Below, in pieces: positions 1 through 35,158 of a stretch of 35,158 bases of DNA. The notes beneath the pieces are model-generated. The model made no database searches. It saw nothing but the letters and a program-made list of their open reading frames with translations, and was not told the DNA's origin. Source of the stretch: a virus (lineage: Duplodnaviria; Heunggongvirae; Uroviricota; Caudoviricetes); IMG/VR virus record IMGVR_UViG_3300000176_000003, positions 64,001-99,158 of that record. The stretch is one strand, 5' to 3'. Both the position numbers and the translations under genes were made by a program. The number at the start of each line of letters is the position of its first letter. Positions within the stretch are counted from its first letter, which is position 1.

Positions 1-2
1 CG

Positions 3-326
3 AAAGTCGTATGCGTGCTTTGTCAATCATCGATGAAGGAACTTCACTCACATTTACTGAGGAAGCATAATATGACTGTAACTGAGTATAAAGCACAATT
101 TCCGGGGAACGAAACTCGTTGTCAATCACTCATCAAAGCACAAAAGATTATAGAATTTGATGGAACGTATTGGCATAATGAACAAGTTGCAAATCCAACT
201 GGGGAAAAAGAAAGAGACGAACAAATACTATTTTCAGGATACATGCTTCTACACGTATCAGAATTTGAGTACAAGAAAAACCGAGAGAAGGTATTGGAAG
301 AATGCATAAAATTTCTGATACAGTAG
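3..326 (+). CDS. Vsr-like/PD-(D/E)XK (EDxHD-type) homing endonuclease, 5'-partial and probably internally deleted, lying between halves of terL split intein 1
   Basis: The frame is open to the window edge (KVVCVLC...SHLLRKH, Zn-finger-like). It has IIEFDGTYWH...RDEQI..GY.LLHVSE motifs, and its 3' end overlaps the IntC start by 25 nt. Confidence 0.7.
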   Translation, partial: KVVCVLCQSSMKELHSHLLRKHNMTVTEYKAQFPGNETRCQSLIKAQKIIEFDGTYWHNEQVANPTGEKERDEQILFSGYMLLHVSEFEYKKNREKVLEECIKFLIQ

Positions 327-673
327 AACGAAAATTCATAGATAGTGTAGATATTGATGAATATGAAATCTGGACAGATTCTGGGTGGCAAGATATATCT
401 GCTATTCATAAAACTGTGGAATATGAACGTTGGATTATTAAAACAGAACGTGGGTTATATTTAGAATGTGCAGATAAGCACATTATTTTCAATGACAAAA
501 TGGAAGAAATTTTTATTGAAAATTGTATTCCACATAATACAAAGATTACAACAGAATATGGTTCAGATTTAGTAATAGAATGTTATAAGACTGATATTAT
601 AGAACCTATGTTTGATATTACCGTTGATAGCGAAGACCATAGATTTTACTCTAATGGCATTCTAAGCCACAAC
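302..673 (+). mobile_element. Split intein 1, C-half (124 aa), +1 Thr; N-half lies upstream of the window
   Basis: Block B LECADKH, block F MFDITVD and block G YSNGILSHN|T are present. There is no block A Cys1 in this ORF. Confidence 0.88.
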
Positions 674-1303
674 ACAACCACAGTGGCCGCGCTTCTTCTA
701 TGGTATATTCTTTTTCAAGATAGTTTCTCTATTGCCATTCTAGCAAATAAAGAAAGACAGTCAAGAGAAATTCTATCTCGTATTCAGCTTGCCTTTGAGC
801 ATTTACCTAAGTGGTTGCAACAGGGGGTTATCCAATGGAATAAAGGTAATATTGAATTAGAAAATGGTTCGAAGATTCTATCATCTTCAACATCATCATC
901 CGCTATTCGTGGGGGTTCGTTTAACCTAATTTATCTTGATGAATTTGCGTTCGTTCCAAATAATCTACAAGAAGAATTCTTCGCCTCAGTATATCCTACA
1001 ATTTCGTCTGGTCAATCCTCTAAGGTATTGATTACATCTACTCCAAACGGAATGAATATGTTCTATAAGATTTGGACAGATTCTGAAGAGGGAAGAAACC
1101 GATATCAAAGAGTTTCTGTACATTGGTCTGATGTTCCTGGTCGGGACGATGTCTGGAAAGACGAAACCATATCCAACACATCAGAACGCCAATTCGATCA
1201 AGAATTTAATTGTTTTTCCTCTGAAACTCTTGTTTATATAAACAATCAAGAACAAACCATAGGAGATTTATACGATGAGCTTATCAAAGAAAGCATTAAC
1301 TAA
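302..1303 (+). CDS. gp17: Terminase large subunit, middle fragment: IntC-1 + ATPase extein + IntN-2
   Basis: The extein begins TTTVAALLLW (right after the Walker A GK) and contains Walker B LIYLDEFAF and ITSTPNG. It ends QEFN followed by a Cys-initiated intein N-half. Confidence 0.93.
   Translation: MHKISDTVERKFIDSVDIDEYEIWTDSGWQDISAIHKTVEYERWIIKTERGLYLECADKHIIFNDKMEEIFIENCIPHNTKITTEYGSDLVIECYKTDIIEPMFDITVDSEDHRFYSNGILSHNTTTVAALLLWYILFQDSFSIAILANKERQSREILSRIQLAFEHLPKWLQQGVIQWNKGNIELENGSKILSSSTSSSAIRGGSFNLIYLDEFAFVPNNLQEEFFASVYPTISSGQSSKVLITSTPNGMNMFYKIWTDSEEGRNRYQRVSVHWSDVPGRDDVWKDETISNTSERQFDQEFNCFSSETLVYINNQEQTIGDLYDELIKESIN
1211..1300 (+). mobile_element. Split intein 2, N-half (30 aa, CFSSETLVYINNQEQTIGDLYDELIKESIN)
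   Basis: A block A-like CF..ET.V...I.DLY follows QEFN directly and is followed by TAA. Confidence 0.88.
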
Positions 1304-1580
1304 AATTATTACAAAAAGTGAGCTTGAATATCTTTATTTTGATAAATTAATGACTCTTGACGAAATTGGCAGACATTATGGATATATTGACAGACAGCCA
1401 ATTATGAGACTGTTCAAAAAACATAACATACAATCTAGAACAAAATCAGAAAATGCAAAACTTATTAATACCAATACCGATTTACCAAAATATATTGTTG
1501 AAAAGTTTTTAAAAGAAGATGATTATATCAAAAATCCAGAAAAAGTAGTAGAAGAATGTCTAAACTTCCTGAAACAGTAG
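1275..1580 (+). pseudogene. Homing endonuclease remnant: HTH domain plus last ~20 aa of a Vsr-like nuclease, catalytic core absent
   Basis: The N-terminal HTH resembles the repeats in 13051..14445. The C-terminus EDDYIKNPEKVVEECLNFLKQ matches EFEYKKNREKVLEECIKFLIQ of 3..326. No IEFDG.YWH motif. Confidence 0.7.
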
Positions 1581-1903
1581 TGTTAAATAAAAAGAATTTA
1601 AAAATTCTTACGCCAAATGGATATGAAACGTTTCTTGGTGTAAACAAAATCACAAAACCCCAATATGTTCATTTAAAATTTTCAAATGGAAAAGAACTTA
1701 AGTGTTCTGAAGATCATCCAATATTAACTATTGATGGTATAGTAAAAGCTAAAAATTTAGACAAAAAAACAGAAATCTCCACTAAAAACGGAGGTTGTTT
1801 TGTCGTATCTAAAAGAAACATAAAAAAACAAATTTTTCTTTATGATATTGTAAATTCTGGAAAAGACCATTTATATTACAGTAATGATATAGTTTCTCAT
1901 AAT
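1556..1903 (+). mobile_element. Split intein 2, C-half (116 aa), +1 Cys
   Basis: Block B LKCSEDHP, block F LYDIVN and block G YSNDIVSHN|C are present. The QEFx|CEFL site matches my recollection of AceL-/GOS-TerL atypical split inteins. Confidence 0.9.
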
Positions 1904-3835
1904 TGTGAGTTCTTAGGCTCTTCTAATACACTAATTGATGGAAAAAAACTTCAACAATTGACATATAGAACCCCACTATTTACTTCGGGTGGTGTAGATG
2001 TCTATGAGAACCCAGAGAAAAATAAAAAGTATATTACAGTAGTAGATACTTCTCGTGGTGTAGATATCGATTATTCTGCATTTATTGTCTTTGATGTAAC
2101 ACAAGTTCCATATAATATCGTAGCCAAATTTAGAGCTAATGATATCTCTCCATTACTTTACCCAAATATTATTCATCAAGTATCAACACATTACAATAAT
2201 GCATTAGCTCTTATAGAAACTAATGATATTGGACAACAAGTCGCAGATATTCTACATATGGACTTAGAATATGATGGTGTTATTGTAACACAAACCAAAG
2301 GTAGAGCCGGTCAAAAAATTGGTGGTGGATTTGGTTCTGGTGGAGGAAAATCTAAACCACAGTTTGGTGTTAGAACAACAAGGCAAGTAAAAAGAATTGG
2401 TTGTGGTAACTTTAAGACTCTAGTAGAGAGCGATAAACTCATTGTTAATGATTATGATCTTCTATATGAGATGGCAAGATTTATTGAAAATAAAGCCTCA
2501 TATGAAGCAGAAGAGGGTCATCATGATGACCTCGTAATGTGCTGTATTCATGGGTCTAATATGATTGAAACTGAGGATGGCCAAAAAACCATGCGATGGG
2601 TTGTTGAAAATAAGTATACCGGAAAAGTACTATCCTTAAATGCAGCGGGAGAATTTGAATGGAAATCTGTAATTGGCCATTCAGCTAAAGAGAATTCTGG
2701 AAAAAATAAAAAGACCTGGATTACATTAGGAGAAGCTGCCTCAGGAAGAAAGCGACTTATTTGTACTACAGATCATAAATGCGCTACAGTAAGTGATATA
2801 TTCAATCCAGAAATTGAATATTTAGAAGCCGACAAATTAGATGGAAAATATATTGTCAAATTTCCTAATACAAAAAAACATGGATTTCAAACTTTAAACC
2901 CAAGTTATAACAAAGATCAAGTTTCTGTTATATTGGGTATACAATTGGGTGATGGACATATTAACAGAAAGGGGAAATTTTCAACTGCTCATGGCGAAAA
3001 ACAAAATGAGTATTCTCGGTATATACAAAGTATATTGGGAGGAAACTTAACGTACAATAAAAAGAACCAATCTCGATTAGAATTTAATACGACAGAACAA
3101 ACACACAAATTGCGTGAGTTGATGTATATTGACGGGAAAAAAACTATAAAAAACATCTATAAGATGATAGACGAAATTAGTTTAGCTTTTTGGTATATGG
3201 ATGACGGACATTTAAAATTATCAAAAGGTTGCATAAATTATTCTGTAGAACTTTGTACCGATTCATTTTCATACGAAGATCATTTATTATTAAAAGAAGT
3301 TTTGTTTGAAAAATTCAATATAAATTCTAGTATAATAAACATAAAAAAATCTCCTATGCAATATAGACTAAGAATAGGAACTGAAAGTAGTAAAACCTTT
3401 TTTGATTTAATCGCTCCTTATGTATGTAAGAATATGGAATATAAAATTCCAGAAAATTATAGAACAATAGAATTAAAACCTATAAACAATTCTTATTTGG
3501 ATTATAGTATTGTAAAGGCAAATGTTTTTTATAGAAATCAAATGGGGCTGGAAAGCAAATTGTATGATATTGAAGTTGAGGGCAACCATAACTTTGTTGT
3601 TAACAACACTTTGGTTCATAATTGTGTATTGTTTGCGTGGCTTGTTAACCAATCATATTTTAAAGAATTGACCGATACTGATGTTAGAAGCAATTTAGTT
3701 CAAGATAATAATGCATTATTGGATGATGATATGCTTCCTTTTGGAATGATGGATTTTGGAGATGACGAACATGCTGAATGGAAAGCTGATCCGTTTTATG
3801 ACTTAGACTTTGGGCCACATAAAGATTATTTCTAA
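1556..3835 (+). CDS. gp17: Terminase large subunit, C-terminal fragment: IntC-2 + nuclease domain containing a cis intein
   Basis: The extein runs CEFLGSSNTLI...VDTSRG...IETNDIG...HDDLVMC|CVLFAW, giving the RNase H-like terminase nuclease motifs. Confidence 0.93.
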   Translation: MSKLPETVVLNKKNLKILTPNGYETFLGVNKITKPQYVHLKFSNGKELKCSEDHPILTIDGIVKAKNLDKKTEISTKNGGCFVVSKRNIKKQIFLYDIVNSGKDHLYYSNDIVSHNCEFLGSSNTLIDGKKLQQLTYRTPLFTSGGVDVYENPEKNKKYITVVDTSRGVDIDYSAFIVFDVTQVPYNIVAKFRANDISPLLYPNIIHQVSTHYNNALALIETNDIGQQVADILHMDLEYDGVIVTQTKGRAGQKIGGGFGSGGGKSKPQFGVRTTRQVKRIGCGNFKTLVESDKLIVNDYDLLYEMARFIENKASYEAEEGHHDDLVMCCIHGSNMIETEDGQKTMRWVVENKYTGKVLSLNAAGEFEWKSVIGHSAKENSGKNKKTWITLGEAASGRKRLICTTDHKCATVSDIFNPEIEYLEADKLDGKYIVKFPNTKKHGFQTLNPSYNKDQVSVILGIQLGDGHINRKGKFSTAHGEKQNEYSRYIQSILGGNLTYNKKNQSRLEFNTTEQTHKLRELMYIDGKKTIKNIYKMIDEISLAFWYMDDGHLKLSKGCINYSVELCTDSFSYEDHLLLKEVLFEKFNINSSIINIKKSPMQYRLRIGTESSKTFFDLIAPYVCKNMEYKIPENYRTIELKPINNSYLDYSIVKANVFYRNQMGLESKLYDIEVEGNHNFVVNNTLVHNCVLFAWLVNQSYFKELTDTDVRSNLVQDNNALLDDDMLPFGMMDFGDDEHAEWKADPFYDLDFGPHKDYF
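2543..3622 (+). mobile_element. Cis-splicing intein (360 aa) with LAGLIDADG endonuclease
   Basis: It starts CIHG and contains block B CTTDH, LAGLIDADG motifs LGIQLGDGH and LAFWYMDDG, block F LYDIEV and VHN|C. Confidence 0.92.
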
Positions 3836-3846
3836 GATTTGTTTTT

Positions 3847-3854
3847 TATAAATA
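3847..3854 (+). promoter_or_regulatory. T4-type late promoter
   Basis: Exact TATAAATA upstream of the AAGGAG RBS of gp18. Confidence 0.8.
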
Positions 3855-3899
3855 ATATCGAGATAAGATTATTTAGTTTCTTACATAAAGGAGAGAGAA

Positions 3900-6026
3900 A
3901 TGGCAATTCAAGTCAGCCCAGGCGTTAATATTAGCGAAATTGATCTAACAACAGTAGTTCCAGCAGTATCTACCACAACCGGCGCGTTAGCTGGTATTTT
4001 TGCTTGGGGTCCAGCTAATGTAAGAACATTAGTAAATTCTGAAGTCAATCTTACATCAATTTTTGGCAATCCAACAGATTCAAACTACGAAACATTCTTT
4101 ACAGCAGCAAACTTCCTATCATATGGCAATAGCTTATATGTAGTGCGTTCTGTTGAATCTGGAAGTTCTGTACCAGCAAATAATGCTTATAACGCATTTG
4201 CGAATACAGCATCTGCCGCAAACGTAGTTGTTCTAAACTCAGACGATTTTAACAATCAAAGCGCATCTCTATCATCAAGTATTGCTTATCTAGCAAAGTA
4301 TCCAGGCGCTCTAGGAAATAGCTTAAAGATTTCTGTCTGCGATAGTGTAAACGCATTCTCCCAAATAGTATCAGTAGCTACTGTAAACTCAGCAGCTTCA
4401 AATTCAGCAACATCATTTAATATTTCTGTTGTTGCGGGAGCAAACTCTGCTACAGTTACATTAACTTCAAACGGTGTTTCTGGTACTGCAAATGCTGGTC
4501 TTCAAGCTCTATCAAACTTTATTACTAATGGTGATATCATTACTATTGGAAATACTACAATTGGGACTCAAACTGTTAAGGTTACAGGATATACCGTAAG
4601 TGCCAATATTGAAGTTGCTGGTTCAGGAGCTAATGCTTTCACACAATACGCAACATTAAATCTTGCTGATCCAATTATCCTACCATACTCAGGGACTCTA
4701 ACTCAAGCATCAACTACTTCATATTGGGAATATTACAATAAAGTTAGTGCAGCCCCAACAACTTCACATTATCTAGCAGTTAAGGGTCTAACTGCTGTCG
4801 ATACACTCCACGTAGTTGTAGTAGACCAAAATGGTGCATTTACCGGTAAGCCAGGAACAATTCTTGAAGTATTCGAGGCTCTATCTAGAGCAACCGATGC
4901 TAAGACAGATCAAGGTGCCACAAATTATTATAAAACAGTATTGAATAATAATTCAAATTACATTTGGGCTGTATCTGATCGATCAGGTGCTGCATCGGCT
5001 CTTTCAACTGCAGTAACTTCATCAACAAACCCAAGTCCATTTACACAAACATTTACAAATGGTAATGATGGGCTTTCTGAAAGCACATGTTCTCTATCAA
5101 CTATTACTAATGGATACGATTTCTTTAAGTCTTCTCAAGACGTAACGGTTTCTCTAGTATTGGCTGGTAAAGCTCGTGGTGTTACAGCGGAAAGCACAAC
5201 ACCTTCTGGAAGTGGTACAAGTTATGCAACAATCGCTAACTACATCATTGGAAACATTGCAAACTATCGTAAAGATTGCGTTGCATTCATTTCCCCAGCT
5301 AAGGCTGATGCTGTGGTTCAACAAGCAGGCGGTGATGCTACCACAAATGTAATCAACTTCCTTGGAACTCTAGCTACTGCATCATCATACGCAGTAATGG
5401 ATTCTGGATATAAGTATCAGTATGATAAGTATAATGATAAGTACCGTTGGGTTCCTCTAAATGGTGATATTGCTGGTACATGCGTTCGTACAGACTTCAA
5501 CAATGATCCTTGGTGGTCACCCGCCGGTTTCTCTCGTGGGCAAATCAACAATGTAATCAAGCTTGCTTATAATCCAAACCAAACACAGCGTGATGCTCTA
5601 TATAAGGCTGGTGTAAATCCAGTTGTCACATTCCCAGGACAAGGAACAATCCTTTATGGTGATAAGACTCTAATTGGGCGTCCATCTGCATTTGATCGTA
5701 TCAATGTTCGTAGATTGTTCCTAACAGTAGAAAAAGCAATTTCTATTGCTGCTCAAAGTTCACTATTCGAATTTAATGATGATTTCACAAGAGCACAATT
5801 CGTAAATCTAATCACACCATATCTTCGTGATGTACAAGGGCGTAGAGGAATTACTGCATTCAAAGTTGTTTGTGATGCAACAAATAATACACAACAAGTT
5901 ATCGATTCTAATCAGTTTGTTGGAGACATCTATATCCAACCAGCACGTTCGATTAACTTCATCCAACTAAACTTTGTTGCAGTTAGAACTGGTGTTGACT
6001 TTACTGAAATTGTTGCGTCAATTTAA
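3900..6026 (+). CDS. gp18: Tail sheath protein
   Basis: N-terminal SPGV.I.EIDLT and C-terminal PWWSPAG..RG, FDRINVRRLF and INFIQLNFVAVRTG motifs. Confidence 0.97.
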   Translation: MAIQVSPGVNISEIDLTTVVPAVSTTTGALAGIFAWGPANVRTLVNSEVNLTSIFGNPTDSNYETFFTAANFLSYGNSLYVVRSVESGSSVPANNAYNAFANTASAANVVVLNSDDFNNQSASLSSSIAYLAKYPGALGNSLKISVCDSVNAFSQIVSVATVNSAASNSATSFNISVVAGANSATVTLTSNGVSGTANAGLQALSNFITNGDIITIGNTTIGTQTVKVTGYTVSANIEVAGSGANAFTQYATLNLADPIILPYSGTLTQASTTSYWEYYNKVSAAPTTSHYLAVKGLTAVDTLHVVVVDQNGAFTGKPGTILEVFEALSRATDAKTDQGATNYYKTVLNNNSNYIWAVSDRSGAASALSTAVTSSTNPSPFTQTFTNGNDGLSESTCSLSTITNGYDFFKSSQDVTVSLVLAGKARGVTAESTTPSGSGTSYATIANYIIGNIANYRKDCVAFISPAKADAVVQQAGGDATTNVINFLGTLATASSYAVMDSGYKYQYDKYNDKYRWVPLNGDIAGTCVRTDFNNDPWWSPAGFSRGQINNVIKLAYNPNQTQRDALYKAGVNPVVTFPGQGTILYGDKTLIGRPSAFDRINVRRLFLTVEKAISIAAQSSLFEFNDDFTRAQFVNLITPYLRDVQGRRGITAFKVVCDATNNTQQVIDSNQFVGDIYIQPARSINFIQLNFVAVRTGVDFTEIVASI

Positions 6027-6051
6027 TAAATAAAAAAATAGGAGAACAACA

Positions 6052-6615
6052 ATGGCACAAAGTTTTAATGTAAACGATTTCAAGAGTGGTCTAGTATATG
6101 GCGGCGCTAGACCAACTCTATTCTCAATTCAACTAACATCCCCATCAGGTGTATCAGTTGATTTTAGAAAAGTTCCAATTCTAGCAAAAAGTTCAACTTT
6201 ACCACCATCAAATTTGGGAACAATTGGTATTCCATATTTTGGCCGTGTAGTAAAGATGGCTGGTGATCGCACTTTCCCAACTTGGGACGTTACAGTAATC
6301 AACGACGAAGATTTCAAGATCAGAAATGCTTTAGAAAATTGGTCAAACTCAATCAACAGCATGAATGGTAACGTAAGATTGAGTGGAGAAAATGTGGCAT
6401 CATATAAGACCGATGCAACAATCACACAATATTCAAAGGCTGGTGATGTATTGCGTACATATACCTTCGAGGGGTTATATCCAAAGAACATTTCTACAAT
6501 CGATCTAGGTTGGGACAAAACAGACCAAATCGAAGATTTCACAGTAACATTTGAATATGATAGTTGGACTGTTCAGGGTGGTGCTTTTGGAGCAGCCTTT
6601 AATAACCAAGGATAA
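6052..6615 (+). CDS. gp19: Tail tube protein
   Basis: GARPTLF, GDRTF..W.VTVINDEDF motifs; follows the sheath gene. Confidence 0.95.
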   Translation: MAQSFNVNDFKSGLVYGGARPTLFSIQLTSPSGVSVDFRKVPILAKSSTLPPSNLGTIGIPYFGRVVKMAGDRTFPTWDVTVINDEDFKIRNALENWSNSINSMNGNVRLSGENVASYKTDATITQYSKAGDVLRTYTFEGLYPKNISTIDLGWDKTDQIEDFTVTFEYDSWTVQGGAFGAAFNNQG

Positions 6616-6658
6616 ATACTATTGAATTAATATTTTGTTATTGTGGTAGGAGGCTCTA

Positions 6659-8422
6659 ATGGCCGGACTTGAACTTTTTGGTTTTGAAATAAAAAGAAGA
6701 CAAGAAGAAAATAAGAATATACCGTCGTTTGCACCTGTGGTGTCAGACGACGGTGCTCTTAACGTATCTGCTGGTGGTGCATATGGCACTTATCTAGATT
6801 TAGAAGGTTCTGCTAAAACTGAAGCAGAACTTGTTTCTAAGTATAGAGAAATGTCTATTCAACCAGAATGTGAAGGTGCAATTGATGATATTGTGAATGA
6901 AGCAATTGTTAAAGATGATAATCAAGAAATTGTAGATATTAATTTAGACAATTTAGACGTATCTACAAACATCAAAAATTTAATCATAGAAGAATGGAAT
7001 AACGTAGCACTATTATTGAACATCAATAATTATGGCTATGAGGTATTCAGACGTTGGTATATTGATGGTAGACTATATTACCATGTAATGATTGATGAAA
7101 CAAATCCTCGTGCTGGTATTCAGGAATTGAGATATATCGATCCTAGAACTATCAGAAAAATCAAAGCAATCAAAAGAGAACGTCGCGGCAATACGTTTGT
7201 CAATATTACCGCACAAGAATTTTATATGTATAATGAACGCGGTTTCCGTGGTGCTACTGCTACCGGTATGGATAATCAAGGAATAAGAATTTCTAAGGAC
7301 TCCATTGTTCAAGTTACATCTGGTCTTATGGATAAAGACAATCGTCTAGTTCTAGGCTATCTTCACAAGGCAATTAAGCCACTAAACCAACTTCGTATGT
7401 TGGAAGACGCAACAGTAATTTATCGTATTTCTCGCGCACCAGAGCGTCGTATTTTCTATATTGACGTAGGCAACCTTCCAAAGATGAAGGCTGAACAATA
7501 TGTTAAGGATATGATGACTCGTCATAAGAATCGTCTAGTATATGACGCCACAACAGGTGAAGTAAGAGACGACAGAAAGTTTATGACAATGCTTGAAGAC
7601 TATTGGCTACCTCGTCGTGAAGGTGGTCGTGGTACAGAAATTTCAACATTACCATCTGGGCAAAATCTAGGCGAGCTTTCCGACGTTAATTACTTCCAAA
7701 AGAAACTTTATAAGTCTCTAAATGTTCCTATGTCAAGAATCGATTCAGATTCTACTGGGTTTAATATGGGACGCGCAGCCGAAATTACTCAAGATGAACT
7801 AAAGTTCCAAAAGTATATCAACCGCCTTCATATCAGATTCTCTCAATTGTTTATGTTAGCTTTAGAAAAGCAACTACTATTGAAGGCAATTATTACATCA
7901 GAAGATTGGGAAAATTTCAAGAATAAGATTCACTTCAATTTCAAGAAAGACAATTATCATTCTGAATTGAAAGATGCTGAAATTCTTCGTGAAAGACTTA
8001 GTACACTTCAACTATTAGACCCATATGTAGGAATCTTCTATTCTCAAGAATGGATTAAGAAGAACATTCTAATGCAATCTGAAGAAGACATTTCTACTAT
8101 GAAAAAGCAAATGGAATCTGAAGAAATATTTCCATTAAGTGCTCTTGCTCAAATGCAAGCACAAGAAGATGAAGAGGCCCAAGCTGAAGCCGAAAGAAAA
8201 CCACCAGAAAAAAAAGAAACTCCTAAAAAGAGCAACACTAAGTCGAAATCAACTAAACCACCAGTAAAGCATAGTGTTGGGGGTAGAGCTACAAGTGGTG
8301 GTGATCCCGTAAGAACAGAGATTGTTAACGCAGGAAGTGGTCCATATACAAGAAATATGCCTGAAAAGTACTTCGACTGGAAGAAGCCTTTACTAAAGGC
8401 AAAAGCAAAAAATACTAAATAG
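6659..8422 (+). CDS. gp20: Portal vertex protein with a Lys-rich C-terminal extension
   Basis: WYIDGR, RAPERRIFYIDVGNLPK.KAEQY and EDYWLPRREGGRGTEI motifs. Confidence 0.97.
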   Translation: MAGLELFGFEIKRRQEENKNIPSFAPVVSDDGALNVSAGGAYGTYLDLEGSAKTEAELVSKYREMSIQPECEGAIDDIVNEAIVKDDNQEIVDINLDNLDVSTNIKNLIIEEWNNVALLLNINNYGYEVFRRWYIDGRLYYHVMIDETNPRAGIQELRYIDPRTIRKIKAIKRERRGNTFVNITAQEFYMYNERGFRGATATGMDNQGIRISKDSIVQVTSGLMDKDNRLVLGYLHKAIKPLNQLRMLEDATVIYRISRAPERRIFYIDVGNLPKMKAEQYVKDMMTRHKNRLVYDATTGEVRDDRKFMTMLEDYWLPRREGGRGTEISTLPSGQNLGELSDVNYFQKKLYKSLNVPMSRIDSDSTGFNMGRAAEITQDELKFQKYINRLHIRFSQLFMLALEKQLLLKAIITSEDWENFKNKIHFNFKKDNYHSELKDAEILRERLSTLQLLDPYVGIFYSQEWIKKNILMQSEEDISTMKKQMESEEIFPLSALAQMQAQEDEEAQAEAERKPPEKKETPKKSNTKSKSTKPPVKHSVGGRATSGGDPVRTEIVNAGSGPYTRNMPEKYFDWKKPLLKAKAKNTK

Positions 8423-8445
8423 ATTATAAAATTAGGAGTTTAATT

Positions 8446-8625
8446 ATGCCTTATACGACAGACAATATTGTAGATTATATCATGGATAAGGATCATCTGA
8501 GTGTAAAAGCTGCTGTAGACGATATTATGGCAAGTAAGATTCAAGATGCTCTAGAACTCCGTAGAGAATATGTTGGCCAATCCATGTTTAATCCAAGTTC
8601 AGAGGAAACAGATGACTCAGAATAA
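8446..8625 (+). CDS. Small acidic prohead core protein (gp67-like), 59 aa, missing from the ORF track
   Basis: Manually translated as MPYTTDNIVDYIMDKDH...KIQDALELRREYVGQSMF. It has an AGGAG RBS and sits immediately after the portal gene, as in T4-like phages. Confidence 0.7.
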   Translation: MPYTTDNIVDYIMDKDHLSVKAAVDDIMASKIQDALELRREYVGQSMFNPSSEETDDSE

Positions 8626-9313
8626 TACTGATCTTCAAGAAGTAGAAGACCCAAAGGCAAAATATTATGAGCCAAAACCAGAAGGCGAAAAGGCTTTCTG
8701 GAAGACTCATATTGTAAAGAAGCATCTACACCCTGTAGCTGATGATGCGCAATTTAATGGTTCTAATGTAGCCAAAGATAAGACAAGAAAAGCTGATAAG
8801 TCTGATCTTCCAGAAGAAAAAATGTCTTCTCCAGAAAAGAAGAAACGCGAAGAAGTTGTTAAGGCAATGAAGGATAAGACTGCTGAATTCAAAGCCAAGT
8901 ATGGTGATCGCTGGAAGGACGTTATGTATGCTACAGCAACCAAACAAGCTATGGGAGAAGAAGCACTAGATGAAGACTCTCAAGCCGCTTCTTCAGATAG
9001 CCCAAGTTCTGGTGGTGGTGGGCCAACAGCAGGTTCGATTGATCCAACATCACATATTCAACATGGCCAACCTGTTCCTATGGCTAAAGGCAATTCTATT
9101 AAGGAGATGTTAGAGAAGATCGCACTACAAGCTGCAGAACTTCATGATTCTCTTGGTGAAAATCCAGAATTACAAGATTGGGCTAAGCAAAAGCTTGGCG
9201 AAAGCAGAGAATGTCTACAATCTGTTTACAAGCATATTAAGTCTGGCTCAAAGAACAATGAAGGCCAAAAAGATCCAATGGCCGGTCATCCTGATGCTGG
9301 AGGAAAAGTATAA
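8612..9313 (+). CDS. Putative prohead core/internal head protein (modular)
   Basis: The probable start is ATG 8612 (MTQNN). It lies between the gp67-like gene and gp21 and has charged modules separated by ALDE-type linkers. Confidence 0.55.
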   Translation: MTQNNTDLQEVEDPKAKYYEPKPEGEKAFWKTHIVKKHLHPVADDAQFNGSNVAKDKTRKADKSDLPEEKMSSPEKKKREEVVKAMKDKTAEFKAKYGDRWKDVMYATATKQAMGEEALDEDSQAASSDSPSSGGGGPTAGSIDPTSHIQHGQPVPMAKGNSIKEMLEKIALQAAELHDSLGENPELQDWAKQKLGESRECLQSVYKHIKSGSKNNEGQKDPMAGHPDAGGKV

Positions 9314-9654
9314 TGGCAATTATTCAAAATAGATCATTAGGACATGCAGTAACTTTAGATGTAGCCAATAGTACATATAGCTGCAATTCATTTGCCGTTC
9401 CAAACAGTTCAGTAGAAACAGTAACTGGACTTGCTGTTACTAAAATTCTTTGGACTGGTCCTTGGACAATTTCAATTGGTTCAAATCTAATCTTTCAAAC
9501 TTCAAACAACGAAGGCGTTTGGGATTTAAATTCTATGGGCATTTCTCTTGGTGGGTATGCTGGCGCAAATCTTAATGTAAATACTACATCTACTACGGCA
9601 ACATTAATTCTAAATGTTGCTAAGCAATCATCCACTATTGCATCTACTTGGTAA
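9313..9654 (+). CDS. Hypothetical head-cluster protein
   Basis: 113-aa beta-rich ORF, coupled by TAATG, just upstream of gp21. Confidence 0.6.
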   Translation: MAIIQNRSLGHAVTLDVANSTYSCNSFAVPNSSVETVTGLAVTKILWTGPWTISIGSNLIFQTSNNEGVWDLNSMGISLGGYAGANLNVNTTSTTATLILNVAKQSSTIASTW

Positions 9655-9664
9655 GGATAAAACG

Positions 9665-10324
9665 ATGAAGCTTATTTGCGAAACATTAGAAGACGTTTCA
9701 ATCATCAAGGAAGCCAGAGAAGACGGCAAGAAGAATTTCTACATTGAGGGACCATTCCTAATGGGGGATATTCCAAATAGAAATGGTAGAATTTATGAAA
9801 GCCGAATTCTAGCTAAAGAAGTTGCAAGATATACTAAGAATTACATTAAGGAAAATAGAGCATATGGCGAACTAGGCCATCCTGCTGGTCCAACAATTAA
9901 TCTTGATCGTGTCTCACACATTATCACAAGCCTTCATCAAGAAGGTTCTAATTTCATCGGTAAAGCTAAGATTACAGAAACCCCAATGGGAGACATCGTA
10001 AAGGGTCTTCTAGAATCTGGGGGTAAACTTGGCGTTTCTTCTCGTGGTATGGGTACAGTAACTAGAAGAAAAGATGGTATCATGGAAGTTGGAGAAGACT
10101 TCATGTTAGCAACCGCTGCTGATATTGTCGCTGATCCATCAGCACATATTGCCTATGTTGAATCTGTTGTTGAAGGTCTAGACTGGGTCTATGACGCAGC
10201 ATCAGGAAACTGGAAAGCAATGAAAGAATTGGAAATTCAAAAAGAACATATCGCAAAGTCTTCAATGAAGAAAATTAATGAAGAAAAGATAAGACTTTTT
10301 GAGCGTTTCCTTCGTACACTATAA
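9665..10324 (+). CDS. gp21: Prohead protease
   Basis: The start is set at MKLICE (AAGGA RBS). Motifs NRNGRIY, GELGHP and LGVSSRGMG are present. Confidence 0.95.
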   Translation: MKLICETLEDVSIIKEAREDGKKNFYIEGPFLMGDIPNRNGRIYESRILAKEVARYTKNYIKENRAYGELGHPAGPTINLDRVSHIITSLHQEGSNFIGKAKITETPMGDIVKGLLESGGKLGVSSRGMGTVTRRKDGIMEVGEDFMLATAADIVADPSAHIAYVESVVEGLDWVYDAASGNWKAMKELEIQKEHIAKSSMKKINEEKIRLFERFLRTL

Positions 10325-10346
10325 TAAATCTTAAAAAAACAATTTA

Positions 10347-10354
10347 TATAAATA
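10347..10354 (+). promoter_or_regulatory. T4-type late promoter
   Basis: Exact TATAAATA upstream of gp22. Confidence 0.8.
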
Positions 10355-10385
10355 ATTAATAATCTTTCCAAAAGGAGTAGTTAAA

Positions 10386-11543
10386 ATGGCAGGTAAGAAA
10401 AATATTAGTGCGGAAACTCTAGATGAAGTGACTGCATCAGACGGCATCAGCCATACTGCTGATCCGTATGCATCTGGGGATTCATCACGTTCTGCTGACA
10501 AGAGTGCTGGAGAATCAAGCTATTCTTCTTCAACAAAGTCTGAAGTACTTAGCGCCATCATGAATCATATTGGTGGTTTAGATAAGGGCGCTCTAGGTAA
10601 CATTTATAAGGGTCTTCAAGGCGCTTCTGGTTCAGCTACTCGTGCAGCCGATAAGTCTGGTGGAGAAGGTTCACAATTGCGCATTTCAGTTTCAGACGCA
10701 GACCCAGTAACTGGCGCAAAACTAGCAAACGCTGGTGGTTCTGCTCCAACAACACATAATACAACAACCGGTAAGGGTGAAAGGGGGCAAATTCGCCTTT
10801 CACCAACTTCAGTAGTTGCTAAGGAAGACGTAGAAGAAATTTTTGGTGGTGATGAGCTATCAGAAGAACTAAAGGAAAAGGCAACTGTAGTATTCGAAGC
10901 GGCAATTAGTGCTCGCCTAGTTTCAGAAGTTGCTCGTCTAGAAGAAGAATTTGAAACACGTCTTGAAGAATCAGTAGAATCAATTCGTGGAGAAATTGTT
11001 GAAAATGTAGATAAGTATCTCTCTTATGCCGTTGAACAGTGGATTGAAGAGAACCAAGTAGCTATTGATACCGGATTAAAGAACGAAATGGCAGAAGAAT
11101 TTATGTCTGGCCTAAAGAGTCTATTTGAAGCAAATTATATCGACATCCCAGAAACTAAGGTCGATGTAGTTGCTGAAATGGTAGAAAAGATTGAAGAACT
11201 AGAGCTTCGTCTAAATGAAGAAATCGAAAAGAACATTTCTCTACAAGAAGAAACAGAAGTTCTTCAAGTAGAAGAAATTTTTTCAACAGCGGTAGAAGGA
11301 CTAGCAAAGACACAAGCTGAAAAGCTTCGTGATCTAGCAGAAGGTATTTCTTACCAAACTGTAGAAGAATTTGAAAAGAAAATCAATATCATTAAAGAAA
11401 CTTACTTCCCATCATCACAAAAGTCAACTTCAATTACTACACTAACAGAAGAAGTTGGATATGATGATGAAGAAGTATCAGATTCTGCAACCGGTCCAAT
11501 GGCTGCTTATATTCAAGCCGTATCTAGACAAGTCAAAAACTAA
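10386..11543 (+). CDS. gp22: Prohead scaffold protein
   Basis: Glu-rich coiled coil with KATVVFEAA, VDKYLSY.VEQW and M.AY at the C-terminus; lies between gp21 and gp23. Confidence 0.92.
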   Translation: MAGKKNISAETLDEVTASDGISHTADPYASGDSSRSADKSAGESSYSSSTKSEVLSAIMNHIGGLDKGALGNIYKGLQGASGSATRAADKSGGEGSQLRISVSDADPVTGAKLANAGGSAPTTHNTTTGKGERGQIRLSPTSVVAKEDVEEIFGGDELSEELKEKATVVFEAAISARLVSEVARLEEEFETRLEESVESIRGEIVENVDKYLSYAVEQWIEENQVAIDTGLKNEMAEEFMSGLKSLFEANYIDIPETKVDVVAEMVEKIEELELRLNEEIEKNISLQEETEVLQVEEIFSTAVEGLAKTQAEKLRDLAEGISYQTVEEFEKKINIIKETYFPSSQKSTSITTLTEEVGYDDEEVSDSATGPMAAYIQAVSRQVKN

Positions 11544-11548
11544 ATTTC

Positions 11549-11556
11549 TATAAATA
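11549..11556 (+). promoter_or_regulatory. T4-type late promoter
   Basis: Exact TATAAATA upstream of gp23. Confidence 0.8.
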
Positions 11557-11588
11557 TAATTGACCCAATAAGGAAAAGGGAGAGAAAA

Positions 11589-12938
11589 ATGTATCTAAAC
11601 GAGGAAATTCAAAAGAAGTGGAAGCCACTAATTGAGCACTCTGAGCTTGCTCCAATTACTGACTCACACAAGCGTTCTGTAACCGCTCAGCTTCTAGAAA
11701 ATACAGAAGCTGCTATGGCTCAAGAAGGCGGATCATCTTTCGGTTCACTACTTGAAACAACTGGTGGTTCTCCAACATCACTAACCGGCGGTTCAGCTAA
11801 CTACGATCCAGTACTTATCTCACTAGTACGTCGTGCTCTACCAAACCTAATCGCATATGACATCTGCGGCGTTCAGCCAATGACAGGTCCAACCGGCCTA
11901 ATCTTTGCTCTACGTCCACAGTATGACTCACAGTCAGGTGCAAACGCATTCTACTATGAAGCCAACACTGGACAATCAACATATGGCATGGGCGCTCTTA
12001 ATGGCTCACAAGCTGTTGGTAACACCGCTGGTAACTGGGGTGGTATCTATGCTGTTAACACTTCAACTGTTGTTTCAGGCAGCAATACTACATATAACTT
12101 CGCTGGTGGTGCTAACACAGCCGTTGCCGAAGCTCTAGGTACTTCTGGTGGTGCTAACCTTGACTTCAATCAAATGGCCTTCTCAATCGATAAGGTCACT
12201 GTTTCTGCCAAGTCACGCGCTCTAAAGGCTGAGTATTCAATCGAACTAGCACAAGACCTAAAGGCAATCCATGGTCTAGACGCCGAAACAGAACTTTCAA
12301 CAATTCTATCTGCTGAAATTCTGTCAGAAATCAACCGCGAAATTGTTCGTACAATCAACCTAACAGCTACAGCCGGTGCTGCTGATACTACATCAGCCGG
12401 TACTTTCGATCTAGACGTTGACTCAAACGGACGTTGGTCAGTTGAAAAGTTCAAGGGTCTAATGTTCCAAGTTGAACGCGAAGCTAACCTAATCGCCAAG
12501 AATACACGTCGTGGTAAGGGTAATATCCTAATCTGTTCTTCAGATGTGGCTTCTGCTCTACAAATGGCTGGCGTTCTAGATTACGCTCCTGCTCTAAACT
12601 CAAACAACCTACAAGTTGATGACACTGGCAATACCTTCGCCGGTATTCTAAACGGACGCATTCGCGTTTATGTTGACCCATATGCTGGTGGTCATTATAT
12701 GACTGTTGGTTATAAGGGTGCATCAGCATTCGACGCAGGTCTATTCTACTGCCCATACGTTCCACTACAAATGGTTCGTGCAGTTGGACAAGACTCATTC
12801 CAACCAAAGATTGGGTTCAAGACTCGTTACGGAGTTGTTGCTAACCCATTCTCACGTGGTGCAAACGGTTCAGACGGTACACTAGTACAAAATGTAAACG
12901 TTTATTACCGCCGCGTGTTGGTAAATAATATCCTATAA
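11589..12938 (+). CDS. gp23: Major capsid protein
   Basis: GVQPMTGPTGLIFA, SRALKAEYSIELAQDLKAIHGLDAE, FYCPYVPL and FQPKIGFKTRYG motifs. Confidence 0.98.
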   Translation: MYLNEEIQKKWKPLIEHSELAPITDSHKRSVTAQLLENTEAAMAQEGGSSFGSLLETTGGSPTSLTGGSANYDPVLISLVRRALPNLIAYDICGVQPMTGPTGLIFALRPQYDSQSGANAFYYEANTGQSTYGMGALNGSQAVGNTAGNWGGIYAVNTSTVVSGSNTTYNFAGGANTAVAEALGTSGGANLDFNQMAFSIDKVTVSAKSRALKAEYSIELAQDLKAIHGLDAETELSTILSAEILSEINREIVRTINLTATAGAADTTSAGTFDLDVDSNGRWSVEKFKGLMFQVEREANLIAKNTRRGKGNILICSSDVASALQMAGVLDYAPALNSNNLQVDDTGNTFAGILNGRIRVYVDPYAGGHYMTVGYKGASAFDAGLFYCPYVPLQMVRAVGQDSFQPKIGFKTRYGVVANPFSRGANGSDGTLVQNVNVYYRRVLVNNIL

Positions 12939-12961
12939 AATATATACTTTTATAACTTTTA

Positions 12962-12969
12962 TATAAATA
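12962..12969 (+). promoter_or_regulatory. TATAAATA late-promoter motif directly before the gp23 terminator
   Basis: Exact motif, but no + strand gene follows it. Confidence 0.45.
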
Positions 12970-12970
12970 G

Positions 12971-13000
12971 GGGTGGTAGGGAAACTTACCACCCTTTTTT
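12971..13000 (+). terminator. Rho-independent terminator after gp23
   Basis: GGGTGGTAGG-GAAA-CTTACCACCC forms a 10-bp stem (one G-U), followed by T6. Confidence 0.85.
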
Positions 13001-13050
13001 ATGGAGAATTATATATCTAAAATTAGAGCAACAAGCTGAATATAATATAG

Positions 13051-14445
13051 CTATTCTAACACAAATGTTATTGTACCACAATTCCATATTTTTCCGATAT
13101 TCAACAATTTTGTTATTTGTTTCTCTGACATATTCTGATCAAAGTCTTTTAGTTTGGATTTTGTAAATTGTGTTCTAGGTACTCGTTTTGAATAATGGTC
13201 AATTACATACCAATATGATGGTGGGTTTTCGTGTGATTTTTTGAACCCATTCTTTATATAAACATTTCCATCAGAATAGCTTCTATCGGCATATGACACA
13301 ATGCTTCCTGAAAAGCTTTTTCTAAAATAAGATAAAAGTTTAGAAAAACCTCCAACGACATTAGTATTTAAAATAGTACAATATCTAACCAATTCCCAAT
13401 CATATTTTTTGTTGAATCTTGGCTTATTAAATGTCATTACTGCAACCAGAGAACCTTGATTATATAAGCCGAGATTAACAGAAGATTTTGAGTAGGACTG
13501 AATGTGGTTTTTATTTGCAAAGTCTTTGGCTATATGTGGAATTATCTCTTTAATTTCACACTTCCTCGCAAAGATCTTTTCTTTTGTCCCCTGTAGTTTG
13601 TTGGAAATCATAGACTTAATTTTATCTTTCTGAAATTTCCAATCATCTTCCCACACATGAAGAAGAAAGATACCTCTGTCAGCACACAAGTTAGTCTTAT
13701 TAAAGTGTAGTAGTTTTTCTTTAAATTCTTCGGTATGATAATATAACCCATTATATTCAATTGCAAACTTTAGTTCAGGAATTAATATATCTAATTCTTT
13801 ACCAATATATCCCACACCATTAGAGACAATATTCAAGTCTGGTCTGATACTTTTCACATAATCTAATACTTCAAGTTCTCCTATAGAAATTTTCTTATGA
13901 TTTCGTTCATATGAATTAGGATTTCTTGTTATAATACCATGTTTTTGCATAAATTTAGATACAGTAGCCTTTGATGTTCCAAGAAGGTCTGCAATTTCTT
14001 GAAGTTTGTTTCCTTTGTCATATATGTCTTGAATATATTCTTTATTTCCTAAAAGCATCTTGGTAGTGTGTTCAGATTCATTTAACCTGATATGAGGAAT
14101 ATTGTGATACTTTATCCACTTAGTTACGGGCGCTATAGATATCCCAAGACTTTCTGCAATATTTTCAATTGATTTTCTTTGGATAATTCTTTGATCAAAT
14201 AACCAATTTTTATCCGACAGTTTCAACAAACTATTTTCAGAAATTCTAGACTTTGCATTTTTCTTGTTGGCTTGTTGAGAAGCTTCCTTATGGCTCTTTC
14301 TTTCAATGCCATAATCAATCAACCATTTTCGCACAGTTGGGTTGGAAGTACAATAGATTCTAGCCAATTCGGAAATAGATACCCCAGATTGGTTATATTG
14401 TTCTTGCAATTCTTCTTTATTTGGTGTTTCTTTTTTATGGCTCAT
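13051..14445 (-). CDS. Hef-like free-standing homing endonuclease (3 HTH repeats + PD-(D/E)XK nuclease + GNAT-like C-terminal domain)
   Basis: ELDILIPELKFAIEYNGLYYH...LLHVWEDDW nuclease motifs and FARKCEIKEI...WELVRYC...GGFSKLL...SYADRSYS C-domain. AT-rich and inserted after gp23. Confidence 0.8.
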   Translation of the reverse strand: MSHKKETPNKEELQEQYNQSGVSISELARIYCTSNPTVRKWLIDYGIERKSHKEASQQANKKNAKSRISENSLLKLSDKNWLFDQRIIQRKSIENIAESLGISIAPVTKWIKYHNIPHIRLNESEHTTKMLLGNKEYIQDIYDKGNKLQEIADLLGTSKATVSKFMQKHGIITRNPNSYERNHKKISIGELEVLDYVKSIRPDLNIVSNGVGYIGKELDILIPELKFAIEYNGLYYHTEEFKEKLLHFNKTNLCADRGIFLLHVWEDDWKFQKDKIKSMISNKLQGTKEKIFARKCEIKEIIPHIAKDFANKNHIQSYSKSSVNLGLYNQGSLVAVMTFNKPRFNKKYDWELVRYCTILNTNVVGGFSKLLSYFRKSFSGSIVSYADRSYSDGNVYIKNGFKKSHENPPSYWYVIDHYSKRVPRTQFTKSKLKDFDQNMSEKQITKLLNIGKIWNCGTITFVLE

Positions 14446-14525
14446 GCGATTTTATGTCTAAGTTTAATAAATACTAAATAGAATATAACTACAATCAAGA
14501 TAAATAAAAATATCTAGATTAACTT

Positions 14526-14554
14526 GGGGAAGGCTTCGGCCTTCCCCTTTTTTT
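14526..14554 (+). terminator. Rho-independent terminator (+ orientation)
   Basis: GGGGAAGGC-TTCG-GCCTTCCCC followed by T7. Confidence 0.85.
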
Positions 14555-14556
14555 GT

Positions 14557-15078
14557 TTAATCGTGGTCGTATTCGTTTACGTAATTCTCATCCTTAGTTA
14601 GAATAACTTGAACGTGATTACCAAAAACTTGTTCAAGAATTTCTGGATTTTTCTGGATGACAGTCTTAAAGGCTTCACATTTTTCTGTTACACCAGGATA
14701 CTTTTCCTGGGTTGCTAGGTATTCCGCATATTTTTCTGGATTATGCTTTTCGTAATATTCCTTAGTCCAAGAACCCCAAAGTTCTGCCTTAACATATAGA
14801 TCATCATCTTCATATTCATAAACATCCAGAACATCTTCAGGCTCAAACCCCTCTAGAATAAAGATAGGTTCATTTACGCTAAAGACACAGTCATCACCAT
14901 CATTAAAATAAGGTGTATATTGGGTCCAAGCTACAGCCTGTACAGGAACTTCTTCAAAGAATGCCTTAGTAATATTCTTAAATTCTGACTGAAGCTTTTC
15001 TTGATATGACTTACGCATAATTTCAAGCTCAGCATTCATATCATTAATCTTATTAGTAATATCTGTAAAGTTTATCAT
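14557..15078 (-). CDS. Conserved phage hypothetical protein
   Basis: The start is set at ATG 15078 after AGGAG. It has a WTQYTPYFNDGD.CVF motif. Confidence 0.7.
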   Translation of the reverse strand: MINFTDITNKINDMNAELEIMRKSYQEKLQSEFKNITKAFFEEVPVQAVAWTQYTPYFNDGDDCVFSVNEPIFILEGFEPEDVLDVYEYEDDDLYVKAELWGSWTKEYYEKHNPEKYAEYLATQEKYPGVTEKCEAFKTVIQKNPEILEQVFGNHVQVILTKDENYVNEYDHD

Positions 15079-15088
15079 AATATATCTC

Positions 15089-15436
15089 CTAATCAATGTT
15101 TTCAGATTTAGTTCGTTTGTGGGTTCCGCTCATCCAAGGTTCAAGCGGCAAATCTCTAAGCCAACGCTCCACGGTTGGAATAAAACCTAGATCATCTTGA
15201 ATATGTTCTTCCGCTACATCGCGTACAGAAACATCTTTTCCTTGGGTGTTGGTAATATAAACACCAAATACTTGTTCAGCTAAATAACACCCTAAGCTAG
15301 AATGAAGAATTGCTCTATGTCTAACATCAGGCATCGCAACTTTAGACTGATCAATAAAGTTGTGGATTGGTAGATAATCCTCTGGAATTCCACCATGACG
15401 CTTGGCAGAAATCTTAGCATGGATCAGGGGTTTCAT
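15089..15436 (-). CDS. Conserved phage hypothetical protein, His-rich (DUF6915-like by recollection)
   Basis: HAKISAKRHGG.PEDY..IH.FID...RHRAILHS...AEEHIQDDLG motif. Confidence 0.65.
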   Translation of the reverse strand: MKPLIHAKISAKRHGGIPEDYLPIHNFIDQSKVAMPDVRHRAILHSSLGCYLAEQVFGVYITNTQGKDVSVRDVAEEHIQDDLGFIPTVERWLRDLPLEPWMSGTHKRTKSENID

Positions 15437-15637
15437 TTAAAAATCATCCTTAACATAAATTTCAACACTAGTATCAGGCTCAATGTTATTCATGATATTA
15501 TGAAGAAGCCATTCACGACAAATCTTCATATGATCATCTCTTTGCCAAACAATTTTATCATGAGATAGTTCAACACAATCATTAGCGATAAAATAAATTA
15601 ACTGTTCAGCAGTAAGATCATTTGTATATTTGCTCAC
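15437..15637 (-). CDS. Hypothetical protein
   Basis: 66-aa ORF tightly packed in the operon. Confidence 0.55.
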   Translation of the reverse strand: MSKYTNDLTAEQLIYFIANDCVELSHDKIVWQRDDHMKICREWLLHNIMNNIEPDTSVEIYVKDDF

Positions 15638-16194
15638 GAAATAGCCTTCCTCAAATCATCGATAGAAATTGGTGTATAATTGATCTGTTCTACAGATACA
15701 TTAAAATATCGTGGATCATTATCATACATGGTCATATAGCATCCACCCGGCATATACACTTCTCTTTCAATTGTAATACGATTTGCGTGTAGATGTCCAT
15801 GAACATTTACCTTAAATCGGTCAGAAACACAATCTGGATGAAGAGGCATATGAGTTAGAATGAATTGATCGACAAATACGCGATATGCTGAGACTTCATA
15901 GAAATACTTTAGATATTCCTTTGAACCAAAAATATCATGATTGCCCATAATCAGACGTTTCTCACCATTTAGACGAGACATAATAGGAAGAGACTTCTTA
16001 TTAATTACGACATCGCCAAGATGGTATACCTTATCATTCTTCTTGACTACTGAATTCCAGCGGTCAACCATAGCTTCATCCATTTCTTCGGCATTAGCAA
16101 AAGGACGTAGTGGAGTACCATCTTCTCGCTTGAATACCGTGCAGCACTTATCATGCCCAAAATGGGTGTCAGAAATAAAAAAAGTATTTGACAT
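15634..16194 (-). CDS. Calcineurin-like metallophosphoesterase
   Basis: SDTHFGH, LGDV, GNHD, THMP and HGHLH motifs. Confidence 0.92.
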   Translation of the reverse strand: MSNTFFISDTHFGHDKCCTVFKREDGTPLRPFANAEEMDEAMVDRWNSVVKKNDKVYHLGDVVINKKSLPIMSRLNGEKRLIMGNHDIFGSKEYLKYFYEVSAYRVFVDQFILTHMPLHPDCVSDRFKVNVHGHLHANRITIEREVYMPGGCYMTMYDNDPRYFNVSVEQINYTPISIDDLRKAIS

Positions 16195-16198
16195 TAAA

Positions 16199-16453
16199 TT
16201 AATCTTTATATTTTAGGGTTAACCGCTTAATTGTACGTTGTGGGATAATTTCTTCAAGTTCTACAATTTCTAGATTATCATCAATATATTCGATAATAGA
16301 ATCAAGTTCTGTATCAATAGCTAAAATAAATTCTGCACCCATCATGTATGTAAACGAAGATATATTAATCAAACTCTGAAGATATTCTCCCCATTCATCA
16401 TTTGATATATCTACATATTCCTGTATCTTTCGAAGTTTTTCAATCATGTCCAT
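16199..16453 (-). CDS. Hypothetical protein
   Basis: 84-aa ORF in the operon. Confidence 0.55.
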   Translation of the reverse strand: MDMIEKLRKIQEYVDISNDEWGEYLQSLINISSFTYMMGAEFILAIDTELDSIIEYIDDNLEIVELEEIIPQRTIKRLTLKYKD

Positions 16454-16866
16454 AGCGATCTATAATATTTGCCAAAAAGCCTTAGTCCATTATCAATTTT
16501 AGCAGAATGAGCCTCATAAGCTTCTTGATCAAACCCATTACTAAAATATTGATGTTCCCATTCAGCATCAACAATTTCACCAAATGCCCATGTCATTTCA
16601 GCCAAAACCCATTTCCAACGAGAATGCCAATTTGAATCTATAGCCCAATCGAATTCTTTAGGTTCAGAATTGGTAGAACGGAGTTCTACTGGAACATCCT
16701 CATCATCAACTGCAGGTGAACCATGCTTAGCATTTACCATCTTTTGTAGAAGGGGGTGAATAATTAGAGCTAGTGTATGGTCAGCATTCCATAAATCTTG
16801 ATCATCAATTTGAACATCGACTCTACGTCCAGCATTCTTTTGATATTTACCAATCTTAACTTTCAT
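16444..16866 (-). CDS. Conserved phage hypothetical protein
   Basis: DLWNADHTLALIIHPLL...GLRLFGKYYRSLW motifs. Confidence 0.65.
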   Translation of the reverse strand: MKVKIGKYQKNAGRRVDVQIDDQDLWNADHTLALIIHPLLQKMVNAKHGSPAVDDEDVPVELRSTNSEPKEFDWAIDSNWHSRWKWVLAEMTWAFGEIVDAEWEHQYFSNGFDQEAYEAHSAKIDNGLRLFGKYYRSLWT

Positions 16867-16877
16867 AACAAAATCTC

Positions 16878-17294
16878 CTAGTTCAATTCCAATATAATAC
16901 CAGCTTCATTAAACATGTCAAGAGTGATATTCCAATTAAATGTATCTACACGGTCTGGTCTATAGGTTACTACCCTAGATATTCCATTTTGGATGATTGA
17001 CATCGCACATTGGTTGCACGGAAGTAGAGGGACATACAGCGTACATCCTTCAACCGAATGCGGGGCATTATCTAGCGCATTTCTTTCAGCATGACAAACG
17101 AATAAATGTTTTGTTGGTCTATCTTCATACCGACTCTCTAGGTCTTGAACACCGCGAGGGAATCCGTTATATCCCATAGAAACAACGCGCTTTTTGTTAT
17201 CAACAATTACAGCACCAACTTTCGTCCGTGGATCATAAGACCACTGACTAATGTGTTCGGCTAGATCAAGAAACCGCTTATCCCACTTATTCAT
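16878..17294 (-). CDS. cd: dCMP deaminase
   Basis: KVGAVIV, GYNGFP, HAERNA and PC.QC zinc-binding motifs. Confidence 0.92.
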   Translation of the reverse strand: MNKWDKRFLDLAEHISQWSYDPRTKVGAVIVDNKKRVVSMGYNGFPRGVQDLESRYEDRPTKHLFVCHAERNALDNAPHSVEGCTLYVPLLPCNQCAMSIIQNGISRVVTYRPDRVDTFNWNITLDMFNEAGIILELN

Positions 17295-17295
17295 A

Positions 17296-17658
17296 TCAGC
17301 CTTCTAGAATCTTTCGTTCTAGTTCTAAATCACGATTTTCTGCTAGTTCGTTGGTAAACTTTTCTGGATACCTAGCACGCAGTTTTGCATTGTTCTTAGC
17401 CAAAACGCTCTCAAGAGAGATTCCCCTGTGATGTAGGTAGATACCAACATACCACATAACGTCACCAATTTCTTCATCTAGATTAACCAGATCAAGAGGC
17501 TTTCCATAAAACATATTCTTCTTAATAGGATCAAGAAGTTCGCCTGCCTCTGTAGAAATGCCGATTACGGCATGAACAATGTCTACAATACTAGGATCAA
17601 CGAAATAATTTTCAGTCTTGGTGCGTTGGGTATCTAGGATATAGTCACTTGGATTCAT
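17296..17658 (-). CDS. MazG-like nucleotide pyrophosphohydrolase
   Basis: EAGELLD...EEIGDVMWY...N.AKL.ARYP motifs. Confidence 0.88.
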   Translation of the reverse strand: MNPSDYILDTQRTKTENYFVDPSIVDIVHAVIGISTEAGELLDPIKKNMFYGKPLDLVNLDEEIGDVMWYVGIYLHHRGISLESVLAKNNAKLRARYPEKFTNELAENRDLELERKILEG

Positions 17659-17673
17659 TATATATGTCCTTTA

Positions 17674-17847
17674 TTAAAAGTCGCTTGTGATTAGTACACT
17701 ATTTGCCCAATCCATAAAATCAATTTCCAATGGATCTAAATTATTAGGATTGGTACGATATCTGATGAGAAGTTCGCACAGCTTTTCTTCGACCGCATGA
17801 ATACCATCATTTTCTGTCGGAAAATTAAAAATCTTAACTTCATCCAT
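17674..17847 (-). CDS. Small hypothetical protein (57 aa), missing from the ORF track
   Basis: Manually translated as MDEVKIFNFPTEND...; strong AGGAGGT RBS. Confidence 0.65.
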   Translation of the reverse strand: MDEVKIFNFPTENDGIHAVEEKLCELLIRYRTNPNNLDPLEIDFMDWANSVLITSDF

Positions 17848-17877
17848 ATTACACCTCCTAATACAAAATGTATAGGT

Positions 17878-17906
17878 ACTATATAGTGTTTTTATGAGAA
17901 AATCAA
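17878..17906 (-). promoter_or_regulatory. Sigma70-like promoter
   Basis: TTGATT-17 bp-TATAGT upstream of the 57-aa ORF/MazG/cd operon. Confidence 0.55.
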
Positions 17907-17909
17907 GCG

Positions 17910-18311
17910 TTATTTTGATATGGCTTTTAGGTGAACTTCGGTTATCTTACAAGAAACCCATGAATTATAATAGGTTTCATTTAACAATGCGTCTTCAGCA
18001 AAAATAAACTTGGTTTCATAATAGGCACATTCAGATCGGTTTTTACATAACCTAAGGATTTCTCGATGAAATCCTTCTTTACCATATTTTTGGATATCTG
18101 CTAATAAATATTTTGATGATCCAAAATAGGTTTTCCAATCAGACTCTTTTCTGATTTTTTTCTTTTTACCATTGACTTGTTTTGTTCCGGCCAGGGTAAA
18201 GTATTTCCTGCCAATATACTGTTTTCCAGTAGTGGTGTGGGTTATTCTATAAACAAAACCGTATGCGCCATTTGGGTCTTCAAATTCAGACCCATTATAA
18301 AACCAAGTCAC
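17910..18311 (-). CDS. Single-domain GIY-YIG nuclease
   Basis: GFVYRIT...KQYIGRK...WKTYFGSS...E...YYN motifs; no appended DNA-binding domain. Confidence 0.75.
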   Translation of the reverse strand: MTWFYNGSEFEDPNGAYGFVYRITHTTTGKQYIGRKYFTLAGTKQVNGKKKKIRKESDWKTYFGSSKYLLADIQKYGKEGFHREILRLCKNRSECAYYETKFIFAEDALLNETYYNSWVSCKITEVHLKAISK

Positions 18312-18457
18312 TCTTCGTAGTAATACTCGGAATCGGAATCATCTTCATCAACGAATTCTATATCTGAACCACAGAATGGACAATAATCCACCGAAGGTCC
18401 AGTATCAGAAATGACTCTAAATTCTTCTTCGCAACTGTTACAGGTAATCCATTTCAT
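18308..18457 (-). CDS. Small Zn-ribbon protein (49 aa), missing from the ORF track
   Basis: Manually translated as MKWITCNSCEEEF...YCPFCGSD..., with two CxxC pairs and TAATG coupling to the upstream ORF. Confidence 0.75.
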   Translation of the reverse strand: MKWITCNSCEEEFRVISDTGPSVDYCPFCGSDIEFVDEDDSDSEYYYEE

Positions 18458-19626
18458 TATAGGCTAAATCCCTTAAATGTAGTTTCGTTCACATCTTTAT
18501 TTATATCACCAATAATATAAGAAGTAATTTCACCTTCTGTAGCATATCTAATTAATAAATCCATATTCTTCCCCCAACGACTTTTAGGCCATCCCAACGA
18601 TAACTGTTTTTGAAACGTTGCATATGAACGACCATTTTCCATACAATATTTTTTTAAATCATTGCTATAGATAAATATGTTTAGTCCTTCTATATATAGA
18701 AGTTTTACTCCGGGTCTATTATAATGTTTTTTTCCTCTATTTGCTGCACCAATTTTATTGGCAGTTTCTGTGCCTTTTACTATTACACCATATCTTGCGT
18801 TGTTTTTACCAGAAGAAGCTTCCCTAAGTTTGATCAAACTTATTTCGGAATGTTTATGCCCTTTAAACCAGCCGCCCGCAGCCGACTGTAATATATTTCG
18901 CTTAGTTCTTTGATCTTCCGCCCCACCACCATATATATCTTCATAAGATTTACCTTTATGATTGGGCGGTCTATTATCTTCGCATATATTTGTAAGGATG
19001 CCCCCAATATCATAATCAATTCTACCATATTTTTTGATAAGAGTTCTTTCGATGTCATATGCTAAAGATTCGTCTTCTATATTCTGGGCATAAAACTCAA
19101 TAACAGGAGAATACCCGAGAGATTTTAATTTTCGTATTTTTGCGCTTTTTCTATTATTTCCAGATCGAGATAACACAGATTCGCTGAAATGAGAAAGGGC
19201 TCTATCATCCTTACCCTTACCAATATAAAATACCTGATTATTTCTTGGATCAATTAGACCGTATACATAGTATAACATTTCAGTCTCCTTTATTCTATTT
19301 ATAAAGACTGTGTTTGCGGCATATGTAATATGCTCTTCAGTATGGTTTGTACCATAACAAAAAATATTATATTTCCTTTGATCTAGGGTTGGAGTAACAT
19401 CCACCAGTTTATTTCCAATATCAAGTACTGAGTGCTTGAATGCGTGAAGTATGTTGTGACTGTCTTTTATAATGTAATAACCTAAAACAGGATTTATCTC
19501 ACAGTTTTTGTGGCACAAAAAGGGTAGATCGCCTTCTCTAGGAGAAATAACTATTTCTCGCAATTTCGTTGCTTTTAATGCTTTAGCGAAAGCAACACAC
19601 TCTTCAATTTCGGGAATAAAGTACAT
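18457..19626 (-). CDS. GIY-YIG endonuclease (internal start 19278) with an N-terminal extra domain and a C-terminal duplicate of the NrdB tail
   Basis: YYVYGLIDPRN..VFYIGKGK..RA..H nuclease motif and NUMOD-like HSE.S..KLRE segment. It ends EITSYIIGDINKDVNETTFKGFSL. Confidence 0.8.
   Translation of the reverse strand: MYFIPEIEECVAFAKALKATKLREIVISPREGDLPFLCHKNCEINPVLGYYIIKDSHNILHAFKHSVLDIGNKLVDVTPTLDQRKYNIFCYGTNHTEEHITYAANTVFINRIKETEMLYYVYGLIDPRNNQVFYIGKGKDDRALSHFSESVLSRSGNNRKSAKIRKLKSLGYSPVIEFYAQNIEDESLAYDIERTLIKKYGRIDYDIGGILTNICEDNRPPNHKGKSYEDIYGGGAEDQRTKRNILQSAAGGWFKGHKHSEISLIKLREASSGKNNARYGVIVKGTETANKIGAANRGKKHYNRPGVKLLYIEGLNIFIYSNDLKKYCMENGRSYATFQKQLSLGWPKSRWGKNMDLLIRYATEGEITSYIIGDINKDVNETTFKGFSL
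19296..19303 (-). promoter_or_regulatory. Late promoter inside the ORF, followed by AAGGAG and ATG 19278
   Basis: Minus strand reads TATAAATA-gaata-AAGGAG-actgaa-ATG. Confidence 0.7.
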
Positions 19627-20732
19627 TATAGGCTAAAACTCTTAAAAGTATTTTCGTCCACATCTTTGTTTATACCACCAATAATATATGAAGTAATTTG
19701 TCCTTGTTGTGGTGCGACTTGTACTTCTGCCCCCGATATCCACTTTTGAGTCCAAGGTAGAGGATTAGACCCCATAGACTTTCCATTAAGCCCAATAGCC
19801 CCCATACGCTTATGACCAATCCAATCGACATAATCGCAGAGAAGCTTTTCATTAAGACCAATCATAGAGCCATCCTTGAACAAATATTTTGCCCAAGTCT
19901 TTTCTTGATCAATAACTGAATCAAAAATATCAACCACTTCATTGTGAGTTTCTTCCTTGATCTTAGCAAAGTCTGGATCTTCTTGAGGAAGAATCTTTAG
20001 AAGTTGTTGAGTAGCTGCAAGGTGGACATTCTCATCACGAGCAATAAGCTTAATGATCTTAGCATTACCTTCCATTTTCTTGACTTCAGCAAATGCCCAA
20101 GAGCAAGCAAATGATACATAGAAACGAATGCCTTCAAGAGCATTAACTGCGTTAAGGCAGAGCCATAATGCTTTTTTATGATTAAAAGAACCACCATATT
20201 GCATAGCCGCATAATTATATGTTTCAATTACACTAGATATATTATTTTGAGCAATCAAATCATCGTAATACTTACTAATATCACCAGCACATTCTACAAT
20301 CTCTGGGATATCAAGCATCTCATCAAACACTACTGATGGATCGGGGTACACGTTACGAATGATATGAGTATATGAACGAGAGTGAATAGTCTCTGAAAAT
20401 GACCAAGTCTGAATCCAAGTCTCAAGTTCTGGAATAGAACAAATAGGAAGGAATGCTAGAGAGGGCGCTCTACCTTGAACCGAGTCCAAAAGAATCTGCC
20501 TCTTTAGATTGGAGGTAAAGATATGCTTCTCATGTGTAGTTAAGCTCTTAAAATCCTTACTATCTCGTGATAGTTCAATTTCTTCTGGACGCCAAAAAAA
20601 TGATAATTGTCTTTCTGTTAGCTTTTCAAATGCTGGATATTTTACTGATTCGTATCGAGCAATGTTAACTGGCTCTCCGAAGAAAGCCAGTTGCTTAGTA
20701 TGATCTACTTTATGTATATTAAATACTGACAT
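19626..20732 (-). CDS. nrdB: Ribonucleotide reductase class Ia beta subunit
   Basis: FFWRPEEI, LDSVQGR, ETIHSRSY, LEGIRFYVSF and RDENVH motifs. Confidence 0.97.
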   Translation of the reverse strand: MSVFNIHKVDHTKQLAFFGEPVNIARYESVKYPAFEKLTERQLSFFWRPEEIELSRDSKDFKSLTTHEKHIFTSNLKRQILLDSVQGRAPSLAFLPICSIPELETWIQTWSFSETIHSRSYTHIIRNVYPDPSVVFDEMLDIPEIVECAGDISKYYDDLIAQNNISSVIETYNYAAMQYGGSFNHKKALWLCLNAVNALEGIRFYVSFACSWAFAEVKKMEGNAKIIKLIARDENVHLAATQQLLKILPQEDPDFAKIKEETHNEVVDIFDSVIDQEKTWAKYLFKDGSMIGLNEKLLCDYVDWIGHKRMGAIGLNGKSMGSNPLPWTQKWISGAEVQVAPQQGQITSYIIGGINKDVDENTFKSFSL

Positions 20733-20959
20733 TATTCCTCTACTATTCTAAATGCTTTTCTAGACACTATTGTATCATAATTACGGCCCTTAAGTCTAAT
20801 CAAAAGACCATCACCTATACCAGAATATTGATGAGCAGATTCTACTTCCCATACTATACCAATTTCGCTCCACCATTGCGGATCATTAAATGTAATTTTC
20901 GTTCCTGGTGTAATTATTAAATCTTGCATATCATATTTTCCATGTTTTAAATAGTACAA
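20732..20959 (-). CDS. Hypothetical protein
   Basis: 75-aa ORF coupled between nrdA-c and nrdB. Confidence 0.5.
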   Translation of the reverse strand: MYYLKHGKYDMQDLIITPGTKITFNDPQWWSEIGIVWEVESAHQYSGIGDGLLIRLKGRNYDTIVSRKAFRIVEE

Positions 20960-21951
20960 CTATCACAATTTTCTTCGTCAGTGTCACCTTTCGCCAGTTC
21001 TTCTACCCTCATTTCACCAGCACCATCATTCGTATTATTATAATAAAGCGTCTTAATACCATACTTATATGCCATCAAAATATGCTTTAACATTTCCGAT
21101 AATGGAATCTTTTCATCAGGATAGAACTTTGGATTATAAGAAGTATTAGTAGAAATAGATTGGTCAATCCACTTTTGTAATACAGCCATAATCTTTAGAT
21201 ATCCTTCTGGTGAAGATTGGTCCCACAGAAGTTCATACTTATTTTTAAGTTTGCGCACTTCGGGAACAACTTGCTTTAATACACCTTCACGAGAACTCTT
21301 AATCGACACTAAAGCACGCGGAGGTTCAATTCCATTTGTAGAATTAGACACTTGAGCAGAAGTTTCTGCTGGCATTAGAGCCATTAGAGTAGAGTTACGA
21401 ATGCCGTATAGATCAGCTTCTTCACGAAGAAGATTCCAGTCCATGGACACAGGACGCGAAGTTAATTCATCAACCTCCTTCTTATATGTATCTATAGGAA
21501 ATTGGCCATGCCCATACTTAGTTTCATACCACTTATCACAGGCTCCCTTTTCTTTGGCTAGATCAATAGAAGCTTTAATTAGATAATAAGACCAAGCTTC
21601 TGTATATTGGTCAATTAAATCTAGATTGGGATTAGTATAGGTCATATCGTTCTTAGCCATCCAATATGCTAGATTGATAATACCAATACCTAAAGGGCGA
21701 CGATTCATTGTAGAAAGTTGTGCAGCAAGAACAGGGTAACTCTGATAATCAAGTAGAGCATCAAGAGCGCGTACTGCTAGAGTACAGGGCTTTTCAAAAT
21801 CAGATGTCTTTTTAATTTTACCCCAATTTATCGCACTCAAAGTGCATAAGCTAATCTCAGATTTACAATCCGATTCAAATATATCAGTCACATATACATG
21901 ATCTGAATCATCATGATCAATATTATCAACAATTTCGTATTTAAAATTCAT
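20947..21951 (-). CDS. nrdA: RNR alpha subunit fragment c (C-terminal) with an acidic N-terminal tail
   Basis: EISLCTLSAIN (C462-equivalent), RRPLGIG, MPAETSAQ, DQSIS, KTLYY and terminal CDSC. Confidence 0.93.
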   Translation of the reverse strand: MNFKYEIVDNIDHDDSDHVYVTDIFESDCKSEISLCTLSAINWGKIKKTSDFEKPCTLAVRALDALLDYQSYPVLAAQLSTMNRRPLGIGIINLAYWMAKNDMTYTNPNLDLIDQYTEAWSYYLIKASIDLAKEKGACDKWYETKYGHGQFPIDTYKKEVDELTSRPVSMDWNLLREEADLYGIRNSTLMALMPAETSAQVSNSTNGIEPPRALVSIKSSREGVLKQVVPEVRKLKNKYELLWDQSSPEGYLKIMAVLQKWIDQSISTNTSYNPKFYPDEKIPLSEMLKHILMAYKYGIKTLYYNNTNDGAGEMRVEELAKGDTDEENCDSCTI

Positions 21952-22543
21952 TATATTTCCTTATATGTTTAGTGAAATTTCCTAAATCCCATTCTTTGTG
22001 ACAACACACACAACATATTTTTTTACCCTGTAAATGAGATGTTCCATTTGGTGCTTTTTTGAGATTATATTTGCCTCGTTTTTTATTTAATTTAGATTTT
22101 CTCATTTTTTCTTTAGTTTTATCAGAAATGTGAATAACTCCACGCAAACCTTTATTCCAAGGAGTCTTTCCTTTCTTACTTAATGAAAGTTTTTTTCTAT
22201 GTTCTATTGTTTGAGGTCTTTTAGGTATACCTTTTTGTGTTTTGCTAATTTTATTTTTATGTTCTTCACTTAATCCCATTTTAGATGGGTTGTTTAGTTT
22301 CATTCTATTAGATGTATTTAAAGGGTGTTCTTTTGATTGCCAATAATGATCATTATGCTCAATTTTATTTTTTTGTGCTTTAGAAAGGGTTTCTCTTACT
22401 TCTAACGATCTAATTTTTCCTTTATTGCTTTTAGATATTTTATCTGCGGTGGAAGAGCCTTTAACAATTCGTCCTAAAGAGGGCGAGATTTTATTTACAA
22501 CGGCTTTGCTATTATTCCAAACTTCCCAATCATCTTTATACAT
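21941..22543 (-). CDS. NUMOD3-like DNA-binding repeat protein; probable homing endonuclease remnant with no recognisable catalytic domain
   Basis: Repeated H..E...KIS...KG motifs (EEHKNKISKTQKG, EHRKKLSLSKKGKTPWNKG). No GIY-YIG or HNH motif, and the in-frame upstream sequence hits TAG after ~24 codons. Confidence 0.7.
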   Translation of the reverse strand: MYKDDWEVWNNSKAVVNKISPSLGRIVKGSSTADKISKSNKGKIRSLEVRETLSKAQKNKIEHNDHYWQSKEHPLNTSNRMKLNNPSKMGLSEEHKNKISKTQKGIPKRPQTIEHRKKLSLSKKGKTPWNKGLRGVIHISDKTKEKMRKSKLNKKRGKYNLKKAPNGTSHLQGKKICCVCCHKEWDLGNFTKHIRKYNEF

Positions 22544-22559
22544 TAGTTTAGTATTAATA

Positions 22560-23555
22560 TCAGATTCGTATTTTTTTGCTTTTAATTGGGGTATTGGGAT
22601 TTGATTTTTTCCATTCTAAATACTTTTTATATTCTTCTTTAGTCAGTTTCATTACTTTAACTATTGGACTACCGTCTTTCAGATCATTTAATGGCTTAGT
22701 TGGAAGGGTAATTTCGGCGCAAAGATTTGATTGGCGAATTGGTGCGACTTCAGATAAAAATGAACCGTGATCATTACAATGATCCACATTCATTAGATAT
22801 ACACGTCCAGTATCCTTCCGTTCTTGAACAAATGATGAGAACATGTCAATTGCGGGTACTTGCTTTTTTCGCAGCTTTGGGTTGCGTTCTGCGCGCTCAT
22901 ATAATTCTCTAAATTTATTTGAGTCTACAAAGAATGCTTCATAGAGTTCTGGTACGTCATGGGGACTAAAGAGTGTGATATTTCCACCATTAATAAGTCG
23001 CTCATACATCACCTTATTGAATTGTACACCATAATCTAGATGTCGAATCCGGTTATCTTCAGTACCTTTATTATTTTTTAGGACTAAAAGTTCCTCCGCT
23101 TCCAAGTGCCAGATTGGGTAATATAATGTAGCCGCTCCTCCACGGACCCCCCCTTGAGAATTGTGAGTAAGAACCATTTCTGATTCTGGAGAATTTGCAG
23201 CAAAAAAAGTGTGTGTGTCTTCTACAGTAATATCAATATAATTAATTGAAGTATTTCCTTTAGATACACTAATAATTTTAGTATGATTATTATCTGTTAA
23301 GATTTTATCAGAAAAAAGTAAATTATCTGGCAATACTGTAAATTGCATATTGTCTTTTTCAATCATTATTGGGTGATTTTTTGAACAATTTAATTCAGTT
23401 TTATTGTCAAAAATAAGAGTTCTTTGATCATCTATGCAAACTTCAGTTTCCCAAATGTCAGTTACAGTTTTAAAAACAACATTTTTGTTGGCATCTAAAG
23501 TTTTAATTTTCATACCAACTACCAAATCTTTTAGTTGAATTTTTTTAGTTTTCAA
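22560..23555 (-). CDS. nrdA: RNR alpha subunit fragment b: IntC + central extein + basic tail
   Basis: TTG start with AAGGA RBS. The extein runs SQGGVRGGAATLY...SNLCAEITLPTKPL (N437/C439/E441-equivalents). Confidence 0.92.
   Translation of the reverse strand: MKTKKIQLKDLVVGMKIKTLDANKNVVFKTVTDIWETEVCIDDQRTLIFDNKTELNCSKNHPIMIEKDNMQFTVLPDNLLFSDKILTDNNHTKIISVSKGNTSINYIDITVEDTHTFFAANSPESEMVLTHNSQGGVRGGAATLYYPIWHLEAEELLVLKNNKGTEDNRIRHLDYGVQFNKVMYERLINGGNITLFSPHDVPELYEAFFVDSNKFRELYERAERNPKLRKKQVPAIDMFSSFVQERKDTGRVYLMNVDHCNDHGSFLSEVAPIRQSNLCAEITLPTKPLNDLKDGSPIVKVMKLTKEEYKKYLEWKKSNPNTPIKSKKIRI
23160..23555 (-). mobile_element. NrdA split intein C-half (132 aa), +1 Ser
   Basis: It starts with the second half of block A (KIQLKDLVVGMKIKT) and contains block B LNCSKNHP, block F YIDITVE and THN|S. 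Confidence 0.88.
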
Positions 23556-24378
23556 TTTTATATTCCTTGATTTGCGGCTTATCCCAATTATGATATTGTA
23601 TCATATGTTTACTAAAATTACCAAGATTATATTTTTTATTGTTATTACAATCAAAAGGACAAGCTCTATATTTATTTTTATCATTCATCGCACAATCAAC
23701 ACCATACTTTTCTATGTTTGTTTTTTTGCTTTTAAAATTTCTGTCTGTCCAATCTTTTTCTTCCATAACTTTTTTATGTGTTTCTTTTGTTTTTTTATCA
23801 AACATCATATTTGTTACCCCATGTTTATCAAACATAACTTCTGATAATTTTTTTGGGTTTTTAAATGGGTTGTCTGTACCATATATTGTTTCTATAGAAT
23901 TTTGTCTTGGAGTTTTTACTATATCTAAATCTAATGTATGGTGTTTTCCATATTTTTTTATATTTGTTTTATATATTTTATCTTTTATTATTTTTGATCC
24001 TGATCCCCTTGAACCATATTTTTCTATTAATTTTGTATTTACTTTTTCTTGCACTTTATCAAATTCAAAAGGAAATGGTCCTTCTATATTTAATGGAACC
24101 ATATTATTATTCCATCTATTTAAATATTTTTTATTGTTTGGTATGTTTAATTTTTTAAGAACTTTGGTTTCCCATAATAATGCTGAATTCTTATCTTTAA
24201 AAACTTTTCTAATTTCTATTAGATTTGGTTCTCCATGTTTTTCAATAAACAATTTTACATATTTTGAAGATGACATATAGGTACTGCCAATGTCTTCTAA
24301 TTTTGCTTTTTTTGAATACCTAACTCCATAATAATATTTGTCTTGTTGTGTCCATCCTAGTAAATAAGTATAATACAT
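23545..24378 (-). CDS. GIY-YIG-like homing endonuclease between the NrdA intein halves
   Basis: YTYLLGW...YYGVR...YMSSSK...WETKVL...LN N-domain and repeated KTNIxKYG motifs. Very AT-rich. Confidence 0.8.
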   Translation of the reverse strand: MYYTYLLGWTQQDKYYYGVRYSKKAKLEDIGSTYMSSSKYVKLFIEKHGEPNLIEIRKVFKDKNSALLWETKVLKKLNIPNNKKYLNRWNNNMVPLNIEGPFPFEFDKVQEKVNTKLIEKYGSRGSGSKIIKDKIYKTNIKKYGKHHTLDLDIVKTPRQNSIETIYGTDNPFKNPKKLSEVMFDKHGVTNMMFDKKTKETHKKVMEEKDWTDRNFKSKKTNIEKYGVDCAMNDKNKYRACPFDCNNNKKYNLGNFSKHMIQYHNWDKPQIKEYKIEN

Positions 24379-24396
24379 ATTTTTCTCCTTTATACT

Positions 24397-24404
24397 TATT
24401 TATA
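24397..24404 (-). promoter_or_regulatory. Late promoter of the intervening endonuclease
   Basis: TATAAATA followed by the AAGGAG RBS and ATG 24378. Confidence 0.75.
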
Positions 24405-24410
24405 GTTTTC

Positions 24411-24428
24411 TCTAACGCCACCCTGGCT
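24411..24428 (-). repeat. Out-of-frame synonymous copy of the C-extein start (SQGGVR)
   Basis: AGC CAG GGT GGC GTT AGA overlaps the IntN stop codon. The real extein reads TCT CAA GGG GGG GTC CGT. Confidence 0.75.
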
Positions 24429-25333
24429 TATTCCTCAATAACTTCGACCCAGGTTTCTGGAGTAAGACAACACGATTTAACAGCACTTTGAAAATGTTTA
24501 TAAAAAGGTATAACTCCAGTATGACTAGCGTCACCATTACGAATGGGACTGCCAATAGCCCTAATACGACCAGCACCAATACCAATCCCAGCCTTTTGAC
24601 TAACATACTTAACGACTGCTGCAGATGTTGCATTGATGGAATCGAGTGAGTCATCAGTTTCGATAAGGACACATGAGCTAAACTGCCTTTGAGGCGTGCG
24701 AACTCCAGCCATAATAGGAGTAGGAAGGCTAATATCAAAAGTGCTAATGGCATCATAAAATTCCTTTACCCATTTAAACCGATCTGTTGTGTATTTTGAA
24801 AATAGAGTCATTGCGATAAGAATGAATGACATTTGTGGTGTTTCATAGAACTTGCCCGTTACGCGGTTCTTAACAAGATACTTACCGCGAAGTTGTTCCA
24901 TTGCCGCATAAGTCAGCAATTCGTCCCGAGAATGATCAATCAATGTGTCAGCAAACTTCCATTCGTCTGCAGTATATGCATCGAGTAGCTGACGATCATA
25001 ATAACCTTCCTTTACTACATGTACGACATGAGTATATAGATTATCAGGAGTAAACCTACCATAAACTTCCTTACGAAGATTATAATTGATTAGGCGTCCC
25101 GCAACATATTGATAGTTTGGATGTTCTTCAGAAATCAATTCGGCAGTAGCCTTAATTAGAGTTTCTTGAATATCGGTTGACTTAATATTATTATAAAACT
25201 GAATCTGTGATTTAATTTCAATTTCAGATACAGATACTCCAGATAGACCTTCACATGCTTGTTCAACTACCTTATGGAACTTGTTTAGATTTAACGGTTC
25301 TTTTGTTCCGTTGCGCTTAGTTACATTAATCAT
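24428..25333 (-). CDS. nrdA: RNR alpha subunit fragment a (ATP cone, C225-equivalent) + IntN
   Basis: VTKRNG.KE ATP cone, ETPQ, SLPTPIMAG, QFSSCVLI and GIGIG motifs. Confidence 0.95.
   Translation of the reverse strand: MINVTKRNGTKEPLNLNKFHKVVEQACEGLSGVSVSEIEIKSQIQFYNNIKSTDIQETLIKATAELISEEHPNYQYVAGRLINYNLRKEVYGRFTPDNLYTHVVHVVKEGYYDRQLLDAYTADEWKFADTLIDHSRDELLTYAAMEQLRGKYLVKNRVTGKFYETPQMSFILIAMTLFSKYTTDRFKWVKEFYDAISTFDISLPTPIMAGVRTPQRQFSSCVLIETDDSLDSINATSAAVVKYVSQKAGIGIGAGRIRAIGSPIRNGDASHTGVIPFYKHFQSAVKSCCLTPETWVEVIEE
24431..24469 (-). mobile_element. NrdA split intein N-half, 13 aa (CLTPETWVEVIEE)
   Basis: It follows KSC of the conserved KSC|SQGGVRGG site, has a block A-like CL.PET.V, and is followed by TAA. 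Confidence 0.85.
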
Positions 25334-26004
25334 ACTTCATCCTTGGTGTTAAAATAATCTGTTAGTGCTGGGAAACTATTTAGGACTACTTCCTTACACT
25401 GTTCTGCAATACTGCGATGTTCTAGCTGAGTAGCCTTATCAGTACGAATTTCGATATAATGCACCCACGAACGAAGTGTGCCCGCCATATAAAGAGTAGA
25501 CCCGGTCATGCCCTCTGGTAGAATTGCGCGAGCCTGTTCCTTAGCAATACCCTTGTTAAGTGCCCACTCATATGTCTCTTGGATTTGTGCAAGTAAACTA
25601 GCTTGGCGCATACGAAAATCTTCCGCAAGACGACGAGATTTTTCATCATCACCCATAACAATTGAATTTTGACGATTCTTATTATCTTGTGTGCGGGCTT
25701 CCCGAAATTCAAAATTATCAGCTACCGCATATCGTTGAGAAAATTCTTGGAATGAAAATGACCGGTGACGCAGAATTTGACGAGCAATATCACGAGTAGT
25801 TTTAATTTCCATCGTAAGACTTACCATCTCCAATGGTGACCAATGGGCATTGTTAATAAGATACTTGACTAGCTTAGGGGCAGTTTCTGTATTCATTTGA
25901 TTAGCCGGATTAGATACTCGGGCAGCATATGCCACTAGATCGTTCGCATCCTTTACACCTTCAATTGTTGGTTGTGTAATACCAATTAGCTTCACATCAG
26001 ACAT
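25330..26004 (-). CDS. thyX: FAD-dependent thymidylate synthase
   Basis: HWSPLE, RHRSFSFQEFSQRYA and KEQARAILP motifs. The start is set at MSDVK (GAGGT RBS). Confidence 0.95.
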   Translation of the reverse strand: MSDVKLIGITQPTIEGVKDANDLVAYAARVSNPANQMNTETAPKLVKYLINNAHWSPLEMVSLTMEIKTTRDIARQILRHRSFSFQEFSQRYAVADNFEFREARTQDNKNRQNSIVMGDDEKSRRLAEDFRMRQASLLAQIQETYEWALNKGIAKEQARAILPEGMTGSTLYMAGTLRSWVHYIEIRTDKATQLEHRSIAEQCKEVVLNSFPALTDYFNTKDEV

Positions 26005-26021
26005 TTTTACCTCAAACAATA

Positions 26022-27041
26022 TTATTGTGTTTTTTTCCACTCATTAAATTTTAATGTTGCAGTCATACCAGTATATATATGCGAATCAATAATGTCAACA
26101 ATTTGTTTCTGAGTCATCCCACCCAAAACCATATCATTAATATCCTTATATTTCATATCAGAAGGCCAAATACATACTCCATAACCACTATTGATAGCTT
26201 GTCGAATACGCTTCACAATATCAACATTTCTAGGCTCATTATCGTATACATATACAGCATTTTCGTTCAAAAACTCCTTATTATTCATATCTGCTCCAGC
26301 CATAGCAATAGCATTAGGAACAAACATTGAATCGATTGGACCTTCTAGAATATAATAACGCCTAGTTTGATCCACAGTATCCAGACCAAAAGTCTTCAAA
26401 CGATCTTCAAGCATGATGGTGATATACCGAGCTTTATCATTAGGATCAAAACTACGACCCTGATAACCAAACATGCGCCCATCCTTATCTAGGAATGGAA
26501 TGACAAGTCTTGGGGTACCTTTCTCTGGATTAAGCTTATTGGGGATCATCGTGTTGGTCCACTTAGCATAATTAGAACAATAGAATAGTTTAGAATGATA
26601 TTCATTAGGAATCATTCTATTCAACACATATTGTTTTGCGGGATGATCCCACTCAAGTTGGGAAATCTTCTTAAGTTTAAGAAGGGGTGATCCAACCTTT
26701 AGAAATTCTGGGTACTTAAAAACCTTTGGCTTTTCTACTTCAACTTTTTGTTTTTTATCATTGTCACCATAAGTTTCTAGAACATATTGCTTATAAAGCA
26801 CAGGATCTAGTTCTCGTAGGAATGAACTAATGTTCCTACTAGCGCCACAATTAAAGCACTTAAAGATAATTGAATCTTGTTTTTGAAAAAAGTTTCCCCT
26901 AGTTTTTGAAGAATCTTTCTTGCTATCTCCGCAAATAGGACATCTAAAATTTGCTATATAAGGATTATAGGACTTAATCTTAAATCGTTCTAACCTAGTG
27001 GAAACCAAATTGGCAAACTTGATATCTACCCAAGAGGACAT
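26022..27041 (-). CDS. gp61: DNA primase
   Basis: N-terminal CPICGD...CFNC zinc finger, RLVIPF...QGR, and TOPRIM EGPIDS and DNEPRN motifs. Confidence 0.95.
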   Translation of the reverse strand: MSSWVDIKFANLVSTRLERFKIKSYNPYIANFRCPICGDSKKDSSKTRGNFFQKQDSIIFKCFNCGASRNISSFLRELDPVLYKQYVLETYGDNDKKQKVEVEKPKVFKYPEFLKVGSPLLKLKKISQLEWDHPAKQYVLNRMIPNEYHSKLFYCSNYAKWTNTMIPNKLNPEKGTPRLVIPFLDKDGRMFGYQGRSFDPNDKARYITIMLEDRLKTFGLDTVDQTRRYYILEGPIDSMFVPNAIAMAGADMNNKEFLNENAVYVYDNEPRNVDIVKRIRQAINSGYGVCIWPSDMKYKDINDMVLGGMTQKQIVDIIDSHIYTGMTATLKFNEWKKTQ

Positions 27042-27076
27042 TATAATCTCCTATAAATCATTAAACCTATATGAGG

Positions 27077-27105
27077 ATTATATATTATTTTTAAGGCGTG
27101 TAAAG
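27077..27105 (-). promoter_or_regulatory. Early/sigma70-like promoter for the primase-thyX-nrd operon
   Basis: CTTTAC-17 bp-TATAAT, at the switch from late to replication genes. Confidence 0.55.
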
Positions 27106-27107
27106 AA

Positions 27108-27536
27108 CTATTTTATCAAAACATGCGGCAGCACGGATTTTGAAGCGAGATATAGGTCTAAGATAAAGCCCAAAGCTATCGCACCTCCAACAACAAGAAG
27201 TCTCCAATTTTCAATTTTATTGGTCTTTTTTGTAATGGTGTTTAATTGATCACAAATTCTTTTTTCTATAGCTTCCATATCTTTTGTGATTTTGTCTTGC
27301 ATTTTTGTATGTTGTGTGGCAGCTTCTTCTCTACGCTTTTCTAATTCTACATAAATATCTCTTAGCGTAATTTCTTGTTGATTAATCTTAGTTTCATGTA
27401 CTGCGAGCAACTGTTTAATAGAATTAGACACATCTGTCAATTTTTCTATCGTCGTATCAAGTCGATCAAAAAGGCCCGTCATTTGAGATAACTGTTTCTC
27501 CAATACTGCAACACGAGTTTCTACATTTTCGGCCAT
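27108..27536 (-). CDS. Coiled-coil protein with a C-terminal transmembrane helix (lysis-cassette associated)
   Basis: RVAVLEKQL coiled coil and WRLLVVGGAIALGFIL TM segment. Confidence 0.6.
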   Translation of the reverse strand: MAENVETRVAVLEKQLSQMTGLFDRLDTTIEKLTDVSNSIKQLLAVHETKINQQEITLRDIYVELEKRREEAATQHTKMQDKITKDMEAIEKRICDQLNTITKKTNKIENWRLLVVGGAIALGFILDLYLASKSVLPHVLIK

Positions 27537-27537
27537 G

Positions 27538-28077
27538 TTAAAATGCTCCTTTGACTTCTGGTTTTTTGGCGTTTAGTTTATCAACCGCTGTTTTATTTTC
27601 AGAAATCCAATTTTGTAGTGCAGTTAATTGGGTGGCGTTTTTGGTACAGATTGCGTAATTGTTGACGATGGTTGTAAGGGCTTCATTGTCTTTAATGCCT
27701 GAGGGGGTTGCATCAGAGCTTCTGGTGGCGTCGGCATCACCGTTTGTGGCACTAGTGTCGTGGAGATACACCCACCCATTAGAAAGCTCAAACTGATTAG
27801 GCACAGCGTTTTCTGCAACGTTAACATACTGTATTTCCTTTTCATGAATAGTATTTATTTTATCAACATATTTTACTACAACTTTATTACTAATGTTGGT
27901 ATTTATATCTTTGAGTGTCAATGCTTGCTTTTCAAAACCACCCATAAGATTAGCAATTTTTAGCTTATATGAAGTAGATGCTGCATCATAACCCTTTACA
28001 TAACAAAAGATGCTCGCTGATAATAGTAATACACCAATAATAGCAACTCTATAGGGTAGGGGTATCAAATTTAACAT
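27538..28077 (-). CDS. Rz-like inner-membrane spanin
   Basis: N-terminal TM, helical periplasmic part, and an embedded lipoprotein gene in another frame. Confidence 0.75.
   Translation of the reverse strand: MLNLIPLPYRVAIIGVLLLSASIFCYVKGYDAASTSYKLKIANLMGGFEKQALTLKDINTNISNKVVVKYVDKINTIHEKEIQYVNVAENAVPNQFELSNGWVYLHDTSATNGDADATRSSDATPSGIKDNEALTTIVNNYAICTKNATQLTALQNWISENKTAVDKLNAKKPEVKGAF
27624..27845 (-). CDS. Rz1-like outer-membrane lipoprotein spanin embedded in Rz (start may be 27827)
   Basis: Signal peptide with lipobox-like LMGG|C, Pro-rich 48-aa mature part, and AAGGA upstream of the second Met. Confidence 0.75.
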   Translation of the reverse strand: MKRKYSMLTLQKTLCLISLSFLMGGCISTTLVPQTVMPTPPEALMQPPQALKTMKPLQPSSTITQSVPKTPPN

Positions 28078-28088
28078 TGAGAACTATC

Positions 28089-28316
28089 CTAAGTTTTTGG
28101 TGCGAATTTTTCAGCGCCAGTAATACCCAAACCAGAAATGATTATATACATAATAGAATGTATGATTTCTGAATCAATAACTGCCTTGTAAAATACGTGC
28201 GCAAAAAACCCTACAGCATATAGTATTACGAAAAATAGCGTAAACCATCTTTTTGATGATGGAGTTCCCTCACAATCATTCATAATACCTTTTAGATAAT
28301 TTAATACTCCATTCAT
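28089..28316 (-). CDS. Putative holin
   Basis: 75 aa with two hydrophobic helices, located between the endolysin and spanins. Confidence 0.7.
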   Translation of the reverse strand: MNGVLNYLKGIMNDCEGTPSSKRWFTLFFVILYAVGFFAHVFYKAVIDSEIIHSIMYIIISGLGITGAEKFAPKT

Positions 28317-28328
28317 ACCAATTCCCCT

Positions 28329-28946
28329 CTATGATCCAAGCAATACTATATATTTATGAGTTAACGTTTCTCTATCAACAAGACCAAGGGTACCACCATT
28401 AATTTTTTGAGTTACTTGAGTAATTGTTATATTGTCTGTACCACGATCACAAATTGACCAAATATGATTTTTATCAAAAAACCATAAAGCAGAATCAAAG
28501 GCAAATTCGTCGGCTATTAAATCTGGATTACTCATGATATCTTGGCGATTGCAATAATTAGCAAACTCTTGATACATATCTTTTCCGGTTAATTGGATAG
28601 CACCGCGCCCTCGATATTTGTATCCATCACCAGAATTTTCATCACCATTACCCATACGATTAGCATAAACTTTATTTGCAATTTTTTCTGGGTCGTATTC
28701 ATAAGAAAGAGCTAAACTATGAGTCGGATAATATTTCTTGAATATATCACATAAAGCATCGGCGGAATAATTTAGATTTTCTGAAAAACTTTTAAACCCA
28801 CCAGTTTCATGATATGTTTGCGCAAAGAAATGTGCTGCTCTATTATTAGAAAGTTTATAGAAAGCAGCAGCAGCCTTAAGCGTATTGGAACCCCATACAC
28901 CATCCGCAGTAATACCAATTTTTCTTTGTAAATCAGCAATATTCAT
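28329..28946 (-). CDS. GH19 (chitinase-like) endolysin
   Basis: AHFFAQTYHETGGF..ENLNYS, YRGRGAIQLTG and KINGG..GL..R motifs. Confidence 0.93.
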   Translation of the reverse strand: MNIADLQRKIGITADGVWGSNTLKAAAAFYKLSNNRAAHFFAQTYHETGGFKSFSENLNYSADALCDIFKKYYPTHSLALSYEYDPEKIANKVYANRMGNGDENSGDGYKYRGRGAIQLTGKDMYQEFANYCNRQDIMSNPDLIADEFAFDSALWFFDKNHIWSICDRGTDNITITQVTQKINGGTLGLVDRETLTHKYIVLLGS

Positions 28947-28956
28947 TCTGAGTAAA

Positions 28957-29169
28957 CTATTTTATATTAATACTGCCAGAAACTCTTCTAAATTGTTTAT
29001 TGGCATCTTTGACATAATTTGCTTCGTCTTTAGCACCCTGCTTTTGATATGTGCCCTGAAGTTTCTTTGCTACTGGAACGGTTTTATCTAAATTGTCACC
29101 AGCACCAGAAACCCCAGATGTTGCTGTAGCTGGAGCACCATCTTCCATAAAAAGTTTGAAATTGATCAT
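28957..29169 (-). CDS. Hypothetical protein
   Basis: 70-aa ORF beginning MINFKLFMED, an N-terminus typical of T4-like head-targeted small proteins. Confidence 0.55.
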   Translation of the reverse strand: MINFKLFMEDGAPATATSGVSGAGDNLDKTVPVAKKLQGTYQKQGAKDEANYVKDANKQFRRVSGSINIK

Positions 29170-29561
29170 TAGATGTTCCTTAATGCGTCTTCTATATTTT
29201 TGTCAGATATAATTTCTTTATTTGATATATTTTTTGGGATAAATCCAATATTATTTATAAAACTTGGCATGTAACCAAGAAATTCTAAGAAAGGTTTTAA
29301 ATATTCATAAAATTCGGGAAGTTTAAAAAAAAGTATTCGGCCGGCGTGAACTGGGCCGAATACATTACATAAAACTACAATATGATTTAATATAAGACGC
29401 TCTTTAAGTTCTCCAGTTTCCTGATACTTATTAAATAGCCTTTTAATATATTTAATACGCTTTAAGTCATCATAAAATTCCAGAGTATCAAAACACTGGG
29501 GGTTATCATAATACTTGGCGCAATATAATAAAAAATTCGTTTCATCAAGTTTTTCAAACAT
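29169..29561 (-). CDS. Conserved T4-like hypothetical protein
   Basis: YYDNPQC...EFYDDLKRIKYIKRL...ELKERLILNH motif. Confidence 0.75.
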   Translation of the reverse strand: MFEKLDETNFLLYCAKYYDNPQCFDTLEFYDDLKRIKYIKRLFNKYQETGELKERLILNHIVVLCNVFGPVHAGRILFFKLPEFYEYLKPFLEFLGYMPSFINNIGFIPKNISNKEIISDKNIEDALRNI

Positions 29562-29563
29562 TA

Positions 29564-29821
29564 TTAAGTCAATCTAATTTGTATCGTCCCGGCAGAAGTG
29601 TAGTATAACGATTTAATTGCTACGTTAGCGGTACTGGCGGCGGCATCATTAGCATAAGGGCCTGGAATAGCTCCACCGACACCGCGCACTAAAGATAAAA
29701 AAGACACAGAATTAGATGTTGGTGTACCAGATAAGTTTCTGGTTACCACAAACAGATCCGTATTTGATAACGAATTTGTTGATGGTAACGCAGAAACTTT
29801 AATGTCAGTATTTACAGTCAT
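29564..29821 (-). CDS. Small virion structural protein, putative
   Basis: KVSALP...DLFVV N-terminus and YANDAAA...LYYTSAG motif. Confidence 0.55.
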   Translation of the reverse strand: MTVNTDIKVSALPSTNSLSNTDLFVVTRNLSGTPTSNSVSFLSLVRGVGGAIPGPYANDAAASTANVAIKSLYYTSAGTIQIRLT

Positions 29822-29823
29822 AA

Positions 29824-30945
29824 TTATGAATTAGGGAATTGAGTATTATCAGCAGAATTTTCTGAAGCCATGTGAACACAAACTAATGTTTCATAATTAA
29901 TACGACCAGCGCGACCACCAAGAGTATTAACAGTTACCGATCCGCCAGTTGATGATACTAGGTTAGCTGTAGTAAATGTCGCACCAGTACCAAGAGAAGC
30001 ACCACCAGTTGAGTTAGCAATTGTAATAGCTACTGAGTTGTTTGCTGCTGTATTTGAGAATAGACCAACATTAGTAATGGTAAAGGTTAATGAACCACCG
30101 GTAGCATTTGTTGAAACTGAAGCAGTAGCATTTGTAATACCATTAGCAACTGTTACAACGTCTGTGTTATTATATCCAGTAGCTGTACCAGTATAGTTAA
30201 TTGCTACGCCGCTATTAGCAACATGTTTTTCGCGGTTAAATGCTACTACTACGTTTGTATTAACATCAAAAATACCACCTTTAGTAATTGCAACAGAAGA
30301 AATATTGCCTGTTGCATTTGATGTTATAGTTAGAAGACCTAATGATGAACCATTTGAAAGAGTGATAGTTTCGCCATTAGCAATATTAGAACCACCACCA
30401 TCAGACACCGCTGTTACTGGACCCTCACCTACAGTACGCTTTACCCATCCTTGGTGATATCCGCGTGATGTTACAGAAGTTTCAGTATGATCTACACCGA
30501 ATACGCCAACAGCTTCGTTATTAACAAATGCTGATACTGTTGTATTTCCATACATTTCAATACCAGAAAGTCTTTGATCTACTGTTGCTGTAAATCCAGT
30601 TACTGTAGTATTACCTGTAGCTGAACCATAAGAGGTATTTGTAATAGCAAATCCTAGTACACCAGCAACAGTATTTGAGCTAAATGAACCAGGAGTAATC
30701 TTTGATACCGCTTGAATAAAGCCACTAGTATTTGTAAATAGTGCAAATGTTGCGTTTGAATATGTTGCAGAGGTTCCAGCATTTACTACTAGAATATCTG
30801 TGTTATTATATGATGCCCCACTTGGAAATACAATTTTGGATGCTGGACCAACGTGATTATATTTTACAGCATATATTGGTGCTGCTTCTACACCCTTATA
30901 CTTTGGTGCATTATTTGCTTGGTCTAAATTACCCCATAGTGCCAT
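29824..30945 (-). CDS. Virion structural protein (T/N/G-rich, internal repeats)
   Basis: MALWG start, YNNTD...TNxTG repeats, C-terminal GRAGRINYETLV, and a GATAAATA promoter variant upstream. Confidence 0.65.
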   Translation of the reverse strand: MALWGNLDQANNAPKYKGVEAAPIYAVKYNHVGPASKIVFPSGASYNNTDILVVNAGTSATYSNATFALFTNTSGFIQAVSKITPGSFSSNTVAGVLGFAITNTSYGSATGNTTVTGFTATVDQRLSGIEMYGNTTVSAFVNNEAVGVFGVDHTETSVTSRGYHQGWVKRTVGEGPVTAVSDGGGSNIANGETITLSNGSSLGLLTITSNATGNISSVAITKGGIFDVNTNVVVAFNREKHVANSGVAINYTGTATGYNNTDVVTVANGITNATASVSTNATGGSLTFTITNVGLFSNTAANNSVAITIANSTGGASLGTGATFTTANLVSSTGGSVTVNTLGGRAGRINYETLVCVHMASENSADNTQFPNS

Positions 30946-30968
30946 GATAAGTCTCCTTGTTGTTTTTA

Positions 30969-31115
30969 TTATTTATCATTAGAGAACTTTCTATTTTCTA
31001 TTTTATAGATAGGAACATACTGCACTCTAACATTTACAGTTTGCCCTTTTTTTAATTCTTTTACTGGCTGACCGCTATTATCAACGAGAACGATCTTTTT
31101 AGATATAGTATCCAT
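30969..31115 (-). CDS. Small hypothetical protein (48 aa), missing from the ORF track
   Basis: Manually translated as MDTISKKIVLVDNSG...; TAATG-coupled to the upstream ORF. Confidence 0.5.
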   Translation of the reverse strand: MDTISKKIVLVDNSGQPVKELKKGQTVNVRVQYVPIYKIENRKFSNDK

Positions 31116-33157
31116 TATTTATTTCTATTCTTAAATTCGTTCTCTTTAGCAATCTGGCGAAGGTTTAACTTTTGTTCCATGATATCACGAATTGCACTTT
31201 CTACCGCTGGCATACGCATAGCCGCTGAAGCTGGGGTTACTACTCGTGTTTCTTCTGTCATGGTTTCCTCATTACGTAATTTAGCTAAATCGGCTGAGTC
31301 AATTTTGTTTGGATTTCCAGCAATGCTTGCAATCTTTTGTTGTCCAGGAGAAAGTTTCTTACCGCCAGCACCATATCTTTTTGAATATTCGTTATAACTA
31401 GCTGAACCAGTAGAAATCTTTTCATCTACTCGTTCTACTTCTTCTTTGACGGAATGTACCTTTCCGTTAATAACTCTGTTGTGACGAATATTGTGATGTG
31501 CAGTATCCGTAGCCTCTTCACGACCTTCTTTACCAGAACCATGATAAGATACGGGACCTTCGCCTAAATGCTTATTGTTATGGTAATGATGTACTGAATG
31601 TTCTTGCCATTCTGGATTATAACGAACTTCTGTATGATATCCGTCTTTACCCTCATGCTTTGAAATCAAACGAGTGCCAGTAATTGGAGAAGCCTTTGCT
31701 TCTGATACGGCTTCTACTTCTTCTTTGGTAAGCTTGTTAGTAGCCATTCTAATTCCTTTATGACGACGCCCAATCTTTTGATCTGAGTCCTTGGAATACT
31801 TAGCCATATTTGATGCATCACCAGCAGACTTTCTGATATAGGAACCCATAGTTACCTTTGATAGTTCGTCTACTTGTTCTACTTCTTCCTTTTTAAGTTT
31901 ACCCGACATATAATCAGCCACAGTATCTAGTTGGTCGGCTCCGTTAGTAATCTTTGATTGAACCCAGGCTGGGAGTTGTGTTTTATCTTTTATTTTTTTA
32001 TTTAAAGTTTTAATAGCACGATCTGCTGTTGACATTTGGTTCTTTGCCATCGATCCTTCTTCGTCGGCATCTCCGTCAGAAAGATGTTCTAGATTATACT
32101 CATATCCTTCATGTACTTCATCTCTATGATGAGATTCCCAATGAGAAGCGGCTTGTTTTCTTACATGAGTGGGGAACATTTGATGCCATGGTGTTCCGTC
32201 ACCATGTTCCTTTGCGTAGCTCTGTGCGGCTTTATCGGCGTGGTAACCCCATAGAGTCTTTGCCTTTGCTGCATCATACTTACCAGCTTTAGCTTTTCTA
32301 CGAAGATTTTTAGTAATTGGTTCATGTGATGACTTATGGAGGGTTGGATGATTATCAGCATGATAGATTAGTTCATGTGCTTCGTGCGAAAGTTCTTCGT
32401 TCACTTTTGTTTGTGAAGTTTCATTTGGTGGACGCTTCTTTCCATTAGGATAATATCTCTTTATATATGCATCATAACTAGATTGGCCAGTATTTTTTGC
32501 TTCGTTTACATATTTTTCAGCAGCAGCCTTTGCGTCATCGTGTGATGCATGTAAAGTAGTTTCCTTATCACCATGATAATATACTGAGTGAGGAAGCCAA
32601 TCGCCGCCATGATGGGCTGTAGCTTTTTTACCACCTTTTTCAAATACAACGGGCTTTGGCTTCTTAGCTTCGTCTAGTTCAGTTTCTTCGCTTGTAGTCT
32701 TAGGTTCATCTTTAACCTTCTTAAGAGCAGGAGGACCACCCATTGTTTCGTAATCAGCCTTGCGTTGATATGCTGGCTTGTCAAAATCCTTATCCCCAGG
32801 CTTACGCATCCAAGGCTTTAGGTCTTCTTCGACTTCATTTTCTTCTTTAGACAACTTAGTTGCCGCAGTAAAAATACCAACACCTCTTTTATTTACAATG
32901 TTACTCAGTTTTCTTGAATGTTTGCTGGACAACTTTTCTGTATTTGATCCTTGGTCATAACCAGTGTCATATAGATGTGTAGCAGCCTTTTTTACATAAT
33001 TACCCAGTGTCTTCTTAGACAATTCTGAAAGGTTCATATCACGAACAATTCCATGCTCGAACATTACGTCGGCAGAAACCATATTGCCAGATTCATCTAG
33101 CTTTTCTGTAGAATTAATAGTTTGGCCTTCACCAAATTTTTCGTGAAATACTTTCAT
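31115..33157 (-). CDS. Modular late protein, candidate gp21-processed internal-head polyprotein
   Basis: Basic and His-rich modules separated by acidic linkers ending in [LV]xE; own late promoter. Confidence 0.6.
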   Translation of the reverse strand: MKVFHEKFGEGQTINSTEKLDESGNMVSADVMFEHGIVRDMNLSELSKKTLGNYVKKAATHLYDTGYDQGSNTEKLSSKHSRKLSNIVNKRGVGIFTAATKLSKEENEVEEDLKPWMRKPGDKDFDKPAYQRKADYETMGGPPALKKVKDEPKTTSEETELDEAKKPKPVVFEKGGKKATAHHGGDWLPHSVYYHGDKETTLHASHDDAKAAAEKYVNEAKNTGQSSYDAYIKRYYPNGKKRPPNETSQTKVNEELSHEAHELIYHADNHPTLHKSSHEPITKNLRRKAKAGKYDAAKAKTLWGYHADKAAQSYAKEHGDGTPWHQMFPTHVRKQAASHWESHHRDEVHEGYEYNLEHLSDGDADEEGSMAKNQMSTADRAIKTLNKKIKDKTQLPAWVQSKITNGADQLDTVADYMSGKLKKEEVEQVDELSKVTMGSYIRKSAGDASNMAKYSKDSDQKIGRRHKGIRMATNKLTKEEVEAVSEAKASPITGTRLISKHEGKDGYHTEVRYNPEWQEHSVHHYHNNKHLGEGPVSYHGSGKEGREEATDTAHHNIRHNRVINGKVHSVKEEVERVDEKISTGSASYNEYSKRYGAGGKKLSPGQQKIASIAGNPNKIDSADLAKLRNEETMTEETRVVTPASAAMRMPAVESAIRDIMEQKLNLRQIAKENEFKNRNK

Positions 33158-33189
33158 TTTGTCTTCTCCAATAGAATAATTGTTCTTAT

Positions 33190-33197
33190 TATTTATA
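33190..33197 (-). promoter_or_regulatory. T4-type late promoter
   Basis: Exact TATAAATA upstream of the GGAG RBS of 33157. Confidence 0.75.
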
Positions 33198-33199
33198 AA

Positions 33200-33640
33200 T
33201 TAATGTTTTGCAATAGATGACTTTAGCATCCAACCAAGTTTCTTATGAGCATCAATTCGATCCTGTAAGAAGTTACATAGACCCAATTCTTTTGCGTTTT
33301 CGCTTTCGTAATATGCAACTGTTAATGAATCGATTACTGTATTGTTGTCTTTAAGAAGTCTTTCAACACAAGTTAAAGCGGGAACAACAGTAAGTTCGTC
33401 TTCAATATTTGTCAGTTCTTTATATCTACCTAAAGCAGCAGGTGCATATTCTCCAATAGAACGAATGTGTTCTGCAATAGGATCTACTGCTTCCCACAAA
33501 TCATTATAGATTTTTTCAAAAAATCCGTGATATTCATAAAAGTCTGGACCTTCAATATTCCAGTGATAGTTGTGGCTTTTTAGATACATAGCAAATGTAT
33601 CAGCTAGAACTACTTTCATTTTGTCGCCTAGAATTGACAT
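33200..33640 (-). CDS. dps: Dps/ferritin-like DNA-protection protein
   Basis: HNYHWNIEG.DF..YH.FFE..Y...D.IAEHIR motif and W(M)L at the C-terminus. Confidence 0.9.
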   Translation of the reverse strand: MSILGDKMKVVLADTFAMYLKSHNYHWNIEGPDFYEYHGFFEKIYNDLWEAVDPIAEHIRSIGEYAPAALGRYKELTNIEDELTVVPALTCVERLLKDNNTVIDSLTVAYYESENAKELGLCNFLQDRIDAHKKLGWMLKSSIAKH

Positions 33641-34992
33641 TATCTACATCTCCATCTTTTTAAGGACATCGCCTTGCGAGTAGGACGACCCATATCATCT
33701 TTCATTGGACCTTCCATACCAGACATACGAGCACAGAATGATTTACGTCTCTTAGCAGCCTTTGATCCTGGTTCTGCATTACCAGTAACAGCCGTTTTTA
33801 ATTTTGATCCTGGATGTTTCGCTCTATAATGAGCTACACCCTTTCTCGTCATTCCAGCACCTTTTTCTGTAGGACGGAAATCGCCTTTAGAATCTGCACC
33901 ACGTTCCTCAAGATTTTCTAATTCTTCAGCTTGATGCTTAAAGTATTGGACTTCTTTTTCTCGCTTTTCAGCACCGGCTTTTGTTGGATATGTTCCAAGA
34001 TTCTTTCCTGAACTCTTTGAAACCAACCGATACTCATTTCCTACTCTGACGATATGTTCATTAAATCTAATTTCTTCTGTCTGAGAATCCTTTAAATCTT
34101 CTTGAGAAGGAGCGCCCTTTGATCCTGGCTTACGCATATGTTCTCCAGAACCATGCTTAATTCTTTCTTGTTTGGCATGAATATTATCCCAAAGTCCGCG
34201 GTTTTCTTCTAGATCAGTTTCTTCTACTGTAGATACCTGCGGTACAGTCTTCATTTTTTTCTTAGGCATCGTTACTGGAGGGACAGATGCATTCGTATCA
34301 GTATAAGCAGAAGGCTTACTATCTGCAGGACCAACACTTGGTTCACCAAACATTCCCGCTTCATTAACTTCTGGTACACTCTTCTTCAATTTCTTTTTTT
34401 CTGGGGGCAATTCTCCGGGAGGACCAGCACCAGGAACTTGAACTGGAGTTGGTACGGAAGACCCCGGATCGTATCCAAATTCTTCTCTAAACTTCTTTAA
34501 CTTAATGGATTTGCGTCTTCTTAATTGAAGATCAATATCTTTATCAGGCCTTTCCAGATCAATATCTCTACCAATATCTACTGGGCCTTTGCCGTCTACC
34601 ATATCCCCTCTTTGGAAGAGAGTTGGTACAACATGTTCGTATGGGTTTTGTGCCATATCAGCAGGAAGATTGTCTGAATCTGTTGTAACCTTTTTGGTTT
34701 TATATTGTTTTGCGATCTCTCTGCCTTCTTGATCTTCTCTTTTTGATGCTTGGATTTGTTTATTTTTTACGACATCCAAATTTTTCTGTCTTTGATCAAA
34801 AGATTTATTTGTGCGCTTAGTCATAATTTCTTGCGGTGTTTCTACGCCCGTAGAATGAAGAGCAATTTGTTCAGCAAGTTTTCCTGTACTAGCATTTATT
34901 ACAATTTGATCGGCCACTTCTCCAGTAGCAGTTAGTTTTCCACCTTTAGAAAATTCTAACTTTGCTTTAATTACGTCTAATAAACTGCCCAT
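33640..34992 (-). CDS. Modular late protein, candidate internal-head polyprotein
   Basis: Modules GLWDNIHAK..., HIVRVG...KNLGTY and RRKSFCARM...LKRWRC, separated by xxEE/[LV]xE linkers. Confidence 0.6.
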   Translation of the reverse strand: MGSLLDVIKAKLEFSKGGKLTATGEVADQIVINASTGKLAEQIALHSTGVETPQEIMTKRTNKSFDQRQKNLDVVKNKQIQASKREDQEGREIAKQYKTKKVTTDSDNLPADMAQNPYEHVVPTLFQRGDMVDGKGPVDIGRDIDLERPDKDIDLQLRRRKSIKLKKFREEFGYDPGSSVPTPVQVPGAGPPGELPPEKKKLKKSVPEVNEAGMFGEPSVGPADSKPSAYTDTNASVPPVTMPKKKMKTVPQVSTVEETDLEENRGLWDNIHAKQERIKHGSGEHMRKPGSKGAPSQEDLKDSQTEEIRFNEHIVRVGNEYRLVSKSSGKNLGTYPTKAGAEKREKEVQYFKHQAEELENLEERGADSKGDFRPTEKGAGMTRKGVAHYRAKHPGSKLKTAVTGNAEPGSKAAKRRKSFCARMSGMEGPMKDDMGRPTRKAMSLKRWRCR

Positions 34993-35016
34993 ATGATTCC
35001 TCGATTAGTTTTCTTA

Positions 35017-35024
35017 TATTTATA
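35017..35024 (-). promoter_or_regulatory. T4-type late promoter
   Basis: Exact TATAAATA upstream of ORF 34992. Confidence 0.75.
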
Positions 35025-35030
35025 TTAATA

Positions 35031-35156
35031 TTAAAGATGTGATTTTTTGAAGAATTTTGCATGAAATGCAGCATGTATCTGTTTGATTTGATTAGTTCTC
35101 TTATCAGAATCTTCTATATTAGCATTTAGATAACGAAGAGTTTCGTCTCCAGACGC
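35031..35156 (-). CDS. 3' end of an ORF extending beyond the window
   Basis: Open frame ASGDETLRYLN...FFKKSHL-stop running from the window edge. Confidence 0.45.
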   Translation of the reverse strand, partial: ASGDETLRYLNANIEDSDKRTNQIKQIHAAFHAKFFKKSHL

Positions 35157-35158
35157 AC

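Follow-up and report, generated by a model that had tools for sequence, protein, structure and literature searches.

A T4-type large terminase gene in three pieces with two split inteins and one contiguous intein

Introduction

How can an uncultured T4-like myovirus obtain its large terminase (TerL) from a gene that is distributed over three open reading frames with intein halves at both breaks? This question is raised by a stretch of 35,158 nucleotides from the virus record IMGVR_UViG_3300000176_000003 (positions 64,001 to 99,158), which is referred to as the window. As detailed below, the three gene products are most probably joined by two split inteins, while a third intein would cut itself out of the protein.

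Organization of the terminase gene

A sequence-only reading of this DNA had described TerL as being encoded in pieces, and three collinear ORFs on the same strand are indeed present, with two split inteins, the halves of which lie flush at the breaks, and one contiguous (cis-) intein. All features that had been assigned to the second and the third ORF were found at their proposed positions (Table 1). An upstream fragment ending in RQxGK/ (slashes mark splice junctions) and an IntN with C or S as first residue had also been predicted, and this fragment, most of which precedes the window, could be located. It reads ...AKMPRQVGK/CFSLNTTVKIRNKK... and represents the TerL N-terminus fused to a short IntN with a core of about 27-34 residues, not counting the read-through tail.

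The two breaks map to K166/T167 (site a, Walker A) and T353/A354 (site b) of T4 gp17, and site b coincides with the end of the Terminase_6N match. The extein E2 corresponds to gp17 residues 167-353 and contains this Terminase_6N match (Pfam E 1e-19), while Terminase_6C is matched in the extein of fragment 3 (Pfam E 1e-11). When the exteins are joined in silico, they give 549 residues that align collinearly with T4 gp17 (38% identity over 518 positions) as well as with the TerL of the intein-free contig L010. The joined protein possesses the Walker A ATPase and the RNaseH-like nuclease domain of a T4-type large terminase in end-to-end collinearity with gp17, and in the gp17 alignment the Walker A motif SRQLGK/T is restored only once fragments 1 and 2 are joined.

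The cis-intein is inserted four residues beyond the equivalent of the nuclease residue Asp542. It has a class-1 layout, in frame with the host protein, in which the splicing blocks flank a two-motif LAGLIDADG domain (Pfam LAGLIDADG_2 E 7e-28; Intein_splicing E 6e-15, in two stretches). C1 (CIHGSNM), block B TTDH, LGIQLGDGH, FWYMDDGH and the end TLVHN/C can be recognized, and removal of the intein gives DDLVMC-CVLFAWL, the same sequence as in the contigs L008 and L010.

Table 1. Features of the terminase locus. Coordinates refer to the window; negative numbers lie upstream of it.
Feature	Position	Strand	Description
TerL fragment 1	-352..70 (= G000:C1:63648-64070 = L003 7648-8070)	+	140 aa
3' end of fragment 1	1..70	+	stop codon at 68-70
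Extein E1	within fragment 1		87 aa, C-terminus MPRQVGK
IntN-1	C-terminal part of fragment 1		CFSLNTTVKIRNKKTLIEETITVGELY plus 26-aa tail translated through the endonuclease gene start
FSE1	-12..326 (window part 1..326)	+	free-standing endonuclease gene, 112 aa
TerL fragment 2	302..1303	+	333 aa; IntC-1, E2 and IntN-2 in that order
IntC-1	302..673	+	124 aa, N-terminus of fragment 2; ends ILSHN/TTT
Extein E2	674..1210	+	179 aa; TerL ATPase core, Walker A Thr to ...QEFN
IntN-2	1211..1303 including stop (residues 1211-1300)	+	30 aa CFSSETLVYINNQEQTIGDLYDELIKESIN, CFSSETLV...; C-terminus of fragment 2
FSE2	1275..1580	+	degenerate endonuclease gene, 101 aa
TerL fragment 3	1556..3835	+	759 aa; IntC-2, E3a, cis-intein, E3b
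IntC-2	1556..1903	+	116 aa, N-terminus of fragment 3; ends IVSHN/CEFL
Extein E3a	1904..2542	+	213 aa; RNaseH-like nuclease domain through ...HHDDLVMC
Cis-intein (class 1)	2543..3622	+	360 aa, LAGLIDADG homing-endonuclease domain
Extein E3b	3623..3835	+	70 aa (CVLFAWLVNQ...) plus stop; TerL C-terminal tail

The junctions that had been predicted from the sequence, GK/TTT, QEFN/CEFL and LVMC/CVLF, have uninterrupted counterparts in L010 (RQVGK-TTTV, QEFE-CDFL and LVMC-CVLF). Since about 65 related contigs have E1, E2, E3a and E3b directly adjoining in a single frame, with the junctions at exactly the same places, the arrangement is not due to chance. Metagenomic contigs can carry indels, and the breaks might in principle be assembly or sequencing artefacts in a contiguous intein-containing gene, but no specific support for this was found and its probability is negligible. 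The Logan assembly of SRR4029405 has 0 mismatches to positions 1-3900 of the window, and the identical middle protein is found on 4 contigs with JGI, ENA and Logan as recorded sources, from which we conclude that the breaks are no assembly error. This reading is rejected as far as assemblies allow. Moreover, there are 7 and 12 stops in the TerL frame between the respective intein halves, and each gap holds a separate ORF that is homologous to endonuclease genes at the same position in other contigs. No intron families were found in the region, and there is thus no signal for RNA splicing.

Endonuclease genes in the breaks and distribution of the layout

The ORFs in the two gaps, FSE1 and FSE2, had been left undescribed in the sequence-only reading. 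FSE1 encodes a C2H2 zinc finger (ROS_MUCR-like, 28.6 bits, above the cut-off) and a short DUF559/Vsr-like core (IIEFDGTYWH) that narrowly misses the DUF559 cut-off (19.5 versus 20.6 bits). Of a 384-aa homologue in the contig L004, FSE2 retains the C-terminal tail KVVEECLNFLKQ and an N-terminal part that is helix-turn-helix-like, while the DUF559 nuclease core is deleted. The full-length homologues that occupy equivalent positions in L004 and L090 pass the cut-off with 34.2 and 27.8 bits, respectively. The ATG of FSE1 lies within the GELY codons of IntN-1 and that of FSE2 within the GDLY codons of IntN-2, and the final 25 nt of the two genes overlap the starts of fragments 2 and 3, respectively.

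The three-piece layout is common in environmental phages. Relatives with both splits were found in the contigs L004-L007, in the GenBank assembly GCA_902729585.1 (L090, a 209-kb contig) and in about 30 protein clusters of middle fragments, and one clade is nearly all three-piece. With these clusters, the arrangement cannot be regarded as peculiar to a single phage. Among the matches inspected, no cultured phage had both splits.

The missing nuclease core of FSE2 and the much reduced FSE1 indicate ongoing decay in the element. Since the record is only 58% complete according to CheckV, it could also be argued that the phage is defective and its terminase locus non-functional and in decay, or that the locus is backed up by a terminase in the unsequenced 42%. 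We consider this highly improbable, because exteins and intein active sites are intact, frameshifts and stops are absent, E2 is 68% identical to a cyanophage TerL, the layout is kept in many diverged lineages, and the gene occurs identically on the above-mentioned contigs from three sources. Homing elements usually lose their endonuclease by decay once they are fixed, and splicing is not affected by this. Across the 99-kb record, at the given completeness, there is a single Terminase_6N match and no second terminase.

Relationships and active sites of the inteins

The AceL-/GOS-TerL type had initially been named as a known kind of atypically split TerL intein. IntC-2 matches CatC (PDB 6DSL_B, an engineered consensus) with E 1.2e-20 over residues 9-115 and, judged from this similarity, is a clear member of the AceL/GOS/Cat-TerL family. 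IntC-1 matches the same family only weakly (E 0.0023) and has the same atypical split point; on sequence grounds, intein 1 should therefore be regarded as a distant paralogue that shares the architecture, but not as a family member. In both inteins the split point lies between blocks A and B, with block B being carried on the IntC. IntN-1 and IntN-2 are identical in 11 of 24 aligned residues (common pattern CFS..T.V.I.N...(V/I)G(E/D)LY), and the two IntC halves share 30% identity. IntC-1 possesses an extra N-terminal segment, ERKFIDS, which is conserved (K11 nearly invariant, F12 invariant) and absent from IntC-2.

The catalytic residues are intact in all three inteins. Intein 1 has the complete set of C1, block B ECADKH, block F MFDITVD (with FDITVD) and block G ILSHN, with the Walker A Thr as +1 residue, and intein 2 has C1, block B KCSEDH, YDIV and block G IVSHN, followed by Cys+1. 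In 30 middle fragments, which are 47-62% identical to that of the window, block B C-A-D-x-H, the block F Asp and block G S-H-N are invariant, i.e. C56, A57, D58, H60, D105, S122, H123 and N124 of IntC-1. The +1 residue after IntC-1 is Thr in 21 and Ser in 9 of these fragments, and IntN-2 begins with Cys in 17 and with Ser in 13.

In a structure prediction, the complex of IntC-1 and IntN-1 scored 0.78, compared to 0.01 for the best control, a mark that 51 of 78 solved complexes reach, as do 2 of 108 mismatched pairs. At least 77% of the contacts are shared between the runs, the pLDDT of the partner is at least 74, and the predicted contacts include blocks B, F and G as well as the ERKFIDS segment, which touches IntN-1. 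This pass may, however, come from the likeness to the solved 6DSL and not from binding by this copy.

As the model shows docking and no chemistry, the three polypeptides could also be thought to form a working terminase non-covalently, with the intein halves serving as docking modules only. There is precedent for function from separate chains in Aeh1 NrdA, which is split by the mobE endonuclease and works from two chains (PMC2677866, PMC3045599). Site a, however, lies inside the P-loop between Lys and Thr, and an unspliced HINT domain would therefore occupy the ATP-binding site. In addition, the residues needed for splicing (Cys/Ser1, block B His, block F Asp, the terminal His-Asn and Thr/Ser/Cys at +1) are invariant or conservatively varied in the 30 homologues, whereas docking alone needs none of them, which makes this explanation very unlikely.

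Proposed formation of the terminase

We propose that mobile protein-splicing elements entered a T4 gene 17-type large-terminase gene on three occasions. Two of these would have been "fractured gene" elements of one family, each composed of a short IntN and a long IntC with a free-standing Vsr-like endonuclease gene between them in a different reading frame, whose insertion at sites a and b would have cut the gene into the three ORFs. The third would have been the ordinary LAGLIDADG intein behind the Asp542 equivalent. In the 6 kb that were scanned around these genes, T4-type late promoter motifs on the coding strand are confined to two places, at -883 upstream of the small-terminase gene and at 3847 ahead of gene 18, and all TerL pieces thus probably derive from one late transcript. 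After translation, IntN-1 would enter the incomplete HINT fold of IntC-1, and IntN-2 would pair likewise with IntC-2. Both pairs would carry out class-1 trans-splicing (Cys1/Thr+1 and Cys1/Cys+1), and the cis-intein would excise itself, resulting in a single 549-aa TerL with restored P-loop. We infer the splicing from the conserved active sites and the structure-prediction pass; its order and a lack of cross-reaction between the split inteins are also part of the proposal.

Cross-reaction deserves attention, as the middle fragment has the IntC...IntN topology of engineered cyclization, which is used in SICLOPPS. Splicing might occur without orthogonality, so that a sizeable share of the fragments would end in dead-end products, either a head-to-tail cyclized ATPase domain, when IntN-2 reacts with IntC-1 of the same chain, or an E1-E3 fusion that skips the ATPase; correct TerL would then be obtained through kinetic preference or excess synthesis. 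The residues common to both IntN halves include GELY/GDLY, a segment with modelled contacts to IntC-1, and the IntN fragments of GOS-TerL and AceL-TerL are interchangeable (reviewed in PMC11766414). On the other hand, the IntC halves have diverged to the low identity given above, the contact of ERKFIDS with IntN-1 in the model has no counterpart in IntC-2, and the three-piece state has been retained by diverged phages throughout an entire clade, an indication that losses either do not occur or can be tolerated. We therefore regard splicing without orthogonality as unlikely.

We lean towards an obligate, natural tandem trans-splicing by two paralogous split inteins. As the topology of the middle product is prone to cyclization, these inteins must in that case have become orthogonal to each other during evolution, three-piece TerL would be stable and heritable clade-wide, and the Walker A intein would be an uncharacterised partner to AceL/GOS-TerL. 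A literature search returned no description of a protein that is naturally joined from three pieces by tandem trans-splicing and no characterised split example of the site-a intein. If tandem trans-splicing is true, an essential viral motor is made only after three gene products have been joined in the right order, three-piece TerL is a lasting state of whole phage clades and not a transient accident, and the atypically split Thr/Ser+1 intein in Walker A is a natural partner to that family.

Comparison with known systems

Each part of the locus is of a known kind, as seen in the fractured terminase of Dassa et al. (2009) and in AceL-, GOS- and Cat-TerL. The latter have an IntN of 25-37 residues, an IntC of 104-115 residues that carries block B, and Cys+1 (PMC11766414; PDB 6DSL). 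The TerL host, the short IntN and the long block-B IntC are the same here, as is Cys+1 in intein 2, and the rare Ser1/Cys+1 combination, which has been reported for GOS-TerL (PMC11766414), is present in the L004 allele. However, these inteins have been described and used as single split inteins, whereas here the AceL/GOS-family intein is the second of two per gene, and its IntN resides on a polypeptide that begins with the IntC of another intein. The site-a intein further differs by its Thr/Ser+1, its 124-aa IntC and its distant relation.

Dassa et al. described one gp17-like terminase locus from Lake Gatun with a 122-residue IntC and Vsr-like endonucleases (PMC2677866). Their loci share with the present one the order host gene-IntN-free-standing endonuclease-IntC-host gene on one strand, the occurrence in T4-like phages and the Vsr-like (DUF559) endonuclease family. 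Fractured genes are characterized by a free-standing GIY-YIG or Vsr-like homing-endonuclease gene between the intein halves, and this is what is found here. Yet each of their loci, most of which are short read assemblies, is broken in two by a single split intein (PMC2677866), whereas here one gene is fractured twice and contains a cis-intein in addition, and each endonuclease gene overlaps the intein half on either side of it, without the spacer that separates them in those loci.

Cultured Ackermannviridae also have the site-a intein family in the identical Walker A position. In Vibrio phage Kuja (MN718199), a contiguous mini-intein of 173 aa is present at K/T (41% identity to IntC-1), and Vibrio phage VP-1 (MH363700) has a cis-intein of 179 aa at site a (36% identity to IntC-1) and a split at site b, where IntN-2 and a GIY-YIG nuclease form an in-frame fusion. 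VP-1, which grows in culture, therefore needs two splicing events. Because the site-a intein is contiguous in both phages, their TerL comes in one or two pieces and not in three.

In mycobacteriophage TerL, inteins likewise interrupt the P-loop, at the bond that links the invariant Lys of Walker A to the nucleophilic Thr, and neither the active site nor the pentamer can form without splicing (Kelley et al. 2016, PMC5050341), an argument that applies here as well. Those inteins are contiguous, belong to terminase_1 proteins and are confined to the ATPase domain (PMC5050341), whereas the P-loop intein is split here and another intein is located in the nuclease domain.

Engineered tandem trans-splicing and three-segment ligation (PMC7210297, PMC12707363, PMC7090010) also use two split inteins with an IntC at the N-terminus and an IntN at the C-terminus of the middle segment, and require orthogonality. 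These are, however, laboratory constructs with unrelated inteins, in contrast to the two paralogous, atypically split inteins that occur here naturally in an essential enzyme. As a last parallel, trans- and cis-splicing inteins are combined in one essential protein also in Trichodesmium erythraeum.

The DnaE gene of this organism reportedly contains a split intein together with contiguous inteins (Liu and Yang 2003). That gene is split once, at a canonical point, into two gene products, and its intein halves do not enclose an endonuclease gene, whereas TerL is split here twice, atypically and around endonuclease genes.

The three terminase fragments and the genes between them

The large terminase (TerL) of this phage is encoded in three fragments, with two free-standing endonuclease genes, FSE1 and FSE2, in the breaks between them. 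Fragments 2 and 3 have exactly the content that the sequence-only reading had given them, and the first fragment that it had predicted farther upstream is present in L003, DNA that extends the window upstream (window coordinate = L003 minus 8000). FSE1 and FSE2 are read in a different frame from the TerL pieces, and each overlaps both neighbouring fragments. The first break (site a) falls between the lysine and threonine of Walker A, the second (site b) lies between fragments 2 and 3, and the contiguous cis-intein of fragment 3 marks a third insertion (site c).

Features of the TerL locus in window coordinates; negative positions lie upstream of the window (E, extein; IntN and IntC, intein halves)
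Feature	Position	Content
Late-promoter motif TATAAATA	-883	precedes the small-terminase gene
TerL fragment 1 (E1, IntN-1)	-352..70	140 aa; residues 1-87 are the TerL N-terminus ending AKMPRQVGK, then directly CFSLNTTVKIRNKKTLIEETITVGELY...
Endonuclease start region, site a	-30..20	ATG within G(E/D)LY codons of IntN, preceded by purine-rich AGGCG
FSE1	-12..326	112 aa; C2H2 finger and short DUF559/Vsr-like core
Stop/start overlap module, site a	285..335	
TerL fragment 2 (IntC-1, E2, IntN-2)	302..1303	124-aa IntC ending ILSHN, then TTT..., Terminase_6N core, terminal 30-aa peptide starting CFSSETLV
Endonuclease start region, site b	1255..1290	ATG within G(E/D)LY codons of IntN, preceded by purine-rich AGGAG
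FSE2	1275..1580	no family match
Stop/start overlap module, site b	1539..1589	
TerL fragment 3 (IntC-2, E3a, cis-intein, E3b)	1556..3835	116-aa IntC ending IVSHN, then CEFL... and Terminase_6C nuclease domain
Cis-intein (site c)		360 aa with LAGLIDADG_2 domain, interrupting the Terminase_6C domain of fragment 3
Late-promoter motif TATAAATA	3847	precedes gene 18

The source record is linear, 99 kb long and 58% complete. Its gene order, which runs from the neck proteins gp13/14/15 through small terminase and terminase to the sheath gp18 and onward, together with the Pfam matches identifies a T4-like myovirus. The closest cultured TerL proteins, which are uninterrupted, belong to T4-like cyanophages and share 68% identity over the ATPase extein. 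Within this 58% complete record only one Terminase_6N match was found and no second.

The earlier reading had named assembly errors as a way in which it could fail. An independent Logan assembly of SRR4029405 (L089) reproduces window positions 1-3900 with 0 mismatches and gives five gene calls identical to those of the window, which speaks against such errors. The identical middle protein occurs on 4 contigs, the longest of 156 kb, with JGI, ENA and Logan as sources on record. Between the intein halves the TerL frame contains 7 and 12 stop codons. Joining of the fragments at the RNA level was considered and rejected, as L003 positions 7000-12000 contain no group I or group II intron and no credible Rfam match.

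A scan of 6 kb spanning the locus places the late-promoter motif on the coding strand only at the two tabulated positions, which suggests that a single late transcript covers all five ORFs. Internal promoters for the endonuclease genes were also sought, but the motif is absent from the interior and a sigma-70-like scan stayed at background (24 found against 27 expected).

Splice junctions and extein continuity

The locus was divided into 11 parts, each of which was compared by tblastn with 80 related viral contigs. In about 65 of these, E1, E2, E3a and E3b are contiguous in one frame with nothing between them, and therefore the inferred splice junctions are exact. The junctions that had been predicted from the window also agree with the intein-free relative L010, which reads RQVGK-TTTV, QEFE-CDFL and LVMC-CVLF. 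The joined exteins comprise 549 aa and are collinear with T4 gp17 at 38% identity. In the gp17 alignment, site a separates K166 from T167 in the Walker A motif (SRQLGK|T), site b separates T353 from A354, and site c follows S546, four residues beyond D542.

The inteins

The catalytic positions are complete in all three inteins. IntC-2 matches CatC (PDB 6DSL_B), an engineered consensus of AceL-TerL and GOS-TerL, with an E-value of 1.2e-20 and is, judged by sequence, a member of the known atypically split terminase intein family (PMC11766414), whereas IntC-1 reaches only 0.0023 against the same protein. Inteins 1 and 2 can be aligned lengthwise with 29% identity over the whole intein, and intein 1 has the same unusual split point as intein 2, between blocks A and B.

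Conservation was followed across 30 aligned homologues of the middle fragment, which are 47-62% identical to that of the window. Invariant in intein 1 are the C-A-D-x-H of block B, the aspartate of block F and the terminal S-H-N; its +1 residue is Thr or Ser, consistent with the requirement of the Walker A motif. The first residue of IntN-2 is Cys in 17 homologues and Ser in the other 13; Ser1/Cys+1 is a rare pair that has been reported for GOS-TerL (PMC11766414). From these features we infer that the three TerL products are spliced.

A complex of IntC-1 (fragment 2, residues 1-136) and IntN-1 (fragment 1, residues 76-125) was predicted together with three controls. Its score was 0.78 and that of the best control 0.01; the mark of the IntC-1/IntN-1 pair was attained by 51 of 78 solved complexes and by 2 of 108 mismatched pairs. 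Contact agreement between runs was at least 77% and the pLDDT of the partner at least 74, and the predicted interface takes in blocks B and F, the terminal SHN, and Cys1 with the residues next to it. Because the similar 6DSL structure has been solved, this prediction speaks for a likeness to a working split intein and is not proof of binding by this copy. An AlphaFold2 model of fragment 2, made with the 30 homologues, has a mean pLDDT of 77.9 and a pTM of 0.45, and its IntN-2 tail forms a hairpin and helix with pLDDT 81-84.

As the two split inteins are related, they might in principle cross-pair. Their IntN halves have 11 of 24 aligned residues in common and their IntC halves 34 of 114. The topology of the middle fragment, IntC at the front and IntN at the end, is moreover that which yields cyclisation in engineered systems.

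Only one relative of the LAGLIDADG cis-intein was found on a viral contig (L094:1168-2280, IMGVR_UViG_3300045806_000171); it has 50% identity and is also located in TerL. By alignment it is inserted one residue later (DDLVMGL|C... compared with DDLVMC|C... in the window), and over the parts covered this TerL is otherwise uninterrupted.

Spread of the three-piece layout

Relatives with both splits, for which the earlier reading had proposed a search, do exist. Four contigs (L004-L007), with a middle fragment 72% identical to that of the window, have both splits and larger endonuclease genes and do not have the cis-intein. On a 209-kb contig (L090, GenBank assembly GCA_902729585.1), the fragments measure 123, 356 and 389 aa, and the endonuclease genes between them 312 and 366 aa. 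Scanning viral contigs with the single IntC-1 sequence gave 5 distant loci only, and a protein search was far more informative. This search covered 5.8 billion proteins, and its best 120 clusters were classed by script. Of these, 34 are middle fragments running from IntC-1 to IntN-2, a few of them truncated calls; 23 have a split only at site a and 6 only at site b, and 40 are uninterrupted.

In the ATPase-extein tree, at least 12 changes on well-supported branches are needed to account for the three-piece label, and the protein of the window is placed among intein-free relatives. One clade is three-piece in 16 of 17 rows, and two pairs (P0041/P0054 and P0074/P0105) have identical exteins with and without the site-b element. 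It follows that the elements move, and that the three-piece state can also be stably inherited.

Relatives of IntC-1 are found in the TerL of 307 GenBank phage records in the phage collection, mostly Ackermannviridae of Salmonella, Klebsiella and Dickeya, with Campylobacter phages also among them. An intein is annotated in only some of these records, for example in Klebsiella phage Magnus. In Vibrio phage Kuja this K|T site is occupied by a mini-intein that is contiguous and measures 173 aa. In Vibrio phage VP-1 (L092, MH363700: 74807-78149), site a has a contiguous intein of 179 aa and site b is split; the IntC-1 family at the Walker A site thus occurs in the TerL of cultured phages. Among the matches inspected, no cultured phage with both sites split was seen. 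The IntN-2 of VP-1 continues in frame into a GIY-YIG nuclease, and the start annotated for the second CDS (locus 4139) is probably too far downstream, as it follows block B of IntC. In several T4-like coliphages, IntC-2-like matches cross two annotated terminase CDSs.

The endonuclease genes and their decay

The two breaks are built alike. In both, the endonuclease ATG lies within the G(E/D)LY codons of IntN, the end of the endonuclease gene and the beginning of IntC overlap by 25 nt, and the overlap modules are identical at 36 of 51 nt. This common architecture indicates that both elements are paralogous copies of one mobile unit. The corresponding positions of L004 and L090 hold full-length endonuclease homologues of 384 and 366 aa, respectively, which score above the DUF559 cut-off; a PDB sequence search with that of L004 gave no useful match to a solved relative. 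FSE1 is shortened in the window, and FSE2 is a deletion remnant that has kept its N-terminal part and C-terminal tail. This reduction is the decay expected of a homing endonuclease once it is fixed.

A different state is found in L008:2717-5701 (IMGVR_UViG_3300003375_000180), where IntN-1 and IntC-1 are separated by a Vsr-like endonuclease gene of 296 codons that is read in a different frame. Across it the TerL frame has 0 stops in 323 codons and forms a single 994-codon ORF; in comparable endonuclease genes that frame contains 39-68 stops. None of 20000 synonymous-codon shuffles was free of stops, the mean being 20. The overlap looks dual-coding and selected, in that a cis-encoded intein would have its linker overprinted on its endonuclease gene. 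P0002 (478 aa, ENA) has the site-a intein of L008 in contiguous form without the endonuclease and is still split at site b; as its short linker retains SMQDLQSRDER, the TerL-frame reading of the 5' end of the endonuclease gene, it seems to derive from an L008-like state by an in-frame deletion.

Other occupants of the two sites were noted as well. L035:1786-2745 encodes a contiguous intein of about 320 aa at site a with Ala as first residue. At site b, L037 and L041 have a split intein accompanied by an endonuclease gene of HNH type, and L039 and L040 have the same split intein without such a gene, the ORFs of L039 being 5 nt apart.

Related loci give every stage in the life cycle of a fractured gene, at two sites of one gene: the empty site, the contiguous mini-intein, and the split with a full, decayed or absent endonuclease. 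Gene callers name the pieces 'hypothetical protein' or truncated terminase, and such labels can make phage genomes seem to be without an intact packaging enzyme.

Comparison with known systems

The observation is confirmed, and its interpretation as a three-piece TerL joined by inteins is supported. A literature search of partial coverage returned no account of a naturally occurring gene that split inteins have broken twice, and no characterised split member was found for the P-loop-site intein with Thr/Ser at +1 and a 124-aa IntC. Among the fractured genes of Dassa et al. 2009 (PMC2677866) is one gp17-like terminase locus, from Lake Gatun, whose IntC has 122 residues, and the Vsr-like endonucleases of their fractured genes are a family shared with this locus. 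AceL-, GOS- and Cat-TerL have been characterised as single split inteins (PMC11766414). Kelley et al. 2016 (PMC5050341) dealt with contiguous P-loop inteins, inserted between the Walker A Lys and Thr, in mycobacteriophage TerL. The parts are of known kinds; the twice-fractured, presumably thrice-spliced arrangement is a new form of them, widespread and not unique. It would offer naturally co-evolved split-intein pairs with a short IntN, in which the orthogonality of close paralogues is directly testable. Tandem trans-splicing for three-segment ligation is an engineering method (PMC7210297, PMC12707363). If the products are ligated as we think, this terminase would be the natural counterpart of the three-segment ligation that chemists carry out with orthogonal split inteins, acting on an essential enzyme and retained in many phage lineages.

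Follow-up and report, generated by a model that had tools for sequence, protein, structure and literature searches.

A shared 25-nt gene junction at two split-intein breaks in terL of a T4-like phage

In the fractured genes described by Dassa et al. (2009; NAR 37:2560, PMC2677866), the 3′ end of an endonuclease gene overlaps the start of the C-terminal intein half (IntC), by 6–69 bp in 15 loci, and the 3′ terminus of the invasive element was proposed to create the downstream methionine. One of these loci, a terminase from Lake Gatun freshwater, has an unusual split point and an IntC of 122 residues. As cited in the same paper, an endonuclease gene also splits an essential gene in Aeromonas phage Aeh1 (nrdA-a/mobE/nrdA-b; Gibb & Edgell, 2007). 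Atypical split inteins are represented by AceL-TerL, GOS-TerL and consensus Cat (Thiel, 2014; Bachmann & Mootz, 2015; Stevens, 2017, PDB 6dsl; as summarized in PMC11766414), and the parts of this literature that were examined contained no discussion of how the atypical split arose. I-Bth0305I, a homing endonuclease of the EDxHD/Vsr-like type, has its gene inside a group I intron (Taylor et al., 2011, PMC3239194; PDB 3r3p). Finally, non-canonical inteins were described in which the homing endonuclease is encoded in another frame or on the other strand (Gosselin, Arsenault & Gogarten, bioRxiv 10.1101/2025.01.02.630785).

Layout of the split terL gene

The window analyzed here, a stretch of 35,158 nt, comes from a T4-like phage and forms the final 35 kb of its 99-kb IMG/VR record; the 1.5 kb upstream of it were also read. 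Across this region terL is split into three pieces (a, b and c), and two small ORFs of 112 and 101 aa are located between them. Piece a ends with an N-terminal intein half, IntN1 (CFSLNTTV..GELY), which starts 92 nt upstream of the window with a Cys directly following the Walker-A motif PRQVGK; about 28 intein residues lead to GELY and are followed by a read-through of 25 residues. Piece b (302–1303) consists of IntC1, the middle extein and IntN2, and piece c (1556–3835) of IntC2 and the C-extein, which itself holds a contiguous LAGLIDADG intein. The ATG of the first small ORF (remnant 1) is located 12 nt upstream of the window. The features within the window are:

1–70, + strand: end of terL piece a, the IntN1 tail running into the endonuclease remnant in the remnant's +2 frame; stop at 68–70
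1–326, + strand: endonuclease remnant 1 (112 aa), ROS/MucR-type zinc finger plus C-terminal half of a Vsr-like/DUF559 domain
297–326, + strand: module copy 1, EECIKFLIQ-stop in the endonuclease frame, ATG (302) plus HKISDTV in the +2 frame
302–673, + strand: IntC1 (124 aa), end SHN, +1 Thr; C-terminal part of an intein with atypical split, located in the Walker-A loop of TerL
674–1210, + strand: terL middle extein, Terminase_6N
1211–1303, + strand: IntN2 (30 aa), CFSSETLV..GDLY, then nine residues from the remnant's +2 frame, then a stop
1275–1580, + strand: endonuclease remnant 2 (101 aa), N-terminal HTH region (aa 3–80) plus the last 19–23 residues of a 386-aa Vsr-like endonuclease
1551–1580, + strand: module copy 2, EECLNFLKQ-stop in the endonuclease frame, ATG (1556) plus SKLPETV in the +2 frame
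1556–1903, + strand: IntC2 (116 aa), end SHN, +1 Cys; AceL-TerL/GOS-TerL/Cat atypical split intein family
1904–3835, + strand: terL C-terminal extein, Terminase_6C, broken at 2543–3622, where a third intein, contiguous and with a LAGLIDADG endonuclease, is inserted

Each of the five ORFs in this chain overlaps the next, by 83, 25, 29, and 25 nt in turn, and the reading frame of neither remnant has been closed. The remnants occupy the same structural place at both breaks, directly after the IntN motif G(E/D)LY. Both breaks show the layout of atypical split inteins, i.e., an IntN of about 25–40 aa beginning with the nucleophile and an IntC of more than 100 aa ending in HN followed by Cys, Ser, or Thr. 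The two halves of a split intein are expected to bind each other. Since the splicing motifs are intact and terL is essential, the halves encoded in the window are presumably joined by trans-splicing. Like AceL-TerL, GOS-TerL and Cat, the second intein combines a short IntN (30 aa) with an IntC of 116 aa and is inserted at the same terL site, between FxQEF and C. IntC2 matched CatC (6dsl_B) with an E-value of 1.4e-22, the alignment starting at residue 9; unlike CatC, IntC2 carries a head of eight residues that is probably endonuclease-derived. IntC1 matched CatC weakly (E 3e-3) and is a member of a P-loop intein family that is related but separate.

The repeated module and the endonuclease genes

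The initial annotation of this DNA had reported that positions 297–326 and 1551–1580 agree at 25 of 30 nt, that each copy encodes both the end of a nuclease ORF (..EECIKFLIQ-stop and ..EECLNFLKQ-stop) and, in another frame, the start of the next terL piece (MHKISDTV and MSKLPETV), and that the overlap is an identical 25 nt at both breaks. All of these observations were reproduced; the other frame is the +2 frame, and the ATG is located 25 nt before the endonuclease stop in each copy. No further match of at least 22/30 to the 30-mer was present on either strand of the 35-kb window. For comparison, 200 random sequences from a first-order Markov model gave best matches of 19.5 on average and 22 at most; chance was rejected as an explanation. 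The similarity of the two copies exceeds the 30 nt: the adjacent 39 nt further upstream agree at 25 positions, and altogether the similarity runs 68 nt upstream and ends at the endonuclease stop codon. Immediately after the stop codons it is at background level (10/30, 11/30, and 9/30). At the protein level, a BLASTP alignment of the two ORF ends covered 23 residues (E 6e-6).

Viral contigs were scanned with the first ORF, yielding 80 loci with homologous proteins of mostly 280–420 aa. Full-length relatives end with ..(K/E/Q/R)C(L/I)xF(L/I)xx-stop. Remnant 1 could be aligned to a 285-aa relative (L026) over residues 6–53, which form a ROS/MucR-type zinc finger, and over residues 224–285 (aa 52–112 of remnant 1 against aa 224–285 of L026, E 2e-14). 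The internal deletion of about 170 residues includes the catalytic Asp of the PDF motif (invariant D62 column), and the motif IEFDGTYWH is retained. Vsr-like/EDxHD (DUF559-type) homology over the nuclease domain is present in remnant 1, whose Pfam DUF559 score of 19.7 bits lies just below the cut-off of 20.6 that the full-length relatives pass (25 bits). Remnant 2 was aligned to a 386-aa relative over residues 7–84 (HTH region) and 368–386; its internal deletion of about 283 residues includes the whole nuclease core. The 386-aa relative is encoded in a related phage, where it likewise splits this terL site; the overlap is again 25 nt, and IntC begins with MSKLPESVV. A profile of the last 130 residues of the relatives, representing their catalytic domain, matched I-Bth0305I (3r3p, E 8.7e-6) and a DUF559-like protein (3hrl), whereas a phmmer search of a full-length relative against the PDB gave no match. 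The alignments to full-length relatives and the profile match show that both ORFs are Vsr-like/EDxHD homing-endonuclease genes gutted by in-frame internal deletions. Since the complete catalytic core (Asp in ..PDF.., then E-x-D-G..H) is absent from both, they are best described as remnants rather than working members of the family and are predicted to be inactive. The assignment of a nuclease ORF to both breaks in the initial annotation holds for the first ORF, which keeps part of the Vsr-like domain, but not for the second (1275–1580), which lacks any nuclease domain.

In a maximum-likelihood tree, the endonucleases of the second site (AceL-type) formed a clade separate from those of the first site (Walker-A) with support of 100/100, so the two remnants come from different subfamilies, one with a zinc-finger N-terminus and specific for the Walker-A site, the other with an HTH N-terminus and specific for the AceL-type site. 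The separate clades indicate that the shared module is an old feature of the family and was not copied recently. A recent origin by duplication within the genome, or by gene conversion from one terL break to the other, would agree with the fact that the 25/30 identity is unique in the window, but the N-termini of the remnants match different subfamilies, and copy 2 is as similar to modules of unrelated phages (e.g., L040, L024) as to copy 1. In view of the different N-termini and the separate clades, recent copying was rejected as extremely improbable.

Several findings argue that the module is the conserved 3′ end of the Vsr-like endonuclease gene and not part of the inteins. Across 14 diverse members of the endonuclease family, its Cys and Phe do not vary. 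The same 25-nt overlap, with IntC in the +2 frame of the endonuclease, was found in 26 further distinct loci comprising three divergent IntC types, and between these types DNA homology ends at the endonuclease stop codon. The head of IntC has the pattern M-x-x-L-S-(D/E)-x-(V/I) in Walker-A inteins and M-x-x-L-P-x-x-(V/I) in those of the AceL type; the third type begins with MFSIFE and contains, according to Pfam, an intein C-end and Terminase_6N. A C-x-x-F-L-type tail was also found beside canonical short IntCs and in free-standing copies, as well as at junctions that place the IntC start 8 nt ahead of the endonuclease stop or immediately behind it. Split relatives with such an 8-nt or 0-nt overlap have IntCs that lack the eight-residue head and begin with M-x-KFIE. 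The AlphaFold model of the closest contiguous relative places VHKLSDT in a linker with pLDDT values below 50 (residues 44–67), flanked on either side by the HINT fold with values above 90. Because the tail is kept outside overlaps and homology ends at the stop codon, the eight head residues can be understood as an alternative-frame reading of the last endonuclease helix (..C-L/I-N-F-L-x-Q-stop) that would lie outside the intein fold.

The initial annotation had named contiguous homologues with the segment as evidence against its own interpretation. Such homologues do exist for the site-1 intein: many contiguous site-1 TerL homologues contain ..(M)xxLSDTVERKF, for example ..KNKLSDNVERKF in the contiguous L090 and ..GVHKLSDTVERKF in the closest terL relative, several of them with the Met. 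This raises the alternative that the segment is ancestral intein sequence, into which the 3′ end of the endonuclease ORF merely extended, as in group I introns. L096, which has a different endonuclease (T5orf172) and still reads ..TLSNKIERKF, also speaks for this alternative. Against an ancestral segment, the nucleotides for K-L-S are the N-F-L codons of the endonuclease, a motif that also occurs where no overlap exists, and one and the same module stands at the head of three IntC types with nothing in common past the stop codon. Moreover, the segment is absent from the contiguous inteins with the shortest linkers (P0074, P0081). The linkers of the contiguous homologues are non-homologous, with 9 to about 70 or about 300 residues; in the DNA of L090 a decayed QKTNYLIM-stop is still readable in the endonuclease frame, and in P0090 the endonuclease tail EIIEKCISF is fused in frame. 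For these three reasons the segments of contiguous homologues look like re-fusion scars or overprinted linkers and not like ancestral intein sequence. At the protein level, MQD.. and ..RDE.I.. in the linker of the closest contiguous relative (P0045) may be in-frame traces of remnant 1. With the tail present where there is no overlap and the module shared by three unrelated IntC types, an intein origin of the segment was rejected, and we consider it very unlikely. For AceL-type inteins, the 150 best of 894 matches were inspected. Among these, most split IntCs start about eight residues later, and most contiguous AceL/Cat-type inteins have short linkers in which the segment is absent; the contiguous P0129 carries a scar-like MLPGNII.

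Start codon and retention of the module

The ATG of the module is composed of the third base of an A-ending codon and the TG of the invariant Cys codon. Among distinct split loci of this junction type, both window copies counted, 27/27 have it 25 nt ahead of the endonuclease stop. It also occurs in 16/27 loci where the position is unused, and in none of the six complete loci (nor in one partial locus) whose intein frame passes through the endonuclease; these locus counts are not phylogenetically independent. The ATG therefore appears as a common latent feature of AT-rich family members that becomes fixed when needed, and not as a built-in constant. The initial annotation had postulated a restart cassette carried by the endonuclease family; the module does seem to belong to the endonuclease gene, but its ATG is not fixed, as the 16/27 and 0/6 counts demonstrate. 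It had also suggested comparing the N-termini of split inteins with the ends of endonuclease ORFs. All 27 loci of this junction type share the 25-nt overlap, but the relatives with 8-nt or 0-nt overlaps lack the head. Some contiguous relatives (P0005, P0007, P0013–15, P0017) keep a Met at this position, which is therefore not diagnostic of a split.

The module ATG is probably the start codon actually used for IntC. In four relatives, little of the endonuclease gene besides its 3′ end is left: L093 and L095 retain just 45 codons and L089 retains 49, and L088 has essentially the module alone. In all four, IntC still starts at the module ATG. This series is the strongest indication that terL expression is the reason for keeping the module, and selection of this kind might preserve it after decay of the endonuclease. 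The upstream remnant in these four loci is not an open ORF chained to IntN, and non-coding gaps of 17–197 nt are present, so coupling through an open remnant is not required there.

A Shine-Dalgarno-like AAGG/GGA 11–16 nt upstream of the IntC start is common but not universal, and it is weak at the second break of the window. At third-codon positions of the endonuclease, mean entropy is about 1.09 bits inside the overlap compared to 1.27 upstream, i.e., the overlap is slightly more conserved. This weak difference indicates that the IntC frame adds little detectable constraint beyond the start codon. Inside the terL cluster of the window, no T4-type late promoters were found, and a scan for sigma-70-like sites gave nothing above chance. 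The lack of a T4-type late promoter in the cluster suggests that the pieces are translated from one mRNA, and internal initiation on a polycistronic mRNA is likely.

Origin of the splits and comparison with known systems

At both breaks of the window and in 21/24 loci of the class, IntN and IntC are encoded in the same frame, which is the +2 frame of the endonuclease. Six loci (L005, L009, L031, L036, L086, L097), from phages of 33–56% GC, have a terL frame that is open through a complete Vsr-like gene, with the same +2 frame relation. This frame is stop-free over 279–340 endonuclease codons; in the other 50 genes it contains 19–82 stops, and synonymous-codon shuffles lead to an expectation of 14–23 stops with a minimum of 6. 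In the window the through-frame is closed by 7 and 12 stops at the two breaks, so these inteins are split. In the tree, the overprinted endonucleases intermix with those of split site-1 inteins, one pair from split loci being nested among the overprinted ones. The 150 best of 894 matches contained no overprinted form of the AceL-type (site-2) intein, and a route via the through-frame is therefore unsupported for site 2.

These findings bear on how the two splits arose. According to the initial annotation, insertion of the endonuclease gene into the N-terminal loop of an intein automatically creates a translationally coupled IntC. Taken literally, this restart cassette corresponds to the gene-breaking model of Dassa et al. 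(2009), in which insertion into the loop at once gives a split intein with a coupled C-half, and it would explain both splits. It agrees with a module that is endonuclease-borne, homology between intein types ending at its stop, with the latent ATG in 16 of 27 family members that do not use it, with the mostly short, segment-free linkers of contiguous AceL/Cat-type inteins, as expected before an invasion, and with the window itself, where overlaps of 83, 25, 29, and 25 nt chain the ORFs and both remnants are open. On the other hand, a split made by insertion needs no common frame of IntN and IntC, yet this frame is shared at both breaks and in 21/24 loci; "automatically" is therefore questionable. 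The six stop-free loci, none of which has the ATG, the mixing of overprinted with split site-1 endonucleases including the nested split pair, and the relatives whose non-coding gaps show that coupling via an open ORF is not needed also speak against it. As the origin of both splits, gene-breaking in this literal form is rather unlikely.

Descent from a contiguous overprinted intein fits the shared IntN/IntC frame at least as well. The step from an overprinted to a split intein takes one stop and the latent ATG, whereas the reverse would require the removal of dozens of stops without benefit, and the Walker-A split may therefore descend from the overprinted form. A split by a single stop would be viable at once, because the A-ending codon and the invariant Cys codon provide a latent start, 25 nt ahead of the endonuclease stop. 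An origin of the Walker-A split from a contiguous intein with an overprinted endonuclease, whose through-frame was later closed by stops, is thus a plausible alternative and at least as likely as direct invasion. The more general proposal that Walker-A TerL split inteins arose not by gene-breaking but from contiguous overprinted inteins, with a single stop splitting the intein and the latent start becoming fixed and outliving the endonuclease, is possible and is put forward tentatively. For the AceL-type site, direct invasion by an endonuclease gene, as in the model of Dassa et al. (2009), is the simplest explanation.

Taken as a whole, the data are best explained by a module that represents the 3′ end of an endonuclease gene kept as the start of the next terL piece, and we regard this as very probable. 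A Vsr-like endonuclease gene sits inside each of the two atypically split terL inteins, after G(E/D)LY. The genes belong to two different subfamilies, and both have been gutted by in-frame internal deletions. The part surviving in both cases is the 3′ end, whose +2 frame contains the start codon and the first eight codons of IntC. The eight-residue head would then be a by-product of the C-terminal endonuclease helix, and the module would have been kept after decay of the endonuclease through selection for terL expression.

The relatives of the two remnants share the D..E-x-D-G..H core of the catalytic domain with I-Bth0305I; unlike I-Bth0305I, the window copies are incomplete, copy 1 lacking the region of the first catalytic Asp and copy 2 the whole domain. 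The six overprinted loci resemble the non-canonical inteins of Gosselin et al., and the frame relation at the window breaks is the same, but in the window the through-frame is closed and the inteins are split. The Aeh1 nrdA locus, as far as it is described by Dassa et al. (2009), likewise has a free-standing endonuclease gene whose 3′ end extends over the beginning of the piece that follows; in contrast to the window it has no intein, its endonuclease mobE belongs to the HNH family, and the pieces assemble non-covalently.

The closest likeness is that to the fractured genes of Dassa et al. (2009), in which a host N-part with IntN, a free-standing Vsr-like endonuclease gene, and IntC with the host C-part follow each other on one strand. 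The window has this order at two terL sites, and its overlaps of 25 nt between endonuclease 3′ end and downstream start are within the reported range of 6–69 bp. In contrast to the fractured genes, a single gene is broken twice, and at each break the endonuclease is a gutted remnant. With this arrangement and an IntC2 of the Cat family, the window adds to a known type a new example, which is doubled and decayed. The initial annotation had suggested a new mechanism for the origin of atypical split inteins; the arrangement is indeed widespread, but its principle had been published by Dassa et al. (2009). The locus can be regarded as a two-fold natural case of this published idea, i.e., a selfish endonuclease gene supplies the start for the half that it cuts off, and this half outlives the endonuclease. 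The fixed 25-nt junction, the ATG in 27/27 split versus 0/6 overprinted loci, and the same frame across the break make the idea testable. For intein engineering, the first eight IntC residues and the IntN tails would be endonuclease-derived filler that can probably be trimmed. New in comparison to Dassa et al. (2009) are the fixed 25-nt junction, which three intein types and two endonuclease subfamilies have in common, its persistence once the endonuclease is lost, the ATG statistics, and the shared frame of IntN and IntC.

Vsr-like genes overprinted on contiguous terL inteins

Six contiguous terL inteins in related viral loci (L-numbers, each with its own coordinates) maintain a frame without stops across a complete Vsr-like endonuclease gene that is read in another frame. 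The overprinted loci are:

L005, 1856-2695, Vsr-like endonuclease
L009, 1793-2698, Vsr-like endonuclease
L031, 1781-2695, Vsr-like endonuclease
L036, 1700-2722, Vsr-like endonuclease
L086, 2072-3013, Vsr-like endonuclease
L097, 2335-3297, Vsr-like endonuclease

The terL/intein frame contains no stop at any of the six, compared to 14-23 expected from synonymous shuffles, and the precursors are 739-1299 aa long. At L097:2335-3297, where both frames are intact, the endonuclease carries EYHG in place of the invariant EFDG and, given this replacement, may be inactive. Inteins with overprinted endonucleases are already known as a kind (2025 preprint, bioRxiv 10.1101/2025.01.02.630785); the six described here differ in the Vsr-like gene, its same-strand +2 frame and the atypical site.

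Frame relations at the other junctions

At L052:1442-2689, IntN, a 415-aa endonuclease and IntC share one reading frame and are separated only by single stop codons, with the IntC ATG directly following the endonuclease stop. The same layout is present in L053-L060. Such an arrangement resembles an endonuclease nested in frame, either one step short of fusion or one step past it. At the class B loci, which have an 8-nt overlap (e.g., L015:1673-2704), IntN enters in the endonuclease +2 frame and IntC exits in +1. Class B appears to descend from the 25-nt class: the reading frame would have shifted by one base close to the 3′ end, and a new ATG would have been recruited (AAATG-G/A-TAA).

Other endonucleases and other insertion sites

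In relatives, the two atypical split positions of the window hold other endonuclease families:

Site 1 (Walker-A), L096:1806-2993, T5orf172 endonuclease
Site 2 (AceL-type), contig of intein protein P0045 and L097:4323-4994, HNH_3 and GIY-YIG endonucleases

In all of these cases the overlap between endonuclease and downstream start is 8-17 nt. A decayed Vsr module copy persists in L096.

The Walker-A-type intein also occurs in P-loops of DnaB-like helicases and SbcC-like ATPases (P0040, P0047, P0051, P0056, P0097-P0121). These copies and the terL inteins have the segment ..L(S/H)xxV.RKF.. in common. The distribution suggests that intein and endonuclease travelled between P-loop sites as a composite.

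Further terL inteins

The window contains a third terL intein:

2543-3622, contiguous intein with a LAGLIDADG_2 domain, located in the terL nuclease domain

Its junctions are ..LVMC|CIHG and LVHN|CVLF. In L070, a site-2 relative, the first intein residue of IntN is Ser (..QEFE|SVSAST..), and the resulting Ser1/Cys+1 pair is an unusual combination, as reported for GOS-TerL.

Follow-up and report, generated by a model that had tools for sequence, protein, structure and literature searches.

The window, meaning the whole 35,158-nucleotide stretch of DNA that was analysed, comes from a freshwater T4-like phage in which class Ia nrdA, the gene for the large subunit of ribonucleotide reductase (RNR), is spread over three genes. 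These open reading frames, a (24428-25333), b (22560-23555), and c (20947-21951), all lie on the minus strand. Listed in the direction of transcription, the features of the locus are:

24470-25333, minus strand: NrdA fragment a extein (288 aa) with the ATP-cone, the all-alpha domain, the barrel start, and the C225 equivalent; it ends KSC, corresponding to E. coli C292
24428-24469, minus strand: predicted N-intein half IntN, 13 aa, CLTPETWVEVIEE plus stop codon; homologous IntN in relatives and a modelled interface with IntC
24397-24404, minus strand: T4 late-promoter-like box TATAAATA, 18 nt 5′ of the HEG1 start; a consensus match only
23545-24378, minus strand: HEG1, 277 aa, putative free-standing homing endonuclease; GIY-YIG-like N-terminus, DUF7487, C-terminal Cys...LGNFSKH motif
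23160-23555, minus strand: predicted C-intein half IntC, 132 aa; TTG start after AAGGA, block B CSKNH, block F DITVEDTHTFF, ends THN
22662-23159, minus strand: NrdA fragment b extein, 166 aa; starts SQGGVRGG (loop 2) and carries SNLCAE
22560-22661, minus strand: basic C-terminal tail of b, 33 aa, pI 10.1, plus stop codon; non-RNR, aligned as a tail family
21941-22543, minus strand: HEG2 remnant, 200-aa open reading frame; NUMOD3 DNA-binding repeats, Cys...LGNFTKH motif
21871-21951, minus strand: acidic N-terminal head of c, 27 aa, pI 4.05; non-RNR, aligned as a head family
20947-21870, minus strand: NrdA fragment c extein, 307 aa plus stop; C462 (EISLCTL), YY pair, C-terminal CxxC
19626-20732, minus strand: nrdB, the small radical-generating subunit and partner of assembled NrdA, from its open reading frame and Pfam; directly downstream of c

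Together, the three fragments tile class Ia NrdA with no gap and no loss. Phmmer comparison with E. coli R1 structures aligns a 3-289 with R1 6-293, b 131-298 with R1 291-458, and c 28-331 with R1 454-756. The exteins cover R1 6-292 (a), 293-~457 (b), and ~454-756 (c), or 6-756 overall. The Pfam family Ribonuc_red_lgC (PF02867) is divided in the same order, with positions 1-69 on a, 69-221 on b, and 214-522 on c, and fragment a also contains the ATP-cone (PF03477) and the all-alpha domain (PF00317). The ATP-cone, the all-alpha domain, and the full ten-stranded barrel of NrdA are all present. The R1 alignments recover the complete set of catalytic residues, distributed across the fragments: C225 (SSCVL) on a; N437, C439, and E441 (SNLCAE) on b; and C462 (EISLCTL), the LYY motif (Y730/Y731), and the terminal CxxC on c. 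Open reading frames, Pfam tiling, and R1 alignments agree with the initial annotation, which had proposed an alpha subunit in three pieces with one catalytic cysteine each.

An independent ENA assembly of 156 kb shows 100% identity over 7996 nt, and a 97% identical relative from two further samples (L093) has the same three open reading frames. A nucleotide search of the phage collection with the locus gave zero matches. The initial annotation had also named an intact nrdA elsewhere in the genome as something that would count against it; no second copy is found on the 99-kb contig, which is 58% complete according to CheckV and therefore leaves room for one in the remainder. None of the three genes contains a frameshift or internal stop, and their ribosome-binding sites and start codons are retained. 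All three are under purifying selection. Measured against L093, dN/dS is 0.068 for a, 0.027 for b, and 0.12 for c at an unsaturated dS of 0.10-0.17, and comparison with contiguous homologues gives 0.07-0.11. Ratios from relatives at 70-75% identity are unusable since dS is saturated there.

HEG1 sits between the two intein halves after a 49-nt spacer from fragment a, and it shares its last 11 nt with the beginning of b, whose ribosome-binding site lies in that stretch. Homologues are found at the corresponding place in L088 and in Acinetobacter phage KARL-1. The last 11 nt of HEG2 likewise overlap the start of c. HEG2 lacks the ~89-residue GIY-YIG domain of its 291-aa homologue in L011, which has a GIY-YIG-type N-terminus. 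BLASTP comparison of HEG2 with MobE yields E = 4.4, and a protein search with HEG2 gave no matches. Judged by its sequence, HEG2 is a truncated GIY-YIG-family remnant and not an HNH MobE. In L093 the NrdA fragments are intact, but HEG1 is reduced to 73 aa and HEG2 to 95 aa.

At the a-b joint, fragment a ends with KSC followed by CLTPETWVEVIEE and a stop codon, and fragment b opens with 132 non-RNR residues that end THN and lead into SQGGVRGG. The joined exteins would therefore read KSC|SQGG, as in E. coli R1. Removal of the intein restores the host sequence, with KSC running uninterrupted into SQGGVRGG in E. coli R1 and in 70 intein-less relatives. The insertion point, C292|S293, is at the start (N-terminal edge) of specificity loop 2. 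The residues required for splicing are present as C1 (CLTPET), S58-x-x-H61, H131-N132, and S+1. Within IntC, residues C57, S58, and H61 do not vary in either alignment of relatives (25 and 29 sequences, 39-66% identity), and D108, F117, F118, H131, and N132 are invariant in the 25 relatives and at least 90% conserved in the 29.

The IntC model (pLDDT 79.8) has a HINT fold. It matches only inteins and other HINT-fold structures, including NpuDnaE, NrdJ-1, Ssp DnaB, and VidaL (TM 0.6-0.76), and inteins, intein-like domains, or hedgehog HINT domains account for all of its top 50 PDB matches (TM 0.5-0.76). The window IntC falls below the Pfam cut-offs (Intein_splicing, 18.4 bits vs 35.8; Hint_2, 18.6 vs 28.4; E 0.002-0.003); relatives at 46-66% identity have precomputed matches to PF14890 and PF07591. 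Against PDB sequences, phmmer finds only a weak match to the KlbA intein (E 0.009), so IntC is without a close solved relative. Docking of a 250-301 with b 1-170 gives an ipSAE of 0.83, compared with 0.02 for the best of three controls; in calibration, 51 of 78 solved complexes attained the docking mark, as did 2 of 108 mismatched pairs. At least 66% of contacts are common to the runs, and the partner pLDDT is at least 46. In the model, IntN (residues 287-300) lies in the expected groove of IntC and contacts b 1-9, 55-62, 117-123, and 130-133. Because split inteins have solved structures, this score may reflect mere likeness to known examples. With the HINT-fold model, the conserved Cys1, block B, block F, and HN residues, the docking result, and intein halves on separate open reading frames, a and b are most likely joined by a split intein, as the initial annotation had claimed, and the predicted joining reaction would be trans-splicing.

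The 13-residue IntN is shorter than any characterised natural IntN. That of PolB16 has 15 aa (PMC10189870), and artificial IntN fragments of 11 aa splice (PMC13014065). Relatives of the window intein have an IntN of 12-19 aa, with 12 aa in KARL-1.

The b-c joint is of a different kind. Aeromonas phage Aeh1 reportedly carries nrdA in the order NrdA-a / mobE / NrdA-b, an arrangement said to have been described by Friedrich in 2007. The b-c break falls between E441 and C462, where mobE also splits the Aeh1 gene, and is flanked by 33 non-RNR residues at the end of b (basic, pI 10.1) and 27 at the start of c (acidic, pI 4.05). Such tails can be aligned as a single family, whether the gene is in two pieces or in three. 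L023 and KARL-1 carry tail and head as one in-frame internal loop, an arrangement that implies proximity of the two ends in the folded enzyme. A fold of the L023 fused protein (805 aa, 41-row alignment) has a mean pLDDT of 63; residues 415-515, which include the tail-head segment (~453-508), are below 50, and the tails have no confident structure. Fragment c has its own AAGGA site and ATG. No RNA family, introns included, is matched in an Rfam scan of 18000-26500 with E up to 1, and the joint has no Cys/Ser/Thr nucleophile plus HN pair.

We also considered whether the tails descend from inteins. In profile comparisons with hhalign, the heads match C-intein halves with a probability of 0.1%, and the short tails match N-intein halves and truncated-intein tails with probabilities of 0.2% and 0.7%, values obtained from short sequences with low power. 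A fossil-intein origin of the window-type tail and head is not supported. The profile comparisons thus give no intein signal at this joint, in agreement with the earlier proposal that it is free of an intein. By analogy with Aeh1, c is most likely held to the a-b chain non-covalently by the short charged tails.

The initial annotation had suggested a metagenome search for the same architecture, and this was productive. Among the 120 best b-type clusters, 60 start with this IntC, and 16 of those 60 also carry a short basic tail. Gene order was checked and matches in L089, L090, L093, and the contig of P0002. Lineages with the hybrid design are only 46-66% identical. The cultured phage KARL-1 has a split intein with a homologous endonuclease gene, and L005/L006 and Shewanella phage Thanatos-2 carry a contiguous, cis version of the intein at the same site. 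Graded variants of the design include two split inteins, four pieces, and healed fusions. Given this wide recurrence in metagenomes, nrdA with a split intein and charged tails is not unique to this phage.

Our preferred model, to which we assign a probability of about 0.78, combines split-intein splicing of a and b with Aeh1-like, non-covalent assembly of the product with c. Two homing-endonuclease cassettes would have cut nrdA, each supplying its own repair. The first would have entered within a mini-intein at C292|S293, splitting it after the second strand to leave an IntN of 13 aa on a and an IntC of 132 aa on b. After translation, IntN would dock into IntC and complete the HINT fold, and Cys1, Ser+1, and Asn132 would drive protein trans-splicing to give a 487-aa a-b chain with a native KSC-SQGG junction. 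The second cassette, placed between E441 and C462 as is Aeh1 mobE, would have left the basic tail on a-b and the acidic head on c. Non-covalent assembly of this a-b chain with c would complete a working alpha subunit for NrdB to pair with, following the precedent shown for Aeh1. Of this scheme, the anatomy, the modelled fold, the conservation, the purifying selection, and the recurrence are observed or modelled here, and we infer splicing, complex formation, and the activity of the split enzyme.

Three other explanations were weighed. The docked intein halves may no longer splice and may serve as a mere clasp, leaving all three fragments non-covalently associated. The very short IntN and the sub-threshold Pfam scores of IntC would fit such a state, but a clasp alone would not need splicing residues, and every one of them is present here and is kept by all, or at least 90%, of the 25-29 diverged relatives. 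Moreover, the break lies at a mobile specificity loop, where chain continuity is likely to matter, and artificial IntN fragments of only 11 aa are able to splice. We therefore consider loss of splicing unlikely. It is more improbable still that nrdA is a decaying pseudogene wrecked by selfish elements in a phage that uses the host ribonucleotide reductase. Intein-riddled nrdA genes of Campylobacter phage are regarded as degenerating (PMC3653736), and HEG2 is truncated; against this stand the dN/dS of 0.03-0.12 at unsaturated dS, the intact reading frames with their translation signals and catalytic residues, and the persistence of the design in such distant lineages. It is the endonuclease genes that decay and not the NrdA fragments.

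There is very little likelihood that b and c are joined covalently after all, through RNA splicing, ribosome bypassing, or a cryptic intein. T4-type phages do have group I introns in nrd genes and a mobA-linked ribosome hop (bioRxiv 10.1101/2022.08.31.505936), Crona et al. raised, as speculation, an intein ancestry for the Aeh1 tails (PMC3045599), and the tail of some relatives looks like the latter half of an N-intein (hhalign E 0.0011, probability 20%). However, the Rfam scan, the separate translation start of c, and the missing nucleophile and HN pair all argue against such a link, as do the hhalign probabilities below 1% for tails against N-inteins and heads against C-inteins. Tail and head are also conserved as protein, and the Aeh1 tails are intact in the mature proteins (PMC3045599). 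Trans-splicing of a and b followed by non-covalent capture of c is thus the reading that we favour.

The second break closely resembles that of Aeh1, where the nrdA break also separates the E441 and C462 equivalents, the gap contains an endonuclease gene, and the upstream and downstream pieces bear a basic C-tail and an acidic N-head (pI 10.4 and 3.8; Crona 2011, PMC3045599), although tail homology between the two is a matter of visual alignment only. The two-piece Aeh1 enzyme has been shown to assemble non-covalently, with its tails required (PMC3045599), and non-covalent assembly would be expected here. The Aeh1 endonuclease is an HNH MobE, whereas HEG2 is a truncated GIY-YIG-family remnant, and the upstream piece in the window itself comes from two genes via the predicted split intein. 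The first break follows the fractured genes of Dassa 2009 (PMC2677866), including NrdA-1 to NrdA-7, with N-extein-IntN, spacer, endonuclease gene, and IntC-C-extein on one strand; the spacer is 49 nt here and 27-51 nt there, and a GIY-YIG type is among the endonucleases of that set. Those NrdA inteins lie directly before C439, in contrast to C292|S293, and the window gene differs further in the split after strand 2 (13-aa IntN, 132-aa IntC) and in its second, intein-free break. An S1 site split right after strand 2 with a long IntC is shared with VidaL (16-aa IntN, PDB 6vgv) and PolB16 OarG (15-aa IntN, PMC10189870). The window intein is predicted to be cysteine-dependent like VidaL, to which it is unrelated in sequence (18% identity over the fold match), and its host protein differs from that of PolB16 OarG.

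Endonuclease cassettes that add C- and N-terminal extensions to a split enzyme are also known from T4 topoisomerase gp39/gp60, split by mobA. In metagenomic MGS5, ORF1 of the same enzyme is cut again by an intein with an endonuclease (bioRxiv 10.1101/2022.08.31.505936). The T4/MGS5 case concerns a different enzyme, a topoisomerase II subunit, and a ribosome-bypass cassette, and the combination is mentioned there in passing. The earlier remark that the combined strategies are not known to have been described for a single enzyme needs narrowing on account of this 2022 preprint. For NrdA, we found no description in the literature of a split intein combined with charged tails.

Ribonucleotide reductase is a textbook example of a single-chain enzyme, and the two-piece Aeh1 form used to be regarded as a curiosity. 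In the phage described here, one active site is spread over three polypeptides and would need two distinct post-translational repairs in sequence. It is doubtful, though conceivable, that the hybrid is a stable, selected RNR build and not a transient scar, with the loop-2 intein co-opted as a post-translational gate. If so, there would be no active alpha subunit before the 13-residue IntN trans-splices, and the timing or redox state of splicing, in view of the neighbouring Cys292 and Cys1, would govern how much dNTP is supplied in the infected cell. The intein family, with its IntN of 12-19 aa and a copy in cultured KARL-1, may provide very short N-intein tags for use in protein ligation. Across the sequences compared here, uncultured T4-like phages often carry the hybrid design, and it is evolutionarily stable. 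Its variants form a natural series in which to follow the breaking of essential genes by selfish endonuclease cassettes, the spread of the "repair kits" that accompany those cassettes, and the ways in which enzymes tolerate such breaks.

The nrdA gene of the window is divided among three separate ORFs, a real and recurrent feature that is under selection. The pieces lie between thyX and nrdB, with putative endonuclease ORFs (HEG1 and HEG2) in the gaps.

Gene order around nrdA in the window
25330-26040, minus: thyX
24428-25333, minus: nrdA fragment a, 301 aa
23545-24378, minus: HEG1 ORF, 277 aa
22560-23555, minus: nrdA fragment b, 331 aa
21941-22543, minus: HEG2 ORF, 200 aa
20947-21951, minus: nrdA fragment c, 334 aa
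between c and nrdB, minus: 75-aa ORF
19626-20732, minus: nrdB

Pfam assigns the ATP-cone, the all-alpha domain and barrel positions 1-69 to fragment a, barrel positions 69-221 to b and 214-522 to c. Alignment to structures of E. coli NrdA (R1) equates a 3-289 with R1 6-293, b 131-298 with R1 291-458 and c 28-331 with R1 454-756. By these Pfam positions and alignments, the three exteins (the NrdA parts) therefore tile the whole enzyme. Fragment a has C225, b has N437/C439/E441, and c has C462 together with the YY pair and the terminal cysteines. What the initial annotation observed, three pieces with these catalytic residues, is right in every detail. The source contig (99 kb, IMG/VR viral, completeness rating 58%) has no second Ribonuc_red_lgC match. 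We note that a GIY-YIG ORF of 389 aa (18457-19626, minus) adjoins nrdB downstream, and its C-terminal end is nearly a copy of the NrdB C-terminal tail (ITSYIIG.INKDV...FSL), the NrdA-binding part of that subunit. The related locus L088 has a homologous 387-aa ORF after nrdB, but without the NrdB-like tail at its end.

At the a-b joint, fragment a ends in KSC, 13 further residues (CLTPETWVEVIEE, the predicted IntN) and a stop codon. Fragment b starts at a TTG codon with AAGGA upstream; its first 132 residues (the predicted IntC) are not ribonucleotide reductase sequence and finish in THN, followed by SQGGVRGG. With the exteins joined, the junction reads KSC-SQGG, as it does without interruption in E. 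coli R1 and about 70 intein-less relatives. IntC carries block B (CSKNH), block F (DITVEDTHTFF) and HN. Residues C57, S58 and H61 are invariant across relatives at 39-66% identity, and D108, F117, F118, H131 and N132 are invariant in 25 relatives and at least 90% conserved in 29. Pfam returns HINT-clan matches for IntC, all below threshold. The top 50 PDB matches (TM 0.5-0.76) of its AlphaFold model (29 homologues, pLDDT 79.8) consist entirely of inteins, intein-like domains from bacteria and HINT domains of hedgehog proteins, including NpuDnaE, the NrdJ-1 split intein, Ssp DnaB and VidaL. A contiguous form (CLTPDTIVEIINEDGLETKK...) occupies the identical site in L005/L006 and Shewanella phage Thanatos-2; the window thus has the same mini-intein, broken in the loop behind its second strand. 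VidaL and PolB16, natural inteins with an atypical split, are cut at this 'S1' position too (PMC13014065). IntN is 12 aa in Acinetobacter phage KARL-1, 13 in the window, and 15, 16 or 19 in other members of the family; the 15-aa IntN of PolB16 has been called the shortest characterised (PMC10189870).

Docking of a 250-301 with b 1-170 scores 0.83 versus 0.02 for the best of three controls. Among solved complexes 51 of 78 attain this score mark, as against 2 of 108 mismatched pairs. Contact agreement between runs is at least 66%, with partner pLDDT of at least 46. The modeled interface on a is exactly IntN (a 287-300). Its contacts on the IntC side are residues 1-9 in the opening strand, 55-62 in block B, 117-123 in block F and 130-133 at the HN|S end. 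Because split inteins have already been solved, the docking is a measure of likeness to a working split intein and no proof of binding by this copy. Together with the motifs, the HINT-fold model and the cis form at the same site, it supports the split intein predicted for this joint.

The insertion point (C292|S293) forms the N-terminal edge of specificity loop 2, where Ser293 backbone atoms bind effector, Q294 reads the substrate base and R298 touches substrate phosphates (bioRxiv 10.1101/2021.07.31.454598). An insertion of the same intein one residue earlier (KS|C...HN|CSQGG, Cys at +1) is seen in L004, KARL-1, Thanatos-2 and proteins P0008, P0013, P0021, P0036, P0041 and P0056; the window insertion, by contrast, reads KSC|C...HN|SQGG, with Ser at +1.

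The b-c joint is of another kind. Fragment b matches R1 up to about residue 457, after which comes a stretch of 33 basic residues (the tail, pI 10.1), while c opens with 27 acidic residues (the head, pI 4.05), its match to R1 resuming just before EISLCTL. The break coincides with the NrdA-A end and NrdA-B start of Aeromonas phage Aeh1, whose tails (pI 10.4 and 3.8) are retained in the mature proteins and needed for activity (Crona 2011, PMC3045599). Tails of 27 two-piece and three-piece relatives form one alignable family (xDG.P..K.IKV.K..Y..YL..K), and the heads share the pattern YEIV...D.EYVYV. The joint sequence has no nucleophile plus HN pair, Rfam detects no intron there, and profile comparison of tails and heads with genuine intein halves of relatives is negative; this joint is therefore without an intein, as first proposed. 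In L023 (1416-3830) and KARL-1 (NC_049441, 42729-44672), an in-frame fusion of tail and head makes up an internal loop of about 50-55 residues in an otherwise continuous NrdA. This implies that tail end and head start are near each other on the folded enzyme, and the loop itself appears to be an old break that closed once the endonuclease gene was lost.

The N-terminus of HEG1 is GIY-YIG-like, and the ORF also carries DUF7487 and a homing-endonuclease PHROG. A TATAAATA box precedes its start by 18 nt; homologues occupy the equivalent place in L088 and KARL-1. HEG2 corresponds only to residues 90-291 of a 291-aa GIY-YIG-type gene in L011, so its nuclease domain has been deleted. Both share a C-terminal Cys...LGNFxKH motif. 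Each ORF overlaps the beginning of the nrdA fragment that follows by its final 11 nt, which provide that fragment's AAGGA site; the translation signals of the downstream fragment thus travel in the cassettes. Directly past the IntN stop, 18 nt (24411-24428, minus) encode SQGGVR out of frame, the post-intein residues of b. When the base after this stretch is counted in, 18 of the 19 nt agree with nrdA alleles that lack the intein in L065, L067 and L078. The stretch is retained in L093, appears as QGGVRG with different codons in L088, and ends 6 nt before the HEG1 TATAAATA box. The endonuclease I-TevI is autorepressed, and by analogy the stretch is possibly a target-site mimic acting as an operator for the endonuclease.

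The metagenome search suggested by the initial annotation recovered the same architecture. Of the 120 best-matching clusters for b, 60 carry this IntC at the N-terminal end. Sixteen of these have the short basic tail, which is the window's design; 25 have a full second N-intein after C439 at the C-terminal end, 15 a tail similar to an N-intein's second half (hhalign E 0.0011, probability 20%), two a short tail of another type, and in two b continues into c. Another 47 clusters are Aeh1-like a+b chains of 482-488 aa, the size predicted for the spliced a-b product of the window. At the Aeh1 site, the N-intein-like tail of those 15 clusters (P0060-P0114) and of L091 (4001-6836) is 45 aa long and looks like an N-intein's block-B half that lacks Cys1, and the partner c starts with a short basic head; the tail may be a dead half-intein serving as a docking piece. 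Gene order was confirmed in L088 (three pieces, two split inteins), L089 and L090 (at least three nrdA pieces, with or without endonuclease genes), L091, L093 and the contig of P0002. Eight records of the cultured-phage collection contain the intein, and the three-piece design is not present in those examined (KARL-1, Thanatos-2 and VPALA).

Several loci vary the theme. In syntenic L088 (3209-7949), two split inteins join the pieces, with an endonuclease gene between the halves of each: the first is the same short-IntN type at C292|S293, and the second is canonically split (IntN about 99 aa, IntC 33 aa) after C439. L089 (128-3429), a low-coverage assembly with an apparent frameshift further on, has at least four pieces and no endonuclease genes left; its breaks are a short-IntN split intein, a tail/head break and, ahead of TSAQISNS, a third split intein. 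Within a 251-kb phage contig, nrdA (L005 4089-8157 and L006 2243-6311) carries the cis mini-intein plus three more insertions with frame changes: one of about 480 nt at C439, one of about 240 nt close to the Aeh1 site and one of about 600 nt within the C-terminal portion.

A 156-kb ENA assembly is identical to the window over 7996 nt. L093, a relative of about 97% nucleotide identity from two other samples, has the three nrdA ORFs as well, but its HEG1 is reduced to 73 aa and its HEG2 measures 95 aa. Against L093, dN/dS is 0.068 for a, 0.027 for b and 0.12 for c (dS 0.10-0.17), and 0.07-0.11 against contiguous homologues at 83-87% identity. IntN, stop codon and IntC show no difference in 438 nt, whereas 3-6% of extein positions are changed; given the pooled extein rate (97/2286), the chance of this is about 6e-9 by our own arithmetic. 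This points to recent exchange of the cassette. Since thyX is nearly identical too, general mosaic recombination is an alternative to cassette-specific exchange.

The NrdA split inteins with endonucleases described by Dassa 2009 (PMC2677866) sit only at C439, unlike that of the window at C292|S293, and the window's design is not among the split ribonucleotide reductase genes listed for cultured phages (Dwivedi 2013, PMC3653736). A 2022 preprint (bioRxiv 10.1101/2022.08.31.505936) mentions unpublished further MobE-split nrdA genes with conserved extensions, as well as a topoisomerase gene cut by both a mobA cassette and a homing intein. The initial annotation knew of no report combining both rescue strategies in one NrdA, and the literature searched likewise gave no description of a three-piece or doubly repaired enzyme. 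Judged from sequence, the window nrdA is a new variation that joins two known mechanisms, for which splicing, assembly and activity are predicted.

Follow-up and report, generated by a model that had tools for sequence, protein, structure and literature searches.

A probable naturally split mini-intein with a 13-residue N-terminal half in the nrdA gene of an aquatic phage

Background

Short N-terminal intein fragments (IntN) are sought because their synthesis as peptides is feasible and little is added to the target protein. Natural split inteins usually outperform those that are cut artificially. The nrdA gene of an aquatic phage is broken into three pieces in the window analysed here (the whole stretch of 35,158 nucleotides), and the locus raises the question whether the first two pieces carry the halves of a naturally split intein with an IntN of only 13 residues, and how such a length compares with those known. 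A preliminary description of the locus gave the shortest natural IntNs as about 15-16 residues, and the literature is in agreement with it. PolB16 OarG has an IntN of 15 residues, 'the shortest characterized to date' (PMC10189870), while VidaL, a natural, cysteine-dependent and S1-split intein, has one of 16 residues, and a range of 15-37 residues for natural IntNs was still given by a paper of March 2026 (PMC13014065). The S1 site is defined as a break just after the second beta-strand (PMC13014065).

Results

Organization of the nrdA locus

The features of the locus are summarized in Table 1. The limits 23160-24469 given earlier for the whole inserted element were found to be exact by translation.

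Table 1. Positions in the window of the nrdA pieces, the intein halves and the genes inserted between them
Feature	Position	Strand	Evidence or remark
nrdA piece 1	24428-25333	-	ends in KSC, then CLTPETWVEVIEE and a stop
N-extein, 288 aa	24470..25333	-	ATP-cone, all-alpha domain and RNR barrel positions 1-69; Pfam PF03477, PF00317 and PF02867 positions 1-69
IntN, 13 codons (CLTPETWVEVIEE)	24431-24469	-	translation; aligned with homologues
IntN stop TAA	24428-24430	-	directly after codon 13
Out-of-frame SQGGVR coding stretch	24411..24428	-	copies the first C-extein residues
Promoter-like TATAAATA of the nuclease gene	24397-24404	-	SQGGVR copy sits between the IntN stop and TATAAATA
Homing-endonuclease-like gene, free-standing, 277 aa	23545..24378	-	GIY-YIG-like motif and DUF7487
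IntC ribosome-binding site AAGGA	23564..23568	-	within the 3' end of the nuclease gene
nrdA piece 2	22560-23555	-	TTG start; opens with 132 intein residues
IntC, 132 aa, TTG start	23160..23555	-	translation, alignments, weak HINT-family Pfam matches
C-extein part of piece 2	22560..23159	-	Pfam PF02867 positions 69-221
Second inserted ORF, 200 aa, NUMOD3 DNA-binding motif	21941..22543	-	Pfam NUMOD3, E 2.5e-7
nrdA piece 3, 334 aa	20947..21951	-	Pfam PF02867 positions 214-522

Translation of 24428-24520 on the minus strand ended in AVKSCCLTPETWVEVIEE and a stop, and the N-extein closes with AVKSC, whose last residue (-1) is the equivalent of Cys225. Translation of 23160-23555 on the same strand gave (TTG)KTKKIQLKDLVVGMKIKT...MVLTHN, that is 132 residues, followed by SQGGVRGG. 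The C-extein begins with Ser+1 (SQGGVRGGAAT), carries SNLCAEI with the equivalents of Asn437, Cys439 and Glu441, and has a basic non-RNR tail. The Pfam profile of the RNR barrel is matched up to position 69 by piece 1 and from 69 onwards by piece 2, beginning at residue 131 of the latter, so the 13 + 132 residues form a clean insertion. In intein-free relatives, which are loci matched from residue 133 on only, KSC/SQGG is uninterrupted.

The gene between the two halves encodes a putative nuclease with its GIY-YIG-like motif at the N-terminus (Pfam DUF7487, E 1e-7; PHROG 3339 'homing endonuclease', E 1.8e-5; phrog_37840). It is preceded by the strong SD AAAGGAG, its ORF lies 49 nt from the IntN stop, and its own stop overlaps the IntC start by 11 nt. 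The AAGGA of IntC is located 8 nt upstream of the TTG. Of 17 further split loci that were inspected, 11 likewise have a C-extein remnant (QGGVR, GGMRNA or GGVRNG) after IntN, and the six that lack it are L086, L105, L082, L083, L091 and L096.

The second inserted ORF separates pieces 2 and 3, at a break between the Cys439 and Cys462 equivalents where an intein is absent. Piece 3 opens with an acidic non-RNR leader and contains ISLCTLSA (the Cys462 equivalent), a YY pair and a C-terminal CDSC. The RNR catalytic motifs are intact in all three nrdA pieces.

Identity of the intein

The inserted residues very probably constitute a naturally split class-1 mini-intein of about 145 residues, for which protein splicing is predicted from the sequence. 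Contiguous homologous inteins occupy the same NrdA site in L003/L004, L103, L084 and L097, and in L002 the intein is shifted from it by one residue. IntN aligns with residues 1-13 of the homologues, both contiguous and split, and IntC continues with the rest of block A (KTKKIQLKDL). The contiguous N-termini, CLTPDTIVEIINEDGLETKKIRIADL in L003 and CVTPDTWVEILDEDDSDNKDKKIQIKDL in L103, reveal that the window pieces are the two sides of one intein N-terminus with the loop residues alone missing, which bears out the earlier proposal that the joined halves rebuild it. Alignment with these two inteins places the break in the loop after the second strand, that is at the S1 site. The AF2 model of the L003 intein (pLDDT 96.6) has strands at residues 7-11 and 18-22, and the window break falls in its loop 12-17. 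Foldseek matched this model to solved inteins, BIL and hedgehog domains (E down to 2e-7, TM 0.65-0.81); the HINT horseshoe fold was modelled on this homologue, standing in for the two pieces of the window.

IntC alone scored below the curated Pfam cut-offs (18.4 against 35.8 bits for PF14890 and 20.3 against 27.7 for PF07591), the query being devoid of the 13 N-terminal residues and the family divergent, and its weak HINT-family matches start at profile positions 10-13. Among PDB sequences it matched MJ0781/KlbA alone (E 0.009), and no PHROGs family was matched by IntC. The profile of alignment A3, in which IntC is included, matched solved inteins with an E of 1e-5.

The residues expected for splicing are present: Cys1, block B S-K-N-H (in CSKNHP), the Asp and His of block F (DITVEDTHTFF) and block G MVLTHN followed by Ser+1. 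In block B, Ser replaces the Thr of T-x-x-H and is invariant as CS.NHP. Cys1, CS.NHP, DITV, FF and M.LTHN/S are invariant, while the remaining IntC is about 50% identical.

It could be argued that the halves are splicing-dead and only tether two NrdA pieces non-covalently, like the tails at the second break or those of phage Aeh1. The same gene does tolerate an intein-free break whose pieces would assemble without splicing, as the Aeh1 precedent suggests (PMC3045599). However, Cys1, the block B His, the terminal His-Asn and Ser+1 are invariant in about 25 diverged members and serve splicing chemistry, beyond mere binding; moreover, an unexcised domain of 145 residues would sit on the active-site Cys225 equivalent. 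Tethering alone is quite unlikely, and trans-splicing is the preferred reading.

Docking of IntN onto IntC

Docking of the 13-mer onto IntC is suggested by a model of the complex. This model, called for in the preliminary description, scored 0.92 against 0.15 for the best of three controls, a result that may reflect likeness to solved inteins because these are many. Of 80 solved complexes, 58 attained this mark, as did 2 of 110 mismatched pairs, these counts being rough (own alignments supplied). The model runs had at least 76% of contacts in common, with a partner pLDDT of at least 50. The modelled interface comprises KSC and all 13 IntN residues against IntC residues 1-9, 15-18, 55-62, 117-123 and 130-133. 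As read from the sequence, IntN is acidic (four Glu) and the start of IntC is basic (KTKKIQLK).

Selection and fate of the nuclease gene

The split is old and under selection. The dN/dS of 19 split IntCs, calculated by the Nei-Gojobori method, had a median of 0.16 (range 0.04-0.40) and is approximate because dS is near saturation. L123, the closest relative of the window, has an identical IntC, so the selection on this 13-residue lineage rests on its more distant members.

The nuclease gene has orthologues of 274-285 aa in the same slot in L120, L122 and L124. These three loci have ATG at the codon where the window and L123 begin IntC with TTG, which makes the expression level of IntC uncertain. 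Across the family the slot is held by different nuclease families (GIY-YIG-like, HNH, large ORFs). In L123 the nuclease gene is deleted to a stump of 73 aa, IntN and IntC being kept identical, and the second inserted ORF is reduced to a 95-aa stump. The gene is gone from L106, with 21 nt between the halves, and from L086, with 143 nt. The split thus persists after the nuclease gene has decayed (L123) or been lost (L106, L086).

These results bear on the possibility that the intein was inactivated when the nuclease gene entered it and that nrdA is decaying as a pseudogene, with host or other reductases serving the phage. The division of nrdA into three pieces and the weak TTG start of IntC would be consistent with such decay, and degeneration has been suggested for some phage nrdA genes (PMC3653736). 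Nevertheless, each of the three ORFs is intact and its catalytic motifs are complete, the same layout is met in dozens of independent contigs, and L123 lost most of both nuclease genes and no nrdA or intein coding sequence; together with the dN/dS of about 0.16 this makes a pseudogene very improbable. The least probable alternative, which can practically be set aside, places the nuclease gene within a group I self-splicing intron, the mRNA encoding a contiguous intein and the 13-residue IntN never being a protein end. Intron-borne GIY-YIG genes are frequent in T4-like phages, RNR genes included (PMC3653736), but no Rfam intron model matched either strand of 20800-25500 at E <= 10 (snoRNA-level noise only), and on this null an intron of group I or II enclosing the nuclease gene was rejected. 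The sequence available to an intron measures just 49 nt on the 5' side of the nuclease ORF and 0 nt on the 3' side (IntC overlap). IntC is preceded by a ribosome-binding site of its own, its start codon is ATG in relatives, and the nuclease-free relatives keep the stop and restart across distances too short for an intron core. The earlier reading as a naturally split intein with a 13-residue IntN is supported by the homologues at the same site, the conserved blocks, the purifying selection and the Rfam result, splicing itself being a prediction.

Length of IntN among the relatives

In L123, a 98%-identical contig recovered from a different sample, the IntN, its stop and the IntC with its TTG start are all unchanged; this contig and many independent ones ruled out chance or an assembly artefact. 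With IntC as query, 36 loci were recovered from IMG/VR, 26 of which begin IntC at the same point, and in 24 of these the IntN was readable and had 18-23 residues. Among the best 120 of 1257 protein-database matches, 39 clusters have an IntN of 13-37 residues, the lengths in this NrdA family being 13, 14, 15, 16, 17 ... 37. Exactly 13 residues were found in seven clusters (90% identity) beyond the window within these best 120 matches, comprising dozens of metagenome contigs of up to 160 kb. Shorter natural examples, which the preliminary description had weighed against its own claim, did not appear, as none of the 39 split clusters has fewer than 13.

Degenerate DNA patterns for an IntN of 12 or 11 residues gave no matches in IMG/VR, and the 12-residue pattern gave none in JGI metagenome contigs. 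This is weak evidence because the control patterns for 13 residues matched nothing in IMG/VR and one contig (L125) in the metagenome set, so the short class is sparsely represented in these collections.

The 13-residue IntN is therefore common but undescribed, not a singleton (at least seven other 90%-identity clusters). The claim that it is among the shortest stands in so far as it lies two residues below the 15-residue record, and is qualified by those clusters and by a known artificial IntN of 11 residues. It is slightly favoured that 13 residues are the natural lower limit for a working IntN, where the stop codon roams the loop and never enters the two-strand core.

A megablast of 20900-25400 against INPHARED gave no near-identical phage. 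In the literature search 'atypically split', intein and ribonucleotide reductase were not found together, and the names T4Lh-1 and UvsX-2 gave no match; the NrdA family may nevertheless have been listed earlier.

Discussion

Proposed mechanism

A class-1 mini-intein very probably interrupts a phage NrdA of class Ia between the equivalents of Cys225 and Ser226 and has been split at the S1 loop, after the second beta-strand, by a free-standing homing-endonuclease gene. The product of piece 1 would be the N-extein with the acidic 13-residue IntN, whereas piece 2 would be translated from a TTG with a ribosome-binding site of its own, both located within the end of the nuclease gene, giving the basic-ended IntC with its extein. 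The docked 13-mer would supply the first strands of the HINT fold, which IntC lacks. Trans-splicing would then proceed by Cys1, the Ser-x-Asn-His of block B, the Asp and His of block F, the terminal His-Asn and Ser+1, and the new peptide bond would adjoin the active-site cysteine. By analogy with phage Aeh1, the spliced product would probably join piece 3 without splicing.

Comparison with known systems

The kind of element is already known, and its IntN is two residues shorter than the characterised natural record. VidaL (PDB 6vgv) resembles the window intein in its S1 split, peptide-sized IntN and long IntC, and its structure aligned with the contiguous homologue L003 with a TM of 0.71 and 18% identity; at the sequence level no match of VidaL to the window family was found. 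It differs in host gene and site (NrdA Cys225/Ser226 for the window intein), in its IntN of 16 residues against 13, and in its splicing, which has been measured as fast and is predicted here. PolB16 OarG is likewise a natural atypical split of the S1 type, and a synthetic peptide can serve as its very short IntN (PMC10189870). It is cysteine-independent with Ser1/Ser+1 and comes from a PolB gene of a gut metagenome; the window intein has Cys1/Ser+1 and a normal His in block B, belongs to the nrdA of an aquatic phage and is two residues shorter in IntN. PolB16 can be slow or show side reactions, as short-IntN inteins may (PMC13014065).

An artificial S1 split of the Ssp DnaB mini-intein M86 has an IntN of 11 residues at the same split position, a proof of principle that an IntN of 11-13 residues supports trans-splicing (PMC13014065). 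M86 was engineered and evolved in the laboratory, whereas the window intein is natural, has many orthologues and was shaped by selection as two pieces.

With regard to gene order, the fractured genes of Dassa et al. 2009 (NrdA-1 to -7, gp41-1, NrdJ-1 and IMPDH-1) share with the window the order extein-IntN, spacer, GIY-YIG-type nuclease gene and IntC-extein overlapping its end (PMC2677866). This order is found on one strand at the window locus, where the nuclease is putative. The spacers of those loci are 27-51 nt against 49 nt here, and their nuclease genes also have their own control signals and lie in phage-like metagenome DNA (PMC2677866). The NrdA loci of that set differ in the thiyl-radical Cys439 site, the canonical split and an IntN of about 100 residues. 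At its second break the window resembles nrdA-a / mobE / nrdA-b of Aeh1, in that a nuclease-like ORF separates two pieces that each carry a non-RNR tail (PMC3045599); mobE is an HNH-type nuclease gene and the window ORF carries a NUMOD3 motif.

Significance

A natural 13-residue IntN with Cys1/Ser+1 would be a practical addition to the toolbox of protein chemists, and a large natural set of variants is available from 13 to 37 residues, among them contiguous as well as split forms and loci that have or lack the nuclease gene. If 13 is indeed the floor, these would be the shortest naturally evolved split-intein fragments, and dozens of orthologues for consensus design could lead to a very short, efficient tag for peptide-based protein semisynthesis. 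The family also gives an unusually full view of what befalls a nuclease gene within an intein, namely invasion, replacement by other families, decay and loss, the split being maintained throughout by selection on an enzyme with its active-site cysteine at the splice junction.

Other natural short-IntN split inteins of phage genes from aquatic metagenomes are AceL-TerL (IntN of 25 residues) and GOS-TerL (37 residues), which differ from the NrdA intein in being split after the first helix (S2) and in having an IntN of roughly double the length or above (PMC13014065). A TerL split intein of the AceL/GOS-TerL type is also present in the same window.

Organization of the fractured nrdA gene

The window belongs to a 99-kb IMG/VR virus record, and the element in it, judged from its sequence, is a natural split intein of S1 type that sits in a fractured gene. 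The nrdA, intein and nuclease genes concerned all lie on the minus strand (see table), and the interval 23160-24469 named for the intein in the preliminary description was exact. Piece 1 of nrdA ends with ...AVKSC, followed by the IntN CLTPETWVEVIEE and TAA. A 49-nt spacer leads to the nuclease ORF, which has a strong AAAGGAG ribosome-binding site and overlaps the start of the piece 2 ORF by its final 11 nt. Residues 1-132 of piece 2 run from KTKKIQLKDLVVGMKIKT through MVLTHN and are followed by SQGGVRGGAAT. The RNR barrel profile stops at position 69 in piece 1 and is picked up at exactly position 69 after the IntC. The genes follow the order of the 'fractured genes' described by Dassa et al (PMC2677866), whose NrdA loci carry a canonical split at the Cys439 site, whereas the nrdA in the window is interrupted at Cys225/Ser226 and its intein is split after 13 aa (a slash marks a splice junction).

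Features of the window and of relative loci
Feature	Position	Strand	Remarks
nrdA piece 1 ORF, 301 aa	24428-25333	-	ATP-cone, all-alpha domain, RNR barrel profile positions 1-69
IntN	24431-24469	-	translation
Extein remnant	24397-24428	-	out-of-frame SQGGVR, interval including the late-promoter-like box
Nuclease ORF, 277 aa	23545-24378	-	DUF7487 match, PHROG annotated homing endonuclease, N-terminal GIY-YIG-like motif
IntC	23160-23555	-	translation
IntC + nrdA piece 2 ORF	22560-23555	-	TTG start, 8 nt past AAGGA
Second nrdA break	20947-22673	-	without intein
389-aa ORF after nrdB	18457-19705	-	GIY-YIG/NUMOD3
Fractured terL	302-3835	+
L002 intein (IMGVR_UViG_3300027631_001838)	3956-4399		KS/C...THN/CSQGG
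L003 nrdA (IMGVR_UViG_3300028361_000020)	3008-7160		three inteins and an intein-free break
L110-L112, second intein	about 3890-3930		MVLTHN/SQGGVRGG/CVSADSYVKT...

Homologous inteins at the same site

In IMG/VR scans with piece 2 and with the IntC alone as queries, homologues of the intein turned up at this NrdA site, contiguous in the relative loci L003/L004, L103, L084/L089 and L097. The contiguous N-termini read CLTPDTIVEIIN-EDGLE-TKKIRIADL or CVTPDTWVEILDE-DDSDNKD-KKIQIKDL; as these run through a loop, the two pieces of the window represent both flanks of that short loop. The earlier proposal that the joined halves rebuild an intein N-terminus agrees with these homologues, only the short loop being absent. 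The L003 intein was modelled with AF2 (pLDDT 96.6); the model shows strands at 7-11 and 18-22 and a loop at 12-17, and its fold resembles solved inteins, BIL and hedgehog domains (VidaL 6vgv, TM 0.71, 18% identity). The family profile matched solved inteins at E 1e-5. Pfam intein models matched the IntC below their cut-offs, beginning at profile positions 10-13, as expected of an IntC without the first strands. The split falls at the S1 position, which VidaL and PolB16 share and which lies 'immediately following beta-strand 2' (PMC13014065).

In L002 the homologous intein is placed one residue earlier, and the host's catalytic Cys is the +1 nucleophile in place of Ser; the insertion point has slid by one residue within the same intein family. 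In L110-L112 a second intein starts eight residues past the end of the first, so that two inteins flank an eight-residue extein segment.

Conservation and persistence of the split

Five lines of evidence, namely spread, invariant residues, selection, outliving of the nuclease and the RNR motifs, point to a split that is functional and not a wreck. Cys1, CS.NHP (block B), DITV..TFF (block F) and M.LTHN/S (block G) are invariant in the family, and identity of the IntC outside the splicing motifs is about 50%. The dN/dS of 19 split IntCs (Nei-Gojobori) had a median of 0.16 and a range of 0.04-0.40, approximate values with dS near saturation, which indicate purifying selection on the IntC. All three nrdA pieces retain complete RNR motifs (junction KSC, SNLCAEI, ISLCTLSA, the YY pair and the CDSC tail), which was counted as evidence of a functional split. 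The initial reading as a natural split intein with a 13-residue N-half is thus sound by the homologues at the same site, the invariant motifs and selection.

The split outlives the nuclease gene. In L123, a sister contig from a different sample, piece 1 is 98% identical, IntN and IntC are identical and the three nrdA pieces are intact, with both inserted nuclease genes deleted down to stumps of 73 and 95 aa. The gap between the intein halves is 21 nt in the relative L106 and 143 nt in L086, and the same slot is occupied in other loci by an HNH gene or by ORFs of 537-915 aa. Within the reach of sequence analysis, an intron around the nuclease gene is ruled out, as no intron model matched at E <= 10, the nuclease ORF has zero non-coding space on its 3' side and the nuclease-free gaps are too small for an intron.

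Distribution and length of the IntN

The IntC starts at the same point in 26 of the 36 IMG/VR loci found with the IntC alone as query, and the IntN, legible in 24 of these 26, has 18-23 aa, comprising the 13-residue core and an acidic tail. Among the best 120 protein-collection matches to the end of piece 1, 39 clusters end inside the intein; the IntN has 13 aa in 7 clusters besides the window, 14 in 7, 15 in 6, 16 in 3, 17 in 5 and 18-37 in 11, and none of these 120 matches has an IntN below 13 aa. The 13-aa clusters vary in sequence (e.g. CVSPDSWIEILDK, CLDEETWIEVLDE) and include dozens of contigs of up to 160 kb, all with the layout of N-fragment, nuclease gene and IntC with the remaining NrdA.

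Natural atypically split inteins are reported with an IntN of 15-37 aa, with 16 for VidaL, 25 for AceL-TerL and 37 for GOS-TerL, and the artificial Ssp DnaB M86 has one of 11 aa (PMC13014065, March 2026). The 15-aa IntN of PolB16 OarG was termed 'the shortest characterized to date' (PMC10189870). The natural minimum of about 15-16 aa given in the preliminary description is in accordance with these PolB16 OarG and VidaL values, and the window IntN is two residues below the shortest characterised natural one. The suggestion that it is among the shortest holds against the 15-aa record and among the best 120 matches, but with seven other 13-aa clusters it is not rare: it marks one end of a continuous range of natural lengths within an extensive, so far undescribed NrdA family. 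An incomplete literature search found no account of an RNR gene with a split intein of short IntN, and an earlier mention is possible. The value of the element would be chiefly practical, in protein semisynthesis, and the element is also a record of nuclease-gene turnover within an intein.

Modelled complex and proposed mechanism

The complex model suggested in the preliminary description was run on the C-terminal 40 residues of piece 1 and the N-terminal 140 of piece 2, with alignments from 16 relatives each. It scored 0.92, against 0.15 for the best of three controls, a pass that likeness to solved inteins may explain. Of 80 solved complexes 58 reached that mark, as did 2 of 110 mismatched pairs, rough counts since own alignments were supplied here. 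At least 76% of contacts were common to the runs, and partner pLDDT was at least 50. The confidently modelled interface comprises KSC and all 13 IntN residues on one side, and IntC residues 1-9 and 15-18 (neighbouring strands), 55-62 (block B), 117-123 (block F) and 130-133 (HN/S) on the other. Because many inteins have been solved, the pass indicates likeness to the intein fold and is no proof that this copy binds.

The two halves complement each other in charge: the IntN has four Glu and the IntC starts with KTKKIQLK. The acidic 13-mer would dock onto the IntC, and ordinary class-1 protein trans-splicing would then join NrdA Cys225 to Ser226. Piece 3 would afterwards associate without splicing; the same arrangement was shown to work in phage Aeh1 (PMC3045599).

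Second nrdA break and other fractured genes

The position of the second nrdA break, between the Cys439 and Cys462 equivalents, is the same as in Aeh1 nrdA-a/mobE/nrdA-b. A basic tail ends piece 2 and an acidic leader begins piece 3; between them is a 200-aa NUMOD3 ORF overlapping piece 3 by 11 nt. The AAGGA-ATATAA-start arrangement is that of the intein break. The tails are kept in L002 and L003, where no ORF separates the pieces. In L003 the nrdA gene is fractured to an extreme degree, with one intein contiguous at Cys225, one canonically split at SNL/C439 with about 60 nt between the halves and a third split before TSAQ in the C-terminal part.

The 389-aa ORF that comes directly after nrdB has at its end a sequence nearly the same as the NrdB C-terminal tail (...ITSYIIGDINKDVNETTFKGFSL versus ...ITSYIIGGINKDVDENTFKSFSL), as though a nuclease cassette had been inserted near the nrdB 3' end together with a replacement end. 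The terL gene is fractured too. One piece ends with ...EFN/CFSSETLVYINNQEQTIGDLYDELIKESIN and a stop, and the 30 aa of CFSSETLVYINNQEQTIGDLYDELIKESIN form an IntN of AceL-TerL (S2) type. Next come a nuclease remnant of 101 aa and a piece of IntC and TerL, which contains a large contiguous intein whose insert is of endonuclease size. The piece at 302 opens with an IntC, which implies a further split intein upstream.

Extein remnant near the nuclease start

The first C-extein residues recur out of frame between the IntN stop and the nuclease start. A similar remnant was present in 11 of 17 other split loci inspected, these being all the DUF7487-type and 364-369-aa GIY-YIG-like cassettes (among them L120, L122, L124, L118, L113, L085, L094, L100, L107 and L098), just past the IntN stop. 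It reads QGGVR, GGMRNA or GGVRNG, in each case the locus's own extein, and adjoins a TATAAATA late-promoter-like box or covers the SD and start codon. It may be a homing-site mimic serving as operator, for which I-TevI autorepression is a precedent, or a scar of the original insertion.

Follow-up and report, generated by a model that had tools for sequence, protein, structure and literature searches.

We wanted to understand why a virus carries, between the two halves of a split intein, a non-coding sequence that spells the residues found at the intein's downstream junction in nrdA. The window, by which we mean the whole stretch of DNA analysed here (35,158 nucleotides), covers the final 35 kb of an uncultured-virus record of 99 kb. 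In it nrdA lies in three pieces, a, b and c, and the ORF list, Pfam and the window sequence place all the relevant genes on the minus strand. Fragments a and b are separated by a predicted intein in two halves and by a nuclease gene; beyond fragment b, a second ORF, containing NUMOD3, is followed by nrdA fragment c. The features needed for the argument are the following.

24428..25333, minus strand: nrdA fragment a, with ATP-cone, N-terminal part and start of the barrel domain (ORF list, Pfam).
24431..24469, minus strand: IntN, CLTPETWVEVIEE, 13 codons placed after ...KSC, which ends at 24470 (sequence).
24428..24430, minus strand: the IntN stop codon, TAA (sequence).
24411..24428, minus strand: the non-coding mimic of the nrdA C-extein target, AGCCAGGGTGGCGTTAGA, encoding SQGGVR in the +2 frame.
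24410..24425, minus strand: the conserved core of the mimic, CAGGGTGGCGTTAGAG (comparison across lineages).
24397..24404, minus strand: a T4-type octamer, TATAAATA, 6 nt downstream of the mimic and a putative late promoter (sequence).
24361..24402, minus strand: an RNA hairpin with a predicted fold of -16.3 kcal/mol (z = -3.3; none of 200 shuffled sequences folds as well).
23545..24378, minus strand: a free-standing homing-endonuclease gene of 277 aa (Pfam DUF7487, motifs, fold comparison).
22560..23555, minus strand: IntC (132 aa, TTG start) fused to nrdA fragment b (ORF list, Pfam).
23136..23159, minus strand: the true target, SQGGVRGG, after the IntC end VLTHN and continuing as SQGGVRGGAAT (sequence).

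Read on the minus strand, AAA TCG TGT (KSC) is followed by TGT CTT ... GAG GAA TAA, and the leader runs from this TAA through GCCAGGGTGGCGTTAGA, GAAAAC, TATAAATA and AGTATAAAGGAGAAAAAT to the ATG of the nuclease. The split lies at KSC|SQGG, which we take to be the equivalent of E. coli C225, and has the make-up of a fractured gene. There is a single extein junction, with KSC+CLTPETWVEVIEE and a stop upstream and M..KTKKIQ...VLTHN+SQGGVRGG downstream. The nuclease gene sits between the halves of the predicted intein behind a leader with a putative late promoter and a hairpin, and its stop overlaps the next start, the TTG of IntC/fragment b being located 11 nt before the end of the nuclease ORF (overlap 23545..23555). 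The IntN of relatives shares the motif C[LV]TP[DE]TWVE[VI] with that of the window, and in about 100 homologs IntC is fused to NrdA-b, beginning with M(V)KTKKIQIKDL and ending with ...THN|SQGG. Among the viral-contig loci (designated by L numbers), the same intein is contiguous in L004, L008 and L009, is split by a different GIY-YIG gene in L002, L005, L010 and L011, where CATAAATA lies in a strong hairpin and the ribosome-binding site is sequestered by it, and is split by other inserts in L003 and L007. No second SQGG[VIL]R was detected in these contiguous or otherwise split loci (L002-L005, L007-L011). In the phage genome collection, megablast returned no close relatives and a distant search returned uninterrupted nrdA genes only.

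An earlier note on this DNA had described an SQGGVR that starts within the TAA of IntN, lies out of frame and uses six codons different from those of the true site, in the arrangement KSC + 41 nt + SQGGVR with its end 6 nt before the octamer. Coordinates and codons agree with this description on the minus strand. The codons of the copy are AGC CAG GGT GGC GTT AGA, the first base being the last A of the TAA, and those of the true SQGGVR are TCT CAA GGG GGG GTC CGT (23142..23159, minus strand), so that 6/6 codons differ and 9/18 nt are identical. In the window, and likewise in the 99-kb record, the 18-mer has a single occurrence, even when 3 mismatches are allowed, and it appears in none of 100 shuffled sequences; a six-frame search for SQGGVR returned the mimic and the true site and nothing else. 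From the base composition of the window, the expected number of chance occurrences is 5e-7 in the 49-nt spacer and about 4e-4 per strand in the whole window. Chance is excluded as the source of the copy.

The exact six-residue match is nevertheless specific to this lineage: the Ser codon varies in relatives, the conserved core reads Q-G-G-V/I-R-G(-G), and past the Arg the window copy is degenerate, with GAA AAC in place of GGN GGN. Seventy further viral-contig loci hold an intein-less nrdA and provided a natural sample of target sequences. From these 70 sites alone we built a weight matrix, the nuclease's true recognition site being assumed. The window mimic scores 21.4 bits over 15 nt and 24.0 bits over 18 nt; the 15-nt null has a mean of about -9 bits and none of its 3960 windows reaches the score of the mimic. 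Against individual intein-less alleles, such as that of L030, the copy is identical at up to 16/18 positions. Upstream of the nuclease ORF there is thus a sequence resembling the host target, as at an operator of the I-TevI type. The Q-G-G-V/I-R-G-G stretch of uninterrupted nrdA is most likely the natural target region of the homing nuclease at this site, with the same assumption on its recognition site. We also considered an invasion at a look-alike site in the intein and rejected it: nothing target-like stands at the split point of the contiguous inteins of L004 and L008, whose good matches are the true sites only.

At its N terminus the nuclease has a GIY-YIG fold; the protein also contains a helical DUF7487 region and, C-terminally, a Cys/His motif. 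Pfam assigns it DUF7487 only, the Pfam GIY-YIG models staying below significance for this subfamily, and distant homologs carry Pfam SegE_GIY-YIG. In the family alignment, Y5, Y16, Y17, G18 and R20 are nearly invariant, and E70 and N87 are invariant. When the AlphaFold model (pLDDT 80) was compared with solved structures, the best match for residues 1-94 was the I-TevI catalytic domain (Z 8.1, rmsd 2.6 A over 84 residues), with further GIY-YIG nucleases next in rank; the family sequence profile gave no significant match to solved structures. By its model and its conserved Tyr/Gly motifs, the protein is a modular GIY-YIG enzyme with a predicted catalytic fold of the I-TevI type. Its helical C-terminal DUF7487 part, with the Cys/His motif, is presumed to bind DNA. 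About 20 orthologs are 40-58% identical to the 277-aa protein, and all those with readable loci lie between short IntN and IntC halves of nrdA. In viral contigs, a single-protein search found no relatives of the nuclease and an alignment-based scan found six loci; a metagenome scan retrieved distant DUF7487 proteins only.

The octamer TATAAATA is found 11 times in the window, where 5.4 copies are expected, and its strand follows the local gene direction; relatives keep it unchanged or with one base altered. In the hairpin, the 5' arm (24390..24402) begins inside the octamer, the 3' arm (24361..24373) consists of nuclease codons 2-6, and both the ribosome-binding site AAGGAG (24385..24390) and the ATG (24376..24378) lie in the loop. 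Compensatory changes are seen in the hairpins of L082 (GTG/CAC) and L177 (AACATA/TATGTT), and in L095 this position is taken by another hairpin, of 14 bp. The 5' arm would be missing from a transcript that begins a few bases past the octamer. Hairpin leaders and a logic of late-only translation are described for fractured-gene nucleases and mobE (PMC2677866, available passages), and the window hairpin matches the regulatory hairpins of the fractured-gene nucleases presented there.

We then compared the leaders of lineages in which an ortholog of the nuclease occupies the same split-intein position. The orthologs are 35-79% identical to one another (mean 51%). An nrdA-like Q-G-G-V/I-R-G-G stretch adjoins the nuclease start region in 14 of the 15 lineages, namely all 13 lineages examined first plus L188, the exception being L187. 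For example, the leader reads CAAGGTGGCGTTCGAGGAACT followed by TATAAATA in L084, CAAGGCGGTGTTAGAGGGGGA followed by GG and CATAAATA in L179, and CAGGGTGGAGTGTGTGGTTG followed by TATAAATA in L082. In the leaders that bear the element, the 21-nt matrix scores range from 3.9 to 31.7 bits, where null windows average -21 (sd 6.5). Nuclease genes of other families that occupy this split point (L002, L003, L005, L007, L010, L011) are not preceded by the element, their leaders scoring -12 to -24 bits, and upstream of distant SegE-like homologs in other contexts of the phage genomes the scores are those of background.

The conservation has a codon-like pattern. Nine positions are invariant, C..GG.GG..T..G.G, all of them at codon position 1 or 2, and wobble positions vary freely. 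The conservation has a 3-nt period, codon positions 1 and 2 carrying 1.53 bits of information and position 3 carrying 0.58 bits, and the constraint is relaxed at the Ser codon and at the first Arg base, where real nrdA alleles vary (AGY/TCN and AGA/CGN). Homing nucleases acting on coding targets tolerate wobble changes, whereas non-synonymous changes are not tolerated (PMC3159444), and the pattern of the element matches the tolerance described there. The 18-nt core has a mean pairwise identity of 71%, versus 33% at the four-fold degenerate sites of the nuclease, which are saturated. Since the element is conserved while adjacent synonymous sites are saturated, a neutral remnant would have been erased. 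These comparisons indicate that the element is under purifying selection at the DNA level.

The element is not a translated segment. Its frame relative to the upstream IntN ORF varies (in frame in L177, in another frame in L090, after a TGA in L082), TGA stops interrupt the hidden frame in L095 and L176, and no start codon precedes the element in the lineages compared. A product of translation, frameshifting, bypass or read-through was therefore rejected, on account of the variable frame, the internal stops, the lack of a start codon or slippery site and the inverted copy of L180. In that lineage the whole 21-nt element is inverted, scoring 30 bits on the opposite strand, and it still abuts TATAAATA.

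As to its position, the end of the element lies 0-6 nt upstream of the octamer in ten lineages and 14 nt upstream in L095, and in the L087/L092 clade the element is 2 nt downstream of the octamer. In the lineages compared it abuts the octamer, a putative promoter, without ever overlapping it. L187, the sole ortholog without the element, has a 10-nt spacer and is also deprived of the late-promoter octamer, the one indirect hint of an effect on transcription from the nuclease's own promoter. Because it is inverted in L180 and downstream of the octamer in L087/L092, the element would act as double-stranded DNA, and the conservation pattern as a whole points to a double-stranded DNA element belonging to the nuclease cassette. 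The distance and the side of the element relative to the octamer vary among lineages, a counterpoint to its use as an operator. The lack of overlap with the octamer and the degeneracy of the window copy past the Arg codon count against an operator as well.

Pattern scans of viral contigs extended the search for the element. The element followed by the octamer was found in the known L094 contig and in one unrelated coding match only, and the inverted arrangement was not found. A looser pattern, the octamer followed by the element, returned mostly an unrelated prophage repeat and chance matches, so that the loose pattern alone is not diagnostic. Upstream of the second nuclease of L082, L084 and L086, in their split intein at the thiyl cysteine, no analogous mimic was evident by eye.

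By these comparisons, the window copy would be the local version of a conserved non-coding element of the cassette that imitates the nrdA codons just downstream of the intein insertion point, and an ancient origin from an nrdA target is likely. Our preferred reading goes further: by analogy with I-TevI, and with a probability that we put slightly above even, the nuclease binds this homing-site mimic, which acts as an autorepression operator. Early in infection, read-through transcripts from nrdA-a would hold the nuclease start region in the hairpin, and little nuclease would be made. Late transcription from TATAAATA would drop the 5' arm of the hairpin and allow the nuclease to be translated. 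The DNA-binding region of the nuclease would then recognise the mimic beside the promoter as it does nrdA; as the flanks of the mimic are not those of nrdA, binding would occur without productive cleavage, and the bound nuclease would hinder further late transcription. For binding, absence of cleavage and repression we infer this from the I-TevI precedent (PMC2988022). The conservation results suit the part of the earlier note that proposed a retained homing-site mimic, and they pass the check on relatives suggested there: 14 of 15 lineages have the element, which goes with one nuclease family, is under purifying selection at the DNA level and nearly always abuts the octamer.

The resident true site (23136..23159) would be bound too, so that repression is not the sole conceivable use of a binding site. 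The element could be a site bound by the nuclease but selected for something else, such as a tether to the donor genome, donor/recipient pairing in homing, a decoy for the resident nrdA or a cis site for movement of the cassette. A target-like, family-specific conservation at the DNA level also fits such roles, the position relative to the octamer is not strictly fixed, and the resident true site is intact in every carrier. We nonetheless regard them as unlikely: L187 has lost the element together with the promoter, and in most lineages the element stands right against the octamer, both of which fit a role in transcription better. We know of no precedent for a use other than repression of such a target-like binding site. 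An action in RNA is also conceivable in lineages with the direct orientation, since the G-rich core AAGGNGG resembles a ribosome-binding sequence: a tract of this kind after the nrdA-a stop could hold terminating ribosomes or tune the translation of the nuclease or of nrdA-b, and where the copy is inverted, the C-rich complement of the tract would mask a ribosome-binding site. Indeed the core contains AAGG(N)GG (AAGGAGG in L177), the inverted copy of L180 pairs with a GGAGGTG ribosome-binding site in the predicted fold, and the element lies within read-through transcripts. However, the invariant positions run 10 nt past the part that resembles a ribosome-binding site and follow the codon structure of nrdA across 18-21 nt, direct and inverted copies would need two opposite RNA functions, no start codon stands at a suitable distance, and the window element itself forms no significant structure (z = 0.09, 24370..24430), all of which makes a role in RNA improbable, at around one chance in ten.

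The resemblance to nrdA might also persist with no function of its own, if short patches of true nrdA sites, from the same or co-infecting genomes, were recurrently copied onto the element by gene conversion. The wobble-type variation, which mirrors that of nrdA alleles, and the similarity of the window copy to intein-less alleles such as L030 (up to 16/18) are what such conversion would give. On the other hand, the copy is identical to the true site of its own genome at 9/18 positions only, some changes are never seen in nrdA (CTA for Gln; TGT, TGA and AGC for Arg), an inverted copy exists and the homology spans just about 20 bp; we consider gene conversion very improbable. The same low probability is given to a neutral fossil, a remnant of the event (insertion, duplication or deletion) from which the split arose or of a former residence of the nuclease inside nrdA. 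A non-coding, out-of-frame element bordering the inserted cassette on its left would suit a fossil, and its origin from a real nrdA target is plausible. Yet it is conserved across lineages in which synonymous sites are saturated and does not show neutral decay, it is specific to one nuclease family, and relatives with a contiguous intein have no look-alike at the split point. The alternative offered in the earlier note, a fossil of duplication and deletion in this phage, is not supported. The element is older than the divergence of lineages whose nucleases are about 50% identical, a distance over which neutral DNA would be randomised. It also accompanies the nuclease cassette while its frame, its position and even its orientation change.

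Returning to the homing-site mimic used as an operator, we see an even chance that such mimicry is not confined to the intron enzymes of T4 but forms an old, inherited module of a free-standing nuclease cassette, which would take a copy of its host-gene target along for the nuclease to bind and so control itself. If so, the recognition code of a SegE-like family so far uncharacterised could be read directly off the non-coding pattern C A R G G n G G n R T n n G n G G, and the placement of the element would show that the nuclease recognises the C-extein side of the point where the intein inserts. The DNA specificity of a nuclease could then be read from comparative sequence alone, codon-like periodicity in non-coding DNA being an unusually clean signature of contacts, and the prediction is a site of 18-21 bp with defined critical bases. 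Autorepression through a target mimic would extend from three intron-encoded T4 enzymes, one of them proven, to free-standing split-intein nucleases of environmental phages. It would clarify how cassettes limit damage to the essential ribonucleotide reductase gene while spreading. The regulatory leader (mimic, late promoter and hairpin) would move as one unit with the nuclease gene, which bears on models of intein invasion. Text searches of the literature retrieved no account of a target mimic next to the gene of a free-standing nuclease that splits an intein. Mechanisms of this kind are known, but its setting here, the family of the nuclease, a codon periodicity within non-coding DNA and an inverted copy appear to be new.

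Among known systems, mobE of the split nrdA of Aeromonas phage Aeh1 is, as here, a homing nuclease gene embedded in a phage nrdA, with a late promoter and an RNA hairpin that sequesters the ribosome-binding site (PMC2677866 and PMC2988022, available passages). It differs in being an HNH enzyme with no intein and, in the passages available from these two sources, with no target mimic. The b/c break of the window, with its NUMOD3 protein, resembles the mobE case more than the a/b break does. An older observation concerns the target-like sequence itself: Loizos, Tillier and Belfort reportedly found in 1994 that intron sequences resemble the exon homing site, which they took as the trace of an invasion by a nuclease gene. 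In their case as in ours, a target-like sequence lies beside a nuclease ORF inside a mobile element. Their argument concerns origin, whereas the element described here is actively conserved, and contiguous-intein relatives have no look-alike at the point of invasion.

The fractured genes of Dassa et al. 2009 (PMC2677866) share with the window, in the passages available, IntN, nuclease and IntC in one operon, a late-promoter octamer within a hairpin and a nuclease stop overlapping the start of the next fragment. The NrdA loci treated in those passages are split at the thiyl-radical cysteine, whereas the window is split at KSC|SQGG, and the window IntN, unlike theirs, has just 13 residues. No target-site mimic was found for these loci in the same passages.

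The closest comparison is with I-TevI of the T4 td intron. According to the available passages of PMC2988022, the I-TevI operator overlaps a late promoter and has 15/20 identity to the homing site (Edgell et al. 2004, cited therein); the enzyme binds it as well as the homing site and cuts it about 100-fold less, and autorepression was shown. In both systems a sequence resembling the host target lies upstream of the ORF of a GIY-YIG-fold nuclease, at a T4-type late promoter, and is accompanied by a hairpin that confines translation to late transcripts; in the window the promoter and this role of the hairpin are putative. I-TevI lies inside a group I intron, whereas the window nuclease is encoded by a free-standing gene that separates IntN from IntC and, being SegE-like/DUF7487, is predicted to share with I-TevI the catalytic fold alone. 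The window mimic copies the C-extein side only and abuts the octamer, whereas the I-TevI operator, as described in those passages, overlaps the promoter. Finally, the support for I-TevI is biochemical and that for the element described here is comparative, coming from 14 lineages, a 3-nt periodic conservation and one inverted copy.

The intein between nrdA fragments a and b in the window is split, and its two halves lie on the minus strand:

24431..24469, minus strand: intein N-half (IntN), only 13 residues long
23160..23555, minus strand: intein C-half (IntC)

This split point is common to about 100 environmental homologs (relatives P0002-P0099, proteins in which the intein C-half is fused to NrdA-b), the N-halves of which usually end in a short acidic tail. 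The same mini-intein was also found unsplit, as a contiguous form, in three related loci (L004, L008, and L009). The contiguous intein of L004 retains an internal Met (…VEVLKMVKTKK…) and, judging from its sequence, looks as if the split form had been re-fused after loss of the nuclease gene.

The insertion register was found to vary by one residue. While the junctions in the window are KSC|C…HN|SQGG, the N-half ORF ends and the C-half/extein junctions of L094, L177, and L179 place the intein one codon earlier (KS|C…HN|CSQGG or CNQGG), with an identical spliced product as read from the sequences. Moreover, in eight of the homologous proteins (P0011, P0012, P0015, P0021, P0048, P0082, P0085, and P0090), the extein runs for just eight residues, as SQGG(I/V)RNA|C…, and the proteins end about 60 residues past that point. 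A second intein, itself split, may therefore lie eight codons beyond the first one in these homologs.

At the true site of the window (23142..23159, minus strand), the two glycines are encoded by GGG GGG. Among the intein-less nrdA alleles (70 loci), GGG is absent at the first glycine and rare at the second (3/70). Avoidance of the nuclease is one conceivable reason for these two codons.

In the leader of the GIY-YIG nuclease gene, the late-promoter octamer is predicted to pair with the start of the coding sequence:

24361..24402, minus strand: hairpin between the octamer and codons 2-6 of the nuclease gene; its loop contains both the ATG and the ribosome-binding site

Compensatory changes in L082 and L177 support this hairpin, which probably restricts translation to late transcripts. 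The most divergent nuclease ortholog, that of L187 (341 aa), starts just 10 nt past the N-half stop, and neither the nrdA mimic (the non-coding SQGGVR copy) nor the late-promoter octamer is present in L187:1400-1520.

Both ORFs interrupting nrdA in the window end in a similar Cys-rich …LGNF(S/T)KH… motif (23560..23640 and 21960..22040, both minus strand), and each shares 11 nt with the beginning of the nrdA fragment that follows it. These features hint at a common 3' module that would supply the restart signal. The second of the breaks contains no intein:

21941..22560, minus strand: intein-less b/c break of nrdA with a NUMOD3 protein

In the same region, the close relatives L082, L084, and L086 have another split intein, inserted at the thiyl-radical cysteine (SNLC|C…HN|CE), and its two halves flank a nuclease that Pfam identifies as GIY-YIG. 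Related phages differ in how this nrdA region is broken, without an intein in the window and by a split intein in these three relatives.
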